DNA of 64,000 bases. Source: Clostridiales bacterium (GTDB taxonomy: Bacteria > Bacillota > Clostridia > Christensenellales > CAG-138). Of the stretch, positions 1-64,000 are shown in pieces; the first letter of the stretch is position 1; each line of letters begins with the position of its first letter. The notes below the pieces were generated by a model. It did no database searches and was not told where the DNA came from. It worked only from the letters and a program-made list of their open reading frames with translations. The stretch lies in the NCBI GenBank assembly GCA_004554165.1, contig SFNQ01000014.1:8520-72519 (forward strand). Direction: 5' to 3'. The position numbers and the translations under genes are program-made.

Positions 1-1
1 C

Positions 2-109
2 GAGGGCGGCGACGGCGGCGGCGCCATTGTGGTCACCGGCACGCCCGAGGAGGTCGCCCGGTGCGAGGCCAGTTATACCGGCCAGTTCCTCAGAAACGTG
101 CTGGGCTGA
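2..109 (+). CDS. uvrA: excinuclease ABC subunit A, C-terminal end (5' part outside window)
   Basis: Frame 2 reads [35 protein letters not shown], matching the conserved UvrA C-terminus (..IV..GTPEEVA....SYTGQFL). Stop TGA at 107-109. Confidence 0.7.
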
Positions 110-345
110 ACGGTTTTCTGTTCTTCCCTTTCCTTGAAAAGAGGCGGAAGCAGGAAGAAACTCCCCCTTTCCTCCTGACGGCAGGCAGGCCTTCACCGCA
201 TAGCGGTGCACGCTGCAAAAGCCCCCCTCCCTCCTGCCTGCGCCCGCTTCCCCGGGAAGCGGAATCCCCCGGGCGCGCCCCTACTTTTTGACTTTTTTGC
301 CCGCTTTTCTTTCCGGAAGAAGAAGCGGGAGAGAGGAGAAACCCT

Positions 346-1194
346 ATGTATACCCGCTGGCGGCTGTATATTCTTGGCGTATTCGTGTTTGCGTTCGTGG
401 CCTGTCTCATCGGTATCCACCTGCTGCGAAAGCGCGGCCTGCGCATCTCGCATTTGCAGGCGGGCTTTTTCCTGCTTGGCGCAATGCTTGTGCTGGAAAC
501 GCTCATCGTCCTGCGCCTGTCGAATTTTAATCTCGGCGTAATCCTGCCGGCCTTCTTTGGCCTGCCGCTGATTGCGCTGGCCTTTCTGCTTCCCCACATG
601 GACCATGGCTTTCTGCGCTTTCTCAAGTGGTTCACCGCAGGCTGCTATGCCGTGGCCTGCTGCATCTTTCTCGTATGCGGCGTGCTCATGCGCACCGCGC
701 AGCACGACGCCGCGGAGGTGGAGGCGGACGCAGTCATCGTACTCGGCGCCGCCATCCACGGCGACAAGGTGACCTGGGTGCTGGAAAACCGTCTGAACGA
801 GGCCATGGTCTTTCTCGAACGGCATCCGGATGCGGTCTGCGTCGTCTCCGGCGGCCAGGGGAAGGGCGAAACGGTAACCGAAGCCTCCGCCATGAAGAAA
901 TACCTCGTGGAGCACGGCGTGGACGCCGCCCGCATTCTGCCCGAGGAGCGGGCCACGAACACGGTGGAGAACTTCCGCTTCTCCAAGGATATCCTCGACC
1001 GGAGGCTAGGGCCCGACGCCGCCATTGCCTATGTTACCACAGATTTTCACGTTTACCGGGCGGGCCGCGTGGCCGCGGCGCAAGGCATCGATGTGACCGG
1101 CATCCCGGCGGAGGATGTCTGGTATCTCCGGCTCAACAACTTCCTGCGGGAGTGCGTGGGCATCTGTGTCTACGCCCTGACCGGAAAATTCTGA
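346..1194 (+). CDS. DUF218/YdcF (SanA/ElyC-like) membrane-anchored protein
   Basis: Several N-terminal TM helices, then the DUF218 core: DAVIVLGAAIHGDK..NRL..A..FLERHP..VCVVSGGQGKGE..TEASAMKKYL...GV....I..EERATNT.EN. RBS aggaga sits 6 nt before the ATG. Confidence 0.75.
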   Translation: MYTRWRLYILGVFVFAFVACLIGIHLLRKRGLRISHLQAGFFLLGAMLVLETLIVLRLSNFNLGVILPAFFGLPLIALAFLLPHMDHGFLRFLKWFTAGCYAVACCIFLVCGVLMRTAQHDAAEVEADAVIVLGAAIHGDKVTWVLENRLNEAMVFLERHPDAVCVVSGGQGKGETVTEASAMKKYLVEHGVDAARILPEERATNTVENFRFSKDILDRRLGPDAAIAYVTTDFHVYRAGRVAAAQGIDVTGIPAEDVWYLRLNNFLRECVGICVYALTGKF

Positions 1195-1327
1195 CCGGCA
1201 CGGCGGCCGCCCGGTCTTGGGCGCATGCGCCAGCGGGCAGGCGGCATTCTGTACCCGCGCCGGTCTCCAACGTGAAACGGCGCGCCGCACACGGCCTTTT
1301 GCAGGCCGGGAAAGGGGCTTTTCGCCA

Positions 1328-2959
1328 ATGGAAGCACAAACACAGATCATCCGTCCCCGGGTCGAGCGGGCCGCGCTCCTCCTGCTTGCGGCCGCCGTTG
1401 CGCTGCTGTTTGCGGCCTTTGCCGTAATCGCGCTGTCCTCGCTGGTCTCCACCTGCTCGATCGATCCGGCGTTCTATGCCAACGAGGAAATCCTCTACAC
1501 GCTCGACAATATTCCGCTGAACCTGCTGGCGCTCTGCGGGGCCTTCGCGCTCTGCGTATGCCTTGCCCTGCGCTTTCCCCGGGCGCTGACGCGCATCAAC
1601 CTGCGGCTTGTGGCGGCGCTGCTTTTGCTGCTGGTGCTGCTGCTCGGCGCGGCCTGGGTCATGGCCGTGGACTGCCAGCCGGAATATGACAGCCGCTACA
1701 TTACAACGGCGGCGGCCTCCGCAAGCCGGAACGACTTTTCGCCGCTGCTCGACGGCTACTTCCGGCGCTTTCCCTACCAGCTCGGCTATGTCTTTCTCCT
1801 GGAGTTGCAGCAGCGCCTGCTGGGCGCGGAAAACTTCATCGGCCTCGGGCTTGTCAACGTCCTCTGCCTTGTGGGCGCTTACGCCGCACTCCTCTGCATC
1901 ACGCGGCGGCTGTTTTCAGACCGGCGGGTTCTGTTTTTCACCCTGCTGCTGCTGCCGCTGTTTTTGCAGGGACCGCTGTTCTGCACCTTCATCTATGGCA
2001 ATCTTCCCGGCCTTTGTCCGATGCTCTGGGGCGTATATTTTGTTCTCCGCTTTTTTCAAACGGGCAGGGCGCGCCTGCTGCTCCCCGCCGCGCCGCTGCT
2101 GGCGCTGGCGGTGCTGGCAAAGCCCAACTACTGGATTGCCGTTCTGGCCTGCGGCATTGCGGCGCTTTTGCACCTGCTGGCGGCAAAGCGCTGGCAGGGG
2201 CTTGCCGCCGTGCTCCTTGCCGCCCTGCTCGCCTCGGGCGCGCTGCGGGGCGTGACGCTGCGCTACGAGCGTCTCGCGGATACGACCTTCGGCCCCGGCA
2301 CGCCGCAAACGGCCTGGCTGGCCATGGGCATGGGCGGCAGCTACATGGCCCCCGGCTGGTACAACGGCTATACCCGCAACATCCTCCCGGACAACGGCTA
2401 CGACGCGGACCGCGCGCGGGCGCAGATCCGGGAGGATCTCCGGCGCAACCTGGCCAAAATGCAGGATCCCGCCTATGCCGCGGCCTTTTTCGGCCGAAAG
2501 CTGCTGAGCCAGTTTCAGGAGACCTCCTTTGAATCCATCTTCGTAAGCAAGGATGCGCAGAACGGCCGTCCCGTCCCCGCAGCGGCAGAATGGGTCTACG
2601 GGCAGGGCGAGCCCGGCCTTTTGCGCTATTTTGACCTGTACATGCAGTTTGTTTACGTCTTTGCCGCAGCGGGCCTTTTCCTGCTGCTGCGCAGCCTCCG
2701 CCGGGCGCGAAAGGGCTTTGCCGGACGGCGCCCCTCCGCTCTGCCGGAGCCTCTGTCCGCCGGGGCCGCCGTTTCGCTGTGCGTCCTGCCCGTCATCCTG
2801 CTGGGCGGCTTTCTCTACCACATGCTGTTTGAAGGGAAATCGCAGTATATCCTCGTCTACATTCCGCTGCTGCTGCCCTACGCGGCCTTCGGCCTGTCCG
2901 CCGCAGCGGATGCGGCCGCAGCCCTGCTTCGGCGCGGCTCCGTCAGGGCGGCAGAATAA
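1328..2959 (+). CDS. polytopic integral membrane protein, possibly a GT-C-fold (ArnT/PMT-like) glycosyltransferase
   Basis: Long ORF with more than 10 hydrophobic segments and a first-loop region (EYDSRY...FRRFPYQLGYVFLLE) reminiscent of GT39/GT83 enzymes. Start moved to the internal ATG at 1328 (MEAQTQIIRP). Function is inferred only. Confidence 0.45.
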   Translation: MEAQTQIIRPRVERAALLLLAAAVALLFAAFAVIALSSLVSTCSIDPAFYANEEILYTLDNIPLNLLALCGAFALCVCLALRFPRALTRINLRLVAALLLLLVLLLGAAWVMAVDCQPEYDSRYITTAAASASRNDFSPLLDGYFRRFPYQLGYVFLLELQQRLLGAENFIGLGLVNVLCLVGAYAALLCITRRLFSDRRVLFFTLLLLPLFLQGPLFCTFIYGNLPGLCPMLWGVYFVLRFFQTGRARLLLPAAPLLALAVLAKPNYWIAVLACGIAALLHLLAAKRWQGLAAVLLAALLASGALRGVTLRYERLADTTFGPGTPQTAWLAMGMGGSYMAPGWYNGYTRNILPDNGYDADRARAQIREDLRRNLAKMQDPAYAAAFFGRKLLSQFQETSFESIFVSKDAQNGRPVPAAAEWVYGQGEPGLLRYFDLYMQFVYVFAAAGLFLLLRSLRRARKGFAGRRPSALPEPLSAGAAVSLCVLPVILLGGFLYHMLFEGKSQYILVYIPLLLPYAAFGLSAAADAAAALLRRGSVRAAE

Positions 2960-3004
2960 AACGTCCGCGCCTGCCCATACTCTTTTTCAGAAAGGAATCC
3001 TTCC

Positions 3005-3844
3005 ATGGAAACGCTTTGGAGCGAACTCAAAACCGGACTTTCCCAGGGCTTTATCTCCACGGTGTTGTCGGTGCTTGCGGCGCTGCTCATCCTGTTCGTC
3101 GGCCTGAAGCTCATCCGCTGGCTCGTCTCCCACTTTAAAAAATCCCGCGCGGCAAAGCGGCTGGACCCCACCGTGCTCTCCTTCCTCGTGAGCGTACTGA
3201 ACATCGGGGCGATCCTCCTGCTGGCGGTCCTCATTGCCAGCGTGGTAGGCGTATCCAGCGCGTCCATCGTCGCGGTGCTCGGCAGCGTGAGCCTTGCCAT
3301 CGGCCTTGCGTTGCAGGGGAGCCTGGCCAATTTTGCCGGCGGCGTGATGATCCTCCTGTTCAAGCCCTTTGTGATCGGCGACTATATTGAACTCAAAACC
3401 GGTGAGACCGGTACGGTAACGGATATCTCCATCTTTTACACAACGCTGCTGACCGTGGACAACCGCAGGCTGGTCATCCCAAACGGCGCCGTGTCCAACG
3501 CCTCCGTCACCAACTATACCGCCATGCCGCAGCGCCGCGTGGATCTTGAGTTCTCCGTGGCCTACGATTCCGACGCCGCGCTGGTCAAACGCCTGATCCT
3601 TGAAACGGCCGCGCAGGACCCCCGCATCCAGAAAGACCCCGCGCCCTTTGCCCGCATGACGCGCATGGACGCAAGCGCTCTGGTGTTCACCTTCCGGGGC
3701 TGGTGCGAAACCGGCGATTACTGGGAGGTGTATTTCGACCTGTGCGAGCGCGTCAAGGCCGCCTTTGACGCAAACGGCGTCGCCATCCCCTTCCCGCAGA
3801 TGGACGTCCACGTCAACGCGCCGCTCAAAACGGACGAAGGCTGA
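3005..3844 (+). CDS. mscS: small-conductance mechanosensitive channel (MscS family)
   Basis: TM helices followed by the MscS beta-domain signature: FKPFVIGDYIEL..GETGTVTDISIFYTTLLTVDNRRLVIPNGAVSNASVTNYT. Confidence 0.9.
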   Translation: METLWSELKTGLSQGFISTVLSVLAALLILFVGLKLIRWLVSHFKKSRAAKRLDPTVLSFLVSVLNIGAILLLAVLIASVVGVSSASIVAVLGSVSLAIGLALQGSLANFAGGVMILLFKPFVIGDYIELKTGETGTVTDISIFYTTLLTVDNRRLVIPNGAVSNASVTNYTAMPQRRVDLEFSVAYDSDAALVKRLILETAAQDPRIQKDPAPFARMTRMDASALVFTFRGWCETGDYWEVYFDLCERVKAAFDANGVAIPFPQMDVHVNAPLKTDEG

Positions 3845-4004
3845 GCTCAGCGCCCGGTGCGGGCTGCATCAAGCCCCTGCGGGCCTCCCTGTTTTCGGGC
3901 CTGTTCCATATTGATTTTATATATGCGGTATCTGCGCAAAACTCCTTTCCTTTTTCGGAAATTGTGCTATACTACAAACGGAATTGGGAGGTGTATTATA
4001 TATT

Positions 4005-4637
4005 ATGAAAAATCGAGTCGAAATCAAACAGATTGCAAAAGACGCCTTTTACCGCAACTACTGGCTCTGCGTTGGCGTCAACGTGGTTGTTTCCATCCTC
4101 ATCGGCGTCGTGTCCAGCATTACGTTCGGCATCGGTGCTCTCATCCTCACGCCTTCGCTGCTGATCGGCCTCAACGTCTTTTCGCTGGCCCTGTACAACG
4201 GCGGAGAGGCCAGCTTTGATACCGTATTTTCCCAGGGATTTGACAACTTTGGCCGCAAGCTCGGCGGATTCCTCTGGATGATGCTGTTCAGCTATCTCTG
4301 GTCGCTGCTGTTCGTCATCCCGGGCATTGTAAAATCCTTCTCCTACGCGCTCACACCCTATATCCTCGGAGACTGCAAGAATGTGCGCGCGCAGGATGCG
4401 CTGAAGCTCTCCATGCGCATGATGAAGGGCCATAAGGGCGAGCTGTTCGTGCTCTGCCTGAGCTTCCTGGGCTGGCAACTGCTTTCCGGGCTGACGTTCG
4501 GTCTGCTGCAAATTTTCTATGTGGGGCCCTATATGAACAACACCTTCGCCGGCTACTACGCCGAGCGCAAGGCCGCCGCGCTGGCAGAGGGCGTTGTCAC
4601 AGAGGCGGAGCTCTCCGGCGAAACCCCCATTGTGTAA
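4005..4637 (+). CDS. DUF975-family integral membrane protein
   Basis: Architecture MKNRVEIKQIAKDAF..YW..., four or more TM segments and a GxxxxL..FL..W pattern typical of DUF975. Internal ATG at 4005 preferred over the ORF-track start. Confidence 0.65.
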   Translation: MKNRVEIKQIAKDAFYRNYWLCVGVNVVVSILIGVVSSITFGIGALILTPSLLIGLNVFSLALYNGGEASFDTVFSQGFDNFGRKLGGFLWMMLFSYLWSLLFVIPGIVKSFSYALTPYILGDCKNVRAQDALKLSMRMMKGHKGELFVLCLSFLGWQLLSGLTFGLLQIFYVGPYMNNTFAGYYAERKAAALAEGVVTEAELSGETPIV

Positions 4638-4668
4638 CTTTTGCGCGGAAATCCAGACCGCATTCCCG

Positions 4669-4701
4669 CCCGCTGCCCGAAAAGGCAGCGGGTATTTTTT
4701 T
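4669..4701 (+). terminator. rho-independent terminator after the DUF975 gene
   Basis: Perfect 9-bp stem cccgctgcc / ggcagcggg with a 6-nt loop, followed by tatttttttt. Confidence 0.8.
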
Positions 4702-4714
4702 CCAAAACTTTATC

Positions 4715-4743
4715 TTGCACTTAAAATTATTTTATGTTAAAAT
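4715..4743 (+). promoter_or_regulatory. sigma-70-type promoter for marR-degV
   Basis: TTGCAC (4715-4720), 17-nt spacer, TAAAAT (4738-4743), in an AT-rich island 30 nt upstream of the marR ATG. Confidence 0.55.
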
Positions 4744-4773
4744 CTTTTTAAATTCAAAGAAACGGAGTCTCTT

Positions 4774-5253
4774 ATGACCGGCAGACAGCGGCGGCAGCTC
4801 AACCACTTTTTTGTGGAAACCTTCAACAACATCCTGCTTTATGAGGAGCAGGCCCTTTCCGACGCAGGGTCTGGCAAGCTCTCGGTCAAGGAGCTGCATG
4901 TGCTGGCAGCCGTAGGCCTGCTGGAAGCGGAAGGGCAGAACACCATGACCCGCATCGCCGCCGCGCTGAACATCACCGTGGGCGCGCTGACCACAGCGGT
5001 CAACACCCTCATCCGCAAGGGGTATCTTGCCCGCGTGGCGGACCAGAGCGACCGGCGGCTTGTCCGCGTCGTCCTCACGGAGAGCGGACGCCTTGCGGAT
5101 GCCCGGCACAGCGCCTTCCACGAGGATATGCTGGACCATGTAGCGGAGATTCTGACCGAAGCCGATGTGGAAACGTTGACGCGCTCACTGGACCGGCTCT
5201 CCGCCTTCTTTGAATCCGCAGCGCAAAAACAGACGACAGGAGAAGCCCCATGA
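4774..5253 (+). CDS. MarR-family transcriptional regulator
   Basis: Winged-helix text LSVKELHVLAAVGLL....NTMTRIAAALNITVGALTTAVNTLIRKGYLARVADQSDRRLVRVVLTESG. Its stop overlaps the degV start (ATGA). Confidence 0.85.
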   Translation: MTGRQRRQLNHFFVETFNNILLYEEQALSDAGSGKLSVKELHVLAAVGLLEAEGQNTMTRIAAALNITVGALTTAVNTLIRKGYLARVADQSDRRLVRVVLTESGRLADARHSAFHEDMLDHVAEILTEADVETLTRSLDRLSAFFESAAQKQTTGEAP

Positions 5254-6080
5254 CAAGAATCATCACCGACAGCACCTGCGATCTCACACTGGCTGAAGCG
5301 GAAGCACTGGGCCTTACCATGCTCTCACTGCACGTCAACTTCGGCAGCGAGTCCTACGAGGATAAGCGCACCATCACAAACGAGCAGTTTTACCAAAAGC
5401 TGCGCGAATCCGAAACGCTTCCCACCACCTCCCTGCTGAACGTGGGGGACTTTCAGCAGGCCTTTTCGGAGTTCCCCGACGAACCCATCGTCGTGCTGAC
5501 GATCTCGCGCAAGCTCTCCGGCACCTGCCAGAGCGCCATTCTCGCCAGAGAGGCCTGCGGGCGGGAGGATATCTACATCGTGGATTCGGGAACGGTGTCC
5601 ATCGGCCTGGGCCTGCTGGTCAAGCAGGCGGCGGCGATGCGCGACAGCGGCGTTCCCGCAGGGGAAATCGCCGAGCGGCTCTCCGCGCTTGCCGGCCGCG
5701 TTCGCGTGCTTGCCGTGCTTGACACGCTGAAATACCTCGTCAAGGGCGGGCGCCTCAGCGGGATGCAGGGCGCGGTAGGCGGGCTCCTGATGGTCAAACC
5801 CCTCGTCTCACTGGAGGGCGGCAAGGTTGTTACGCTCAAAAAGGCGCCCGGCAGCAAGGCCGCCGTGCGCGAGCTGGCGGCGCTTTGCAGCGAGGCCATG
5901 CCCATCGACCGGGAAATGCCGCTCTGCTTCGGCTACTCGTGCAGCGACGGGGCCATGCAAAAGCTGCGGGAGCTGACGGGCTTCCCGGAGGCAGGAGATG
6001 TTTACGTCATCGGCAGCGTGGTCGGCACGCACGCAGGGCCGGGCGTTGCGGCCATCGCCTATTTTGAAAAGCGGGACTGA
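5250..6080 (+). CDS. DegV-family fatty-acid-binding protein
   Basis: MTRIITDSTCDL...L.....V.L.V.F....Y.D N-terminus, and the IYIVDSGTVSIGLG and LDTLKYLVKGGR motifs typical of DegV/FakB. Confidence 0.9.
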   Translation: MTRIITDSTCDLTLAEAEALGLTMLSLHVNFGSESYEDKRTITNEQFYQKLRESETLPTTSLLNVGDFQQAFSEFPDEPIVVLTISRKLSGTCQSAILAREACGREDIYIVDSGTVSIGLGLLVKQAAAMRDSGVPAGEIAERLSALAGRVRVLAVLDTLKYLVKGGRLSGMQGAVGGLLMVKPLVSLEGGKVVTLKKAPGSKAAVRELAALCSEAMPIDREMPLCFGYSCSDGAMQKLRELTGFPEAGDVYVIGSVVGTHAGPGVAAIAYFEKRD

Positions 6081-6120
6081 GCCGCAGCGATACCTGACAA
6101 GGGGTTTGCCGAAACGGAAA

Positions 6121-6154
6121 GCGGGAGGGATCCGTTCCTCCCGCTCTTTCTGTC
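6121..6154 (+). terminator. terminator after degV
   Basis: 8-bp stem gcgggagg / cctcccgc, 8-nt loop, then tctttctgtc. Confidence 0.6.
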
Positions 6155-6182
6155 AATCCGCTCTCTTGATTGGCAGGATAAA

Positions 6183-6328
6183 CGCTTTCCATCGAAAGTC
6201 CAAAAGCCTTCAGGCGTCGAAAAGCACAGGGTACCCACCCATAAACCGGCGCTCCGTTCCGATGTGCATGCCGTCAGAGCCGGATGGAACGGCAAGGGCT
6301 GCGGCCCCTGACAATCCCGTTTTTTCGG
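6183..6328 (+). repeat. copy A of a GC-rich structured intergenic repeat family
   Basis: Shares gctttc.. start, cgaaag, ctccgttcYgaYgYgca, gtcagagccggatggaac, (a)ggggctgcggcccctga and ..cccg(g)ggttttcg with 56112-56268. Shares the 3' part with the reverse complement of 27897-28041. Confidence 0.7.
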
Positions 6329-6620
6329 CGGCCGGGCAGGAAGAAGCCGTCCCGTTCGCCTGCGACGCCCGTCCTTGGCGGCCCCTGCGCCCAAAGGGAT
6401 GCTCTCCCCGAGATTTCCGCGCGCTGCAATGCCGTCGAAGCGTCCAATGCACTCCGTAAGGGCGGAAGAGCGTTCCAGCGGGGCGGCCCCGGGTGCGGCC
6501 TTCGGCCGCGCCGGTGCGGCGGGCCGGCGCAGCCTCCACAAAAAGCGCAGGCCGCAGCGCGGGGCCCGCCGCACCCGTTCCGGCTACGGAACCCGGGGCC
6601 GCCCCGCACCGCGCAAAGGT

Positions 6621-7859
6621 TTATGCGTCCCTTCCGCCGCGCCTGCGAAGAAGATCCCCCGTCCCGGCCCAGGGCGCGCCCAAAAGCCGCACGCTGCGGC
6701 CCGGATGGTTGATGCAGGGCAGGGGTTGTCCCGCTTCATCCAGCAGGGCGGTCACGGCAAAGGGCTGCCCCGGCCTGCCGGGCGAGAGCAGCTCCAGCGT
6801 GTCGCCCACAAAGATGCGGTTTTTGGCCTGCACCGTACAAAAGCCCTCCGCATCCGCGTCCCCGGTCACAAGGCCCACATAGCGGCAATCGCCAAGGTAG
6901 GCGCCGTCCCAGGCTTGGCCATGCACAGGCCCCTCATAAAAGCCCGTGCAGTACGGCCGGTGGCTGATGGCCGCAAGCTCCGCCTCCACGGCCGCCCGAT
7001 CTGCCGTCCCGTCCAGCGCCATGCGGTAGGCGTTGACCGCGCCTGCGATATAAAACTCCGATTTCATTCTCCCTTCAATCTTAAAAGCGCTCACGCCCGC
7101 CGCCGCCAGCTGGTCCAGCAGGCCCGAGGCGTTCAGATCGAAGGCGCTGAGGATGGCGCTGCCGTTTTCCGTTTCCTCCACCGTATAGAATTCGTTGGGC
7201 CGTTTCTCCTCCTGCAGGCGGTAGCTCCAGCGGCAGGACTGGGCGCAGCTTCCGCGGTTGCCGCTGCGGCCGGCCAAAAAGGCGCTGAGCAGGCAGCGGC
7301 CGGAGTAGGCCATGCACATTGCGCCGTGGACAAAGGCCTCCAGCTCCAGCTCGGGCGGCGTATTATCCCGGAGCTTGCGGATCTCCGGGAGGGACAGCTC
7401 CCGCGCAAGCACCACCCGCTTTGCGCCCAGCGCGTGGTAGTGGGCGGCGGCGCGGTAGTTCATGCAGTTTGCCTGGGTGCTGACATGGATCTCCAGCTCC
7501 GGGCAGGCCTCGCGGATGGTCAGCAGCGCGCCAAGGTCGGAGACAATCGCGGCATCTGCTCCCAGCGCGTGCAGCGCCCGCGCGTAGGGGGCAAGCGCCG
7601 CCAGCTCGTCGTTTTCCGCAAAGGCGTTGACGGTGACATACAGCCGTTTTCCCGCCGCATGCGCTGCGGCTGCGGCCTCGGCAAGTCCCTCCATGGTAAA
7701 GCCAGCGCTGGCCGCGCGAAGCTGCAAAGCAGGCCCGCCCACATACACCGCGTCCGCGCCAAAGCGCAGCGCGGCCTGCAAGCCCGCCCTGTCGCCTGCC
7801 GGAGCCAGCAGCTCCAGCCTCTTTTTCCGCTCCTGCCCCATGTTTTCCTGTCCCTGCAT
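6621..7859 (-). CDS. U32-family protein (peptidase U32 / TrhP-YrrO-like prephenate-dependent hydroxylase family)
   Basis: LELLAPAGD...L.AAL.FGADAVYVGG N-terminus and Cys motif HGAMCMAYSGRCLLSAFLAGRSGNRGSCAQSCRW. Start set to ATG 7859, which follows a strong RBS (gggaggagagagg). Confidence 0.85.
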   Translation of the reverse strand: MQGQENMGQERKKRLELLAPAGDRAGLQAALRFGADAVYVGGPALQLRAASAGFTMEGLAEAAAAAHAAGKRLYVTVNAFAENDELAALAPYARALHALGADAAIVSDLGALLTIREACPELEIHVSTQANCMNYRAAAHYHALGAKRVVLARELSLPEIRKLRDNTPPELELEAFVHGAMCMAYSGRCLLSAFLAGRSGNRGSCAQSCRWSYRLQEEKRPNEFYTVEETENGSAILSAFDLNASGLLDQLAAAGVSAFKIEGRMKSEFYIAGAVNAYRMALDGTADRAAVEAELAAISHRPYCTGFYEGPVHGQAWDGAYLGDCRYVGLVTGDADAEGFCTVQAKNRIFVGDTLELLSPGRPGQPFAVTALLDEAGQPLPCINHPGRSVRLLGAPWAGTGDLLRRRGGRDA

Positions 7860-7878
7860 GCCTCTCTCCTCCCGCACC

Positions 7879-9945
7879 CTATTGCAACTGGCGGAAATAC
7901 AGCCCCGCCGTCCTCCGAAAGTCCGGCGCTTCCCCCCGCAGGAAGGCGCCGTAGACGGTCTGTGCCGCCTCGCGCGATTCCACGGTGAAGCGGAGCGTCA
8001 GAAAATCCACCTTTGCCATGGGCTTGTCCCCGAGGTAGAGCGGCACGCTGTTGAGCAGCTCCTGGTAGCGCCTTCCGTGGCAGAGCATGGTGAAGTGCTG
8101 GTTCTTCTCGTCGGTCAGCGTATGGATGCCCGTGCAGACGCCGCAGCCGTCCACGCCCCTGGCCGGGCAGGCGCGAAGGTGCATCAGCGGCAGATAGCCG
8201 TATGCAATCAGTCCCCGCTTCAGCGCGCCGCGGAGCTGCCCGATGCGCCGCATGGACAGCTCAAAGGACACCGTGGCGTCCGCAAGGCCCAGCGACGCAT
8301 ACGCCGCAAGCGCATGGCTGTTGAGAATATTCAGCCCCGCGCCGCCGTGTACGGCAAAGCCCAGCTCCCGGCCCAGCGCCAGCATGCCGATGTTCTCCGC
8401 GCTGACTTCGGAAAGTCCCCCCGTTTTCAACCGGGCGAGGGTTTCCCGCAATTCCGCCATGTCCGAAGGAAAGCACAGCGCCGGAAGCTCGCCCACAAGC
8501 CGCCCGCCCAGCGCGGCGATCAGGCCCGGATCCTCCGCAATCTCCTCTATGGGGAGGAGAATCTTTTCCGCTGCCGGCGCGTCGAACAGCTGCGCGCGCC
8601 CTGCAAAACGCAGGCGAATTGCCGGCGTCTCCGGCGCATCGTGGGCCGGCAGCGCCGGGGGCAGATATCCCGTGCTTTCGTGGACGGGCCGCCCGCTTCT
8701 GGCCCGGCCCAGCGCAGCGAGCGCATCCCTGCGCAGCTTCTTCTGCGCGGAGACGGGCAGCGCCAGTCCTTCGCCCAGCGTCGTCTTGCAGCGTACAACG
8801 CGATAGGGCGTGCCGCCGGTCTGCGTAAGATTCTTTTCAACGCTCTCCGCCGTGAGCGGCAGCGTGCGCGCAGCCTCCGGCACGGGGCCGTATACGGTCG
8901 CTTCCCGAACGCCGTCGCTTACCCGCAGTCGGACCGGTTCCCCCGCTGCCGCAGCAAAGTCCATTGCAACGTCGATATTCTGCGGCTCCCTTTCATAGAG
9001 CGCGGCAAGCGCGGGCAGCACGGAAGCCGCCGCCGTTACGTCCTCCCTTGTGCGTACCCCGAACATCTCCAACGTCCGCCGCCCGGTAAGATACCCGTCC
9101 GTAAAGCCGCTGCGGGAAAATACGGCCCGGAGCGCCTCCAGGTCGGGGATTCTCCCCGTTCTTGCCGCGCGGCAGGCGGTAACCGCGGCGGCGACATACT
9201 CCGGCCGTTTCATGCGGCCCTCAATTTTCAGCGTGCCAATGCCCGCCTCCGCCAGCTCGGGAATGTGGCGGATGTGGCTCATATCCTTCAGCGACAGCGC
9301 CCGCTGGCGTCCGTTCAGCCGGAAGTTCAGGCGGCAGGGCTGGGCGCAGAGTCCACGGTTGCCGCTGCGCGTGCCGATCATGGCGGAAAGATAGCACATG
9401 CCGGAGACGCACATGCAGAGCGCGCCGTGGACAAAGGCCTCCAGCTCCAGCCCCACAGCGGCGCGAATGGCCCGGATCTCCTCCATCGACAGCTCCCGCG
9501 CAAGCACGACCTGAGAAAAGCCCAACGCCTGGGCGAGCACAGCGCCTTCCCCGTTGTGGATGCTCATCTGGGTGGAAGCAGACAGCGGCAGCGAGGGGTA
9601 ACGCCTGCGCACAAGCGCAGCAACGGCGAGATCCTGCACAATGACCGCATCCGCCCCCGCCGCAGCGATTTCATCCAGCGTTTGCACAAGCTCCGGCAGC
9701 TCCCCATCCATGACCAGCGTGTTCAGCGTCACATAGACCTGCACATCCCGCTCGTGGCAGTAGGCCACGCTTTCCGGGAGCGAATCGGCTTCAAAATTCT
9801 CCGCATTCTGCCGCGCGTTAAAGCCCTTTGCGCCAAGATAGACCGCGTCCGCGCCGCAGCGCACCGCAGCGATGAGCTGTTCCCGCCCGCCCACGGGCGC
9901 CAGAATTTTTATCCCCCGCGTCCCTTCCTTTTTTTCCCCGTTCAT
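7879..9945 (-). CDS. long U32-family protein with C-terminal extension (RlhA/YdcP-like architecture)
   Basis: IKILAPVGGREQLIAAVRCGADAVYLG and HGALCMCVSGMCYLSAMIGTRSGNRGLCAQPCR, plus a C-terminal region of about 300 aa as in the DUF3656-containing U32 proteins. Confidence 0.85.
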   Translation of the reverse strand: MNGEKKEGTRGIKILAPVGGREQLIAAVRCGADAVYLGAKGFNARQNAENFEADSLPESVAYCHERDVQVYVTLNTLVMDGELPELVQTLDEIAAAGADAVIVQDLAVAALVRRRYPSLPLSASTQMSIHNGEGAVLAQALGFSQVVLARELSMEEIRAIRAAVGLELEAFVHGALCMCVSGMCYLSAMIGTRSGNRGLCAQPCRLNFRLNGRQRALSLKDMSHIRHIPELAEAGIGTLKIEGRMKRPEYVAAAVTACRAARTGRIPDLEALRAVFSRSGFTDGYLTGRRTLEMFGVRTREDVTAAASVLPALAALYEREPQNIDVAMDFAAAAGEPVRLRVSDGVREATVYGPVPEAARTLPLTAESVEKNLTQTGGTPYRVVRCKTTLGEGLALPVSAQKKLRRDALAALGRARSGRPVHESTGYLPPALPAHDAPETPAIRLRFAGRAQLFDAPAAEKILLPIEEIAEDPGLIAALGGRLVGELPALCFPSDMAELRETLARLKTGGLSEVSAENIGMLALGRELGFAVHGGAGLNILNSHALAAYASLGLADATVSFELSMRRIGQLRGALKRGLIAYGYLPLMHLRACPARGVDGCGVCTGIHTLTDEKNQHFTMLCHGRRYQELLNSVPLYLGDKPMAKVDFLTLRFTVESREAAQTVYGAFLRGEAPDFRRTAGLYFRQLQ

Positions 9946-9990
9946 GCCGTTTTACAAACCTTTCCCACGTCCGCGCCGCCCGGAATACAG

Positions 9991-10743
9991 CTAGGACCAG
10001 CTCTTTTCAATGGCGACGTTCTTCCTCCCCTTCCTGCTCCTTCCCTGCACGCCCAGATAGCGGAAGCGCCCGTAGCCGCGCACGGAGAGCAGGTCTCCCT
10101 CCGCCGCGAGGCAGCTTCCCTCCGCCGCCGCGCCGTTTTGGAACACGCGGCCCTCGGCGAAGAGCTGCTGCGCCTTCTCCCGGGGGAGGCGGCAGGCCCG
10201 CGCCACAAGCGCGTCCAGCCGCTCGCTCTGCACCTGGACGATTTGCCGCGTCATCTCCTGGGCCGCAGCCCGCTCCGGCGCTTCGCAGCGCGCGGCATCC
10301 ACGCGGGTGTGCCGCACAGTGCCAAGCTCGCTTTCGATCAGGGCTGCTGCGGGCTCTGTGCAGAACACAAAAGCTCCGCCCTCCGCAAGCACGATGTCCC
10401 CCAGCGCCTCCCGGGAAAGCCCAAGGTGCAGGAGCGCGCCGAGAAAATCCCGGTGCGTCAGTTCTTCCGAAAAGCGCGGGCCCCGGGGCCTGATCTGCAC
10501 GCAGGCGATGGGAAACGGCGCATCGTAGCCAAACAGCTCCGGCGAGCCGAAGCGCGCCATTTTTCGCTCGCAGTCCTCCGCGCCGCCAAACAGCGCCGGC
10601 GGCGCGGGCAAACGCCCCAGCGCAGACAGCAGGGCCTGCTCCGGCTCGGATAAAAAAGGCGAGAAGGTATAAACGCCCCGCGCGTCCGCCCGCTCCGCAA
10701 GTTCGCGCAGCCGTTTTTTCAGGCGTTCTTCCCCCTCCGTCAA
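9991..10743 (-). CDS. ylmH: YlmH-like S4-domain RNA-binding protein
   Basis: N-terminal ..YTFSPFLSEPEQ.. and C-terminal S4-like segment (ARACRLPREKAQQLFAEGRVFQNG...GDLLSVRGYGRF). TTG start overlaps the tex stop (TTGA). Confidence 0.6.
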   Translation of the reverse strand: MTEGEERLKKRLRELAERADARGVYTFSPFLSEPEQALLSALGRLPAPPALFGGAEDCERKMARFGSPELFGYDAPFPIACVQIRPRGPRFSEELTHRDFLGALLHLGLSREALGDIVLAEGGAFVFCTEPAAALIESELGTVRHTRVDAARCEAPERAAAQEMTRQIVQVQSERLDALVARACRLPREKAQQLFAEGRVFQNGAAAEGSCLAAEGDLLSVRGYGRFRYLGVQGRSRKGRKNVAIEKSWS

Positions 10744-12905
10744 GGTTTTTCCTCCTGCTGTACCCCGCGCATGGTCAAGGAAATGCGCCCGCGCTTTGTA
10801 TCCACCTCCAGCACCTTGACGCGCACGATGTCGCCTACGCGCAGCACTTCCGAGGGATGGCGGATAAAGCGGTCCGTAATGCGCGAGATGTGTACCAGCC
10901 CATCCTGATGCACGCCGATGTCCACAAACACCCCGAAATCCACAACGTTGCGCACCGTTCCGCTAAGCTCCATGTCCGGTCTGAGGTCGGAAAGCTCCCT
11001 GAGCTCCGCCCTGAGCTCCAGCGTCCGCAGCGCATCGCGGGGGTCGCGGCCCGGTTTTTTAAGCTCCTCCACAATATCGGCAAGCGTGGGCAGGCCAATG
11101 CCCAGCTCCGCCGCAAGGCGCGCCTTTCCAAATTCCCTCACCCTTGCTTCAAGCTCCGGCAGTCCCTCGCCGGTCGGCTTTGCCGCAAGGCCGCAGCGGA
11201 CCAGCAGCTTTCGCGCCGCGTCGTAGGATTCCGGGTGTACGCCGGTGTTGTCCAGCGGCTCTGCGCCCTCCGTCACGCGGAGAAAGCCCGCCGCCTGCTC
11301 AAAGGCCTTTTGCCCCAGCTTTGGCACCTTGAGCAGGGCCTTTCTCGAGGGAAATCTGCCGTTCTCCTCGCGATAGGCGACGATATTCGCCGCAAGCGCG
11401 GGGCCGATTCCCGCTACATAGGAGAGCAGGGAGGCGCTCGCCGTGTTCACGTCCACGCCCACGGCGTTCACGCAGTCCTCCACCACGCCGGACAGGGCCT
11501 CGCCCAGCCGCTTTTGCGGCATGTCGTGCTGATACTGGCCCACGCCGATGGCCTTGGGATCGATCTTTACCAGCTCCGCCAGCGGATCCTGCAGGCGCCT
11601 TGCAATGGAAACCGCGCTGCGCAGCGACACATCATACTGGGGAAACTCCTCCGCGCCCAGCTTTGAGGCGGAATAGACCGACGCCCCCGCCTCGGACACG
11701 ACCATGTACTGTACGCCCATGTCCAGTTCCTTGAGCATCTCCGAAACAAAGATCTCGGACTCCTTGCTGGCCGTGCCATTGCCGATGGCGATGGCGCTTA
11801 CGCCGTGCTTTCTGATGAGCGCGGCCAGCGTTTTTTTCGCCTCCTCCGTCCTGCGCTCAGGCGGCGTCGGGTAGACCACGTCCACGTCCAGCACCTTGCC
11901 CGTTTCATCCACCACGGCGACCTTGCAGCCCGTGCGGTAAGCGGGATCGAAGCCCATGACCACACGGTTGCGCAGCGGCGGCTGCATGAGCAGGGGCCGC
12001 AGGTTCAGCTTGAATACTGCGATGGCCTGCTCCGCGGCGGCTTCAAAGAGCTTGTTTTTCAGTTCATTCTCCAGCGAGGGGTAGAGCAGCCTGCGCAGCG
12101 CGTCCCGCCCGGCTTCCAGCACAAAGTCGCCCGCCGGCGTTCCCGGCGCGGTTACGGTCTTTTGCCGCACGGCGGTCAGCGCCGCATCCATATCGGTTTC
12201 GATGGCGGCGCGGAGTATGCCCTCCTTCTCGCCGCGGTGGATGGCAAGTACCCGGTGCGGCGGCAGCTTCGAGACCTTTTCGGAAAAATCGTAGTAGGTG
12301 GAGTAGGTCCCCTCCTCCGTGTGGTCGGAGGTGGAGCGCAGCGCGCCCGTCCGTTCCATGAGCAGGCGCACGGAACCGCGCACCCGGGCATTGTCGGAAA
12401 TCCGCTCCGCCAGAATATCTCTCGCGCCGCAGAGCGCATCCTCCGCCGTATCCACGCCCCGCTCCGCATCCACATAGGCCGCAGCCAGGGCGGCGGGAAC
12501 GGCCGTCGCCTGCTGATGACAGATGGCGTCCGCAAGCGGTCCCAGGCCCCTGGCCTTTGCCATGGAGGCGCGGGTATTGCGTTTTTTCCTGTAGGGCAGG
12601 TACAGATCCTCCAGCGCGGCAAGGTTGGCGGCGTTTTGGATGGCGCCCCTGAGCGCCTCCGTCAACGCCCCCTGAGATGCAACCGAGGAGAGAATCTCCT
12701 CCCGCCGTTTTTCAAGGTTTCGCAGCGATGTGAGCCGGTCGGAAATGTCCCGAAGCTGCCCGTCGTCAAGGCCGCCCGTAAGCTCCTTGCGGTAGCGGGC
12801 GATGAAGGGCACGGTATTGCCCCCGTCCATCAGCCGCACCGCCGCGCCGACCTGCCCCACCGGGATCGACAGCTCCGTCGCAATGCGTTCGTTCAGGTTT
12901 GTCAT
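10740..12905 (-). CDS. tex: Tex-like transcription accessory protein (S1 RNA-binding domain)
   Basis: IA.EL.I...QV.AAV.L.D.GNTVPFIARYRKE.TG.LDD..LR N-terminus, YqgF/HhH core, and C-terminal S1 domain (GTVRNVVDFGVFVDIGVHQDGLVHIS). Confidence 0.92.
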   Translation of the reverse strand: MTNLNERIATELSIPVGQVGAAVRLMDGGNTVPFIARYRKELTGGLDDGQLRDISDRLTSLRNLEKRREEILSSVASQGALTEALRGAIQNAANLAALEDLYLPYRKKRNTRASMAKARGLGPLADAICHQQATAVPAALAAAYVDAERGVDTAEDALCGARDILAERISDNARVRGSVRLLMERTGALRSTSDHTEEGTYSTYYDFSEKVSKLPPHRVLAIHRGEKEGILRAAIETDMDAALTAVRQKTVTAPGTPAGDFVLEAGRDALRRLLYPSLENELKNKLFEAAAEQAIAVFKLNLRPLLMQPPLRNRVVMGFDPAYRTGCKVAVVDETGKVLDVDVVYPTPPERRTEEAKKTLAALIRKHGVSAIAIGNGTASKESEIFVSEMLKELDMGVQYMVVSEAGASVYSASKLGAEEFPQYDVSLRSAVSIARRLQDPLAELVKIDPKAIGVGQYQHDMPQKRLGEALSGVVEDCVNAVGVDVNTASASLLSYVAGIGPALAANIVAYREENGRFPSRKALLKVPKLGQKAFEQAAGFLRVTEGAEPLDNTGVHPESYDAARKLLVRCGLAAKPTGEGLPELEARVREFGKARLAAELGIGLPTLADIVEELKKPGRDPRDALRTLELRAELRELSDLRPDMELSGTVRNVVDFGVFVDIGVHQDGLVHISRITDRFIRHPSEVLRVGDIVRVKVLEVDTKRGRISLTMRGVQQEEKP

Positions 12906-12920
12906 GGTGTTCTCCGCAGT

Positions 12921-13784
12921 CTATTCGATGGGTTTGAAGCCCTGGCCGTGGACCTCCGTAGCATTTGTGATAAAGAGGAAGGCTTCCTTGTCGATGGATT
13001 TGATGATGCCCAGCGTCGCGGCCACCTCCCTGCGGCGGGTGATCACCATGAGCATCTGCTTTTCCCGCCCGGTATAGCCGCCGCGCGCGGGGAGGAGGGT
13101 CACGCCGCGGTCAATCTCCGCCGCAAGCCGCCGGTTGATCTCCTCGCCCCGCTCCGTGACCACATAGATCACCTTCGCGTAGTCCACGCCCTGCATGATG
13201 CCGTCGATGACCTTCGTGGTCACAAAAATGGTTACAAAGGAGTAGAGGGCCACCTCGATGTTTCGGAACACGATAACCGCAAACACCACGACCGCAGCGT
13301 CCACAAACAGCAGCAGCGTTGAAACCGACAGGTGCGGAAAGGCGCGGTGCAGCAGCAGGCTCAGCAGGTCCGTCCCTCCCGTGGATGCGCCCCGGGCAAA
13401 CAGCAGCCCCATGCCCGCGCCCGAAAGCGCGCCGCTGAAGCAGGCCGCCAGCAGGACGTTGTTGGTGTACTGCGGCAGCACCGCGTCAAACAGGTCGATC
13501 AGCACGGACAGCAGCACCGTCACCGCCACGGTGGCCATTAGCGGGCGAAAGCCCAGCATGCGCCAGGTCAGAATCACCAGCGGCACGTTCAGAAGAAAGC
13601 TCCAGAGGCCTACGCTCACCTTGCCCCCGCAGAGATAGGCCAGCGCGGTGGAGAGGCCGGAGACGCCGCCCGGCGCAATATCGTTCGGCACGGCAAAGAC
13701 CGAGATCCCCGCCGCTACCAGCGCGCTGCCCGCAACGATTGCGCCCAGGTCAACAAGGCAGCGTTTTACACGTTCCTTCTTCAC
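12921..13784 (-). CDS. YitT-family membrane protein (DUF2179 C-terminal domain)
   Basis: GA...G.AL.A.G...F..PN.IA.GGVSGLS motif, 5-6 TM segments and a DUF2179-like tail. GTG start overlaps the upstream stop (GTGA). Confidence 0.85.
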   Translation of the reverse strand: MKKERVKRCLVDLGAIVAGSALVAAGISVFAVPNDIAPGGVSGLSTALAYLCGGKVSVGLWSFLLNVPLVILTWRMLGFRPLMATVAVTVLLSVLIDLFDAVLPQYTNNVLLAACFSGALSGAGMGLLFARGASTGGTDLLSLLLHRAFPHLSVSTLLLFVDAAVVVFAVIVFRNIEVALYSFVTIFVTTKVIDGIMQGVDYAKVIYVVTERGEEINRRLAAEIDRGVTLLPARGGYTGREKQMLMVITRRREVAATLGIIKSIDKEAFLFITNATEVHGQGFKPIE

Positions 13785-14902
13785 GGGTTCAGTCCTTTCA
13801 GCGATTCGGGCAGGAAGATTCCGTCCCTTCTGACGAGCCTGCCGTCAAACCAGATCTCGCCGCCGCCGCAGGCCGCGGTCTGAATGCAGACGATATCCAG
13901 ATGGAGCTGCGACTGGTTGCCGTTTGGCGCGGCCTTATAGCAGCAGCCCGGCGTCAGATGGAAGGAGCCGCCGATCTTTTCATCGTAAAGGGTATTGCCG
14001 ATGGCGCGGGTCACAGCGTTGTTCACGCCCAGCGCAAACTCGCCGAAGTAGCGGGCGCCCTCGTCCGCGTCCAGCAGGGCGTTGAAGCCGGCTGTGTCGC
14101 CATCGCAGACCGCCTCCACGATCCTGCCGTTTTTGACCGTAAGGCGGGGGTTTGTGAATTTTTTGCCGTAACGCATGGCGGGCGTGTTGTACTGGATGAC
14201 GCCGTTGACGCTCTCCCGCACCGGCGCGGTATAGACCTCGCCGTCGGGAATGTTGCGCTGGCCGTGGCAGGCGCGCACAGGGATATCCCGAATCGAAAAG
14301 GAGATGTCCGTGCCGGGGCCCCGGATCTCCACCCGGTCGGTCTTGAGCAGCAGCTCTACGAGCGGCTCCATGGACTTTGCCATGGCCTCGTAGTCCACCA
14401 GCGCGGCGGCAAGAAAGAATTCATAGAAATCGTCGTAGCACATGCCCGCCTTCTGCGCGTCCGCAGGGGTGGGCCAGTGCAGATAGACCCAGCGCCGCTC
14501 ATCGATCATTACGTCCCGCAGGCGTCTGCGCTCGCCCCGGTAGAGGGCCATGGCGCGGCTGTCCACCGCGGAAAGCTCCGCGTCGTTTTCGTCCACGCCG
14601 ATGTCCACATGCGCCGCCACGCTCTCCCATTTTTTCAGCTCCCAGTCCGCCTGCCTGCGGATGTTTTCCAGCACGTCCTCCGGGTGCTCCGGGTCAATGC
14701 AGGCAAGGGCCAGCCGGGCCAGCTCATCGTCCTCCAGCCGCACCACCGGGTACAGGCCCAGCTCCTTCGCCGCCCGCAGGAGCGCCTTGTTGAGCGGGTT
14801 TGCCGCCACGCCGCTGTTGATCTCAAAGATTTCTCCGCGCCGCAGGTCCAGCGACTGCGTCAGCAGCATCCGCGCAAGCCGTTCCAGCCGTTCGTCTCTC
14901 AT
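13781..14902 (-). CDS. pepS: M29-family aminopeptidase (PepS/AmpS-like)
   Basis: MRDERLERLARMLL..SL.L..GE N-terminus, and GxNIPDGEVYTAP and EFALGVN motifs. Start ATG 14902 follows RBS ggggaggtg. Confidence 0.85.
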   Translation of the reverse strand: MRDERLERLARMLLTQSLDLRRGEIFEINSGVAANPLNKALLRAAKELGLYPVVRLEDDELARLALACIDPEHPEDVLENIRRQADWELKKWESVAAHVDIGVDENDAELSAVDSRAMALYRGERRRLRDVMIDERRWVYLHWPTPADAQKAGMCYDDFYEFFLAAALVDYEAMAKSMEPLVELLLKTDRVEIRGPGTDISFSIRDIPVRACHGQRNIPDGEVYTAPVRESVNGVIQYNTPAMRYGKKFTNPRLTVKNGRIVEAVCDGDTAGFNALLDADEGARYFGEFALGVNNAVTRAIGNTLYDEKIGGSFHLTPGCCYKAAPNGNQSQLHLDIVCIQTAACGGGEIWFDGRLVRRDGIFLPESLKGLNP

Positions 14903-15192
14903 GGAACACACCTCCCCTTGTTATCCTCAGTGTACAGGAGCCGGCGTTTTTTTTCAAGGTAAACCTGCCGGTGCTTCCTTCCTCCGGCCCCGGGTTCTCC
15001 GGCTGCGCCGGTTTTTATGCGGCGGAGGGTCCGTCCCTTCTCCCCGGGGCGGGGGATCCTGTAAATCATCCCCTCTTTGGGCGGACGGGATTCACAGTTT
15101 GTTTCATTGTGCCGCCTGCTGCCGCATGGTAAGATAGATGCGTGGAAAAATCGCCATGTTTCGGCAGTATGGCGCGTCAGGAGTGAGTTTTC

Positions 15193-16230
15193 ATGGGTCT
15201 GTTCGGCTCGACCGACGTAGGCATCGATCTTGGCACCTCCAGCATCCTTGTCTATGCCAGGGGCCGGGGCATCGTTCTCAACGAGCCCTCCGTGGTGGCA
15301 GTGGAGCGCGGGGGCGGCAGGCTGGTCGCCGTCGGCGCGGAAGCGCGGCGGATTCTCGGCCGCGCGCCAGCGGACATCGCGGTCATCCGCCCCCTGCGGG
15401 ACGGGGTCATCAGCAATTTCGACGTAACCGCACGCATGATGCGCCACTTTTTCAAAAAGGTGGTGGGCAACAGCCCCTTTTACAAGCCCCGCGTGGTGGC
15501 CTGCGTCCCCTCGGGCGTAACCGAGGCGGAGAAGCGCTGCGTGGTGGAGGCCGCCCGCGAGGCGGGCGCAAAGCACTGCTATCTCATTCAGGAGCCGGTG
15601 GCCGCCGCCATCGGCGCGGGACTGGACATCAACGCGCCCTCGGGCAGCATGATCGTGGACATCGGCGGCGGTACCACGGACGTTGCGGTGCTTTCCTACG
15701 GCAGCGTGGTTGTCTCCGACTCCATCAAGTGCGCGGGCGACCGCTTTGACGCGGCGGTGCAGCGTTACATGCGCAAAAAGCATGGCCTGGTCATCGGCGA
15801 CAGCACGGCCGAGCAGATCAAGATCGAATACTGCCGCGCGCATATCGAGAAGGAGCAGGAAGTTGTGGAGATTGCGGGCCGCAGCCTCCTTTCCGGCCTG
15901 CCGGAAGCCATCCCGGTGGCAACCAACGAGCTGGTGGACGCGCTGGCCGCGCCCCTTTCGGAAATTCTCGAATGTGTGCGCGGCCTCTCGGAAAAGACGC
16001 CGCCGGAGCTCTCGGCGGACATCCGGCAAAACGGCATCTTTCTCACCGGCGGCGGCGCCCTGCTGCGCGGCCTCGATCTCTACCTTTCCGAGCGCACGGG
16101 CCTGCCCTGCCGCCTGGCGGAGGACCCCGTGGCCTGCGTCGCCATCGGCACGGGCCGCGTGCTCGAGGAGCCGTCCGTCTATGGCCGCGCAGTGTACGAT
16201 TACCGCCGCGGCGTTTACGACGAGGCCTGA
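15193..16230 (+). CDS. mreB: rod-shape-determining actin homologue MreB
   Basis: DVGIDLGTSSILVY..G.GIVLNEPSVVA, IRPLRDGVI and DIGGGTTDVAVLS motifs. Confidence 0.95.
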   Translation: MGLFGSTDVGIDLGTSSILVYARGRGIVLNEPSVVAVERGGGRLVAVGAEARRILGRAPADIAVIRPLRDGVISNFDVTARMMRHFFKKVVGNSPFYKPRVVACVPSGVTEAEKRCVVEAAREAGAKHCYLIQEPVAAAIGAGLDINAPSGSMIVDIGGGTTDVAVLSYGSVVVSDSIKCAGDRFDAAVQRYMRKKHGLVIGDSTAEQIKIEYCRAHIEKEQEVVEIAGRSLLSGLPEAIPVATNELVDALAAPLSEILECVRGLSEKTPPELSADIRQNGIFLTGGGALLRGLDLYLSERTGLPCRLAEDPVACVAIGTGRVLEEPSVYGRAVYDYRRGVYDEA

Positions 16231-16296
16231 ACCGGCGTAATTTTTACAAGTTCCGGCGAGATTTTAAGGTTTGTTCATGGCTTCGCCACAGTTGGC

Positions 16297-16305
16297 TGTT
16301 ATAAT
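16297..16305 (+). promoter_or_regulatory. extended -10 promoter element upstream of the NlpC/P60 gene
   Basis: TGtTATAAT at 16297-16305. No good -35 seen. Confidence 0.4.
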
Positions 16306-16379
16306 ACTGGCATCGGACAGGCGCCGGCGCGCTGGCTGAGCGGGCCGTGCGACTTTTGCAATTTGCGGAGGAATTGCCT

Positions 16380-18263
16380 TTGAAAATACGCATTAAGAAA
16401 TCCACAGCGCGAAAATTTCAGCGCGCGGGCCGGCAGGCGAAGAAAGTCCTGCGCAGCGCGGCGAGAACCGCAGGCCGCGGCGCATATTACGGCGTGCGCA
16501 GCGTGAGCCGTTCGCTCATGCGCCTGCCGGTCAAAACGCTCTGGATCGGACTTGGATCGCTGTCCACGGTGCTGGTGCTTGTCATCATACTGGCGCTGGC
16601 CCTGCCCGGGCGCAAGCCGGTGGTTGCCAGCGCGGAGACCGCGTCCGCCGAGTACCCCGTCGCGGCCAACGTGTTCGAAACCCCGCTTGACGAACCCGCC
16701 GCGAATGAAGCCGGCGTTCCCCCCGTCTCCGACGGCCAGCAATCCGCTCCGGTCAGCTCTGGCGGCGAGGAGCAGCCCGGCGGCGCGGAGGCGGAAAACG
16801 CAGCAGCCCCGCAGGACAGTCCCGGCAATCCCGGCGGCGCGGAAGATGGCACGCTTGCGCTGACCGGCTTTACAGCGCTCTCCGACGGCGACGAAAACGA
16901 TTATGTGCCCGAAATCCAGGCCCGCCTGATGGAGCTGGGCTATATGGATTCCGACGAGCCCACCCGGCGCTACGGCAACATCACCAGGCACGCCATTGAA
17001 ACCTTCCAGGCGCACAACACGCTGGATTCGGACGGCGTTTGCGGCCTCACCACCTATACGCTGCTCATGTCCGATTCAGCAAAAGAATACGTCATGCAGC
17101 TGGGCGATTCGGGCGAAGCTGTAGAATCCGTGCAGCAGCGCCTTTACGAGCTCGGTTATATTACGAGCAAATCAAACGTCACCGGCACCTTCGGCGAAAA
17201 GACCCAGGCCGCTGTTATGGAGTTTCAGAAGAAGAACAAGCTCAGCGACGACGGCAAGGTGGGCGACAAAACGCTGGAAACCCTTTTCTCCGAGGACCCG
17301 GTTTCCAAGTGCTTCTCCGTGGGCGATAAGGACGAGGTCATCGCCACCGTCCAGAAACGCCTGAAGAAGCTGGGCTACTTCACCGGCAGCGCCTCCGGCG
17401 AATATACCCGGGCGACGGCCACCGCCATTAAGAAGTTCCAGTCCGTCAACGGCCTTGTGGTGGACGGTACGCTGGGACCCACCACGAAGGATGCCATCCT
17501 TTCCAGCGGCGCGCAGGCCAACGTGATCCAGCTGGGCGACAAGGGCAGCGACGTTGAGAAGATTCAGAAACGCCTCGCGGAGCTCAACTATATCCGCTCC
17601 GCAAACGCCACCGGCTACTTCGGCGAGATTACCCAGGAGGCCGTGATCGCTTTCCAGAAGCGCAACAGTCTCCATGCCGACGGCAAGGTGGGCACCGGTA
17701 CCTATGACTCGCTCTTCTCCAGCGGCGCGAAGAAGGCCAGTTCTTCCTCAAGCTCGTCCGGCAGTTCCTCCGGCTCCGGCTCGTCGTCGGGTTCCTCCGG
17801 TTCCTCCTCGTCGGGCAGCTCCTCCGGCTCCTCCTCTTCGGGCGGCTCCTCCGGCTCCTCCTCGTCGTCCAGCGGCAAGGGCGTGGAAAAGCTCATCGAA
17901 ATCGCGGAGAGCAAGCTGGGCTGCAAGTACGTCAGCGGCGCGAAGGGAGCCAGCACCTTTGACTGCTCCGGCTTTGTCTACTACTGTCTGCGCAACGCGG
18001 GCGTGAGCGTCAAGTACATGACCTCCATCGCCTGGCGCTCCACCGGCCAGTTCAAGAAGATCACGAGCCTGCGGGATTGCGTGCGCGGCGATATCCTCGT
18101 GTTCTCCGGCTCCTCCATGGCCAAGGGCCACGTGGGCATCTATCTGGGCAGCGGCAAGATGATCGACGCCAGCTCCTCCGCAGGCTGCGTCCGCGTCACG
18201 AGCACCGTGCTCTCCGGCAGCTACTGGCCCAGCCACTTCCTCATGGCGTACCGCGTCTTCTGA
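16380..18263 (+). CDS. secreted or membrane-anchored cell-wall hydrolase: four PG_binding_1 repeats, Ser/Gly linker, NlpC/P60 domain
   Basis: Repeated ..V..LQ.RL.ELGY.......G.FG..T..AV..FQ..N.L..DG..G..T modules, a 45-aa S/G run, and the NlpC/P60 catalytic text FDCSGFVYYCL...GHVGIYLG.GKMIDA. Start is uncertain (GTG 16347 in the ORF track); TTG 16380 sits 7 nt after ggagga. Confidence 0.85.
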   Translation: MKIRIKKSTARKFQRAGRQAKKVLRSAARTAGRGAYYGVRSVSRSLMRLPVKTLWIGLGSLSTVLVLVIILALALPGRKPVVASAETASAEYPVAANVFETPLDEPAANEAGVPPVSDGQQSAPVSSGGEEQPGGAEAENAAAPQDSPGNPGGAEDGTLALTGFTALSDGDENDYVPEIQARLMELGYMDSDEPTRRYGNITRHAIETFQAHNTLDSDGVCGLTTYTLLMSDSAKEYVMQLGDSGEAVESVQQRLYELGYITSKSNVTGTFGEKTQAAVMEFQKKNKLSDDGKVGDKTLETLFSEDPVSKCFSVGDKDEVIATVQKRLKKLGYFTGSASGEYTRATATAIKKFQSVNGLVVDGTLGPTTKDAILSSGAQANVIQLGDKGSDVEKIQKRLAELNYIRSANATGYFGEITQEAVIAFQKRNSLHADGKVGTGTYDSLFSSGAKKASSSSSSSGSSSGSGSSSGSSGSSSSGSSSGSSSSGGSSGSSSSSSGKGVEKLIEIAESKLGCKYVSGAKGASTFDCSGFVYYCLRNAGVSVKYMTSIAWRSTGQFKKITSLRDCVRGDILVFSGSSMAKGHVGIYLGSGKMIDASSSAGCVRVTSTVLSGSYWPSHFLMAYRVF

Positions 18264-18287
18264 TTTCGGGCGCTCTCCGGTATGATC

Positions 18288-18330
18288 GCGCGGAGAACCT
18301 GCAAAAAACGGTTCTCCGCGCTTTCTCGTT
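18288..18330 (+). terminator. rho-independent terminator after the NlpC/P60 gene
   Basis: Perfect 12-bp stem gcgcggagaacc / ggttctccgcgc, followed by tttctcgtt. Confidence 0.8.
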
Positions 18331-18350
18331 GCCGCTCCCCGGTCTTTTTT

Positions 18351-18381
18351 GTTGACATACCCCTCGTCCCTTGGCGTATAC
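18351..18381 (+). promoter_or_regulatory. candidate promoter for the L,D-transpeptidase gene
   Basis: TTGACA (18351-18356) and TATACT (18376-18381), but the 19-nt spacer is long. Confidence 0.4.
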
Positions 18382-18587
18382 TATAGGTACCCTCGGCATA
18401 CAGGGGGCAGTGCGGCTGCGGAGAAAGCGGACGCAGGGCTGTTACCTGTTACCTTTCGCCGGTGCCGAAGTATCCCCGCGTTTGGAAGCGGAGCAGGCGC
18501 GCCGCCTTTTCCCGGAGGTCCGTACCCCCCCCCGCCGGACGCCGCGAGGGCGCCGCAGTCCCAAGAATTTCTGTTCGGAGGAACCCG

Positions 18588-19763
18588 ATGAAAAAATGCC
18601 TTTCTCTTCTGCTTGCGCTGCTGTTTGTTTCCGCGGCGCTGGCGCTCCCCCGCAGCGCGCAGGCAAAGGACGAGCTCAAGAACACCGATCCCGACAAATA
18701 CTACATCGTGCTCGACCTCAACAATCAGATCATTACGGTCTATGAAAAGGATGCGGCCGGCGAGTACACCCGCGTTGTACGCCGCTTCATCTGCTCCACC
18801 GGCCGCGACAAGCCCAGCGAGGGCTCGGCCATAGACGACAGCACGCCCACGCCCACCGGCATCTGGAAAATCGGCGGGCGGGAGCGCTTTGGCAAGTTCG
18901 CAAACTTTTCCGAGTACGCCCGCTACTGGACCCAGCTTGTGGAGGACATCTATTTCCACTCCATCATGTTCAGCAAGCGGGATTTGACCGCCATCAAGAG
19001 CGGCCCCTACGGCTCTCTGGGCGGCAGCGTTTCCCACGGCTGCGTCCGCCTGCTGGTGGAGGACGCCAAATGGCTCTACTACTATGCCTGCCCCGGTACC
19101 ACCGTGGAGGTGACAAAGTCCCTGCCGACGGACCGGTCGCTGAAGGCCGCGCTGCGCAACCAGCGCAATGAAACAAAGTTTAAGGATTATAAGGCGCTGC
19201 AGGAAAACTTCTACGACAACGAAGAGCTCCCCAACGATAAGGCCTATGTTACCCACGAGAGCGCGGTTCTGCGCAAGGAAAGCAAAACCTCCGCCAAGGC
19301 CATCCACAGCCTGACGCTGGGCGAGGAGCTGGAAATCCTGCTCTACAACGACGCCTGGGTCAAGGTGCGCGACGGGGATGGCAAGGAGGGGTATGTCTAC
19401 CGCGGCTTCATCAGCCTGACGCAGGGGCAGACCGACACCCGCGCGGACGCAAACGTCATCAAATCCACCACCTGGATGTACAGCGGGAAGAACGCCGCGG
19501 TGGAAAACCGTATCTGCAAGGTGCCCACCGACACCCCTGTGCGGGTGAGCGAAATCGACGAATCTGCGGGCTTTGCAAAGATTACCTATTATACGGAAAC
19601 CGGCTATATTCAGACGAAGTATCTCAAGACCGCCTACGGCATCGACCTTGGCGACGGGAACGCGCCGGTTATCACGCCCTCGCCGAAGCCCACAAAAACG
19701 CCGGACGAAACCGCTACGCCGGAGCCCTCGGCAAGCGCAACGCCGGCCCCCGCCGCGGGCTGA
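18588..19763 (+). CDS. secreted L,D-transpeptidase (YkuD domain) with C-terminal SH3b-like repeats
   Basis: Signal peptide MKKCLSLLLALLFVSAALALPRSAQA, the YkuD catalytic motif SHGCVRL, two SH3b-like segments (..WVKVRDGDGKEGYVYRGFI.., ..FAKITYYTETGYIQTKYL) and a P/T-rich tail. RBS ggagga lies before ATG 18588. Confidence 0.85.
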   Translation: MKKCLSLLLALLFVSAALALPRSAQAKDELKNTDPDKYYIVLDLNNQIITVYEKDAAGEYTRVVRRFICSTGRDKPSEGSAIDDSTPTPTGIWKIGGRERFGKFANFSEYARYWTQLVEDIYFHSIMFSKRDLTAIKSGPYGSLGGSVSHGCVRLLVEDAKWLYYYACPGTTVEVTKSLPTDRSLKAALRNQRNETKFKDYKALQENFYDNEELPNDKAYVTHESAVLRKESKTSAKAIHSLTLGEELEILLYNDAWVKVRDGDGKEGYVYRGFISLTQGQTDTRADANVIKSTTWMYSGKNAAVENRICKVPTDTPVRVSEIDESAGFAKITYYTETGYIQTKYLKTAYGIDLGDGNAPVITPSPKPTKTPDETATPEPSASATPAPAAG

Positions 19764-19811
19764 GAGTCCCCGTTCCGCCGCTTGCCGGAGAAAAACCCCG
19801 GAAACAATTGC

Positions 19812-19840
19812 AGCCCCGGAGCAATCCTGCTCCGGGGCCG
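19812..19840. terminator. hairpin between convergent genes
   Basis: 9-bp stem ccccggagc / gctccgggg. No clear U-tract on either strand. Confidence 0.4.
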
Positions 19841-19858
19841 TTGCGTTGACAGCGGCGG

Positions 19859-20566
19859 CTATTCGTGGAATTGATAGACGTTGGGCACGCTCTCCCTGCC
19901 AAACGTTTGAATTGCCATACGATACATGGCTTTTGCGTGAATCCTGTCGTGCCAGAGAAAGCGCCGCAGAACCTTTCTCAGCGTCCATTCCTCGCCATAA
20001 CTGCCGGAATATACCCGGTTGGCCAAAAAATCCTCGTGCTGTTCCAGGCTTTCAAAGCCACGGCTTCTGGATGCAAAAATCGTGCCGTCGCAATCGGCAG
20101 CAACGCCGATCTCTCCGAAATAATAGCTGTTGACGTTTTTTGTATGGGTATACATTTCCTCTGCGGTGCGGGGGCGCTTCCCATAAAAGGTTTCCCTTTC
20201 GGCAAGACAGCTTTCCCCCTTGTCCGGAATTGCTTCATACAGCGCCAGAAAATCCCTTGCCGAGCGTAGGGCCAGTTTCTTCAGGCCGTAATACTCGGCC
20301 GCGTCCAGCGGCGCCTTTTCCGTCTCGAACAGCACGTCCGAATCCGCATCGCAAACCGCCAGTCCGGAGGACTTTTCCTGAACAATCACAATTTCGCAGG
20401 AGGTCTGGACGGACTCGCCCCTCCAGCGCAGATAGGACCGGACCTCCCCTTCCATTTTGCGCAGGGCAATTACTCTGCTTTCCCCTCTTGTAAACGCGCC
20501 GATCAGATTCTCGGCATAGAGGAGGCTGTCCTCCCCGTTGTGCTCCCAAACGCAGGCAATCCTCAT
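19859..20566 (-). CDS. hypothetical protein with a DinB-like C-terminal helix motif
   Basis: Clean ORF with RBS ggtggagag. The C-terminal WTLRKVLRRFLWHDRIHAKAM resembles the DinB/YfiT-superfamily His motif. No confident family assignment. Confidence 0.5.
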   Translation of the reverse strand: MRIACVWEHNGEDSLLYAENLIGAFTRGESRVIALRKMEGEVRSYLRWRGESVQTSCEIVIVQEKSSGLAVCDADSDVLFETEKAPLDAAEYYGLKKLALRSARDFLALYEAIPDKGESCLAERETFYGKRPRTAEEMYTHTKNVNSYYFGEIGVAADCDGTIFASRSRGFESLEQHEDFLANRVYSGSYGEEWTLRKVLRRFLWHDRIHAKAMYRMAIQTFGRESVPNVYQFHE

Positions 20567-20871
20567 GTCTCTCCACCCCTGTCCGCTCTGGGGCGGCCTC
20601 CTCAGGCTTTCGCCCCCCGGGCGGGCCGGTCTCTCCCAACAGAAAAGCGGGCTGGCCGCAGTCCTTGCAATCCGTCGCCCGCATTTCGGCCAATCACAAC
20701 GAATCTTTCTCCAGAAGCTCCGGCCTCGTCTGCCTGCGCATCAGAGCGCTCTGCTCCCCGGCGTTCCTGCTTTCGGAGTCCTTTCTTCGGAAGCGGGCAG
20801 GCCCGCAGGGACAAACCCCACATCCCCGGCGGAATATGGTGCTCGCCTCCGGACCGGCGGATGTCTCCCGT

Positions 20872-21804
20872 TCAGTCCGCCCCTTCGCCGCCGTCCAGCA
20901 GCAGGTCTTCCGGCGTTTTCCCGGCCAAAATCTCGCCAAGAGCGGCAACGCAGGCCTGCGCCGCGGCTTCGTCGTCCACGGACGCCCCGGAGGGCAGAAT
21001 CCCCGGATGCTCCGCAGCAAGCCCGGCAAGCGCAGCGTCGCTGCCAACGGTGAAAATCTCAAAATCGTCCCGCTCCTGCGCGATCATTGCGGCGGCAAGC
21101 TCCGCCGCCTGCGCCGGGCTTTCCACAAAGGCCGCGTCCACCATGCCGGGATAGAACTCCTCCAGCCGTTCCGCAATCCAGGCGGCAAGCGTCCCCTTGC
21201 CCGGAGCAAAAACGCCCTTGTTCAGTATGCGGCCCCCGTCCACCGCCGCGGTCCAGGCGGCATACGCCGCGCCGTCCGTGCGTTCAAATACGCCGAACAT
21301 GCGCACGGGCGTATCATGAGGCGGGTAGGCAATGGCAGCCTCCAGCGCCGCCTCCGCAGTCGCGGGCGCAGCGACCTTCCAGCCGATTTCCGTCACCGCG
21401 TCCGGCAGCTCCGCGCCCGTGCGATTGTAGGCCAGCACGGGAATGCCCCGCTCCAGCAGCGCGGCAATCTGCGCCGTATCCTCCGGCGGCGCGGCAAGGT
21501 ACAGCACTGCAAGATCCACCTCCGCCATTCCCGAAAGCTCCTGCAGCGAGGTTTCCATCAGGTCTATGCCGGCGACGCTGTCAAGGGCCGCCCGGAAGGC
21601 CTCGTCCGCGCCGTCCATCACGCAGGCCACCAGCGGCGGCAGCGGCGGCTCCGTGGGTTCGGGCGCGGCGGAGGGCGCTGCGGTTGCAGCCGTATTCTCC
21701 GGCGGAATGTAAATATCCTGCCGCGCAATCATATAGGCCGCGCAGAGCGCTACGATCAGTGTAACAACAAAAATGACCAGTGCAATCCATTTTTTCGTGC
21801 TCAT
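20872..21804 (-). CDS. membrane-anchored hypothetical protein with a periplasmic-binding-protein-like (LacI/RbsB-fold) ectodomain
   Basis: MSTKKWIALVIFVVTLIVALCAAYMI anchor and a P/A/T linker, then alternating beta-alpha text (VACVMDG...DLAVLYLAAP...GIPVLAYNRTG...). Start ATG 21804 lies 7 nt after an extended -10 element. Confidence 0.5.
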   Translation of the reverse strand: MSTKKWIALVIFVVTLIVALCAAYMIARQDIYIPPENTAATAAPSAAPEPTEPPLPPLVACVMDGADEAFRAALDSVAGIDLMETSLQELSGMAEVDLAVLYLAAPPEDTAQIAALLERGIPVLAYNRTGAELPDAVTEIGWKVAAPATAEAALEAAIAYPPHDTPVRMFGVFERTDGAAYAAWTAAVDGGRILNKGVFAPGKGTLAAWIAERLEEFYPGMVDAAFVESPAQAAELAAAMIAQERDDFEIFTVGSDAALAGLAAEHPGILPSGASVDDEAAAQACVAALGEILAGKTPEDLLLDGGEGAD

Positions 21805-21810
21805 AAAAGT

Positions 21811-21819
21811 ATTATACCA
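21811..21819 (-). promoter_or_regulatory. extended -10 element (TGgTATAAT) giving a probable leaderless transcript
   Basis: Minus strand reads ctgTGgTATAATactttt ATG. The hexamer ends 6 nt before the A of ATG 21804. Confidence 0.5.
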
Positions 21820-22265
21820 CAGCTCCTCCATGGAGTGTTATACGAGATTTGTCCTTTCCGGGCAGGAGAAGCGGCGCGCCCCCTCTTCTCCGGCGCGATA
21901 AGCAAGGCCCGCTGCCTCCGGGCCGCCGGTTCCGAAGCCGCAGGTGGCTTTGGCGGCATACGTTCCCCCGCGTCTGCCGGAGCCGCTCTCTCCCCGCAGG
22001 CAGCCTCTGCCGCTTCCGGCGAACGCCTCCCGCAGAGTCAGCTTTCCTGCACGCGCCGTCTGCAAAACTGCCTTTTCCCAGGCCGCGATTCCTGAGGTTT
22101 TTCCGTGCCGGCCGCATATGCGCCGGAAGGGATCGCCTGTTTCCGGCCGGCTTTCCCCGCCTTTCGACGCCAGGAAGCGTTTGGAAGCTCTTTTCCCTCC
22201 TGCATACCGAAAAAAGTTGATTGACAGCCAAACGCCCGCCGTTGCCGGCGGACGTTGTGATGCTG

Positions 22266-23536
22266 TTATGCGCTCTGGCGCGGTTTTTTCGCCGCCTTGG
22301 GCTTTTCGCTCTTGGCGGGCTTCTCCTTTTTGGGCCGGGGCTCCGCGCCTTCGCTGAGTTCGGGCGGCGAAACCTTCTCGATGGCGTCCTTTGTGATGCG
22401 GCATGCCGTAATGTTCTCCTTCGAGGGGATATCGAACATCACGTCCAGCATCACGTCCTCCAGTATGGCCCGCAGGCCGCGGGCGCCGGTCTTGCGCTCG
22501 ATGGCCTTTTTGGCTACGGCGCGCAGGGCCTCCTCATCGAAGGTAAGCTCCACGCCGTCCATTTCGAACAGGCGCCTGTACTGGCGGGTCAGGGCGTTCT
22601 TCGGCTCGGTGAGAATGCGCACGAGCGCGTCCTCGTCCAGATTTTCCAGCGTGACGATCACCGGCATGCGGCCCACAAACTCCGGGATCAGGCCATACTT
22701 GAGCAGGTCCTCGGGGAGAATGTTCTTGAGCGTCTGGCCGATGTCCTTTTCCACGTTGGACTGAACGTCCGCGCCAAAGCCCATGAGCTTTTGGCCGATG
22801 CGCTTTTCGATGATCTTGTCGATCCCGGAAAAAGCGCCGCCGCAGATGAACAGGATGTTGGTCGTGTCAATCTGGATGAACTCCTGGTGCGGGTGCTTTC
22901 TGCCGCCCTGCGGAGGCACGGAGGCCACGGTACCCTCCAGAATCTTGAGCAGCGCCTGCTGTACGCCCTCGCCGGACACGTCGCGGGTGATGGAGACGTT
23001 CTCGCTCTTTCTGGCGATCTTATCCACCTCGTCGATATAGATGATGCCCTTTTCCGCCTTCTGCACGTCGTAGTCCGCGGCCTGAATGAGCTTGAGCAGA
23101 ATGTTCTCCACGTCCTCGCCCACATAGCCCGCTTCGGTGAGGCTTGTGGCGTCCGCCACGGCAAAGGGTACGTTCAGTATTTTTGCCAGCGTCTGCGCCA
23201 GCATCGTCTTGCCGCAGCCCGTTGGCCCCAGCATGATGATGTTGCTCTTTTGCAGTTCAACGTCGTCCTTCTGGTCGCCCGCATTGATCCGCGCTTTGCG
23301 GCCTGCTGCCCGATGACGTATTCGTTCAGTGTATCGAGAATCTCCTGGGGCTTTGGCACGTCCTGAAGATCGACGGCTTCGGCCTCGTTGTCCTCCTCGA
23401 TGATCTCATGGCAGAGCTCGACGCACTCGTTGCAGATGTAAACGCCGGGGCCCGCGATGATGCGCTGTACCTCCTCCTGAGTCTTGCCGCAGAAGGTGCA
23501 GCGGATGTTCAGCTTGTCGTCATTCTTCGTTGCCAT
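22266..23536 (-). pseudogene. clpX: ClpX ATP-dependent protease ATPase subunit, interrupted (frame change plus missing conserved segment)
   Basis: The 5' ORF has the Zn-finger CTFCGK...CNEC and runs to [12 protein letters not shown]. The AAA+ body resumes in another frame at [36 protein letters not shown]... The segment (x)ALxVAVYNHYK, present between these in E. coli and B. subtilis ClpX, is absent. Confidence 0.8.
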
Positions 23537-23585
23537 TTTGTTCTCTTTTCTTTCTGTTGGTCTGCCGGATTGCGCCGCAGGCTGC

Positions 23586-24170
23586 TCAGCGCCGCGCCGG
23601 GATGATCTCATCCACGAGGCCGTAGGCCTTCGCCTGCTCGGCCGTCATGAAATTGTCGCGCTCGGTGTCGGCTGCAACCTTGTCAAGCGGCTGTCCCGTG
23701 CGCTCGGCGAGAATCTCGTTCAGGCGCTTTTTGATGCGCAGGATCTGCTCCACCTGAATGTTCATGTCGGTCGCCTGACCGCGCGCGCCGCCGCTGGGCT
23801 GATGGATCATGATCTCCGCGTTGGGCAGCGCCCTGCGCTTGCCCTTTGCGCCCGCAGCCAGCAGGAACGCGCCCATGGAAGCGGCCAGCCCCACGCAGAT
23901 GGTCGATACCTCGCATTTAATGTACTGCATGGTATCGTAAATGGCAAGACCCGCGCTGACAGAGCCGCCGGGACTGTTGATGTAGAGGAAGATATCCCTG
24001 TCGGGATCGTCCGCCTCCAGAAACAGCATCTGCGCCACAATGATGTTGGCCGTATCGTCGTCCACCTCGCCGCCCAGAAAGATGATGCGATCCTTGAGCA
24101 GGCGGGAATAGATATCATAGGAGCGTTCGCCAAGGTTGGTCTGCTCCACGACCATGGGGACCAGATTCAT
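23586..24170 (-). CDS. clpP: ATP-dependent Clp protease proteolytic subunit
   Basis: [39 protein letters not shown] and [17 protein letters not shown] motifs. RBS aaaggag. Confidence 0.97.
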
Positions 24171-24182
24171 GCAGGTTCTCCT

Positions 24183-25502
24183 TTATTCCTCGGTTTTTTC
24201 GGGTTCCGGCTTTTTCTTCTCCGGCACCAGCTGCACGGAGGAGACGATCAGCTCCACGGTCTTTTCCGCAACCTTGCGGTCGGTGAGATACTCGCGGTCG
24301 TCGTCGCTGATCTGCTTTTTGAAGTCCTCTGCCGGCATGCCGCTGTTTTCGGCGTATTCGGCGATCACGGCCTCCAGCTCCTCGTCCGAGCAGGAAACAT
24401 TCTCCGCCTTGCCCACAGCCTCGATCACAAGCTGCATCTTCACGCGGCCCTTCGCTTCCTCGCGGTAGCTTTCCTTGAGCGCGTTGAGATCCGTGCCCAC
24501 ATATTTGCAGTAATCCTCCAGCGTAATGCCGCTCATCTGCAGGCGGTAGCCCATGTCCCGCAGCATGTAGTTGGCCTGCCGCTCGATCATGCACTCGGGA
24601 ATCTCAACCTCCGCCCCGTCGCACACGGCCTTGATGGCCAGATTCTCGATGGCGGTCTTTTCGTTCTTTGCCGCCTGCTCCTCCATGGCTCTGCGCTTGT
24701 CGGCGATGAGCTCGGCCAGCGTATCAAACTCGGAGACATCCTTTGCAAACTCGTCGTCCAGCGCGGGCAGCTCCTTGACCTGTACGCCGTGGAGCTTCAC
24801 GGCAAAGACCGCGTCCTTGCCGGCCAGGTTTTCCGCATGGTACTCGGCCGGGAAGGTCACCTGAATGTCGCGCTCCTCGCCCACGGTCATGCCCACGAGC
24901 TGCTCTTCAAAGCCGGGGATGAAGGTGTTGGAGCCGATGACGAGGGTCTGCTCGGTGGCTGTGCCGCCGTCAAACCGGACGCCGTCCACGCTGCCGCTGT
25001 AATCGATGATGACGCGGTCGCCGTTCTCCACAGGGCGCTCGACATCCACAAAGCGCGCGTTCTTTTCGCGCTCCTGCTCGATGACGGCGTCAACGTCCGC
25101 ATCCTCCACAGTATACGTTGGCTTTTCAACTTCTATACCCTTGTAGGCGCCGAGCTTCACCTCGGGCTTGAGCTGCACCTCGGCGGTAAAGACCAGGCCC
25201 TCTTCCCGGCTGATCTTTTCGATATCGATGGAGGGCTTGTCCACGGCGATGAAGCCGTTCTCCTCCAGCGCCTCGTCGTAGGCCTCGCCCCAGCAGAGCT
25301 CGAAGGCGTCCTCGTAAAACACACCCTCGCCGTACATGCTCTCGATGACCTTGCGGGGCGCCTTGCCCTTGCGGAAGCCTGCGATGTTGTAATGCCTGCC
25401 GTTTTTGACGTAGGCCTGCTGCAACGCTGCGCCAAAGGTATCCGCGTCCACCTCGATGGTCAGTTTGACCCTGTCATGCTCCAGTTTCTCGATGCTTGCC
25501 AT
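24183..25502 (-). CDS. tig: trigger factor
   Basis: N-terminal ribosome-binding text GFRKGKAPRKVIE, a central FKBP-type PPIase region and a C-terminal arm. Order tig-clpP-clpX is conserved. Confidence 0.95.
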   Translation of the reverse strand: MASIEKLEHDRVKLTIEVDADTFGAALQQAYVKNGRHYNIAGFRKGKAPRKVIESMYGEGVFYEDAFELCWGEAYDEALEENGFIAVDKPSIDIEKISREEGLVFTAEVQLKPEVKLGAYKGIEVEKPTYTVEDADVDAVIEQEREKNARFVDVERPVENGDRVIIDYSGSVDGVRFDGGTATEQTLVIGSNTFIPGFEEQLVGMTVGEERDIQVTFPAEYHAENLAGKDAVFAVKLHGVQVKELPALDDEFAKDVSEFDTLAELIADKRRAMEEQAAKNEKTAIENLAIKAVCDGAEVEIPECMIERQANYMLRDMGYRLQMSGITLEDYCKYVGTDLNALKESYREEAKGRVKMQLVIEAVGKAENVSCSDEELEAVIAEYAENSGMPAEDFKKQISDDDREYLTDRKVAEKTVELIVSSVQLVPEKKKPEPEKTEE

Positions 25503-25557
25503 GTTTCCTCCAAATACTCATCTATAGTCGGTTTGCATAATAACCCAGTATCGAGTT

Positions 25558-25586
25558 ATCATACCACAGCTTTCCGCGCTTGACAA
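25558..25586 (-). promoter_or_regulatory. tig promoter (minus strand)
   Basis: Minus strand reads TTGTCA, 17 nt, TATGAT, with TGg immediately upstream of the -10 (extended -10). Confidence 0.6.
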
Positions 25587-25608
25587 CACCTTTCCTTATC
25601 GATATAAT
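25580..25608 (+). promoter_or_regulatory. thrS promoter
   Basis: Perfect consensus: TTGACA (25580-25585), 17-nt spacer, TATAAT (25603-25608). Confidence 0.8.
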
Positions 25609-25614
25609 GATTTT

Positions 25615-25830
25615 TAACGTGGATTGACGTGGAAACAGTACCGTCCACTCGCCGTTTTCCGATCAGAGAGCCGCGCGTTTTGCTGAGAGCGCGGCAGGAA
25701 AGCCGGACGCGAAGACCGCCCACCGACCGCGCCGGGCCCTGCCCGTTATTGCAGGAAATGAGTTAGAAATCAGGGTGGAACCGCGATGCCCCTCGCCCCT
25801 CGAAGTGTGTTCGAGGGGCGTGTTTTTTTG
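25615..25830 (+). promoter_or_regulatory. T-box riboswitch leader (tRNA-Thr-responsive) with terminator
   Basis: Conserved T-box sequence aaatcagggtggaaccgcg (25767-25785). Terminator gcccctcgaa/ttcgaggggc (25795-25819) followed by gtgttttttt. AGAGAG GA-motif near 25664. Candidate specifier ACC (Thr) at 25715-25717 (tentative). Sits directly upstream of thrS. Confidence 0.85.
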
Positions 25831-25885
25831 CCCGACCCCGCGCCGGGTTAACGTTTCAGAGCTTTAATTAAGGAGGAAATGCAGC

Positions 25886-27835
25886 ATGTTCATTACATTC
25901 CCGGACGGCAGCCGCCGCGCGTTTGACGACGGCGTAACGCCGCTGGCCGTGGCCGAGTCCATCAGCCCCCGCCTTGCCAAGGCCACACTGTCCTGCGCCA
26001 TCGACGGGGTACACAGCGACGCCTTCCGCCCCATGACGGGCGACCACGCGCTGAAGTTCTACACCTTTGCCGACGAGGACGGCCGCTGGGCCTACCGGCA
26101 CACCGCCTCCCACCTGCTGGCGCAGGCGGTCAAGCGCCTGTATCCTGAGGTCAAGCTGGCCATCGGCCCTGCCATTGAAAACGGCTTTTACTACGATTTT
26201 GACGCGCCGGAGTCCTTTACCCAGGACGATCTGAAAAAGATCGAAAAGGAGATGGAAAAGATCGCGCAGGAGAATCTCTCTCTCGAGCGCTTTGAGCTGC
26301 CCCGGGAGGAGGCCATCCGCTTCATGGAGGAAAAGGGAGAGCCCTACAAGGTCGAGCTCATCCGCGATCTTCCGGAGGATGCGGTCATCAGCTTCTACCG
26401 TCAGGGCGAGTTTGTGGACCTCTGTGCGGGGCCCCACGTGGCCTCCACGGGCAGGGTCAAAAACTGCCGGCTCATGAGCATTGCCGGCGCCTACTGGCGC
26501 GGCAGCGAAAAGAACAAGATGCTCCAGCGCATCTACGGCACCGCGTTCGAGAAGAAGGCTGACCTGGAGGCCTACCTTACCCAGCTGGAGGAGGCAAAAA
26601 AGCGCGACCACAACAAGCTGGGCCGCGAGCTGGAGCTGTTCACCACCGTGGACGTCATCGGTCAGGGCCTGCCCATCCTGTTGCCCAAGGGCGCCCGCGT
26701 TATCCAGACGCTGCAGCGCTTTGTGGAGGATGAGGAGCAGCGCCGGGGCTACCTGCTCACAAAGACCCCCTTTATGGCCAAGCGGGAGCTCTATAAAATT
26801 TCGGGCCACTGGGATCATTACCGCGACGGCATGTTCATCATGGGTGACAGGGCCGATCAGGACGACGAAACGAAGGAAATCTTCGCCCTGCGGCCCATGA
26901 CCTGCCCCTTCCAGTTCATGGCCTACCTGAACCGCCCGCGCTCCTACCGGGACCTGCCGCTGCGCTACAACGAGACCTCCACGCTCTTCCGCAACGAAAG
27001 CTCCGGCGAGATGCACGGCCTCATCCGCGTGCGCCAGTTTACCATCTCCGAGGGCCATCTGGCCTGCCGGCCCGACCAGCTTGAGGATGAATTCCGCGGC
27101 TGTCTGGACCTTGCCAAGTTCATGCTCGAAACCCTCGGCCTGGACGGCGACGTGTCCTACCGCTTCAGCAAGTGGGACGAGAACGACAAGGACAAGTACA
27201 TCGGCGACAAGGAGAGCTGGGAGCGCACGCAGAACCAGATGCGCGTCATTCTGGACGATCTCGGCATCCAGTATTACGAAGCCGACGGTGAGGCTGCGTT
27301 CTACGGTCCCAAGCTGGACATTCAGATCAGGAACGTCTACGGCAAGGAGGATACCCTCATTACCATCCAGATCGACTTCCAGCTGGCGGAGCGCTACGGC
27401 ATGGTGTACACCGACAGCGACGGCCAGAAAAAGCACCCCGTCGTCATCCACCGCACCAGCCTCGGCTGCTACGAACGGACCCTTGCACTGCTGATCGAAA
27501 AATACGCAGGCGCGCTGCCCACCTGGCTGGCTCCGGTGCAGGTCAAGGTGCTGCCCATCACCGACCGGGCGGCGGAGCGCTGCGTTCAGGTGCAAAAATA
27601 TCTGGAGGCCCGCGGCGTGCGCGTGGAAACGGACCTTCGCAACGAGAAGATCGGCTTCAAGATCCGGGAGGCGCAGATGCAGAAAATCCCCTACATGCTG
27701 GTTCTGGGCGACAAGGAGGTCGAGCAGAACCTCGTCGCCGTCCGTTCCCGCAGGGCGGGCGACCTGGGCACCAGCAGCCTGGAGGACTTCTCCGCAAAGC
27801 TGCTGGAGGAAATCGCCTCCAGGGCGAAGGAGTGA
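25886..27835 (+). CDS. thrS: threonine--tRNA ligase
   Basis: TGS domain start MFITFPDGS, HTASHLLAQA editing/second-additional-domain motif, class II core (FRNE.SG...GL.RVRQFT) and a C-terminal anticodon-binding domain. Confidence 0.97.
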   Translation: MFITFPDGSRRAFDDGVTPLAVAESISPRLAKATLSCAIDGVHSDAFRPMTGDHALKFYTFADEDGRWAYRHTASHLLAQAVKRLYPEVKLAIGPAIENGFYYDFDAPESFTQDDLKKIEKEMEKIAQENLSLERFELPREEAIRFMEEKGEPYKVELIRDLPEDAVISFYRQGEFVDLCAGPHVASTGRVKNCRLMSIAGAYWRGSEKNKMLQRIYGTAFEKKADLEAYLTQLEEAKKRDHNKLGRELELFTTVDVIGQGLPILLPKGARVIQTLQRFVEDEEQRRGYLLTKTPFMAKRELYKISGHWDHYRDGMFIMGDRADQDDETKEIFALRPMTCPFQFMAYLNRPRSYRDLPLRYNETSTLFRNESSGEMHGLIRVRQFTISEGHLACRPDQLEDEFRGCLDLAKFMLETLGLDGDVSYRFSKWDENDKDKYIGDKESWERTQNQMRVILDDLGIQYYEADGEAAFYGPKLDIQIRNVYGKEDTLITIQIDFQLAERYGMVYTDSDGQKKHPVVIHRTSLGCYERTLALLIEKYAGALPTWLAPVQVKVLPITDRAAERCVQVQKYLEARGVRVETDLRNEKIGFKIREAQMQKIPYMLVLGDKEVEQNLVAVRSRRAGDLGTSSLEDFSAKLLEEIASRAKE

Positions 27836-27866
27836 GAATACGACAGGCTTTGAAAATCACGCAGGA

Positions 27867-27897
27867 GGCCGGCGCCACAGGCGCCGGCCTTTGTCTG
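27867..27897 (+). terminator. rho-independent terminator after thrS
   Basis: 10-bp stem ggccggcgcc / ggcgccggcc, 3-nt loop, then tttgtctgtc. Confidence 0.7.
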
Positions 27898-28041
27898 TCG
27901 AAAAACCCCGGGGTTGATAAGGGGCCGCAGCCCCCCGCCTTCCCGGGCTTTTCGGCAGACTGCGGCGGATTGCGCTTTTTTGAGCGGCGCGGGGAGACTT
28001 CCTGCACCGTGGGCGCGGACTGCCGCCCTGCCGTGAAAGCC
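27897..28041 (-). repeat. copy C (inverted orientation) of the intergenic repeat family
   Basis: The reverse complement contains gctttcacgg ... ccgaaaagcccggg ... ggggctgcggcccct(t)atcaaccccggggtt(t)ttcgaca. The last 42 nt or so are near-identical to 56231-56269. Confidence 0.65.
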
Positions 28042-28370
28042 CCGATCCACAGGCGATTTTCTGCTCCGGCGCACATGCCGCCGGGCCGCCCGCCGCAAGG
28101 GATCGCAGCCGCTCGTCGGCGCAGGGACAGCCTTCGTCGCAGCTGCGGCGCATCCCCCGGAAGGTTTCGCGCAATGCTTCCTTCATTTTGCAGCCGTAGT
28201 GAATTTTTTCCTGCATAATTTTCCTGAATTTTAGAAGTTTTGCCCAAATTCTCTCGTTTTTCGCAGTTTTTCTGCTTTCATTATGCAAAATTTTGTATGG
28301 AGGCAGAAAATATTTTTTCTTGTCAGGGGGGAAATAGTGTTGTAAGATGCTTTTCGTATATTTTATATAA

Positions 28371-29723
<1,353 letters not shown>

Positions 29724-29842
29724 GCCTGCGGAGCACCCCTTTCTTTCCCCCCTACGGAGCCGCCGGGAAGCAGGATTTGCCCCGGCGGTTCCTGCTGCCC
29801 GGCGCGCCGCTTTCCGGCGGAACGCTGTCGCGGACAAAACAT

Positions 29843-29882
29843 AAAAAAGAGAGGCTGGCATTCCCTCCGCCTCTCTCTTTTC
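29843..29882. terminator. bidirectional terminator between gdhA and the thioesterase gene
   Basis: 8-bp stem agagaggc / gcctctct, flanked by an A-run upstream and a T-run downstream. Confidence 0.7.
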
Positions 29883-29939
29883 ATACCCAATACGTCACAT
29901 GTCTGCAGCCCGCTCCACAGCTTTGTCCCTGCCTGCGCG

Positions 29940-30353
29940 CTAGCTCTCAAGGTGCGCGCCGCTGATGCTGACGGCGGCAACCGCCGTACCGAGATCGTCC
30001 GTAATGCGGATCTCATAGAAGCAGGTATGCCTGCCGTCCTTGAGCAGACAGCTTTCTCCATAGAGCACGCGGCCCTTTGGCGCGCGAAGGTAGCTGACCT
30101 GCGCAACGCTGGTCACCGTTGTGGGCTGGCGGAAATTCGTCGCAACCGCGAACACAAAGTCCGCAAGCGTAAAAATCACGCCGCCCATGGCATGGCCGTA
30201 GGCGTTCCTGTGCCGCTCGTCCAGCTTCAGGCTGCACTTGGCGTAGCGCTCTCCCACGGCGTCGATCTCGATCCCCGTAAGCGCCACCGCATAGCGGTCC
30301 GCGGAAAAGATCCGCCTGGCTTCCTCCAGCGCGCTGCTGTCGCGAGCTTCCAT
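29940..30353 (-). CDS. PaaI-family (hotdog-fold) thioesterase
   Basis: N..G.AMGGVIFTLADFVFAVA core motif, size about 137 aa, typical PaaI/4HBT layout. Confidence 0.8.
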   Translation of the reverse strand: MEARDSSALEEARRIFSADRYAVALTGIEIDAVGERYAKCSLKLDERHRNAYGHAMGGVIFTLADFVFAVATNFRQPTTVTSVAQVSYLRAPKGRVLYGESCLLKDGRHTCFYEIRITDDLGTAVAAVSISGAHLES

Positions 30354-30367
30354 GGCGGCCTCCCCGC

Positions 30368-31492
30368 CTACAGCGTTTTGACCCAGCAGCGGCGGCGCTT
30401 ATGCTGCTCGGTTTCAAAAAATTTCCACTGGGACTGCACCTTGGTGTTCAACTCCAGCATGGGGCCTGTTTCCGCATAGCGGAAGCCTGCCGCCAGAACC
30501 TTCTTCAGCATCGTGTCCATGATGACGGAATTGACGCCCGAGCCCTGCAAATCCGGCCGCACCGCAATGAGCAGCATATCCACGGTATCGTTTTTGCCCT
30601 TGAGCGCCCGGAGCAGCGGAATCCAGCCAAAGGGGAACATGCGCCCGCGGTTCTTCTGCTGCGCCCGCTCCAGCGAGGGACAGCAGATGCCAAAGGCCAC
30701 CATCTCGTTTTGCTCGTTGTAAACAAAGGAGGTGGTGCGGCGGTCCAGCATGGGCAAAAACTCGCTCACATACTTGTCCGTCTGCGCCTCGGTCATGGGT
30801 ACGACGCCAAACAGGGCCTTGTAGGTTTCGTTCCAGAGATCGAACATCTCCCGCGCGAGCGCCTTGATGGGCTTGTCCAGCGAGCCGAGGTCGATCACCC
30901 GGAGCCGTTTGCGGCGCTGAACCGTTTCCGCAATGCGCGTCAGCCGCTCAACGGGCGCGTCCGGCAGCGTCAGGCGGCACTCGATCCAGTCCACCTCTTT
31001 TTCATATCCGCGCCGCTCCATCTGGCGGACGTAGTAGGGATAGTTGTAGTAGGTGATGAACAGGCTCAGCCGGTCAAAGCCCTCCACAAGCATGCCCTCG
31101 CGGTCCATGTCCGAAAATCCCAGCGGCCCGTGGGAGTGGGTGCAGCCCTTTTCTCTGCCCCAGGCCTCCACCGCGTCGAACAGCGCGTCCACCACCTCGT
31201 CGTCGTCGATGAAGTCAATGTGCGTGATGGTCAGGTAGTTCCTGCCGAACTTCTCGTTGGCCCTGCGGTTGTGGATGCCCGCGATCCGGCCGACGATCTG
31301 CCCCTCGCGCAGCGCGAGGAAGCACCTGGCGTCCGAGTAGGCAAAGGCCGGGTTCTTGTCCCGGATCATATCGTCCACCTGGCTTGCCAGCATGTCCGGC
31401 ACATAGTAGGGGTTGTTTCTGTAGAGTTGCAGCGGAAATTCCATAAAGCGCACGATGTCGCGCCGCTTCACCGCTTCCTGAATTGTTACCAA
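30368..31492 (-). CDS. GNAT/FemAB-fold acyltransferase-like protein (function unknown)
   Basis: 374-aa ORF. The N-terminus IVRFMEFPLQLYRNNPYYVPDM......D.....NPAF.......FLA..EG.IVGRIAGI matches a widespread two-domain N-acyltransferase-like family. TTG start. Confidence 0.55.
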   Translation of the reverse strand: MVTIQEAVKRRDIVRFMEFPLQLYRNNPYYVPDMLASQVDDMIRDKNPAFAYSDARCFLALREGQIVGRIAGIHNRRANEKFGRNYLTITHIDFIDDDEVVDALFDAVEAWGREKGCTHSHGPLGFSDMDREGMLVEGFDRLSLFITYYNYPYYVRQMERRGYEKEVDWIECRLTLPDAPVERLTRIAETVQRRKRLRVIDLGSLDKPIKALAREMFDLWNETYKALFGVVPMTEAQTDKYVSEFLPMLDRRTTSFVYNEQNEMVAFGICCPSLERAQQKNRGRMFPFGWIPLLRALKGKNDTVDMLLIAVRPDLQGSGVNSVIMDTMLKKVLAAGFRYAETGPMLELNTKVQSQWKFFETEQHKRRRCWVKTL

Positions 31493-31528
31493 AGCTCCCG
31501 TTCTCCCATCCCTGAAAATTCTTGCGCA

Positions 31529-32491
31529 CTACTGCTGGCGCGGCGGCTCTTTGCCCTCCCCCTTGCGGCGCTTTTTGCGGCTCCGCCGGACCAGAAGGAC
31601 GATGCCGAGTACGATCGCCGCCACAACGATGCCGGGCAGCAGAACGTTGGCCAGCACAATGCCGATGGCGCCGATGCCGTTCAGCAGGAAGCGCCAGCCG
31701 TTCTGGAAGCCGTCGCTCATGCGGCGGCCGATATCCGACGCGCTCCAAAGCTCAATCAGCGTACCCTCGCCCGCAACAGCCGTCTTTTGAACGGCCTGCA
31801 GGGAGAGCTCCACGGTGGCGTAAGCGACCTGATGATCCCAAAGATTGATACGGCCCTGATAGCTCTCGATCTGTTCGCGCACGGCAGCAAGCTGTTCGCG
31901 CACGAGCAGCATCTCCTCGATGGTGGTGCAGTTGCCCAGCAGCACAAGCAGCTGCTCCTCCTCGGCTCTGGCCGCGGAAAGGCGCGCAGCGATGTCGTAG
32001 TAGTCCATGGTGATCTCGTCGCTCTCGAGGCGGCAGCTGTCCGTTTTGCCCAGGCCGGACAGGCGCTCCATCAGCGTCTCCAGCTTTTCCGCAGGCACCT
32101 TGAGCGTCGCTGAGGCATAGCCGTCGCCGTCGCCGTTGGCGCTCTGATAGGAATCCGCCACATATCCGCCAAGCTGCGCGCAGGCCTCCTGCGCCGCCAC
32201 AAGCGCGTCCGCCGGCGAATCCGCCGTGATGGTCAGATAGGCCGTGTAGATAATTTTCTGTCCATAGGGGCTTGCCTCCCCTGCGCCGGTGTTGTCCAAA
32301 GGCGCGGCCGCGGGGGCAGCCGTCCCCTTGTTGGACACGGTATCGGCCAGAAAATCGCCGTCGTAGCTCTCCATCGCCATCATATCGGATGCGGCGGCGC
32401 TGTTTGAAACGGCGCTGACAGCCGCGGCGGCGCAGCCGTTCAGCAGCAATGCCAGAACCAGACCCAGTGCAATGAGGCTCGTTTTTTTCAT
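31529..32491 (-). CDS. DUF4349-domain lipoprotein
   Basis: Lipobox MKKTSLIALGLVLALLLNGC, the DUF4349 coiled-coil core (..TLKVPAEKLETLMERLSGLG......ESDEIT.DYYDI.ARL.....EE.QLL.LL........L.VR.QL..VR..IE...G) and a C-terminal TM. Start ATG 32491 follows ggaggt. Confidence 0.75.
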   Translation of the reverse strand: MKKTSLIALGLVLALLLNGCAAAAVSAVSNSAAASDMMAMESYDGDFLADTVSNKGTAAPAAAPLDNTGAGEASPYGQKIIYTAYLTITADSPADALVAAQEACAQLGGYVADSYQSANGDGDGYASATLKVPAEKLETLMERLSGLGKTDSCRLESDEITMDYYDIAARLSAARAEEEQLLVLLGNCTTIEEMLLVREQLAAVREQIESYQGRINLWDHQVAYATVELSLQAVQKTAVAGEGTLIELWSASDIGRRMSDGFQNGWRFLLNGIGAIGIVLANVLLPGIVVAAIVLGIVLLVRRSRKKRRKGEGKEPPRQQ

Positions 32492-33067
32492 ACATACCTC
32501 CGTTGTTGTGGCTGATGCAACTATATCATATTCTCTCGAAAAAGGGAAGATGGGTAGAATTTGCATCTCTTCATAAATACATACCCGGCAGGCCCTCCGC
32601 AGGTTGCAAAAACCGCAAAAATTGCCTGTGTCCACCTTGCGCCGGATGCGGAAAGCCCGATGGCGGCGCCGGAGAATGTGGAAAGCCGGGGAACAGAATG
32701 TCAAGCCGAACCTGACAGAGGCGCAGTGCGTGCTTTTCCATCCGTTCCTTCCGGGACCAGAACGGGAACGAGAAGCAGTACGTACAGGCGGAGGGCGACC
32801 GCGTAATCCGGAGAAACAACCCGGAGCGGGCAAAGGCGATGCTGAGCAGCGAGCAGGAGCGATACGAGAACAAAAAGAAAACCCCGTCCGGCAAGGAAAT
32901 TGTTCGGACGCTCGTCTCCGGAGTGCATCCGAAAGGACGCGACCCGAAACCTGGACGCTTTCGCGGGGAAGAACGGGCATGTGCGGACGCTGCTCACCGC
33001 CGGATATGAGAACAGGGCCGCGGCGGACAATCCGGTCCCCGCAGCCCTGTAACAGCGTTTTGCCCCT

Positions 33068-34813
33068 TCAGGCCTCCTGCGCCTGCTGCTTTTCAATCTC
33101 CTCCCGCTCGAGCACGGTATAGGCGATCTTGCCCACCAGCGTCTTTGGCAGCGCGTCGCGAACCTCGATCTCGTAGGGCATGGCGTACTTGGCGATGTTC
33201 TTTTTGCAGTGCTCAAAAAGCTCCTCCCTGAGCGCCGGGGTATCCTCCACATCGGGCATGAGCACCACAAAGGCCTTGACCTTCTGCATCTTATAGGAAT
33301 CTGGCACGCCGATGACGCAGCTCATCTGCACCGCCTCGTGCGCGTCGATGATGTTCTCAAGCTGCGAGGGGTAGACGTTGTAGCCGCTTGTGATAATCAT
33401 GCGCTTGATGCGCTGGCGGAAGTAGATAAAGCCGTCCTCGTCCATCCTGCCCAGATCGCCCGTATGCAGCCAGATGCAGCCGTCGTCATGGCGGCGGAGG
33501 GTGTTGGCCGTCTCCTCGGGCTGGCCCACGTATTCGGTCATGAGCGTGGGCCCGGTCAGGCAGATTTCGCCATCCTCGCCATAGGGCATCTCGTCAATGG
33601 TGCCGGGCTTGACAATCTTGTAATAGGTGTCCGGGAAGGGCAGGCCGATGCTGCCCTCGCGGTACATGTCCACCGGGGTCAGGCAGGAGGCCGTGACGCA
33701 CTCGGTGGTGCCGTAGCCCTCGCGCACGGTAACGTCTGCGCCGTGTTCGGCAAGGAATCGGTCAAACTTCTTTTTGAGCTCGATGGAGAGCGAATCCCCG
33801 CCAGAGAACACCCCCTTCAGGCAGGCCAGCGACACCCCCTTCATGTTGGGGTTGCGGGTAATGCCCTCAAAGAGCGTGGGTACGCCCGCAATGTAGTTGG
33901 GCTGGGCCTTCCTGAGCAGATTGGCATAGCTCTCCACGGACACCCGGGGCACCAGAATGCTGTTGCCGCCTGCGACCATCATGGTATGTATGCATACGCC
34001 GAGGCCAAAGCCGTGGAACACCGGCATGGCCGCCAGCATGCTCTGTCCCGGCGCAAAGGTGGTCGCCATGGCGATGGTTTGCAGGCCCAGCGCGTTGAAG
34101 TTCAGGTTGGAGAGCAGGATGCCCTTGGTCTTGCCCGTGGTGCCGCCGGAAAAGAGGATGGCGGCCGGATCGTTGGCGCTGCGCTTCACAATATATGCGC
34201 CGGCGTACACGTCGCCCTTTTGCAGGAACTCGCGCCAGGTTTCAGCGGGGGCTTCCAGCGGCGGGCAGGCGATCTTGCGGCCCTGGGTGAGCTTGTAGCC
34301 CAGCTTCATCAGCGGGGAGAGCGCGTCGCCAATGCTGGAGACGATGAGCTTTTTCACCGGCGCCTCCTTCAGCACCCTGGTGAATTTTTCATAGAATAGA
34401 TCCAGCGTGACCGCGGCAATGGAGTCGGAATCCTTCAGGTAGAAGGCGATCTCGCCCTCGCTTGACAGCGGATGGATCATCACCGCCACCGCGCCGATCA
34501 GGTTCAGGCCGTAAAAGCAGAGCACAGCCTGCGGGCAGTTGGGCATGCAGACGGTCACGCGGTCGTCCTTTTTGATGCCCGCCGCGGCGAACGCGCGGCC
34601 AACGCGGGTGATCTGCCGCAACATCTCCTGATAGCTGGTTTTCCTGCCCTGAAAGGTAAAAGCAGTATAATCCGGGTACTTATCCGCAACCTCCGTAATG
34701 GCGTCCACCATGGAGCCGTCCGGATAGCTCAGATGCGCAGGAACCGTGCCGTAGTGGCTGAGCCAGGGGGCGGAAATTTCATAGTCAAAGCGAAGCGCTT
34801 CAGAATTCGTCAT
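33068..34813 (-). CDS. AMP-dependent long-chain acyl-CoA synthetase/ligase (FadD-like)
   Basis: AMP-binding motifs ILFSGGTTGKTKGILLSN, GYGTTE and GDLGRMDEDGFIYFRQRIKRMI, and a C-terminal ...LPKT.VGKI. Confidence 0.9.
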   Translation of the reverse strand: MTNSEALRFDYEISAPWLSHYGTVPAHLSYPDGSMVDAITEVADKYPDYTAFTFQGRKTSYQEMLRQITRVGRAFAAAGIKKDDRVTVCMPNCPQAVLCFYGLNLIGAVAVMIHPLSSEGEIAFYLKDSDSIAAVTLDLFYEKFTRVLKEAPVKKLIVSSIGDALSPLMKLGYKLTQGRKIACPPLEAPAETWREFLQKGDVYAGAYIVKRSANDPAAILFSGGTTGKTKGILLSNLNFNALGLQTIAMATTFAPGQSMLAAMPVFHGFGLGVCIHTMMVAGGNSILVPRVSVESYANLLRKAQPNYIAGVPTLFEGITRNPNMKGVSLACLKGVFSGGDSLSIELKKKFDRFLAEHGADVTVREGYGTTECVTASCLTPVDMYREGSIGLPFPDTYYKIVKPGTIDEMPYGEDGEICLTGPTLMTEYVGQPEETANTLRRHDDGCIWLHTGDLGRMDEDGFIYFRQRIKRMIITSGYNVYPSQLENIIDAHEAVQMSCVIGVPDSYKMQKVKAFVVLMPDVEDTPALREELFEHCKKNIAKYAMPYEIEVRDALPKTLVGKIAYTVLEREEIEKQQAQEA

Positions 34814-35693
34814 GGATTTCCTCCTTTGCGGGTGTGTCCAGCAGCTCGGGATGCGTCAGAAGATGCTTGAGCAGGTGGACGGTCTTTGCGTAGTAATAGC
34901 CGTCGGCAATGCGCTCGTCCAGCGTAATGCCGATCTCGACGGCGGGCTTCATGGTCACGTTGCCCCCGTCGTCATAAAAGGGGTGCATATGCCGCTCGCC
35001 CACCACAACGAACACGGAGTTGGTGCCCCAGTTGGTCAGGTGGTGGTAGCCCGCGCGCAGCTTCAGCGAACCCAGGTTTGTGATAAACACGGTGCTGTTG
35101 TACGGGTCCTCCTCCACGAGAGAGCGCGGCATGCGCCCATGGTTGTCGAGCCAGGCCAGCAGGCGCATGAAGCAATGCACCAGAAAGCGCGGCATCTTTG
35201 TAATCAGGTCGATGGTGTTGGTGGTGTCGTCGGTTTTGTCGCGATGGCGCAGGTCGTAGACAAAGGCGCAGAGCTTGTCGTGCATCTCGTCCATACTGCT
35301 CTTTTCGCTCTCGGGATCGTACTTTAAAATGGCGATCGATTCTGCGCCCACATCGGAAAAGACCTTCTTTGCGATGAGGGAAAAGGAGATGTGGTTGCGC
35401 TGGTAGTAGCGGTCGCCCTTAATAAAGGAGTTCAGGCGCGGGCGCATGTCCACGGTGCGGCCCAGCGCCGCAAGGATTGCCTGAAACATGGTGTACCTGT
35501 GCTCCGGCGCATCCGCGTTTTTCCGCTCCAGGTAGGCCTCAAGCGCCGTCACGTCGATCAGCTCCTGAATGAAGGCCTCGTTGTCCGCCCGGTTCGGCAG
35601 CATGGGCGGCATGATGATATGCATGCCGTCAAGACCGGTAATCTGTGTTGCGTCAATGCGATCGCCCCATCGGCGACGCTTCTTTGCTTCCAT
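34800..35693 (-). CDS. CAT/E2-superfamily (2-oxoacid dehydrogenase acyltransferase catalytic-domain-like) protein
   Basis: C-terminal ..EIGITLDERIADGYYYAKTVHLLKHLLTHPELL aligns with the E2 motif DHRxxDG....F...L...L..P..LL. Overlaps the acyl-CoA ligase start by 14 nt. Confidence 0.7.
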   Translation of the reverse strand: MEAKKRRRWGDRIDATQITGLDGMHIIMPPMLPNRADNEAFIQELIDVTALEAYLERKNADAPEHRYTMFQAILAALGRTVDMRPRLNSFIKGDRYYQRNHISFSLIAKKVFSDVGAESIAILKYDPESEKSSMDEMHDKLCAFVYDLRHRDKTDDTTNTIDLITKMPRFLVHCFMRLLAWLDNHGRMPRSLVEEDPYNSTVFITNLGSLKLRAGYHHLTNWGTNSVFVVVGERHMHPFYDDGGNVTMKPAVEIGITLDERIADGYYYAKTVHLLKHLLTHPELLDTPAKEEIHDEF

Positions 35694-35743
35694 CGTTCAT
35701 CCCACCCCATTATGAAAAGAATCAGTCCATTTGAATGAATCAT

Positions 35744-35772
35744 AATATACAGGTTATTCATCAAAATGTCAA
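35744..35772 (-). promoter_or_regulatory. promoter for the acyltransferase / acyl-CoA ligase operon
   Basis: Minus strand reads TTGACA, 17 nt, TATATT, in an AT-rich island upstream of ATG 35693. Confidence 0.6.
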
Positions 35773-35982
35773 ATTAACGTCACAATTTATATTTTTTTCT
35801 GATATGGGCTTTGTCCGGGCGGCGGCGTGCCGGATGCTTTTGGCGAGTCGGCCGGGGGCCGTTTTTTCCGGCCCTGGAACGGGGGCAGTCCCAAAGCGCC
35901 GGCAGAGCGCAGCAGGGGGACGGCCCGTGCTCCGTCCCCCTGTGGTTCCCTTTCCCGTCTTGCCTGCCGGAGCGCGCGGCGG

Positions 35983-38391
<2,409 letters not shown>

Positions 38392-38405
38392 GGTTGTTCC
38401 TCCCT

Positions 38406-40373
38406 TCAGCGCTGCTGACGTTCCGCCATCTCTTCAAAGACGGACTGCCTGCGGTTGAAGTCGGCGTTTTCAAAGATGTATTCCTTGCGGGACTGGACCT
38501 TGTCGCCCATGAGCACCGTGACCTTGTGCTCCACGTCCGCCGCGTCCTCAATGGTTACGCGCACCAGCGCCCGGTGCTCCGGGTTCATTGTCGTCTCCCA
38601 GAGCTGCTCCGGGTTCATTTCGCCCAGACCCTTGTAGCGCTGGATGGTATAGCCGCGGCCCAGCCGCTTTGTGGCGGCCTTGAGCTCCTGATCGTCGTAG
38701 CAGTAGATGTGCTGATCCCCCTTTGCCACGCGGTAGAGGGGGGACAGTCCGATGTAGACATGCCCGTCCATGATGAGCTCCTTCATATAGCGGTAAAAGA
38801 AGGTCAGCAGGATGGCCCGGATGTGCGCGCCGTCCTGATCCGCGTCGGAGAGGATGATCACCTTGTCGTACTTGAGCGAGAGCAGGTCGAAATCCTCGCC
38901 GATGCCGGTGCCCAGCGCGGTGATGATGGAGCGGAACTCATCGTTCTGAAGCACCTGATCCAGCCGCTTTTTCTCCACGTTCAGCGGTTTTCCGCGCAGC
39001 GGCAGGATGGCCTGAAAGCGCCGGTCGCGCCCCTGCTTGGCGCTGCCGCCCGCGCTGTCGCCCTCCACGAGGAAGAGCTCGTTGATGGCGGCGTTGCGGC
39101 CGGTGCAGCTGGAGAGCTTTCCCACCAGCGGCGCGTTCTCCAGCTTGTTCTTCTCGCGGGCGTTGGCCTTGGCCTTGCGCGCGGCCTCCCGCACCTTGGC
39201 GGACTTGACGGCCTTTTCGGCGATCCTGTTCACCGTTTCGGTGTTCTTCATGTCCTCCAGGAAGGGCGTCAGCTGTTCTGCAATCACCGCCTCCACCGCC
39301 GGCCGCGCCTCGGTGTTGCCCAGCTTTGTCTTGGTCTGCCCCTCAAACTGGATGCTGCGCATCTTGAGTGAGAGCACGGCGGTAATGCCCTCGCGGAAGT
39401 CCTCGCCAGCCAGCGGCGCGTCCTTCTCCTTCAGGATGCCCTGCCTGCGGCAGTAATCGTTCATCACCTTGGTGAAGGCGGCCTTAAAGCCCGTCTCATG
39501 CGTGCCGCCCTCGGTGGTGGGAATGTTGTTGACATAGGAAAAGATATTGTCCGCGTAGCCGTCGTTGTGCTGAAACGCCAGCTCCACCAGGATGTCGCCG
39601 CTCCTGCCCTGAATATGGATGGGCGGGGCGTAGAGGGCGGTCTTGTCCGCGTTCATGTAGGAAACAAAGTCGGAAATGCCGCCGTCATATTTGTATTCGA
39701 CCGTGCGGCGCTCGCCCTGCTCGCGCTCGTCGGTAAAGGTCAGCCTAACGCCGCGGTTCAGGTAGGCCAGCTCCCGCAGGCGCTTTGCCACGGTTTCATA
39801 ATGCATGGACACGGTCTCAAACACCCGCGCGTCCGGCAGGAAGGTCACCACCGTACCCTGCTTGCGCGTGCGCCCCGTCTCGGTCAGCGGGACCTTCGTC
39901 TTGCCGGAGACGATGCGGCCCGTCTCATCCGGCTCGGAGGCGAATTCAATGCGGTAGGCGCGGTTTTCGTAGTAAACCTCCACGTTCAGCCACCGGGAAA
40001 GCGCGTTCACCACGGACGCGCCCACCCCGTGCAGGCCGCCGGAGTAGCCATAGGAATCATTGCCGAATTTGCCGCCCGCGTGGAGCTGCGTAAACACCAC
40101 CTCCACGCCAGAGACATGCAGCTTTTCATGGATGCCCACCGGAATGCCCCGGCCGTTGTCCGCCACGGTAACGGAATTGTCCCTGTGGATGCACACGCTG
40201 ATCTCGTTGGCATAGCCGTTGGCCGCCTCGTCGATGGCGTTATCCACGATCTCCCAGAGCAGATGGTGCAGACCGCGCTGCCCGGTGGAACCGATGTACA
40301 TGCCCGGCCGCATGCGCACCGCGTCCAGGCCCTCCATCACCTTAATGCTGGAAACGTTATACTCCTGCGCCAT
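38406..40373 (-). CDS. parE: type IIA topoisomerase subunit B (ParE / GyrB-like)
   Basis: [32 protein letters not shown] and the Toprim motifs [20 protein letters not shown] and PLRGK.LNVEK. Start set to ATG 40373 ([12 protein letters not shown]). Confidence 0.85.
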
Positions 40374-40539
40374 AATACCCCCGCAAGGGGAGGGTTTTCC
40401 CCTCCGAAATCGATCGATCACCAGATATGGCGATACTTTCACCATAGTATACCACATTTAGTGGTTTCTCATTTTGAACGCAAGCCATTTTGGGATAAGT
40501 TTATAAAATGTTTAAATTTTTACATGGAAATGATTGCAA

Positions 40540-40573
40540 AAGTGGTGACAAGTGGGGTGAAATGGTGTATACT
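40540..40573 (+). promoter_or_regulatory. Pmra promoter overlapped by three phased MraZ-box repeats
   Basis: aaGTGGTgac / aaGTGGGgtg / aaATGGTgta at exact 10-bp spacing (40540-40569). -35-like GTGACA (40545-40550), 17 nt, TATACT (40568-40573). 55 nt upstream of mraZ. Confidence 0.6.
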
Positions 40574-40627
40574 TGAAAAGCAAAATTCTGTCGGTGTATC
40601 ATGCTGAGGAGAGGAGAGAAGGCGCCC

Positions 40628-41074
40628 ATGCTCATCGGTTCGTTTGCACATGCGCTGGACGCCAAGGGCCGCGTCTTCATCCCCGCAAAATGGCGAGAAA
40701 CCCTGGGCGACGTTCTGGTCGTTACACAGGGCCTTCTGGCGGATCGGGACCTGACATGCCTTTTCGGCATGTCTGTGGGAGAGTGGGACCAGTTCTCCGC
40801 GCGCCTTGCGCAGCTGCCGCTGACCGATATGGCCGGTCAGGCCGTGCGCCGCAGGCTGTACGCCACCGCCTCCGCCTGCGAGATCGATCGCCAGGGCCGC
40901 ATCCTTCTGCCGGCGCAGCTTCGCGAGCTGTCGGCCATCCAGAAGGACGTTACGCTCATCGGCATCGGCAATCGCATCGAACTCTGGGAGCCGGGGCAGC
41001 TGGCGCGCCACAGCGCGGCCATGGAGTCTGATTTCGAGGCGGCGCTCCAGCACCTTTCGCAGGTTGGCATATGA
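40628..41074 (+). CDS. mraZ: transcriptional regulator MraZ
   Basis: MLIGSFAHALDAKGRVFIPAKWRE and a second SpoVT/AbrB-like repeat IDRQGRILLPAQLRE. First gene of the dcw cluster. Confidence 0.92.
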   Translation: MLIGSFAHALDAKGRVFIPAKWRETLGDVLVVTQGLLADRDLTCLFGMSVGEWDQFSARLAQLPLTDMAGQAVRRRLYATASACEIDRQGRILLPAQLRELSAIQKDVTLIGIGNRIELWEPGQLARHSAAMESDFEAALQHLSQVGI

Positions 41075-42006
41075 CGTTTTCTCACGTTCCCGTACTTCTG
41101 GACGAGGTCATGCACTTCCTCGCGCCGGAGCGCGGCGGTATTTTTGTGGACGGTACGCTGGGGGGCGGCGGGCACGCCGAAGCCCTGCTCTCCCGCCTGC
41201 CGGCAACGGGGCGGCTCGTTGGAATCGACCGGGATTGGGAGGCCCTCGCGGCCGCCGGAGAGCGCCTTCGCCCCTTTGGCGGGCGTTTTACCGCGATACA
41301 CGGCAACTTTTTTGACCTGCCGCAACTGCTCGCGTCACTTGACATCCGGGGGGTTGACGGTATATTATTCGATTTCGGCGTATCCTCGCATCAGCTCGAC
41401 ACTGCGGAGCGGGGGTTTTCCTACCATGCGGATGCGCCGCTGGATATGCGCATGGATCGAACCGCGCCCCTGACCGCGCGGGATGTCGTCAACGGCTACT
41501 CCTTCGAGCAGCTCTGCCGCATCCTTCGCGAATACGGGGAGGAACGGTTCGCTTCGCGTATCGCGGACCGAATCGTGCGTGAGCGGCAGCGCTCGCCCAT
41601 CGAAACCACGGCAGAGCTTGCCGCGCTGGTGCGCGCGGCCATGCCGAAGAAGAGCCGCATGGAGGCCCAGCATCCCGCGCGGCGCACCTTCCAGGCGATC
41701 CGCATCGAGGTCAACGGCGAGCTTGCGGGGCTTCGCGAGGCCGTGGACCGGGCGCATGAGCTGCTGAACCCCGGCGGGAGGCTCGTAATCCTCACCTTCC
41801 ATTCGCTGGAGGACCGCATCGTCAAGCAGGCGTTCCGCTCCTATGAGAAGCCCTGCACCTGCCCGCCCGGAGCGCCGGTCTGCATCTGCGGTAAGCGCCC
41901 CACAGCGCGAATCCTGACCAGAAAGCCCGTCACCGGCACGGAGGCGGAGCTTTCCCGAAATTCGCGCGCGGCTTCGGCAAAACTCCGTGCCATAGAAAAG
42001 CTGTAA
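41071..42006 (+). CDS. rsmH: 16S rRNA (cytosine1402-N4)-methyltransferase
   Basis: HVPVLL.EV...L......I.VDGTLGGGGHAEALL, D.GVSS.QLD...RGFS and FHSLEDRIVK motifs. ATGA overlap with mraZ. Confidence 0.95.
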   Translation: MTFSHVPVLLDEVMHFLAPERGGIFVDGTLGGGGHAEALLSRLPATGRLVGIDRDWEALAAAGERLRPFGGRFTAIHGNFFDLPQLLASLDIRGVDGILFDFGVSSHQLDTAERGFSYHADAPLDMRMDRTAPLTARDVVNGYSFEQLCRILREYGEERFASRIADRIVRERQRSPIETTAELAALVRAAMPKKSRMEAQHPARRTFQAIRIEVNGELAGLREAVDRAHELLNPGGRLVILTFHSLEDRIVKQAFRSYEKPCTCPPGAPVCICGKRPTARILTRKPVTGTEAELSRNSRAASAKLRAIEKL

Positions 42007-42038
42007 CCTGCATATGTGTAGGAAAGGAGGACCCGTCC

Positions 42039-42632
42039 ATGGCAGCGCGGTTTGAAAAGGACAGCCGCCGGACAAAAAATCCCGGCACGCGGCTCTATAC
42101 GCCCACGCGGGACAGCGCCGCCTACGCCTACGACCCGGAAACGGGCGAGCGCACGGAGGGGATTCCGGCCCAGGGAGACGGGCGCACACGCCCCGTTCCC
42201 ATTCGCGTACAGCGGGAGATGAACACGCTCGAACGCATCGGCATCATGTTCTGCGCCTTTGTGTTCGCCGGCATGATCATCTTCATTCTCTCAGGCTATG
42301 AGCGGATTTCCCGCGCCTATGCCGATATCAACACGCTCAATGACGAGATTGAGGACGTGAACCTCCATATCTCCGAGCTGAACGTTGCCATCGAGTGTGC
42401 CGTCACCATCCAGCAGGCCGAGGCCGCGGCCCTTGCCGCAGGCATGACCTACCCGACGCAGGCGCAGAGCCTGCAAATTGGCGATCCCCTGCCCGCCATC
42501 GGCACGGGAACCGCCGGCACACCCTCGGGCAGCGACCCGACAACGGCGGCCGGTACGCCCACAGGCGAGGATCCGGCGGTCACCAACGGGGACGGGGACG
42601 GCGACGGCGCCTCCCCCGAAGGCGGCGAATAG
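42039..42632 (+). CDS. ftsL: FtsL/DivIC-like cell-division protein with long N-terminal and low-complexity C-terminal regions
   Basis: Position after rsmH, a single TM (IGIMFCAFVFAGMIIFIL) followed by the coiled-coil INTLNDEIEDVNLHISELNVAIE. RBS aaggagg. Confidence 0.6.
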   Translation: MAARFEKDSRRTKNPGTRLYTPTRDSAAYAYDPETGERTEGIPAQGDGRTRPVPIRVQREMNTLERIGIMFCAFVFAGMIIFILSGYERISRAYADINTLNDEIEDVNLHISELNVAIECAVTIQQAEAAALAAGMTYPTQAQSLQIGDPLPAIGTGTAGTPSGSDPTTAAGTPTGEDPAVTNGDGDGDGASPEGGE

Positions 42633-42685
42633 GCCCCGCCCTTTCGTCCGGCCACGGTGCTTCCCCGGGAAAGGAGAGCGGCCGT

Positions 42686-44953
42686 ATGGCAGCATCACCC
42701 ACACCGAAAATCAAGCAGAAGCTTGTGATTTTGCTCGCCATAATGGCGGTTGTCTTTCTGCTGCTGTCGCTGCGGCTTTTGCAGGTGTCGCTGATTCTCG
42801 GCGAGGATTACGCGGAGCGCGCCGCCCGCCAGCATACCCGCAGCACGGCTTTGACCGCCCAGCGCGGCCGGATTCTCGACCGCAGCGGCATCGTGCTGGC
42901 CCAAAGCGGCACCTCCTACCGCGTGCTGGTCAACCCGCAGGTGATCCCGGAAGCCGAGCGCGTCCGCATCTCCATCGAGGTGTCGGATGTGCTGGGCCTC
43001 AGTTACGACTATGTGTACGAGCGCGTCTGCCGCATTGAAAAGCAGCAGATCGTGCTCAAGCGTCAGGTGGAGAGCGAGATCGTCGACCAGCTCACCGCGT
43101 TGCAGCTGGGCGGCGGCATCAGCTTCTCGGCCGACATGAAGCGCTACTATCCCATGGGCAGCCTGTTCTCCCAGCTTCTGGGCTTTACCGGCACGGACGG
43201 CGAGGGGCAGACGGGCATCGAGGCCTCGTATGACGAATATCTGGCCGGCGTCAACGGCAAGCTGGTCACCGAGGTGGACCGCAACAACAACGCCCTCCCC
43301 TACGGCCAGGAGGACTACTTCCCGCCCACGGACGGCTACGACATGACGCTGACGGTGGATTCCGTGGCCCAGTCCTATCTGGAGACAGCCGTGGCAGAGT
43401 GCTATGCGGTCAACAACGCCAAGCAGGTCACGGCCCTGCTCATGAATCCGTCCACCGGCGAGATTCTCGGCTCCACCACCTACCCCACCTTTGACCTGAA
43501 CGCCCCGCCGCGCAACGACGTCACAGCTCTGCTGGAGATGTCGCGCAACCGCTCGGTGTCCGAAACTTTTGAGCCCGGCTCGATCTTCAAGATCGTTACG
43601 CTGGCCGCAGCGCTGGATTCCGGCGCGGTCACCCCATCGGACACCTTCTCTTGCAAAGGCTACGAGATGTACGGGTTCGAGCGCGTGCGCTGCTGGAAAA
43701 GCGGCGGCCACGGCACGCAGACGCTGGAGAAGGCCGTGCAGAACTCCTGCAACTGCGCCTTTATGCAGATGGCGCAGAAGATGGGCGTGGATACGCTCTA
43801 CGATTACATCTATGCCTTCGGCTTCGGCGCGTCTACCGAGTGCGGCATTCCCGGCGAGGACGAGGGCGAGATCATCCACCGCAAGTACATCCGCGATGCG
43901 GACCTTGCGCGCGTTGCTTTCGGCCAGAGCGTCACGGTCACGCCGATCCAGATGCTGACCGCCGCCTGCGCCGCCATCAACGGGGGCGTACTGATGCAGC
44001 CCTATGTTGTGGACAGCATCACCGCCACCGACGGCACCGTCATCAAGGAGAACCAGCCCACGGAGCTGCGGCGCGTCATCTCCTCCGAAACCTCAAAGAC
44101 CGTCCGCGAGATTCTGAGGACGGTGGTGGAATCCGGCAGCGGCAGCAACGCCCAGGTATTGGGCTACAGCGTCGGCGGCAAGACCGGCACCGCGCAGAAG
44201 TACGACGAGAACGGCAAGGTTTCCAGCACGCTGCTGATCGCCTCCTTCATCGGCTTTTTGCCCACGAGCAACCCGCAGCTGGCCTGCCTGATTATGGTTG
44301 ACGAACCGCAGGTGCCCGTGGTCTACGGAAGCACCGTGGCCGCGCCCTGGGTGGGTACGGTCTTTCAGGATCTCGTGCAGTATTACAGCATTATGCCGGA
44401 CAACGGCGGCATTGAGACGCGCACCGTACCGGACGTTGTGGGCATGACCGTGGGTGACGCGGCGGCCGCCCTGAACGACCAGGGGCTTCTGACCACAACG
44501 CTGGAATCCGAGGTCAACGCGGGCGCTGTTGTGGTCACGCAGATTCCCGCCGCCGGCACGGAAGTCCCCCGGCGCAGCCAGGTCATTCTCTACACCACCA
44601 TGACCACCTTCTCCTCCGAGGGCGGGGAGGAACCCATCCTTGTGGAGGTGCCGGACCTTTCCAATATGCGCCGTCAGGACGCCTATGACGCGCTGGCAGC
44701 GCTGGGGCTCACGCTCAATTATGACAGGAGCTTCTGCCTCGGCCTCATCATCGGCCAGTCCGTGCAGGCCGGCGCGCTGGTTGAGCCGGGCACGGAGATT
44801 TTCGTAACCTTCAACGGCTATTACGCGGCTTCCAACGCCACGCCCTCGCCGGAACCCTTCACCGCGACGCTGGATCCGGGCGCATCCACGCCCGATCCGA
44901 ACGCGCCAACGCCGGACCCGAACGCAACGCCAACGCCGCCCATCATCGAATGA
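42686..44953 (+). CDS. ftsI: class B penicillin-binding protein (FtsI/SpoVD-like) with two PASTA domains
   Basis: TM anchor, PBP dimerisation region, transpeptidase motifs (SIFK = SxxK, SCN = SxN, KTGTA = KTG), two C-terminal PASTA repeats and a P/T/D-rich tail. Confidence 0.9.
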   Translation: MAASPTPKIKQKLVILLAIMAVVFLLLSLRLLQVSLILGEDYAERAARQHTRSTALTAQRGRILDRSGIVLAQSGTSYRVLVNPQVIPEAERVRISIEVSDVLGLSYDYVYERVCRIEKQQIVLKRQVESEIVDQLTALQLGGGISFSADMKRYYPMGSLFSQLLGFTGTDGEGQTGIEASYDEYLAGVNGKLVTEVDRNNNALPYGQEDYFPPTDGYDMTLTVDSVAQSYLETAVAECYAVNNAKQVTALLMNPSTGEILGSTTYPTFDLNAPPRNDVTALLEMSRNRSVSETFEPGSIFKIVTLAAALDSGAVTPSDTFSCKGYEMYGFERVRCWKSGGHGTQTLEKAVQNSCNCAFMQMAQKMGVDTLYDYIYAFGFGASTECGIPGEDEGEIIHRKYIRDADLARVAFGQSVTVTPIQMLTAACAAINGGVLMQPYVVDSITATDGTVIKENQPTELRRVISSETSKTVREILRTVVESGSGSNAQVLGYSVGGKTGTAQKYDENGKVSSTLLIASFIGFLPTSNPQLACLIMVDEPQVPVVYGSTVAAPWVGTVFQDLVQYYSIMPDNGGIETRTVPDVVGMTVGDAAAALNDQGLLTTTLESEVNAGAVVVTQIPAAGTEVPRRSQVILYTTMTTFSSEGGEEPILVEVPDLSNMRRQDAYDALAALGLTLNYDRSFCLGLIIGQSVQAGALVEPGTEIFVTFNGYYAASNATPSPEPFTATLDPGASTPDPNAPTPDPNATPTPPIIE

Positions 44954-45029
44954 GCGGCAGGATGGAATATGCGGCAGCGCCGCGCAGCAACGCCAGCTTT
45001 GGCATCATTCATTCAGGGAGGTACAGACC

Positions 45030-46472
45030 ATGCTGTTATCTGAACTTGCCATGACCACGGGACTTCGCTATATGGGTCGGGACGTGGACATCGTTTCCAT
45101 CGAGTACGATTCCCGCAGGGTCAAGCCCGGGAGCATGTTCTGCTGCATCGTCGGGCAGCTCTTTGATGGACATGCCTTTGCCGAAGCCGCGGCGCAGGCC
45201 GGGGCCGTGGCATTTCTCACGGAGCGGGAGCTGCCGCTGGACCTGCCCCAGATCATCGTAAAAAACGCCAGAAAGGCCATGGCCGAAATGGCCGCGGCTT
45301 TCTACGGCTATCCCCAGCGCGAGATGCAGATGCTGGGCGTAACCGGAACCAACGGCAAGACCACCACCACCTACATGCTCAAGGCCATCGCAGAGCATGC
45401 CGGCAAGAAGGTGGGCATCATCGGCACCATCCGCAACATGATCGGCCAGGAAAGCCTGCCCACCGACCGCACCACACCGGAGTCGGTGGATCTGTTCCGG
45501 CTGCTGCGCGTCATGGCGGACGCCCGGGTGGATCTTGTGGTGATGGAGGTCTCCTCCCACGCGCTGGAGCAATACCGCGTACACGGCATCCGCTTCGACG
45601 TGGCCCTGTTTACCAACCTGACCCAGGATCATCTTGATTACCACAAGACCTTCGACAACTACCTCGCCGCCAAGAAGCTCCTCTTTCAGAACGCGAAAAA
45701 GGCCGTCGTCAACGTGGACGATCCCTATGCCGGCCGCATCATGGAGGGGCTTTCGATCCCGATCCTCACCTTTGGCGTGCGGGATCGGGCGGACCTTGCG
45801 GCCTCCAATATCGATATCACCACCGCAGGCGTTCAGTTTGACCTGCATACCCCCGCGGGCGACTGCCGCATGAACCTGCCCATCCCCGGTCTGTTCTCCG
45901 TGTTCAACGCCATGGGGTCCGTGGGCCTTGGACTGTCCATCGGCGTGCGGCTGGACTGCATCAAGGAGGGGCTTGAGTCCATGACCAGCGTTTCCGGCCG
46001 TCTGGAGGCGGTTACAGCGGGCAAAAACATTCCTTTTTCCGTATTTGTGGACTATGCGCACACGCCCGATGCGCTTGAAAACGTGCTCAAAACCGTGCGG
46101 GAGTTTGCAAAACGCCGCGTCATCTGCGTCTTCGGCTGCGGCGGCAACCGCGACCGCGCCAAGCGCCCCATCATGGGCGAGATCGCGGGGCGCTTCTCCG
46201 ATTTTGCCATCATCACCTCGGACAACCCGCGCAACGAAAACCCGATGGATATCATCGAGACCATCGAGGAAGGCGTGAAGCGTTCCGGGGCAAACTATAC
46301 CGTGATCGAAAACCGCAGGGACGCCATCGCCCACGCGCTGGACATCGCCCAGCCGGACGACGTCGTCCTGATTGCGGGCAAGGGCCACGAGAACTATCAG
46401 GAGATCAACGGCACCAAGTACCATTTCGACGACAAAGAAATTGTGGAGGAGCTTCTTTTGAAGCGCGTTTAA
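45030..46472 (+). CDS. murE: UDP-N-acetylmuramoyl-L-alanyl-D-glutamate--2,6-diaminopimelate ligase
   Basis: GVTGTNGKTTT P-loop, DYAHTPDAL, and a DNPR motif (SDNPRNE) indicating meso-DAP specificity. Confidence 0.9.
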   Translation: MLLSELAMTTGLRYMGRDVDIVSIEYDSRRVKPGSMFCCIVGQLFDGHAFAEAAAQAGAVAFLTERELPLDLPQIIVKNARKAMAEMAAAFYGYPQREMQMLGVTGTNGKTTTTYMLKAIAEHAGKKVGIIGTIRNMIGQESLPTDRTTPESVDLFRLLRVMADARVDLVVMEVSSHALEQYRVHGIRFDVALFTNLTQDHLDYHKTFDNYLAAKKLLFQNAKKAVVNVDDPYAGRIMEGLSIPILTFGVRDRADLAASNIDITTAGVQFDLHTPAGDCRMNLPIPGLFSVFNAMGSVGLGLSIGVRLDCIKEGLESMTSVSGRLEAVTAGKNIPFSVFVDYAHTPDALENVLKTVREFAKRRVICVFGCGGNRDRAKRPIMGEIAGRFSDFAIITSDNPRNENPMDIIETIEEGVKRSGANYTVIENRRDAIAHALDIAQPDDVVLIAGKGHENYQEINGTKYHFDDKEIVEELLLKRV

Positions 46473-46478
46473 GGGTTT

Positions 46479-47489
46479 ATGTTTACCTATCTGCTCACCG
46501 CGCTCGTCGCGTTCGCCCTGATGCTTGTGCTGGGGCCCATCCTCATCCCCCTGCTGCACCGCCTGAAATTCGGCCAGGTGGAGCGGGAGGAAGGCCCCGC
46601 TTCCCACAAGCAGAAGCAGGGCACGCCCACCATGGGCGGCATCGCCTTTCTGATCGCAATTCTCATCGCGACGCTGCTGTTCGGCATGTCCGGCATGGAG
46701 TTTACGCTGCCGGCGCTGCTGGCCACCTTTGCTTTCGGCCTTGTGGGCTTTCTGGACGACTTCATCAAGGTCAAGCTCCGCAGAAACCTGGGCCTTCGCG
46801 CCTATCAGAAGATCATCGCGCAGCTGGGCATTTCCTTTGTCATCGCCTTCTGGGCCTACCGCTCGCCCTTTATCGGTTCAACGCTGTATCTGCCCTTCTC
46901 CGGCGGAAGCTGGGATCTGGGCGTCTGGTACATCCCCGCCATGATGTTCGTCATCATTGCAGAGGTCAACGCCGTGAACCTGACGGACGGACTGGACGGC
47001 CTTTCCTCCAGCGTTACGCTGGTCTATGCGCTGGCCATGGCGGTGATGTTCTCCATTCTCGGCAGAAGCGCAACCGCCCTCGGCGAGGTTCTCTACGGCG
47101 TGAATCTGGAGAGCATGGCCATTTTCTCAATGGCGGTGGTCGGCGCGCTGCTGGGCTTTCTGCGCTACAACTGCTATCCTGCGCGGGTATTTATGGGCGA
47201 TACCGGTTCGCTGGCGCTGGGCGGCGTCGTCTCGGTGCTGGCCATCTGCTCCCGCTCTGTGCTGCTGCTGCCGGTGATGGGAATCTGCTTTGTGGGCTCT
47301 GCCGTTTCGGTGGTGCTTCAAGTAGGCTCCTACAAGCTGCGCCACGGCAAGCGTATTTTCAAAATGGCGCCGCTGCACCATCACTTCGAGCTCTCCGGCA
47401 TGCATGAGGCCCGCATCGTGACCATGTACACCATCGTCACGGCGGTCTGCTGCGCGGCCTGTCTTGTCCTCTTCCTCATGCCCCGCTAG
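46479..47489 (+). CDS. mraY: phospho-N-acetylmuramoyl-pentapeptide transferase
   Basis: K.GTPTMGG, NLTDGLDGL, GDTGSLALGG and APLHHHFE motifs. Confidence 0.96.
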   Translation: MFTYLLTALVAFALMLVLGPILIPLLHRLKFGQVEREEGPASHKQKQGTPTMGGIAFLIAILIATLLFGMSGMEFTLPALLATFAFGLVGFLDDFIKVKLRRNLGLRAYQKIIAQLGISFVIAFWAYRSPFIGSTLYLPFSGGSWDLGVWYIPAMMFVIIAEVNAVNLTDGLDGLSSSVTLVYALAMAVMFSILGRSATALGEVLYGVNLESMAIFSMAVVGALLGFLRYNCYPARVFMGDTGSLALGGVVSVLAICSRSVLLLPVMGICFVGSAVSVVLQVGSYKLRHGKRIFKMAPLHHHFELSGMHEARIVTMYTIVTAVCCAACLVLFLMPR

Positions 47490-47625
47490 ACTGCGGCGGC
47501 AAAACGGTTTTCCGCTGCACGGGCACGGCCTTTCTGCGCCCGCTGCGGCTTCTTTGTCTCAGCGGGGCCTGCGCTCATGGCAGCTTCGGCCCGCGCGCAC
47601 TACAGAGTTTGCGGAGGTGATCCCC

Positions 47626-48999
47626 TTGGAACGCAATGCGGAGCGGCAAAGGACAGCGCTCATCGTCGGCATGGCAAAGAGCGGCATTGGCGCCGCAAAG
47701 CTGCTGTGCCGTCAGGGCTGGCGGGTGCTGGTCAACGACAAAAAGCCCGAGATTGACGGCCTTTCCCAGGCGCTCTCCGGCGCGGCGGTGGAGCTGCACC
47801 TTGGCGAAGACCCGCTCTCCCTTCTGGACGGGGTGGAGCTTGTGGTTCCCAGCCCCATCATTCCCATGACCGTCCCCTTCCTGGCAGAAGCGCGGCGGCG
47901 GGGGATCGAAATCGTTTCGGAGATCGAGCTTGGGTACCGCTACGCGCAGGCGGAGTTTGTCTGTATCACCGGCACCAACGGCAAGACCACCTGCACTGCG
48001 CTCACGGGCGAGCTGTTCCGGGCAGGGGGCTTTCGTACCTTTGTGCTGGGCAACATCGGCGTGGCCATCACCGAGCATGCGGAGGAGACCCGGCCGGGCG
48101 ACGTCATCGTTGCGGAAACGGCGGCGCTCCAGCTGGAGGGCTGCTCGCGCTTCCATGCGCATGCTGCGGCCTGCTGCAACATCACGCCGGACCATCTGGA
48201 CCACTTCGGCACGATGGAGAACTACATCGCCGCCAAGCGCAAGGTCTTTGACAATCAAACCGGGGCGGACTTCGCGGTGCTGAACTACGACGATCCCGAG
48301 GTGCGCGCCATGGCGGCAATTACGCCCGCGCAGGCCCTGTACTTTTCCCGCAAAACCGAGGTGGAAAGGGGCATGTTCCTGCGCGACGGCATGGTGATCT
48401 GCCGTCTGGACGGCCGCGAGTTTCCGCTGCTGCCCGCAGCGGACATCCGCATCGTCGGCGGCCACAATCTTGAGAACGCGATGCTCTCGGCGCTGCTGGC
48501 CCTGTCCTGCGGCGTTTCGCCGGAAACCGTTGCCGCCGTCCTCCGCGTCTTCCCCGGCGTGGAGCATCGGATCGAGTTTGTGCGGGAGCTGGACGGCGTC
48601 GCCTACTATAACGACAGCAAGGGCACCAACCCTGCCTCCACCATCCGCGCCATTGAGGCCATGACGCGGCCCACCGTCATGCTGCTGGGCGGCTATGACA
48701 AGCACGCGGATTTTCACGAGCTGTTTGAGGTGTTTCAGCGCAGCGGCCTCATCCGGGCCATGGTGGTCATGGGGCAGACGAAGCGGCAGATTCTTGACAC
48801 AGCGGAGGAGCTGGGCATGGGCGGCCTGTGCCGGTCCGCAGAAACCTTTCGCGAGGCCGTGGATCTGGCGCGATCGCTGGCCGCGCCCGGCGACGCAGTG
48901 CTGCTCTCCCCCGCCTGTGCCAGCTGGGGCATGTTTGACAATTTTGAACAGCGGGGCAGAATTTTTAAAGAAATTGTAATATCATACGGAACAAACTGA
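47626..48999 (+). CDS. murD: UDP-N-acetylmuramoylalanine--D-glutamate ligase
   Basis: GMAKSGIGAAKLL N-terminal Rossmann fold, ITGTNGKTT P-loop and NDSKGTN. Start assigned to TTG 47626, 6 nt after ggaggtg; the ORF-track start lies inside mraY. Confidence 0.88.
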   Translation: MERNAERQRTALIVGMAKSGIGAAKLLCRQGWRVLVNDKKPEIDGLSQALSGAAVELHLGEDPLSLLDGVELVVPSPIIPMTVPFLAEARRRGIEIVSEIELGYRYAQAEFVCITGTNGKTTCTALTGELFRAGGFRTFVLGNIGVAITEHAEETRPGDVIVAETAALQLEGCSRFHAHAAACCNITPDHLDHFGTMENYIAAKRKVFDNQTGADFAVLNYDDPEVRAMAAITPAQALYFSRKTEVERGMFLRDGMVICRLDGREFPLLPAADIRIVGGHNLENAMLSALLALSCGVSPETVAAVLRVFPGVEHRIEFVRELDGVAYYNDSKGTNPASTIRAIEAMTRPTVMLLGGYDKHADFHELFEVFQRSGLIRAMVVMGQTKRQILDTAEELGMGGLCRSAETFREAVDLARSLAAPGDAVLLSPACASWGMFDNFEQRGRIFKEIVISYGTN

Positions 49000-49039
49000 A
49001 AACATTCTTCGAATTCGGGCGGCCGGGTGGTCGCCCGTC

Positions 49040-49068
49040 TTGCTATCGCATAAAGTTAATAGTATAAT
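49040..49068 (+). promoter_or_regulatory. internal dcw promoter upstream of ftsW
   Basis: TTGCTA (49040-49045), 17 nt, TATAAT (49063-49068), in the murD-ftsW spacer. Confidence 0.6.
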
Positions 49069-49151
49069 ACTTTGGTTATCGTGGGTGTGTATTCGTTCCG
49101 GTGGGCGGGCGCGTGCATGCTTCTGCATAAATCTGGAAAGGAGTGGGGCGT

Positions 49152-50324
49152 TTGGCGCAATCTGCCGTAAAAACACGGCGTCGCATGGATTATGCGATCC
49201 TTTTGACCGTGACGCTGTTGTGCGCGTTCGGCCTCGTGATGATCTTCTCCGCGAGTTACTACTATGCGCAGAATACCGCCTCTACGGAGTACGACGGTTA
49301 CTTCTACATTCGCAGGCAGTCCATCTACCTTGCGCTGGGCTATCCGGTGATGATCGCGCTGTCCTTTTTCGATTACCGCCGGCTTGAAAAGCTGAAGGTG
49401 GTGGGTCTGCTGGTGTCCATCATTCTTCTGATTGCAGTGCTGATCTTCGGCAAGGAGCTCAACGGCGCAAAGCGCTGGCTGGACATCGCGGGCCAGAGTA
49501 TTCAGCCCTCCGAGGTTGCAAAATTCGGCATGATGCTCTATATGTGCGCGTTCATGAGCAAAAAACACGCCGTCATGCAGAGCTTCAAATACGGCATGCT
49601 GCCCATGCTCCTGGTCATCGGCGTGGTCTGCGGCCTTGTCATGCTCCAGCCCAACATGTCCATGTCCGTTATCATGGGCATGCTCGGCTACGCGCTTTTG
49701 TACATTGGCGGCTGCAAGGGCAAGCATCTGTTCTTCCTGCTCATCCTCCTGGTTGGCCTGTTTGTCCTGCTTGCGGTCATCGAGCCTTACCGTCTGGCAC
49801 GCCTGACCTCCTTCACCGACCCCTGGAAGGACCCGCTGGGCACGGGCTACCAGCTCATCCAGTCCTTCTACGCCATCGGCAGCGGCGGGCTCTTCGGCCG
49901 GGGGCTCAACAACAGCCGCCAGAAGCTCCTGTTCCTCACCTACGGCGAGTCCGACTTTATTTTCGCCGTCATCTGTGAGGAGCTGGGCTTTGTGGGCGGG
50001 CTGGTTATCCTGCTGGCTTACGGCTTCATCATCTTCCGCGGCATCCGCATTGCGCTGCGCTGCCGCGACCGCTTCGGCAGTCTCCTTGCCGCAGGAATCA
50101 CCGTCGTTTTCGCCATTCAGATTCTAGTGAACATCGGCGTTGTGACCGGCTCCTTCCCGACCACCGGTCAGGCCCTTCCCTTTATCAGTTCGGGCGGCTC
50201 GTCGCTGGTGCTGTTCCTGGCCGCCATGGGCGTGCTGCTGAACATCTCGCGCTCAACCTCAGGCTCGATGCAGCCGGTGGTGCGCGCGGCCTTCCGCAAA
50301 AAGCCCCGGGCCGTGGCCGGTTAG
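49152..50324 (+). CDS. ftsW: SEDS-family peptidoglycan glycosyltransferase FtsW/SpoVE
   Basis: 10-TM SEDS text: QPSE.AKF, PD..TA-like region, ESDFIFAVICEELGF and LPFISSGGSS. Start uncertain (GTG 49143, TTG 49152 or ATG 49185). Confidence 0.9.
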   Translation: MAQSAVKTRRRMDYAILLTVTLLCAFGLVMIFSASYYYAQNTASTEYDGYFYIRRQSIYLALGYPVMIALSFFDYRRLEKLKVVGLLVSIILLIAVLIFGKELNGAKRWLDIAGQSIQPSEVAKFGMMLYMCAFMSKKHAVMQSFKYGMLPMLLVIGVVCGLVMLQPNMSMSVIMGMLGYALLYIGGCKGKHLFFLLILLVGLFVLLAVIEPYRLARLTSFTDPWKDPLGTGYQLIQSFYAIGSGGLFGRGLNNSRQKLLFLTYGESDFIFAVICEELGFVGGLVILLAYGFIIFRGIRIALRCRDRFGSLLAAGITVVFAIQILVNIGVVTGSFPTTGQALPFISSGGSSLVLFLAAMGVLLNISRSTSGSMQPVVRAAFRKKPRAVAG

Positions 50325-50435
50325 CGCCGCTGCAGGCGCCCTTTCCTTCCGGCATTTTCCGGCGCGCCGCCTGCATTGTCGCATTTTTTGGAACATTCGA
50401 CACGCTCCATGCATACAATAGGCTGGAGGTGTCCC

Positions 50436-51731
50436 ATGCCGTATTTTTCCATCGCAGGCGGCATCCCGCTCAGAGGAAGCTGCCGCGTTCACGGCGCCAA
50501 GAACGCCGTTCTGCCCATTCTCGCCGCCGCCGTGCTGACCAGGCGCCCCGTCCGGCTTCTGGATGTTCCGGATCTGTCGGATGTACGCAACATGTCCGAA
50601 ATTCTGCGTATGCTGGGCTGCCATATTACCAGGGACGGCGACGCGCTCTGCATCGACGGTTCGGATGCCGCCTGCTGCGAGCTGCCGGAGGATCTGTCCA
50701 AGGAGCTGCGTTCCTCCATCTTCCTGCTGGGGCCTGTGCTGGGCCGCTTCCGCCGCGCGGTGGTGACCTATCCGGGGGGCTGCGAGATTGGCAACCGGCC
50801 CATCGACCTGCACCTGAAGGGCCTTTCCGCACTTCGGGCGCACATTCTGGAGGAGGGCGGCCGCATCCACTGCGACGGACATGCGCTGGTCGGCGCCACC
50901 ATCCATCTTGACTATCCCTCCGTGGGCGCCACCGAAAACATCATGATGGCCGCCACCGCCGCGGAGGGGGAAACGGTCATCTGCAACGCGGCGCGGGAGC
51001 CGGAGATTGTCGATTTGCAGGGTTTTCTCTGCGCCGCCGGCTTTGACGTACAGGGCGCAGGCACCTCCACCGTGGTCATCCGCGGCGGCTGCCGCCCGCG
51101 GGAAGTCACCTTCCGCATCATGCCGGACCGGATTGTGACGGGAACGCTGCTGTGCGCCGCAGCCATCACCGGCGGCAGCGTTACGGTGGAAAACGCCTGC
51201 CCGGCGCACCTTTCCGCAACACTTGCAAAGCTGACCGAGGCCGGCTGCGAGCTGACGCTGTATGACCGGGCCATTCACCTGAACGCGCCCCCGCGTCCCG
51301 CCGCCATCCCGCGGCTGGAAACGCTGCCCCATCCGGGCTTCCCCACCGATATGCAGTCGCAGATGTGCGCGCTTGCGTCGGTTGCGGACGGCACCAGCGT
51401 CGTGGTGGAAAACGTGTTTGAAAACCGCTTCAAGCATGTGCCAGAGCTGATCCGCATGGGCGCGGACATCCTGACCCGGGACCGCACGGCCGTTATCCGC
51501 GGCGTACCGCGCCTCACCGGGGCCGCCGTCACCGCGCGGGACCTGCGCGGCGGCGCCTCGCTGGTGCTGGCCGGCCTTTGCGCGGAGGGGACGACCACGG
51601 TACACCGCATCGGCCATATCGACCGCGGCTACGACCATCTCGAGCGCATGCTGCGGCCGCTGGGCGCCCGCATTACACGACACGAGGAGACCCATGGCAA
51701 AGAAGAGCCGGAAACAGGACCAACCGAATAA
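50436..51731 (+). CDS. murA: UDP-N-acetylglucosamine 1-carboxyvinyltransferase
   Basis: ..I.GG.PL.G...V.GAKNAVLPILAA..L, C.IG.RPIDLHL (active-site Cys loop) and HRIGHIDRGY. Start ATG 50436 follows ggaggtg. Confidence 0.9.
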   Translation: MPYFSIAGGIPLRGSCRVHGAKNAVLPILAAAVLTRRPVRLLDVPDLSDVRNMSEILRMLGCHITRDGDALCIDGSDAACCELPEDLSKELRSSIFLLGPVLGRFRRAVVTYPGGCEIGNRPIDLHLKGLSALRAHILEEGGRIHCDGHALVGATIHLDYPSVGATENIMMAATAAEGETVICNAAREPEIVDLQGFLCAAGFDVQGAGTSTVVIRGGCRPREVTFRIMPDRIVTGTLLCAAAITGGSVTVENACPAHLSATLAKLTEAGCELTLYDRAIHLNAPPRPAAIPRLETLPHPGFPTDMQSQMCALASVADGTSVVVENVFENRFKHVPELIRMGADILTRDRTAVIRGVPRLTGAAVTARDLRGGASLVLAGLCAEGTTTVHRIGHIDRGYDHLERMLRPLGARITRHEETHGKEEPETGPTE

Positions 51732-53349
51732 GAAAAAGAGATTCAGCCTGTTTGCGGCGCTGTTTTCGCCGGCGGATGAGCCGGAGGACGAGCGGGGCCT
51801 GCTGGACGACGGACCCGCCGGGGAAGATTACGGGTATGACGGGGACGAGATCGATTACGATACCGAATTCGACGACGAAGACGAGAGCGATTATAACGCT
51901 GGGCCGGAGGGCGCGCCTGCGTCCTCTGTGGACGAGAACGGCGAGCTGATCCACCTGTTCAGCGACGACGAGGTGGAATACTCCGAGGAGCAGGACTTTC
52001 AGGCCGCGGACAGCCTCGTCTGGGAGGATGGCGAGCGGGTGGTTACGGACTACGCCCCCCTGCCCGATGCCCCCGGCCTCGACAGCGCAGACACGGCCGC
52101 CAGACGCCGCGGAAAGCGGGAAGCGGGCCGCAGCGGACTGCCGGATGATCGCGACCTGCTGGGCGGCGTGCCGCTGCCCGAGGAGATCAACCTGTTTGAC
52201 GGCGCGGACGAGCCCTCCGCCCGTCTCTCCAGCGGACGTACCCGCATTTTCCGCACCGGCGGCGGCGCCACCGCGCGCATCAACATCAATGAGACGCAGA
52301 CCATCCGCGCCGTGGACGCGGCCCAGCGCAAGCGCCGCGCCCAGGAGGCGGAGCGCAAGCACGCCATCTACGTTGCAAAAAAACAGCGCAAGGAAAAGCG
52401 CCGGGATTTTTTCAAGCGCATGACAATGAACTTCGTCTTTGGCGCGTTCATCCTCATCGCCGTCATTGCGGCGGTGTACTATACCTTCCTGCTCAGCGAC
52501 ATCGTCGTGGTGGGCAACGAAACCTATTCCGCGCAATACATTGCGGAGCTTTCCGGGCTCAGGCTCGGGCAGCATATGTTCTTTGCGGACCTGGAGCAAG
52601 CGCGGGAAAACATCGTGGAAAACCCCTATTTGCAGGTCAACGAGATCAGCTATATCTTCCCCTCCCGCGTGCGCATCGACATCACCGAGCGCAGGGAGGT
52701 GGCAGGCATCATCGGCCTGGATTACAACGTCATCATCGATCATAACGGCTATGTGCTCTCCATGAGCGGCGGCACCGACCTGTCGGACCTTGTGCAGGTC
52801 ACGGGCGTGAGCATGACGGGCTTTCAGCTGGGTCAGCGCATCGGCGAATCCAGCGACTTTGCCACGGCCTCGCTGATCTCGCTCATTGAAAAGCTGGAAG
52901 AATTTGCGCTGATCGATCATATCCGCTCCATCGACATGACCACGCCGCTGGCCATCGTCATGTACACGGACAACGGCTTTAAAATCCATCTCGGGCAGCC
53001 CACGGAGCTTGACAGCAAGTTCACCGCCCTGCAGAAGCTCATGCCACGCTTTGAGGAGCAGGGCATTTTTACCGGAACGCTCTATCTCTCCGCAAAGGGC
53101 GGCACGGTGTACTCGCCTCAGGGCGCTGGCGCCTCGGCGTCTGCGGCCGACCCCAACGCGCCCGCCGACCCCAATGAACCCACCGATCCCAACGCGCCGA
53201 CCGACCCTAGCGCCACAATGGACCCCTACGCCACGACGGATCCCTATGGGGCAACGCCCGACCCCTGGACGCCCACCGAAACGCCGCAGCCCGCAACCCC
53301 ATCGCCCATCCCGCTGCAGCCGGGCGGCGGCGACGGCTTCCAGGGCTGA
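51694..53349 (+). CDS. ftsQ: cell-division protein FtsQ/DivIB with a long acidic N-terminal region and a P/T/D-rich tail
   Basis: TM FVFGAFILIAVIAAVYYTFLL, then POTRA text IVVVGNETYSAQYI.ELSGL..G...F..DL....ENI..NPYL....I...FP..V.I.I.ER. Overlaps the murA 3' end by 38 nt. Confidence 0.75.
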   Translation: MAKKSRKQDQPNKKKRFSLFAALFSPADEPEDERGLLDDGPAGEDYGYDGDEIDYDTEFDDEDESDYNAGPEGAPASSVDENGELIHLFSDDEVEYSEEQDFQAADSLVWEDGERVVTDYAPLPDAPGLDSADTAARRRGKREAGRSGLPDDRDLLGGVPLPEEINLFDGADEPSARLSSGRTRIFRTGGGATARININETQTIRAVDAAQRKRRAQEAERKHAIYVAKKQRKEKRRDFFKRMTMNFVFGAFILIAVIAAVYYTFLLSDIVVVGNETYSAQYIAELSGLRLGQHMFFADLEQARENIVENPYLQVNEISYIFPSRVRIDITERREVAGIIGLDYNVIIDHNGYVLSMSGGTDLSDLVQVTGVSMTGFQLGQRIGESSDFATASLISLIEKLEEFALIDHIRSIDMTTPLAIVMYTDNGFKIHLGQPTELDSKFTALQKLMPRFEEQGIFTGTLYLSAKGGTVYSPQGAGASASAADPNAPADPNEPTDPNAPTDPSATMDPYATTDPYGATPDPWTPTETPQPATPSPIPLQPGGGDGFQG

Positions 53350-53492
53350 CGCTTCCCGCCCTTCCCCGGCCCCGCCCCCGTCTGCGGGGCCGCGCCGTTT
53401 CCCCGCCCGCTGCGCTTCTTTTTCAAAAAACAGCCCCAATTTCGCCAAAAAATGGCACAAAATATGAAATAACACAAAACATTTTATACGCC

Positions 53493-53522
53493 TTGCGCCA
53501 AAATATTTTTGTGTGATATAAT
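53493..53522 (+). promoter_or_regulatory. ftsA-ftsZ promoter
   Basis: TTGCGC (53493-53498), 18 nt, extended -10 TGaTATAAT (53514-53522), in an AT-rich spacer. Confidence 0.6.
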
Positions 53523-53566
53523 AATGCAGTATATGTAGCGTTTGTCATTTGGAGGAAGTGCCGGTA

Positions 53567-54760
53567 TTGAGACCTGCGGCGATATTGGATATCGGAAGTT
53601 CGAAGATCGTCTGTCTGTGTGGCAGCACCGCTGTGCGTGGAGGTACTGTAGTTCACGGCGTCGGCGTTTCCGATTACGCAGGTTACGAGAGCGCGGAGTT
53701 TTTTGACGAGCGTTCACTGGAGGAGGCCATCGTCGCCTGCGTGCGCGAAGCCGAGCAGATGGCGCGCATCCGCATCCGCGATATGATTCTCTCCGTTCCG
53801 GTTCCCTTTTCAAAGCTCATCGTTACCTCCGCGACCATCCGCCTCGATCCGCGCCGCGAGCGCATCGGCGCGGACGATGTGGACGAGCTGATCTCCCTCT
53901 CGCTTGCCAAGGCCCGCGCAGCGGAGTATGTTCTCATGCACAGCACGCCGGTGAGCTATACGGTGGACGGCTACACCTCTCCGGATGCGCCCGAGGGCAG
54001 GCGGGCGGGCGAGTTCTCCGCAGAGGTTTCGCACATGTATGTGCGCGAGAGCTTTCTCAGCAAGGTGTCCTCGATCCTCCGCACGCTGCAGATCGAGGTT
54101 TCCATGTGCGTGAGCGCGCAGCTTGCCGAGTCCCTTCTTCTCATTCCCGAGGAGGAGCGTGTGCGCCCTGCGGTGCTCATCGACGTCGGCCATACGCATA
54201 CGGATGTCAGCCTCGTTGAGAACGCCGCGCTGACCGCCATGACCAGCTTTGATCTGGGCGGCGCGCAGTTCGCCTCCGATCTGGCCTTCGGTCTGGAAAT
54301 TCCCCTGGAAACGGCGGAACAGGTCAAGCGCCGCTATACCTTTTTGCAGGAGCCGGCAGGCAGCGTTGAAACCATCCGCATGCTCACGGGCGTCAAGCGC
54401 GTTGATCGCAGCGTCATCGACCTGATCGTCGGCGCGCGCGCGGAGGAGTTTGTCGCTCTTTTAAAAAAATCCCTGCGCATGCTGGGCGTTCATGCCGAAA
54501 CGCGCCCGGCCACCTATCTGACCGGCGGCGGGTTTTCCATGATGCGCGGCGGCGGCGAATATCTCCGGCAGCAGTTGGGCCTGCACGTTAAGCGGGACAT
54601 GCCCTATATGCCGGACATGAACACGCCCAACTACGCCAGCGCTTTTGGAGCGCTTGATTTTGCGCTCCGCGCAAGCAGCGCGGAAACCGAGGAATCCGTT
54701 CCCATAAGGCAGGGGATTGGCGGTATTTTGGATAGAATTCGGAACTTATTTATACAATAA
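53567..54760 (+). CDS. ftsA: cell-division protein FtsA (actin-like ATPase)
   Basis: AILDIGSSKIVCL, DVGHTHTDVS and LTGGG motifs, immediately upstream of ftsZ. Start uncertain (TTG 53549 in the ORF track; TTG 53567 sits 10 nt after ggagga). Confidence 0.85.
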   Translation: MRPAAILDIGSSKIVCLCGSTAVRGGTVVHGVGVSDYAGYESAEFFDERSLEEAIVACVREAEQMARIRIRDMILSVPVPFSKLIVTSATIRLDPRRERIGADDVDELISLSLAKARAAEYVLMHSTPVSYTVDGYTSPDAPEGRRAGEFSAEVSHMYVRESFLSKVSSILRTLQIEVSMCVSAQLAESLLLIPEEERVRPAVLIDVGHTHTDVSLVENAALTAMTSFDLGGAQFASDLAFGLEIPLETAEQVKRRYTFLQEPAGSVETIRMLTGVKRVDRSVIDLIVGARAEEFVALLKKSLRMLGVHAETRPATYLTGGGFSMMRGGGEYLRQQLGLHVKRDMPYMPDMNTPNYASAFGALDFALRASSAETEESVPIRQGIGGILDRIRNLFIQ

Positions 54761-54772
54761 GGGGGAGCTGCG

Positions 54773-56017
54773 ATGTTTGAACAGATTAATGAAAACGGCA
54801 CTTTTGCCCAAATTAAGGTCATCGGCGTTGGCGGCGCGGGCTGCAACGCCATCAACCGCATGGTGCAGTACGGGTTGCGCGGCGTAGAGTTCGTCGCGGT
54901 CAACACGGACAAGCAGGCGCTGTACCTCAGCAAGGCCGAAAACAAGGTGCAGATCGGCGAAAAGCTGACCCGCGGCCTCGGCGCGGGCGCGGATCCCGAG
55001 GTGGGCCGCAAAGCCGCCGAGGAAAGCCGCGAGCAGCTCATGCAGGCGCTTGTCGATACGGATATGGCCTTCATTACCGCCGGCATGGGCGGCGGTACCG
55101 GAACCGGCGCCGCTTCCATCGTGGCCGAGTGCGCCAAGGAGCTTGGCATCCTGACGGTTGGCGTTGTAACAAAGCCCTTTACCTTTGAGGGCAAGGTGCG
55201 CATGCGCAACGCCGAAATCGGCATCGCCGCGCTCAAGCCCATTGTCGATACGCTCATCACCATTCCCAACGATAAACTGATCGACCTGGTGGGCAGGGCG
55301 AGCCTGCCCGACGCGCTCCGCGTTGCGGACGACGTGCTTCGCCAGGGCATTCAGGGCATCTCGGATCTTATCGCCGTGCCCGCCATGATCAACCTGGACT
55401 TTGCGGACGTCAAAACCGTCATGAAGGAGAAGGGCCTTGCGCACATGGGCATTGGCAACGCCTCCGGCGAAAAGCGCGCCGCCGAGGCCGCCCGCCAGGC
55501 CGTGGAGAGCCCCATGCTGGAAACCAGCATCAACGGTGCCCGCGGTGTGCTCATGAACATCACCGGCGGCCCGGATCTCAGTCTGCTGGAGGTCAACGAG
55601 GCGGCCGAGATCATCGCCGAGAGCGCCGATCCCGAAGCAAACATCATCTTTGGCGCGGACATCGACGACGCCATGGGCGACGCGCTCCGCATCACGGTCA
55701 TTGCCACCGGCTTTGAGTCCGACCGCGCCATGCCGCAGGTTCCGCCCGCAGGCCTAGGCATGTATGGCACACAGCCGGTATTCCAGTCCGGTTTCCGCGC
55801 GCCCGCCCAGCAGCCCATGGGCCAGCAGCCGCAGATGTTCAACAACGCGGCCTATGCGCCCCGCCGCCCCATGCCCATGAACATGATGGACGAGGAGCCC
55901 GTGGCCGAGCCGGAGCCGCTGCGCGAGGCGACCTTCACCCAGGGCGACCTGCCCCAGGACTATCACGAGCGGCCGAAGAACAAGCTGGACGTGCCCGCTT
56001 TCCTGCGCAACAAGTAA
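54773..56017 (+). CDS. ftsZ: cell-division GTPase FtsZ
   Basis: [13 protein letters not shown], tubulin signature [15 protein letters not shown], and the C-terminal peptide DVPAFLRNK. Confidence 0.98.
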
Positions 56018-56046
56018 GCGCAAGGATTTTCTCCCCCTGCATGCAG

Positions 56047-56074
56047 CGCGGCGCGGAGGAAACATCCGCGCCGT
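56047..56074 (+). repeat. first copy of a 28-bp direct repeat (ftsZ terminator hairpin without U-tract)
   Basis: cgcggcgcggaggaaacatccgcgccgt is identical to 56274-56301. Hairpin gcgcgga/tccgcgc. Confidence 0.9.
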
Positions 56075-56273
56075 CAGAGTATCGAAAAAGTGGCTGAACG
56101 CCACTTTTTCGAGCTTTCACAGGTTTTGCTTCCCGCATTCGCTCCCGGGCGGCAAAACCTGCAACGTACGAAAGCCTCCGGGTTTTCCTCCGTTCTGACG
56201 CACTTGTCGTCAGAGCCGGATGGAACATAAGGGGCTGCGGCCCCCTGATCAACCCCGGGGTTTTCGACAATCT
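56075..56273 (+). repeat. copy B of the intergenic repeat family (199-bp structured insert, MITE/REP-like)
   Basis: Bounded by the 28-bp direct repeats. Contains a perfect 13-bp hairpin tcgaaaaagtggc/gccactttttcga, an 8-bp hairpin ggttttgc/gcaaaacc, hairpin aggggc-tgcg-gcccct and the palindrome aaccccggggtt. Homologous to 6183-6328 and to 27897-28041 (inverted). Confidence 0.75.
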
Positions 56274-56305
56274 CGCGGCGCGGAGGAAACATCCGCGCCG
56301 TTTTT
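56274..56305 (+). terminator. second copy of the 28-bp repeat; functional-looking ftsZ terminator
   Basis: Same hairpin gcgcgga-ggaaaca-tccgcgc, here followed by cgttttt. Confidence 0.75.
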
Positions 56306-56354
56306 CCTTCTCGAATTTTCGACAAATCTTTATACGAAACATCGTTTAAATATG

Positions 56355-56383
56355 TTGACATCTGGTTTTTAAAACTATATAAT
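56355..56383 (+). promoter_or_regulatory. consensus promoter of the hemolysin-III gene (leaderless transcript candidate)
   Basis: TTGACA (56355-56360), 17 nt, TATAAT (56378-56383). The ATG at 56391 begins 7 nt after the -10. Confidence 0.75.
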
Positions 56384-56390
56384 GTGTTTC

Positions 56391-57050
56391 ATGGAGCAGA
56401 CGATATTAAAAAAACGCTATCTGCCGGATTATACGGTGGGCGAGGAAATCTTCAGCGCCGTCTCCCATGGCGCAGGCGCACTGCTGGGCCTTGCCGGCGG
56501 CGCAGTGCTGCTGGCGCGGGCGGCCCGGGTCTCCGGGGCGCTCGGCATATTCGCGGCCGCCGTGTACAGTGCGTCTCTGTTCATCCTCTATACGATGTCC
56601 ACGCTGTACCACGCGCTGGTGGACAGGCGCGCCAAATATGTGTTCCGCATTTTCGATCACTGCACGATTTATCTTCTGATCGCAGGCACCTATACGCCTC
56701 TGATGCTGGTGCTGATCGGCGGTGCGGCGGGCTGGATCGTGTTCGCCGGGCTCTGGACGCTGGCCGCGCTGTGCATTACGCTCAACGCCATCGATCTGGA
56801 GCGCTTTAAGGTCTTCTCCATGATCTGCTATATTGCCATGGGCTGGTGTGTGCTACTGTTCATCGCGCCGGTCATCCGGGCGCTGGGACCCTGGGGCTCG
56901 GCGCTGCTGGTGCTGGGCGGCATCAGCTATACCGCCGGCCTGCTGTTCTATCGCAGAGCTTCTCTGCGCTACATGCACTCCGTCTGGCATCTGTTTGTGC
57001 TGGCGGGCAGTGTTTTTCAGTATTTCTGCATTCTCCTGTTTGTCTATTGA
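56391..57050 (+). CDS. hemolysin III / PAQR-family membrane protein (YplQ/TrhA-like)
   Basis: Seven TM segments and the motifs E..SA.SHG, YT.STLYH, DH..IY.LIAGTYTP and HS.WH.FV..G. The upstream ATG 56382 overlaps the -10 hexamer and is rejected. Confidence 0.85.
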   Translation: MEQTILKKRYLPDYTVGEEIFSAVSHGAGALLGLAGGAVLLARAARVSGALGIFAAAVYSASLFILYTMSTLYHALVDRRAKYVFRIFDHCTIYLLIAGTYTPLMLVLIGGAAGWIVFAGLWTLAALCITLNAIDLERFKVFSMICYIAMGWCVLLFIAPVIRALGPWGSALLVLGGISYTAGLLFYRRASLRYMHSVWHLFVLAGSVFQYFCILLFVY

Positions 57051-57102
57051 TTCCCCCCTTCGGAGGCTCCGCCACCCCATTTCACCGGAACCTCCGACAA
57101 AG

Positions 57103-57136
57103 GAAAAAGCCGCGCATCAGTCCACGCGGCTTTTTT
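57103..57136. terminator. bidirectional terminator between the hemolysin-III gene and glgA
   Basis: gccgcg / cgcggc stem with an A-run upstream (ggaaaaa) and a T-run downstream (ttttttct). Confidence 0.75.
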
Positions 57137-57150
57137 CTCCTTCCTTTGCC

Positions 57151-58701
57151 TCACTTGCGCCCGGCGCCGGGCCTGCCTGCCCCCGGGCTGCGCAGCGGCG
57201 CGTTTCCGGCAGGCGGCGTATGCTGCCGCTCCGCGGGAACGGGGCTCTCCACAGCCGCCTGCGGCATTCCGCTGAGCCTTTTGTACAGCGCGATATACCG
57301 CCCGGCCGACACCGGCCAGCCGAAATCCTCCTGCATGCCGCGCCACACAAGGCGCCGCCACATGGGTTTATCGTCATAGTAGTACTGCACGGCGCGCTCA
57401 ATGGTAAAGAGCATCTCATGGGCGTTATAGTTGCAGAAGGAAAAGCCATTGCCCTCGTCGGTATACTTGTTATAGGGGCGAATGCTGTCCCGCAGTCCCC
57501 CCGTTTCGCGCACGATGGGAACGGAGCCGTAGCGCAGCGCGATCATCTGCGACAGGCCGCAGGGTTCAAACTGCGAGGGCATGAGGAACATATCGCTGCC
57601 CGCATACACGCGATGCGCCAGCCCTTCATGAAAGCCCACATAGGAGCTGATCTGCCCCTCATAACGCCATGCCGCCCAGTTGATCAGGTCCACATAGCGC
57701 TTGTCGCCGCTGCCGAGAAACACCATCTGCAAATCCATGCGCATGATGTCCGAGAGCACGCGCTCCACAAGGTCCAGCCCCTTCTGCGGCGTAAGGCGGG
57801 AAATCATGCCGATGATGGGAACCTCCGGCCGCTCGGCGAGATGGCACACGCGCTGCAGGGTTTTCTTGCATTCGGCCTTCCCCCCCATGTTCTGCGCATC
57901 ATACGTTGCGCCGATCAGCCGGTCCGTGGCGGGGTTATACGCCTCGGTATCGATGCCGTTGAGGATGCCCGAGACCGTAGCGCCCCGCTTTCTGAGCAGG
58001 CCGTCCAGCCCTGCGCCATAGTATTCGGTCTTGATCTCCTCGGCGTAGCTGGGGCTGACCGTACACACATGGTCCGCAAACACCAGCCCTGCCTTCATGC
58101 AGGAGAGGTTGCCGTAGTATTCCAGATACTCCGAATGGAACAGGCTGCCATCCAGCCCGATGCAGGCGTTCAGCTCCGCCCAGTTGAAGATGCCCTGATA
58201 GTTCAGGTTGTGTACGGAAAACACCGTCCGAATCGCGCGCATCCGTTCATCCCACTGGTACTGGGTTTTGAGCAGCGCGGCAATCAGGCCCGTCTGCCAG
58301 TCGTTGAGATGCAGCACGTCCGGAACGAAGTCGATGCGCGGAAGAATCTCCAGCACCGCCCGGCAGAAAAAGGCAAAGCGCCTGCCCTCGCTGAGTCCGT
58401 CGCCATAGATGGCGTCGCAGTAAAAAAACTCCTCGTTGTCCACAAAATAATACGTTACGCCCCGCTCTTTCAGCGTGGACACACCGCAGAACTTCTGTTC
58501 CGCGCCGAAAGGAACGGTGAAGCTGAACAGATGTTGCATGCGCTCCCGGTATCCGCCGTCGATCAGGCGGTACTTGGGCAGAATCACACGCGCGTCCTCG
58601 CCCTGCCTGCACAGCTCCACGGGGAGCGAGCCCACCACGTCCGCCAGCCCGCCGGTCTTGATAAACGGGACGCATTCGCTTGCCGCAAAGAGGATTTTCA
58701 T
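57151..58701 (-). CDS. glgA: glycogen synthase (GT5) with a C-terminal extension of about 40 aa
   Basis: MKILFAASECVPFIKTGGLADVVGSLP N-terminus and GGLRDSI near the C-terminus. Start ATG 58701. Confidence 0.92.
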   Translation of the reverse strand: MKILFAASECVPFIKTGGLADVVGSLPVELCRQGEDARVILPKYRLIDGGYRERMQHLFSFTVPFGAEQKFCGVSTLKERGVTYYFVDNEEFFYCDAIYGDGLSEGRRFAFFCRAVLEILPRIDFVPDVLHLNDWQTGLIAALLKTQYQWDERMRAIRTVFSVHNLNYQGIFNWAELNACIGLDGSLFHSEYLEYYGNLSCMKAGLVFADHVCTVSPSYAEEIKTEYYGAGLDGLLRKRGATVSGILNGIDTEAYNPATDRLIGATYDAQNMGGKAECKKTLQRVCHLAERPEVPIIGMISRLTPQKGLDLVERVLSDIMRMDLQMVFLGSGDKRYVDLINWAAWRYEGQISSYVGFHEGLAHRVYAGSDMFLMPSQFEPCGLSQMIALRYGSVPIVRETGGLRDSIRPYNKYTDEGNGFSFCNYNAHEMLFTIERAVQYYYDDKPMWRRLVWRGMQEDFGWPVSAGRYIALYKRLSGMPQAAVESPVPAERQHTPPAGNAPLRSPGAGRPGAGRK

Positions 58702-58993
58702 ACGGATTCCCTTCCCTTTCCCTTTTCTTTTCTCTGCTTCGTTTTTTCGGAAAAAGAAGCAGCAAGAAAACGACACCCACGGCAGACAGGCGTGACAGTC
58801 CACCCCTGGCCGGTGCAATCCGTCCTTCCGGCAAAGCGTGCGCCTCGGCATTCCTCCGCCAAAGAGAATGCGATGCCGCCGGGCGCAGGCAGTCCAATCT
58901 CCGTCCCCCGGATTGCGTCCATCAGCCCCCGCGCTCCGTCATGCAAAGCGCTTTTGCCCTGTTGTTCTCAGGAAAAGGCCAGGCGCTCCCCTG

Positions 58994-60118
58994 CTACACC
59001 GTCGCGTTCTTCTTGAGGATGATGGGGAACCCGTCGTAGCCCACCAGCGTGCGGCCGTCGCGGATCGTCGCGCCCTTGTCGAGCACCACATGGTCCAGCG
59101 TACAGCCGCAGCCCACGGTCACGCCCTGCATGAGAATGGAGTTCTTGACCACGGAGCCGCGCCCAATCTTCACGCCGCGGAACAGAATGCTGTTCTCCAC
59201 ATGGCCGTCGATATCGCAGCCGTCCGCCAGCATCGCATTTTTGACGCCGGCCTCCGCCCCGTAGCGCGCGGACACCTCGTCCTTGACCTTCGTGTAAATG
59301 GGTCTGCTGCGATGAAACAGATCCGCGCGCACCGCAGGATCCAGCAGCGCCATGTTGTGCGAGAAGAAGCTGGACACGGAATTCAGCCGCGCCACATAGC
59401 CGCCATAGCGCCAGCCAAAGATCTTCAGCGAGCTGCACTTTTTGAGCAGAACATCCCGCAAAAAGTCGTACTCGCCGCGCGCATACGCCTCCTCCACAAG
59501 GTATTCCAGCAGGAGCTTATCCATAATCATCACGTCGCAGCTCTGGCAGGCCGTGCGGGGCCGGTAGGGGTCCAGCTCCATGCCGGTCACGCGGCCGTTT
59601 TCATCCATCAGCAGGCGCAAATCCTTGTTCTGATCCTCCGGGTCAAAGGCCGCATCCTCGTTGTACATGATGGTGATGTCCGCCCCGGTGCGCACATGCT
59701 GCTCAAACATGCTGTGGAAGGAGGTGTTGAAAATCGTGTGGCTGCCGGAAAGGATCACATACTGCTGGGGACAGCGCCGGACATAGCCCAGGCAGGAGCG
59801 GAACGCATCCACGGAGCCGCGGTAGAGGCCCGTGCTGTCCTTGGTCAGAAAGGGCGGGAGGATGAACAGGCCCTCGCGCTTTCTGTGCAGATCCCATTCC
59901 TTGCCCGCGCCGAGATGGTCCATCAGCGAGTGGTAGTTCTTCTGTGCGATGAGGCCCACGCTGGAGACGCCCGAATGGACAAGATCGGAAAGGATAAAGT
60001 CCACGCAGCGGTATCTGCCGCCAAAGGGCAGCGCCGCCACCGCCCGCGACATGGTCAGATCGCGCATGCGCGGGTTGTTTTCGCCGGTGTAAATGAGTCC
60101 AAACGCACTGTTGATCAT
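58994..60118 (-). CDS. glgD: glucose-1-phosphate adenylyltransferase, GlgD (regulatory) subunit
   Basis: [37 protein letters not shown] lacks the GGxGxRL loop of GlgC. Left-handed beta-helix C-terminus. ATGA-type overlap with glgC. Confidence 0.85.
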
Positions 60119-61341
60119 GCCCGCCCCTCCTCTTCCGCGCCGCTGCATGCTGCAATCGCACCCGAGGGCAGATATGCCCCCGCATTGACGCAGATGTCGT
60201 TGCCCACCAGCGTAATGTCGCCCGTGAGACTGTTGTCCACATGATCCCGCTCGCGCAGCGGCCCGCCGATGACAGCCCCTTCTCCGATGTGCGCGTTTTC
60301 TCCTACAATGGCCTTATAGACCTTCGCGCCCCTGCCGATGACCGCGCCCGGCAGTACGACCGCATCGCAGACCTCGGCCCCTTCGCAAACGGTCACGCCC
60401 GCAAAGAGCACGCTGCGCCTGACGCTCCCGTAGACCTCGGAGCCCTCGGTTACAAGACTTCTCTCGATGACCGCGCCGTCGCCCACAAAGTGCGGCGGAA
60501 AGCTGGGGTTGCGGCTGTAGATGCGCCAGGAGGGATCGTCCAGCTGCAGCCTGGGCGGCTCCGAAATGAGGTCCATGTTGGCCTCCCAGAGGCTTTTGAC
60601 GGTTCCCACATCCTTCCAGTAGCCGGAAAAGGGGTAGGCCACCATAAGCTCCCCCCCATGCAGCATGGCTGGAATGATGTTCTTGCCAAAATCGTTTTCG
60701 GAATCCGGGTCCGCATCGTCCCGCGCCATGTAGCGCTTGAGCAGCTTCCAGTTGAAAATATAGATCCCCATGGAGGCCTTGTTGGATTTCGGGTGCTTCG
60801 GCTTTTCCTCAAAGGAGACGATGCGGTCACGCTCGTCGGTGTTCATAATGCCGAAGCGATGGGCCTCCTCCATGGGGACGGGCAGTACGGCGATGGTCGC
60901 CGCCGCGCCCGTCTGGACATGGAACTGCAGCATGCGGCTGTAGTCCATCTTGTAAATATGATCGCCCGAAAGGATGAGCACATAGTCCGGGTCGTACTGA
61001 TCCACAAATTCACGGTTCTGATAGATGGCGTTGGCCGTGCCGGTGTACCAGCGGCCGTCGCTGCCGGTCATGTAGGGCGGCAGCACGAACACGCCGCCGT
61101 TGAGCCGGTCAAGGTCCCAGTACTGTCCGGTGCCCAGATAGGAATTGAGGGCGAGGGGCCTGTACTGCGTCAAAACGCCCACAGTATCAATGTCCGAATT
61201 GACACAATTGGAAAGGGGGAAATCGATAATCCGGTACTTGCCGCCAAAGGGGACAGCCGGCTTGGCCATGTGGGAGGTCAGTACGCCAAGACGGCTGCCC
61301 TGCCCGCCGGCCAGCAACATCGCTACAATCTTCTTTTTCAT
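60115..61341 (-). CDS. glgC: glucose-1-phosphate adenylyltransferase
   Basis: [16 protein letters not shown]...[23 protein letters not shown] and a hexapeptide-repeat C-terminus. Confidence 0.93.
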
Positions 61342-61345
61342 GGGC

Positions 61346-63214
61346 TCATCCTTTCCTGTATGTGAAATACACGCCGCCATAGGGAGGCAGCTTGATGCGG
61401 ATGCGGTAGTCGAAGTTGTCGCAGGGTTCGTCCTCGGTCAGGACAACGCCGTTTTTATAATCGCCGGTGCCGCCGTAGCGCGGCTCGTCGGTGGAAAGGC
61501 TCTCGGTAAAGCTGCCCGCCCCGGGTACGCCGAGCACATAGCCCTCCTGCGGCACGGGCGTGAAGTTGAAGGCGCAGAGCACCGCGTTGCCGCGCTCGTC
61601 AAAGCGCATCCAGGCCAGCGTAGAATGCAGGCTGTCGTTCACGCTGAGCCAGGTAAAGCCCTCCCAGCTGTCGTCCACGCGGTACAGCGGCGGCGTTGCG
61701 GTATAAAAGCGGTTCAGGTCGCGCACAAGGCGCTGCATCTCGGCGTGCTTTGGGTAGTCGAGCAGCAGCCAGTCCAGCTCCTGATCGTCCCGCCACTCGA
61801 TGTACTGGCCAAACTCCGCGCCCATGAACATGAGCTTTTTGCCCGGGTGCGCAAACTGGTAGGCAAACAGAAGCCGGAGCTGCGCAAACTGCTGCCAGTA
61901 ATCCCCAGGCATCTTGCCGAGCATACTCTTCTTGCCATGCACCACCTCATCGTGGGAAAAGGGCAGCACATAGTGCTCGGAAAAGGCATACAGCAGCGAG
62001 AAGGTCAGCTTGTCGTGGTTCCATTTGCGGAAATAGCTGTCCATCTCCATGTATGTGAGCAGGTCGTTCATCCAGCCCATGTTCCACTTGAAGGAGAAGC
62101 CCAATCCCCCGTCCTGAATGGATCGCGTCACATAGGGATAGGCGGTGCTGTCCTCGGCAAAAAGCAGCTTTTCGCACGGGAGCTGGTGAACCGCCTTGGA
62201 CAGCTTTTTGAAGAATTCAATCGCCCCCAGGTTTTCCCTGCCGCCGTACTGGTTGGGCAGCCACTCGCCGTCGTTCTTTGCATAGTCCAGATAGAGCATA
62301 CAGGCTACGGCGTCCACGCGCAGACCGTCAAAATGATATTCGTTCAGCCAGAACATGGCCGAGGAGAGCAGGAAGCTCTGCACCTGGGTGCGCTCAAAGT
62401 TGAACAGCAGCGTTCCCCACTGCGGCATATCGCTGCGCCGCGGATCTGCGTGCTCATACAGCGGCGACCCGTCAAAGCGACGGAGGCCGTGGGCGTCGCG
62501 GGTGAAATGCGCAGGCACCCAGTCCATGATGACGCCGATGCCGCGCTCATGCGCGCGGTTGACAAGGTACATCAGGTCCTCCGGCGCGCCATAGCGCGCT
62601 GTAGCCGCAAAGTAGCCCGTAACCTGATAGCCCCAGCTCTTGTCATAGGGGTATTCCATCAGCGGCATGAATTCGATGTGGGTGTAGCCCATGTCGGAAA
62701 CATAGTCGATGAGCTCGTGCGCAAGTTCGCGATAATCGAGCCCCTCGCGCCAGGTGCCCGCGTGCACCTCGTAGATGCTCATGGGCTTTCTGGTCGCGTC
62801 CCGGCGCGAATCAAGGTATTTCCCGTCCGTCCAGGGGAAGGACGGCAGCTCGGCGACCATGGAGGCCGTGCCGCCCGGCTCCCCGCGCACCGCGAAGGGA
62901 TCGGCGCGCAGCACCGTCTCGCCGGCCTTTGTAAGAATGGAGTATTTATAGAGCTGGCCCTCCCGGGCAAAGCCGAGATGTGCCTCCCAAACGCCGGTGG
63001 TTCCGACCATATGCATGGGGTCGGCCGCCGCGTTCCACGCATTGAAATCGCCGACAACGCTGACCGCCAGCGCCTCCGGCGCCCAGACCGCAAAGCGGTA
63101 AACCCGTTCTCCATAGGCGCCCGTGCGCGCATGGCAGCCCAGCGCCTCATACGCCGCGGTAGAAATGCCCTCGTTGAAAAAATACAGTTCGTTGTCGTCC
63201 AGATGGAACGCCAT
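61346..63214 (-). CDS. glgB: 1,4-alpha-glucan branching enzyme (GH13)
   Basis: YE.H.G.W, GYTHIE.MP..E.P...SWGYQ, DWVPAHF, GLRVDAV and FAEDST motifs. Start ATG 63214 follows ggaggag. Confidence 0.93.
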
Positions 63215-63315
63215 TGATCTCTCCTCCGTCTCCGGGCCGCGCAGGGATGTTTTGGCAGCCGTTTGCGCTGCCAGCGGCCATCCCTTGGAATTATCATACC
63301 ACACTCCCGGCATTT

Positions 63316-63324
63316 GTGGTATAA
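63316..63324 (+). promoter_or_regulatory. extended -10 element upstream of the AEC transporter gene
   Basis: TGgTATAAT at 63316-63324, 39 nt before ATG 63363. Confidence 0.45.
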
Positions 63325-63362
63325 TTTCCGGGATAATTTATGCCAAAAGGAACCAGCAAGCC

Positions 63363-64000
63363 ATGGAAAATCTCCTGCTCTCCGCAGAGGTGGTCGTGCC
63401 GCTGCTGCTGCTCATGCTGGTCGGCTATATTGTGCGCCGGACCGGACTGATGGATGCAGCGGCCTTTGCAATGTGCAACCGGCTTGTCTTTTACGTTGCT
63501 CTGCCCTGCCTCTGCGCGGTCAGCCTCTATGAAAGCGACCTTGCAAATGTGGAGGGCGCGGGCGGCTGCCTGCTGTTCTGCGTGGCGGGCATTACCGTTT
63601 CCTTTCTCCTTGCGCTGCTGCTTGTACCGCGCTTTTGCAGTGCGCCCCCGCGGCGCGGGGTCATCGCGCAGGGCGCAGTGCGGGCAAACGACGCCATCTT
63701 CGGCCTTGCGGTGGCCGGCGCGCTGGTGCCGCAGCAGGAAATGCAGGTGGTGCTGCTCTCCGTCTCGGTGTCGATTCCGCTGTTCAATCTCTGCGGCGTA
63801 ACGGCGCTGGAGCTGAACCGCGGCGGCAGGGTCGGCGTCCGGGTATTTGCCAGAAAAATTCTGACCAACCCCATCATCATCGGCTGCGCAGTGGGCGCGC
63901 TTTTGAACCTCTGCGGCGTCCGGCTGCCGGGAATGCTTCTGTCGCCCATGCGCTCGCTTTCCGGGCTCTGCACGCCGCTGGCCTTTCTCGTCATCGGCGG
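63363..64000 (+). CDS. AEC-family (auxin efflux carrier-like) transporter, 3' end outside window
   Basis: Open frame from ATG 63363 to the window edge: MENLLLSAEVVVPLLLLMLVGYIVRRTGLMD......N.LVFYVALPCL.. ...ILTNPIIIGCAVGALLNL, typical of AEC permeases. Absent from the ORF track because there is no stop within the window. Confidence 0.75.
   Translation, partial: MENLLLSAEVVVPLLLLMLVGYIVRRTGLMDAAAFAMCNRLVFYVALPCLCAVSLYESDLANVEGAGGCLLFCVAGITVSFLLALLLVPRFCSAPPRRGVIAQGAVRANDAIFGLAVAGALVPQQEMQVVLLSVSVSIPLFNLCGVTALELNRGGRVGVRVFARKILTNPIIIGCAVGALLNLCGVRLPGMLLSPMRSLSGLCTPLAFLVIG

Follow-up and report, generated by a model that had tools for sequence, protein, structure and literature searches.

The window, by which we mean the whole 64,000-nt stretch of Clostridiales DNA that was analyzed, contained on its minus strand the genes tig, clpP, and clpX (Table 1), in an order that was the same in all relatives. 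Both tig and clpP had the lengths found in all relatives and contained no internal stops, and they were thus intact, as an earlier note on this sequence had judged them to be. An identical ClpP protein, the sole member of its cluster, was found on 144 contigs. The clpX gene, in contrast to that of relatives, was shortened and divided between two reading frames.

Several other features of the window were recorded. The leader region of thrS carried a perfect promoter match, a terminator-like hairpin, and a T-box match that was not reported by a default Rfam scan because its score was under the gathering score. Between thrS and the glutamate dehydrogenase gene (gdh), the spacer was hypervariable across strains, with deletions of 104, 135, and 189 nt in different contigs. 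Two ORFs, of 1008 and 580 aa, had no Pfam match at E ≤ 1e-5; the longer of the two had a third-position GC of 0.71, below that of its neighbors, and was preceded by ~1 kb without a confident ORF.

Table 1. Coordinates of features in the window and of disrupted clpX alleles on conspecific contigs
Feature	Sequence	Position	Strand	Remarks
clpX pseudogene	Window	22266..23536	−	1,271 nt versus 1,305 nt in relatives
N-terminal ORF, 120 aa	Window	23174..23536	−	81 native and 39 out-of-frame residues
C4 zinc ribbon (ClpX zinc-binding domain)	Window	23393..23512	−	CTFC and CNEC motifs read in the sequence
Deletion junction	Window	23290..23292	−	GCG microhomology (3 nt) common to both flanks
AAA+ body	Window	22266..23291	−	−1 frame, RINAGDQ... 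to TAA at 22266-22268
Earliest start codon in AAA+ frame	Window	23232..23234	−	Met113 by intact numbering
clpP	Window	23586..24170	−	Intact, 194 aa
tig (trigger factor)	Window	24183..25502	−	Intact, 439 aa
Promoter-like site upstream of tig	Window	25586-25558		
thrS leader region	Window	25580-25885	+	
Promoter match in thrS leader	Window	25580-25608	+	Perfect TTGACA-17-TATAAT match
T-box match in thrS leader	Window	25615-25803		66 bits, E = 2e-14; Rfam gathering score 93
Terminator-like hairpin in thrS leader	Window	25794-25820		
thrS/glutamate dehydrogenase spacer	Window	27836-28370		Hypervariable across strains
4HBT-type thioesterase gene	Window	29940-30353	−	Premature stop at codon 138 of 152
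ORF, 1008 aa	Window	7627-10653	+	
ORF, 580 aa	Window	1217-2959	+	
Second private deletion, 17 nt	Window	32933-32934		Non-coding spacer, AMP-binding gene/DUF4349 gene; relatives carry TCAGGCCCCATCCGCGG
clpX allele Q20*	L096 (GAIO21-1 SAMN11097978 / ERZ28574627)	1-1349		CAG to TAG
clpX allele E51*	L095 (ERZ27233060, 51.7 kb)	2824-4128		GAG to TAG
clpX allele K360*	L099 (ERZ27233287)	3706-5010		AAG to TAG, upstream of the GARGLR sensor-2 motif

Three-frame translation of the minus strand started at the ATG at 23536 and read normally to Lys81 (23296-23294). This native part of the 120-aa ORF comprised the zinc-binding domain and linker, with GQQAAK as its last residues, and was followed by an out-of-frame stretch that began RGSMRATRR and ended at a TGA stop (23174-23176). 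Compared to NCBIfam profiles, the N-terminal fragment corresponded to positions 3 to 88 of TIGR00382, with 82.5 bits that did not reach the cut-off of 370.75, and the AAA+ body corresponded to positions 100 to 408 of 418 in NF003745, with 546 bits (540 to 546 bits for the body alone); profile positions ~89 to 99 were absent from the body, as was a native start. The Walker A motif, GYVG pore-1 loop, Walker B motif, ClpP-docking loop, and sensor-2 GARGLR motif were undamaged in the −1 frame, and the motifs from Walker A to sensor-2 were identical to those of the intact protein P0121. Pfam family PF06689 (zf-C4_ClpX) was recorded for homologous intact proteins. Of the features that define ClpX, the locus retained the zinc-binding domain, the AAA+ motifs, and the operon context adjacent to clpP, and it lacked the first AAA+ helix and one continuous ORF of ~420 aa scoring above the curated cut-off, having two ORFs in different frames instead. 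Translation and profiles together upheld the interruption that the earlier note had described, with a zinc-ribbon N terminus running into nonsense and an AAA+ body resuming in another frame, and the interval assigned to it (23174-23320) spans both the junction and the out-of-frame tail.

Alignment of the DNA with 99%-identical conspecific contigs revealed that exactly 34 nt were missing from the window clpX in a single gap, outside of which the gene was 99.2 to 99.4% identical to intact conspecific clpX. A loss of about 34 nt had been estimated from the window sequence alone, as had a 1-nt change of frame, which translation identified as −1. On the minus strand, the missing bases read GCGCGCTGGCCGTCGCCGTATACAACCATTACAA in relatives, and the junction in the window read GCAAAGCGCGGATCAATG. 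The BLAST alignments of 13 relatives all stopped at 23290 and resumed at 23292; they overlapped by 3 nt, and the breakpoints therefore share the GCG microhomology. The left breakpoint falls within a palindrome, AGCGCGCGCT, of intact relatives. Since the deletion amounts to codons 82 to 93 (RALAVAVYNHYK) minus 2 nt, the frame was shifted by −1; the earlier figure of about 11 absent codons was a fair estimate, with 12 codons affected. A cluster of mutations at the junction was also considered, on account of a seemingly private single-nucleotide polymorphism (SNP) 9 nt away at 23283, and was dropped when the same SNP was found in the intact contig L098 and in L099.

When the two protein pieces were joined and used as a query, 434-aa ClpX proteins (P0001 and P0121) were recovered that were identical to the query save for a 12-residue insertion. 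Residues encoded by the deleted codons aligned without gaps to residues 86 to 97 of the 424-residue ClpX chain 8e91_A, and P0121 aligned gap-free through the deleted region to 6sfw_O (E = 3.9e-186). The deleted codons cover the LAVAVYNHYKR region, which was identical in the four solved ClpX chains of the alignment, and the claim that a conserved helix is missing was thereby substantiated. In ClpX, this segment is the first helix in the large AAA+ domain and comes right after the VIGQ motif that contacts adenine. Because the deleted helix is invariant in the aligned solved ClpX structures, no functional reading of the locus survives.

A functional arrangement of the two pieces, either by a programmed −1 frameshift or with the zinc-binding and ATPase parts as separate proteins of a two-piece ClpX, is hardly credible. 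The AAA+ body does lie in the −1 frame, and a single-tRNA slip at GCA AAG would yield ...GQQAAK-A-RINAG..., but the junction (GCC GCA AAG CGC GGA) contains no X XXY YYZ slippery heptamer, and the frameshifted product would still be without the invariant LAVAVYNHYK helix. The two-frame layout was found in no relative, all full-length relatives being single-frame. A separate ATPase initiated at Met113 would be a 322-aa product (ORF 22266..23234) that begins within strand β1, just before Walker A; no clear Shine-Dalgarno sequence was found in the 20 nt upstream of this ATG, and the upstream ORF stops downstream of it, which rules out termination-reinitiation coupling. Both the split gene and recoding were rejected on the position of the start, the loss of the helix, the lack of a heptamer, and the absence of any relative with this layout.

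The deletion was private to the window. Among ~15 billion proteins, its frameshift products (P0135, 120 aa, and P0128, 322 aa) were found on a single NCBI contig of 82,555 nt, evidently the deposited record from which the window comes, and Logan was absent among their sources, although Logan had assembled the same strain from run SRR9218194. Intact P0121, in contrast, was present on 103 contigs from NCBI, ENA, and Logan, with other full-length variants on ~20 more. The 34-nt gap was restricted to the window when 13, and later more than 25, conspecific contigs were compared. A junction pattern with degenerate SNP positions had no matches in JGI metagenome contigs, among which this species is probably not represented. 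The remaining 1,271 nt of the window clpX carried no further damage, and the gene thus displayed neither the shared lesion nor the secondary decay of a fixed pseudogene.

Only two private indels of at least 5 nt were detected in the window, the 34-nt deletion and a 17-nt deletion in a non-coding spacer, when 21 kb was set against ten conspecific contigs and 18.5 kb against another; across this ~38 kb of comparison, no further coding indels were found. A 76-aa ORF called at the 17-nt site in some contigs had ATG, CTG, or CCG as its start codon among contigs and differed by 11 nonsynonymous versus 3 synonymous changes, indicating no coding constraint.

The closest match to the window was contig L110 (ENA ERZ27309622 k141_42659; 85,014 nt), an independent MEGAHIT assembly that spans the entire window by coordinate arithmetic from its recorded range. 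Over 9,289 flanking bases (6,213 nt on the upstream and 3,076 nt on the downstream side of the junction), L110 had 0 mismatches to the window, whereas other conspecific contigs were 0.1 to 1.5% divergent, with a lowest count of 12 differences in 7,586 nt. L110 carries the 34 nt, with RALAVAVYNHYK restored, and encodes a 434-aa ClpX. The 34-nt deletion is therefore all that separates the window from an intact same-strain assembly, and it is either an extremely recent segregating mutation or an artefact confined to one dataset. Two Logan contigs of run SRR9218194 were 100% identical to the window over 11,966 nt (10,894-22,859) and 9,097 nt (28,965-38,061), and the second of them (L121) reproduced the 17-nt deletion exactly. 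Matching base for base, the Logan contigs establish that the strain of the window is real and otherwise faithfully assembled. Logan contigs ended in clpX at 22859 (SRR9218194) and in gdh at 28964/28965 (four runs), probably because these conserved genes have k-mers in common with other species, and for this reason no independent contig was seen to cross the clpX junction.

These comparisons bear on stable lineage-level loss of ClpX, perhaps offset by a further clpX copy or an alternative ClpP partner, which we regard as very unlikely. Loss or mutation of clpX occurs in some bacteria. Spontaneous clpX mutations were selected in Staphylococcus aureus isolates from chronic infections and in macrophage-passaged lines (PMC11265673), which lends such a loss some plausibility, and a second Clp ATPase could lie outside the 64-kb window. 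Against it stand the zero divergence from the intact same-strain contig, the undamaged state of the rest of clpX, and the other conspecific contigs, which have full-length clpX or different, independent lesions; within the 64-kb window, no other Clp ATPase was found. Of the three causes offered in the earlier note (real inactivation, strain-level polymorphism, or an assembly or consensus error), an old or lineage-wide inactivation was accordingly ruled out, and a private recent allele or an artefact remained.

That the deletion arose during assembly, library preparation, or consensus calling, the clpX of the organism being intact, is the main alternative, though a less likely one. Chimeric or PCR-deleted fragments, a polishing step, or a long-read consensus error in the deposited metagenome-assembled genome could each have produced it, and template switching in vitro could be favored by the GC-rich palindrome in which the left breakpoint lies. 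The intact clpX of L110 amid 9.3 kb of mismatch-free flanks, the confinement of the deletion-specific proteins to one record, and the more than 100 contigs with intact P0121 are all in keeping with such an origin; if L110 was built from the same reads, the deletion would be at best a co-existing allele, and chimeric library molecules would be a possible source. However, the Logan contigs reproduced the rest of the window, its 17-nt private indel included, and the lack of any other coding indel in ~38 kb indicates that the assembly is not error-prone. An error-prone assembly was ruled out as a candidate in its own right, the one other private indel being non-coding and reproduced by Logan. Since the flanks share 3 nt only, a de Bruijn (k-mer) graph should not be able to form a false join without reads containing the junction, judging by the principles on which such assemblers work. 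Other alleles that disrupt clpX are also present in the same species. A related genome restoring the 34 nt had been named in advance as a sign of assembly error; such a genome was found in L110, and its intact clpX fits a polymorphic population equally well.

With moderate confidence, we favor a recent segregating loss-of-function allele of clpX in the sampled gut population, captured by one assembly. That a same-strain assembly, identical in all other respects, has an intact clpX makes the event extremely recent. We infer the presence of the allele in cells, and not just in a library or assembly, from the otherwise exact assembly and from the other clpX-disrupting alleles in the species. A single private 34-bp deletion would have inactivated this clpX allele, possibly through replication slippage or microhomology-mediated repair, either of which would fit the 3-nt GCG microhomology and the left breakpoint in a (CG)n palindrome. 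If expressed, the allele would give a 120-aa product in which the zinc-binding domain and linker are followed by 39 residues of nonsense; with the ATPase body untranslated, no ClpX unfoldase would be formed, and ClpP would be left without its ClpX partner. What interrupts this clpX is a private microhomology deletion of 34 bp and not an evolved feature.

Disruptions of clpX were also found elsewhere in the species. The ClpX cluster included a 375-aa form (P0123) and a 359-aa form (P0028), and the contigs encoding them bear independent nonsense mutations. When 21 genes were compared on up to 28 distinct conspecific contigs, private disruptions were confined to clpX, which was disrupted on 4 contigs and intact on 24, counts that derive from metagenome assemblies of related samples, some of which were probably assembled more than once. 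The four disruptive alleles (the window deletion and the three nonsense alleles in Table 1) sit on different strain backgrounds. No private disruption was found in ~330 gene-contig pairs of the other genes, where the only other premature stop was the shared one at codon 138 of the thioesterase gene; this stop was common to 10 of 24 conspecific contigs and is therefore a common C-terminal truncation polymorphism. Among ~17 distinct contigs retrieved through neighboring genes, a restriction that makes selection of contigs independent of clpX status, 2 had a disrupted clpX (P of ~0.002 versus 0 of ~330, a rough hand estimate).

All three nonsense alleles are TAG. Use of TAG as a sense codon was rejected as an explanation, as TAG terminates 7 of the 40 genes in the window, and TAG alleles are unsurprising because, in the GC-rich clpX, the codons one change away from a stop are most often CAG, GAG, and AAG. 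The contig with K360* (L099) differed from its nearest relative (L098) by 5 SNPs in 7,059 nt, of which 3 were in clpX and all protein-changing (A97T, A186D, and K360*). From the sequences, this looks like multiple hits or relaxed selection in that lineage, or local assembly noise.

The host species is an uncultured member of the Clostridia and probably a resident of the pig gut. Among the genome-contig matches listed, the best was 83% identical, and the placement thus goes no further than Clostridia, Oscillospiraceae-like. The relatives labeled GAIO21-1_SAMN1109xxxx have their probable source in the time-series metagenomes of post-weaning pigs by Gaio et al. 2021, a link that we infer from the label. 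In that study, Illumina reads were coassembled per animal with MEGAHIT (PMC8549361). The distribution of alleles is suggestive of either recurrent selection or a relaxed constraint acting on clpX in this species. As a tentative proposal, clpX may be a hot spot of recurrent, recent, and independent disruptions, with clpP and the flanks untouched, owing to parallel within-host selection for loss or remodeling of ClpX. The pressure would be, for example, antibiotic, phage, or stress, and the window deletion would be one instance.

The engineered protein ClpX-ΔN is E. coli ClpX without its zinc-binding domain. The conspecific alleles Q20* (L096) and E51* (L095) resemble it, in that a 375-aa ORF starting at a GTG (Val59) remains. 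The window allele, unlike ClpX-ΔN, loses the first helix of the ATPase module and should be null rather than an active, domain-deleted enzyme. The locus is otherwise like canonical ClpX (TIGR00382/NF003745; 6sfw_O, 9ndj_F, 8e91_A, and 3hws_A) in its operon, zinc ribbon, Walker A and B motifs, GYVG loop, docking loop, and sensor-2 arginine, and it differs from these in lacking 34 nt (residues 86 to 97 of 8e91_A), in being frameshifted, and in having no single ORF.

Selected clpX changes, in this case missense, were also reported in heat-adapted lines of Legionella pneumophila (PMC10537758). As in L. pneumophila and S. aureus, clpX appears here as a recurrent mutational target, with four independent disruptive alleles in one gut species; those cases concern cultured isolates with phenotypes, whereas the alleles described here are known from metagenome assemblies alone. 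The lesion itself adds nothing new; spontaneous clpX mutations under selection are already documented in other bacteria.

In this record, clpX should be annotated as a pseudogene or frameshifted allele. The window offers no basis for inferring a ClpX-less species, because ClpXP is clearly encoded in this species, in intact and highly conserved form. A real allele would be a natural null mutation in a central unfoldase, and as a matching contig carries the intact gene, the two would form an isogenic pair, useful though unsurprising. If read-level data confirm the excess of clpX disruptions, the species would exemplify parallel adaptive inactivation of a gene within a population of commensals.
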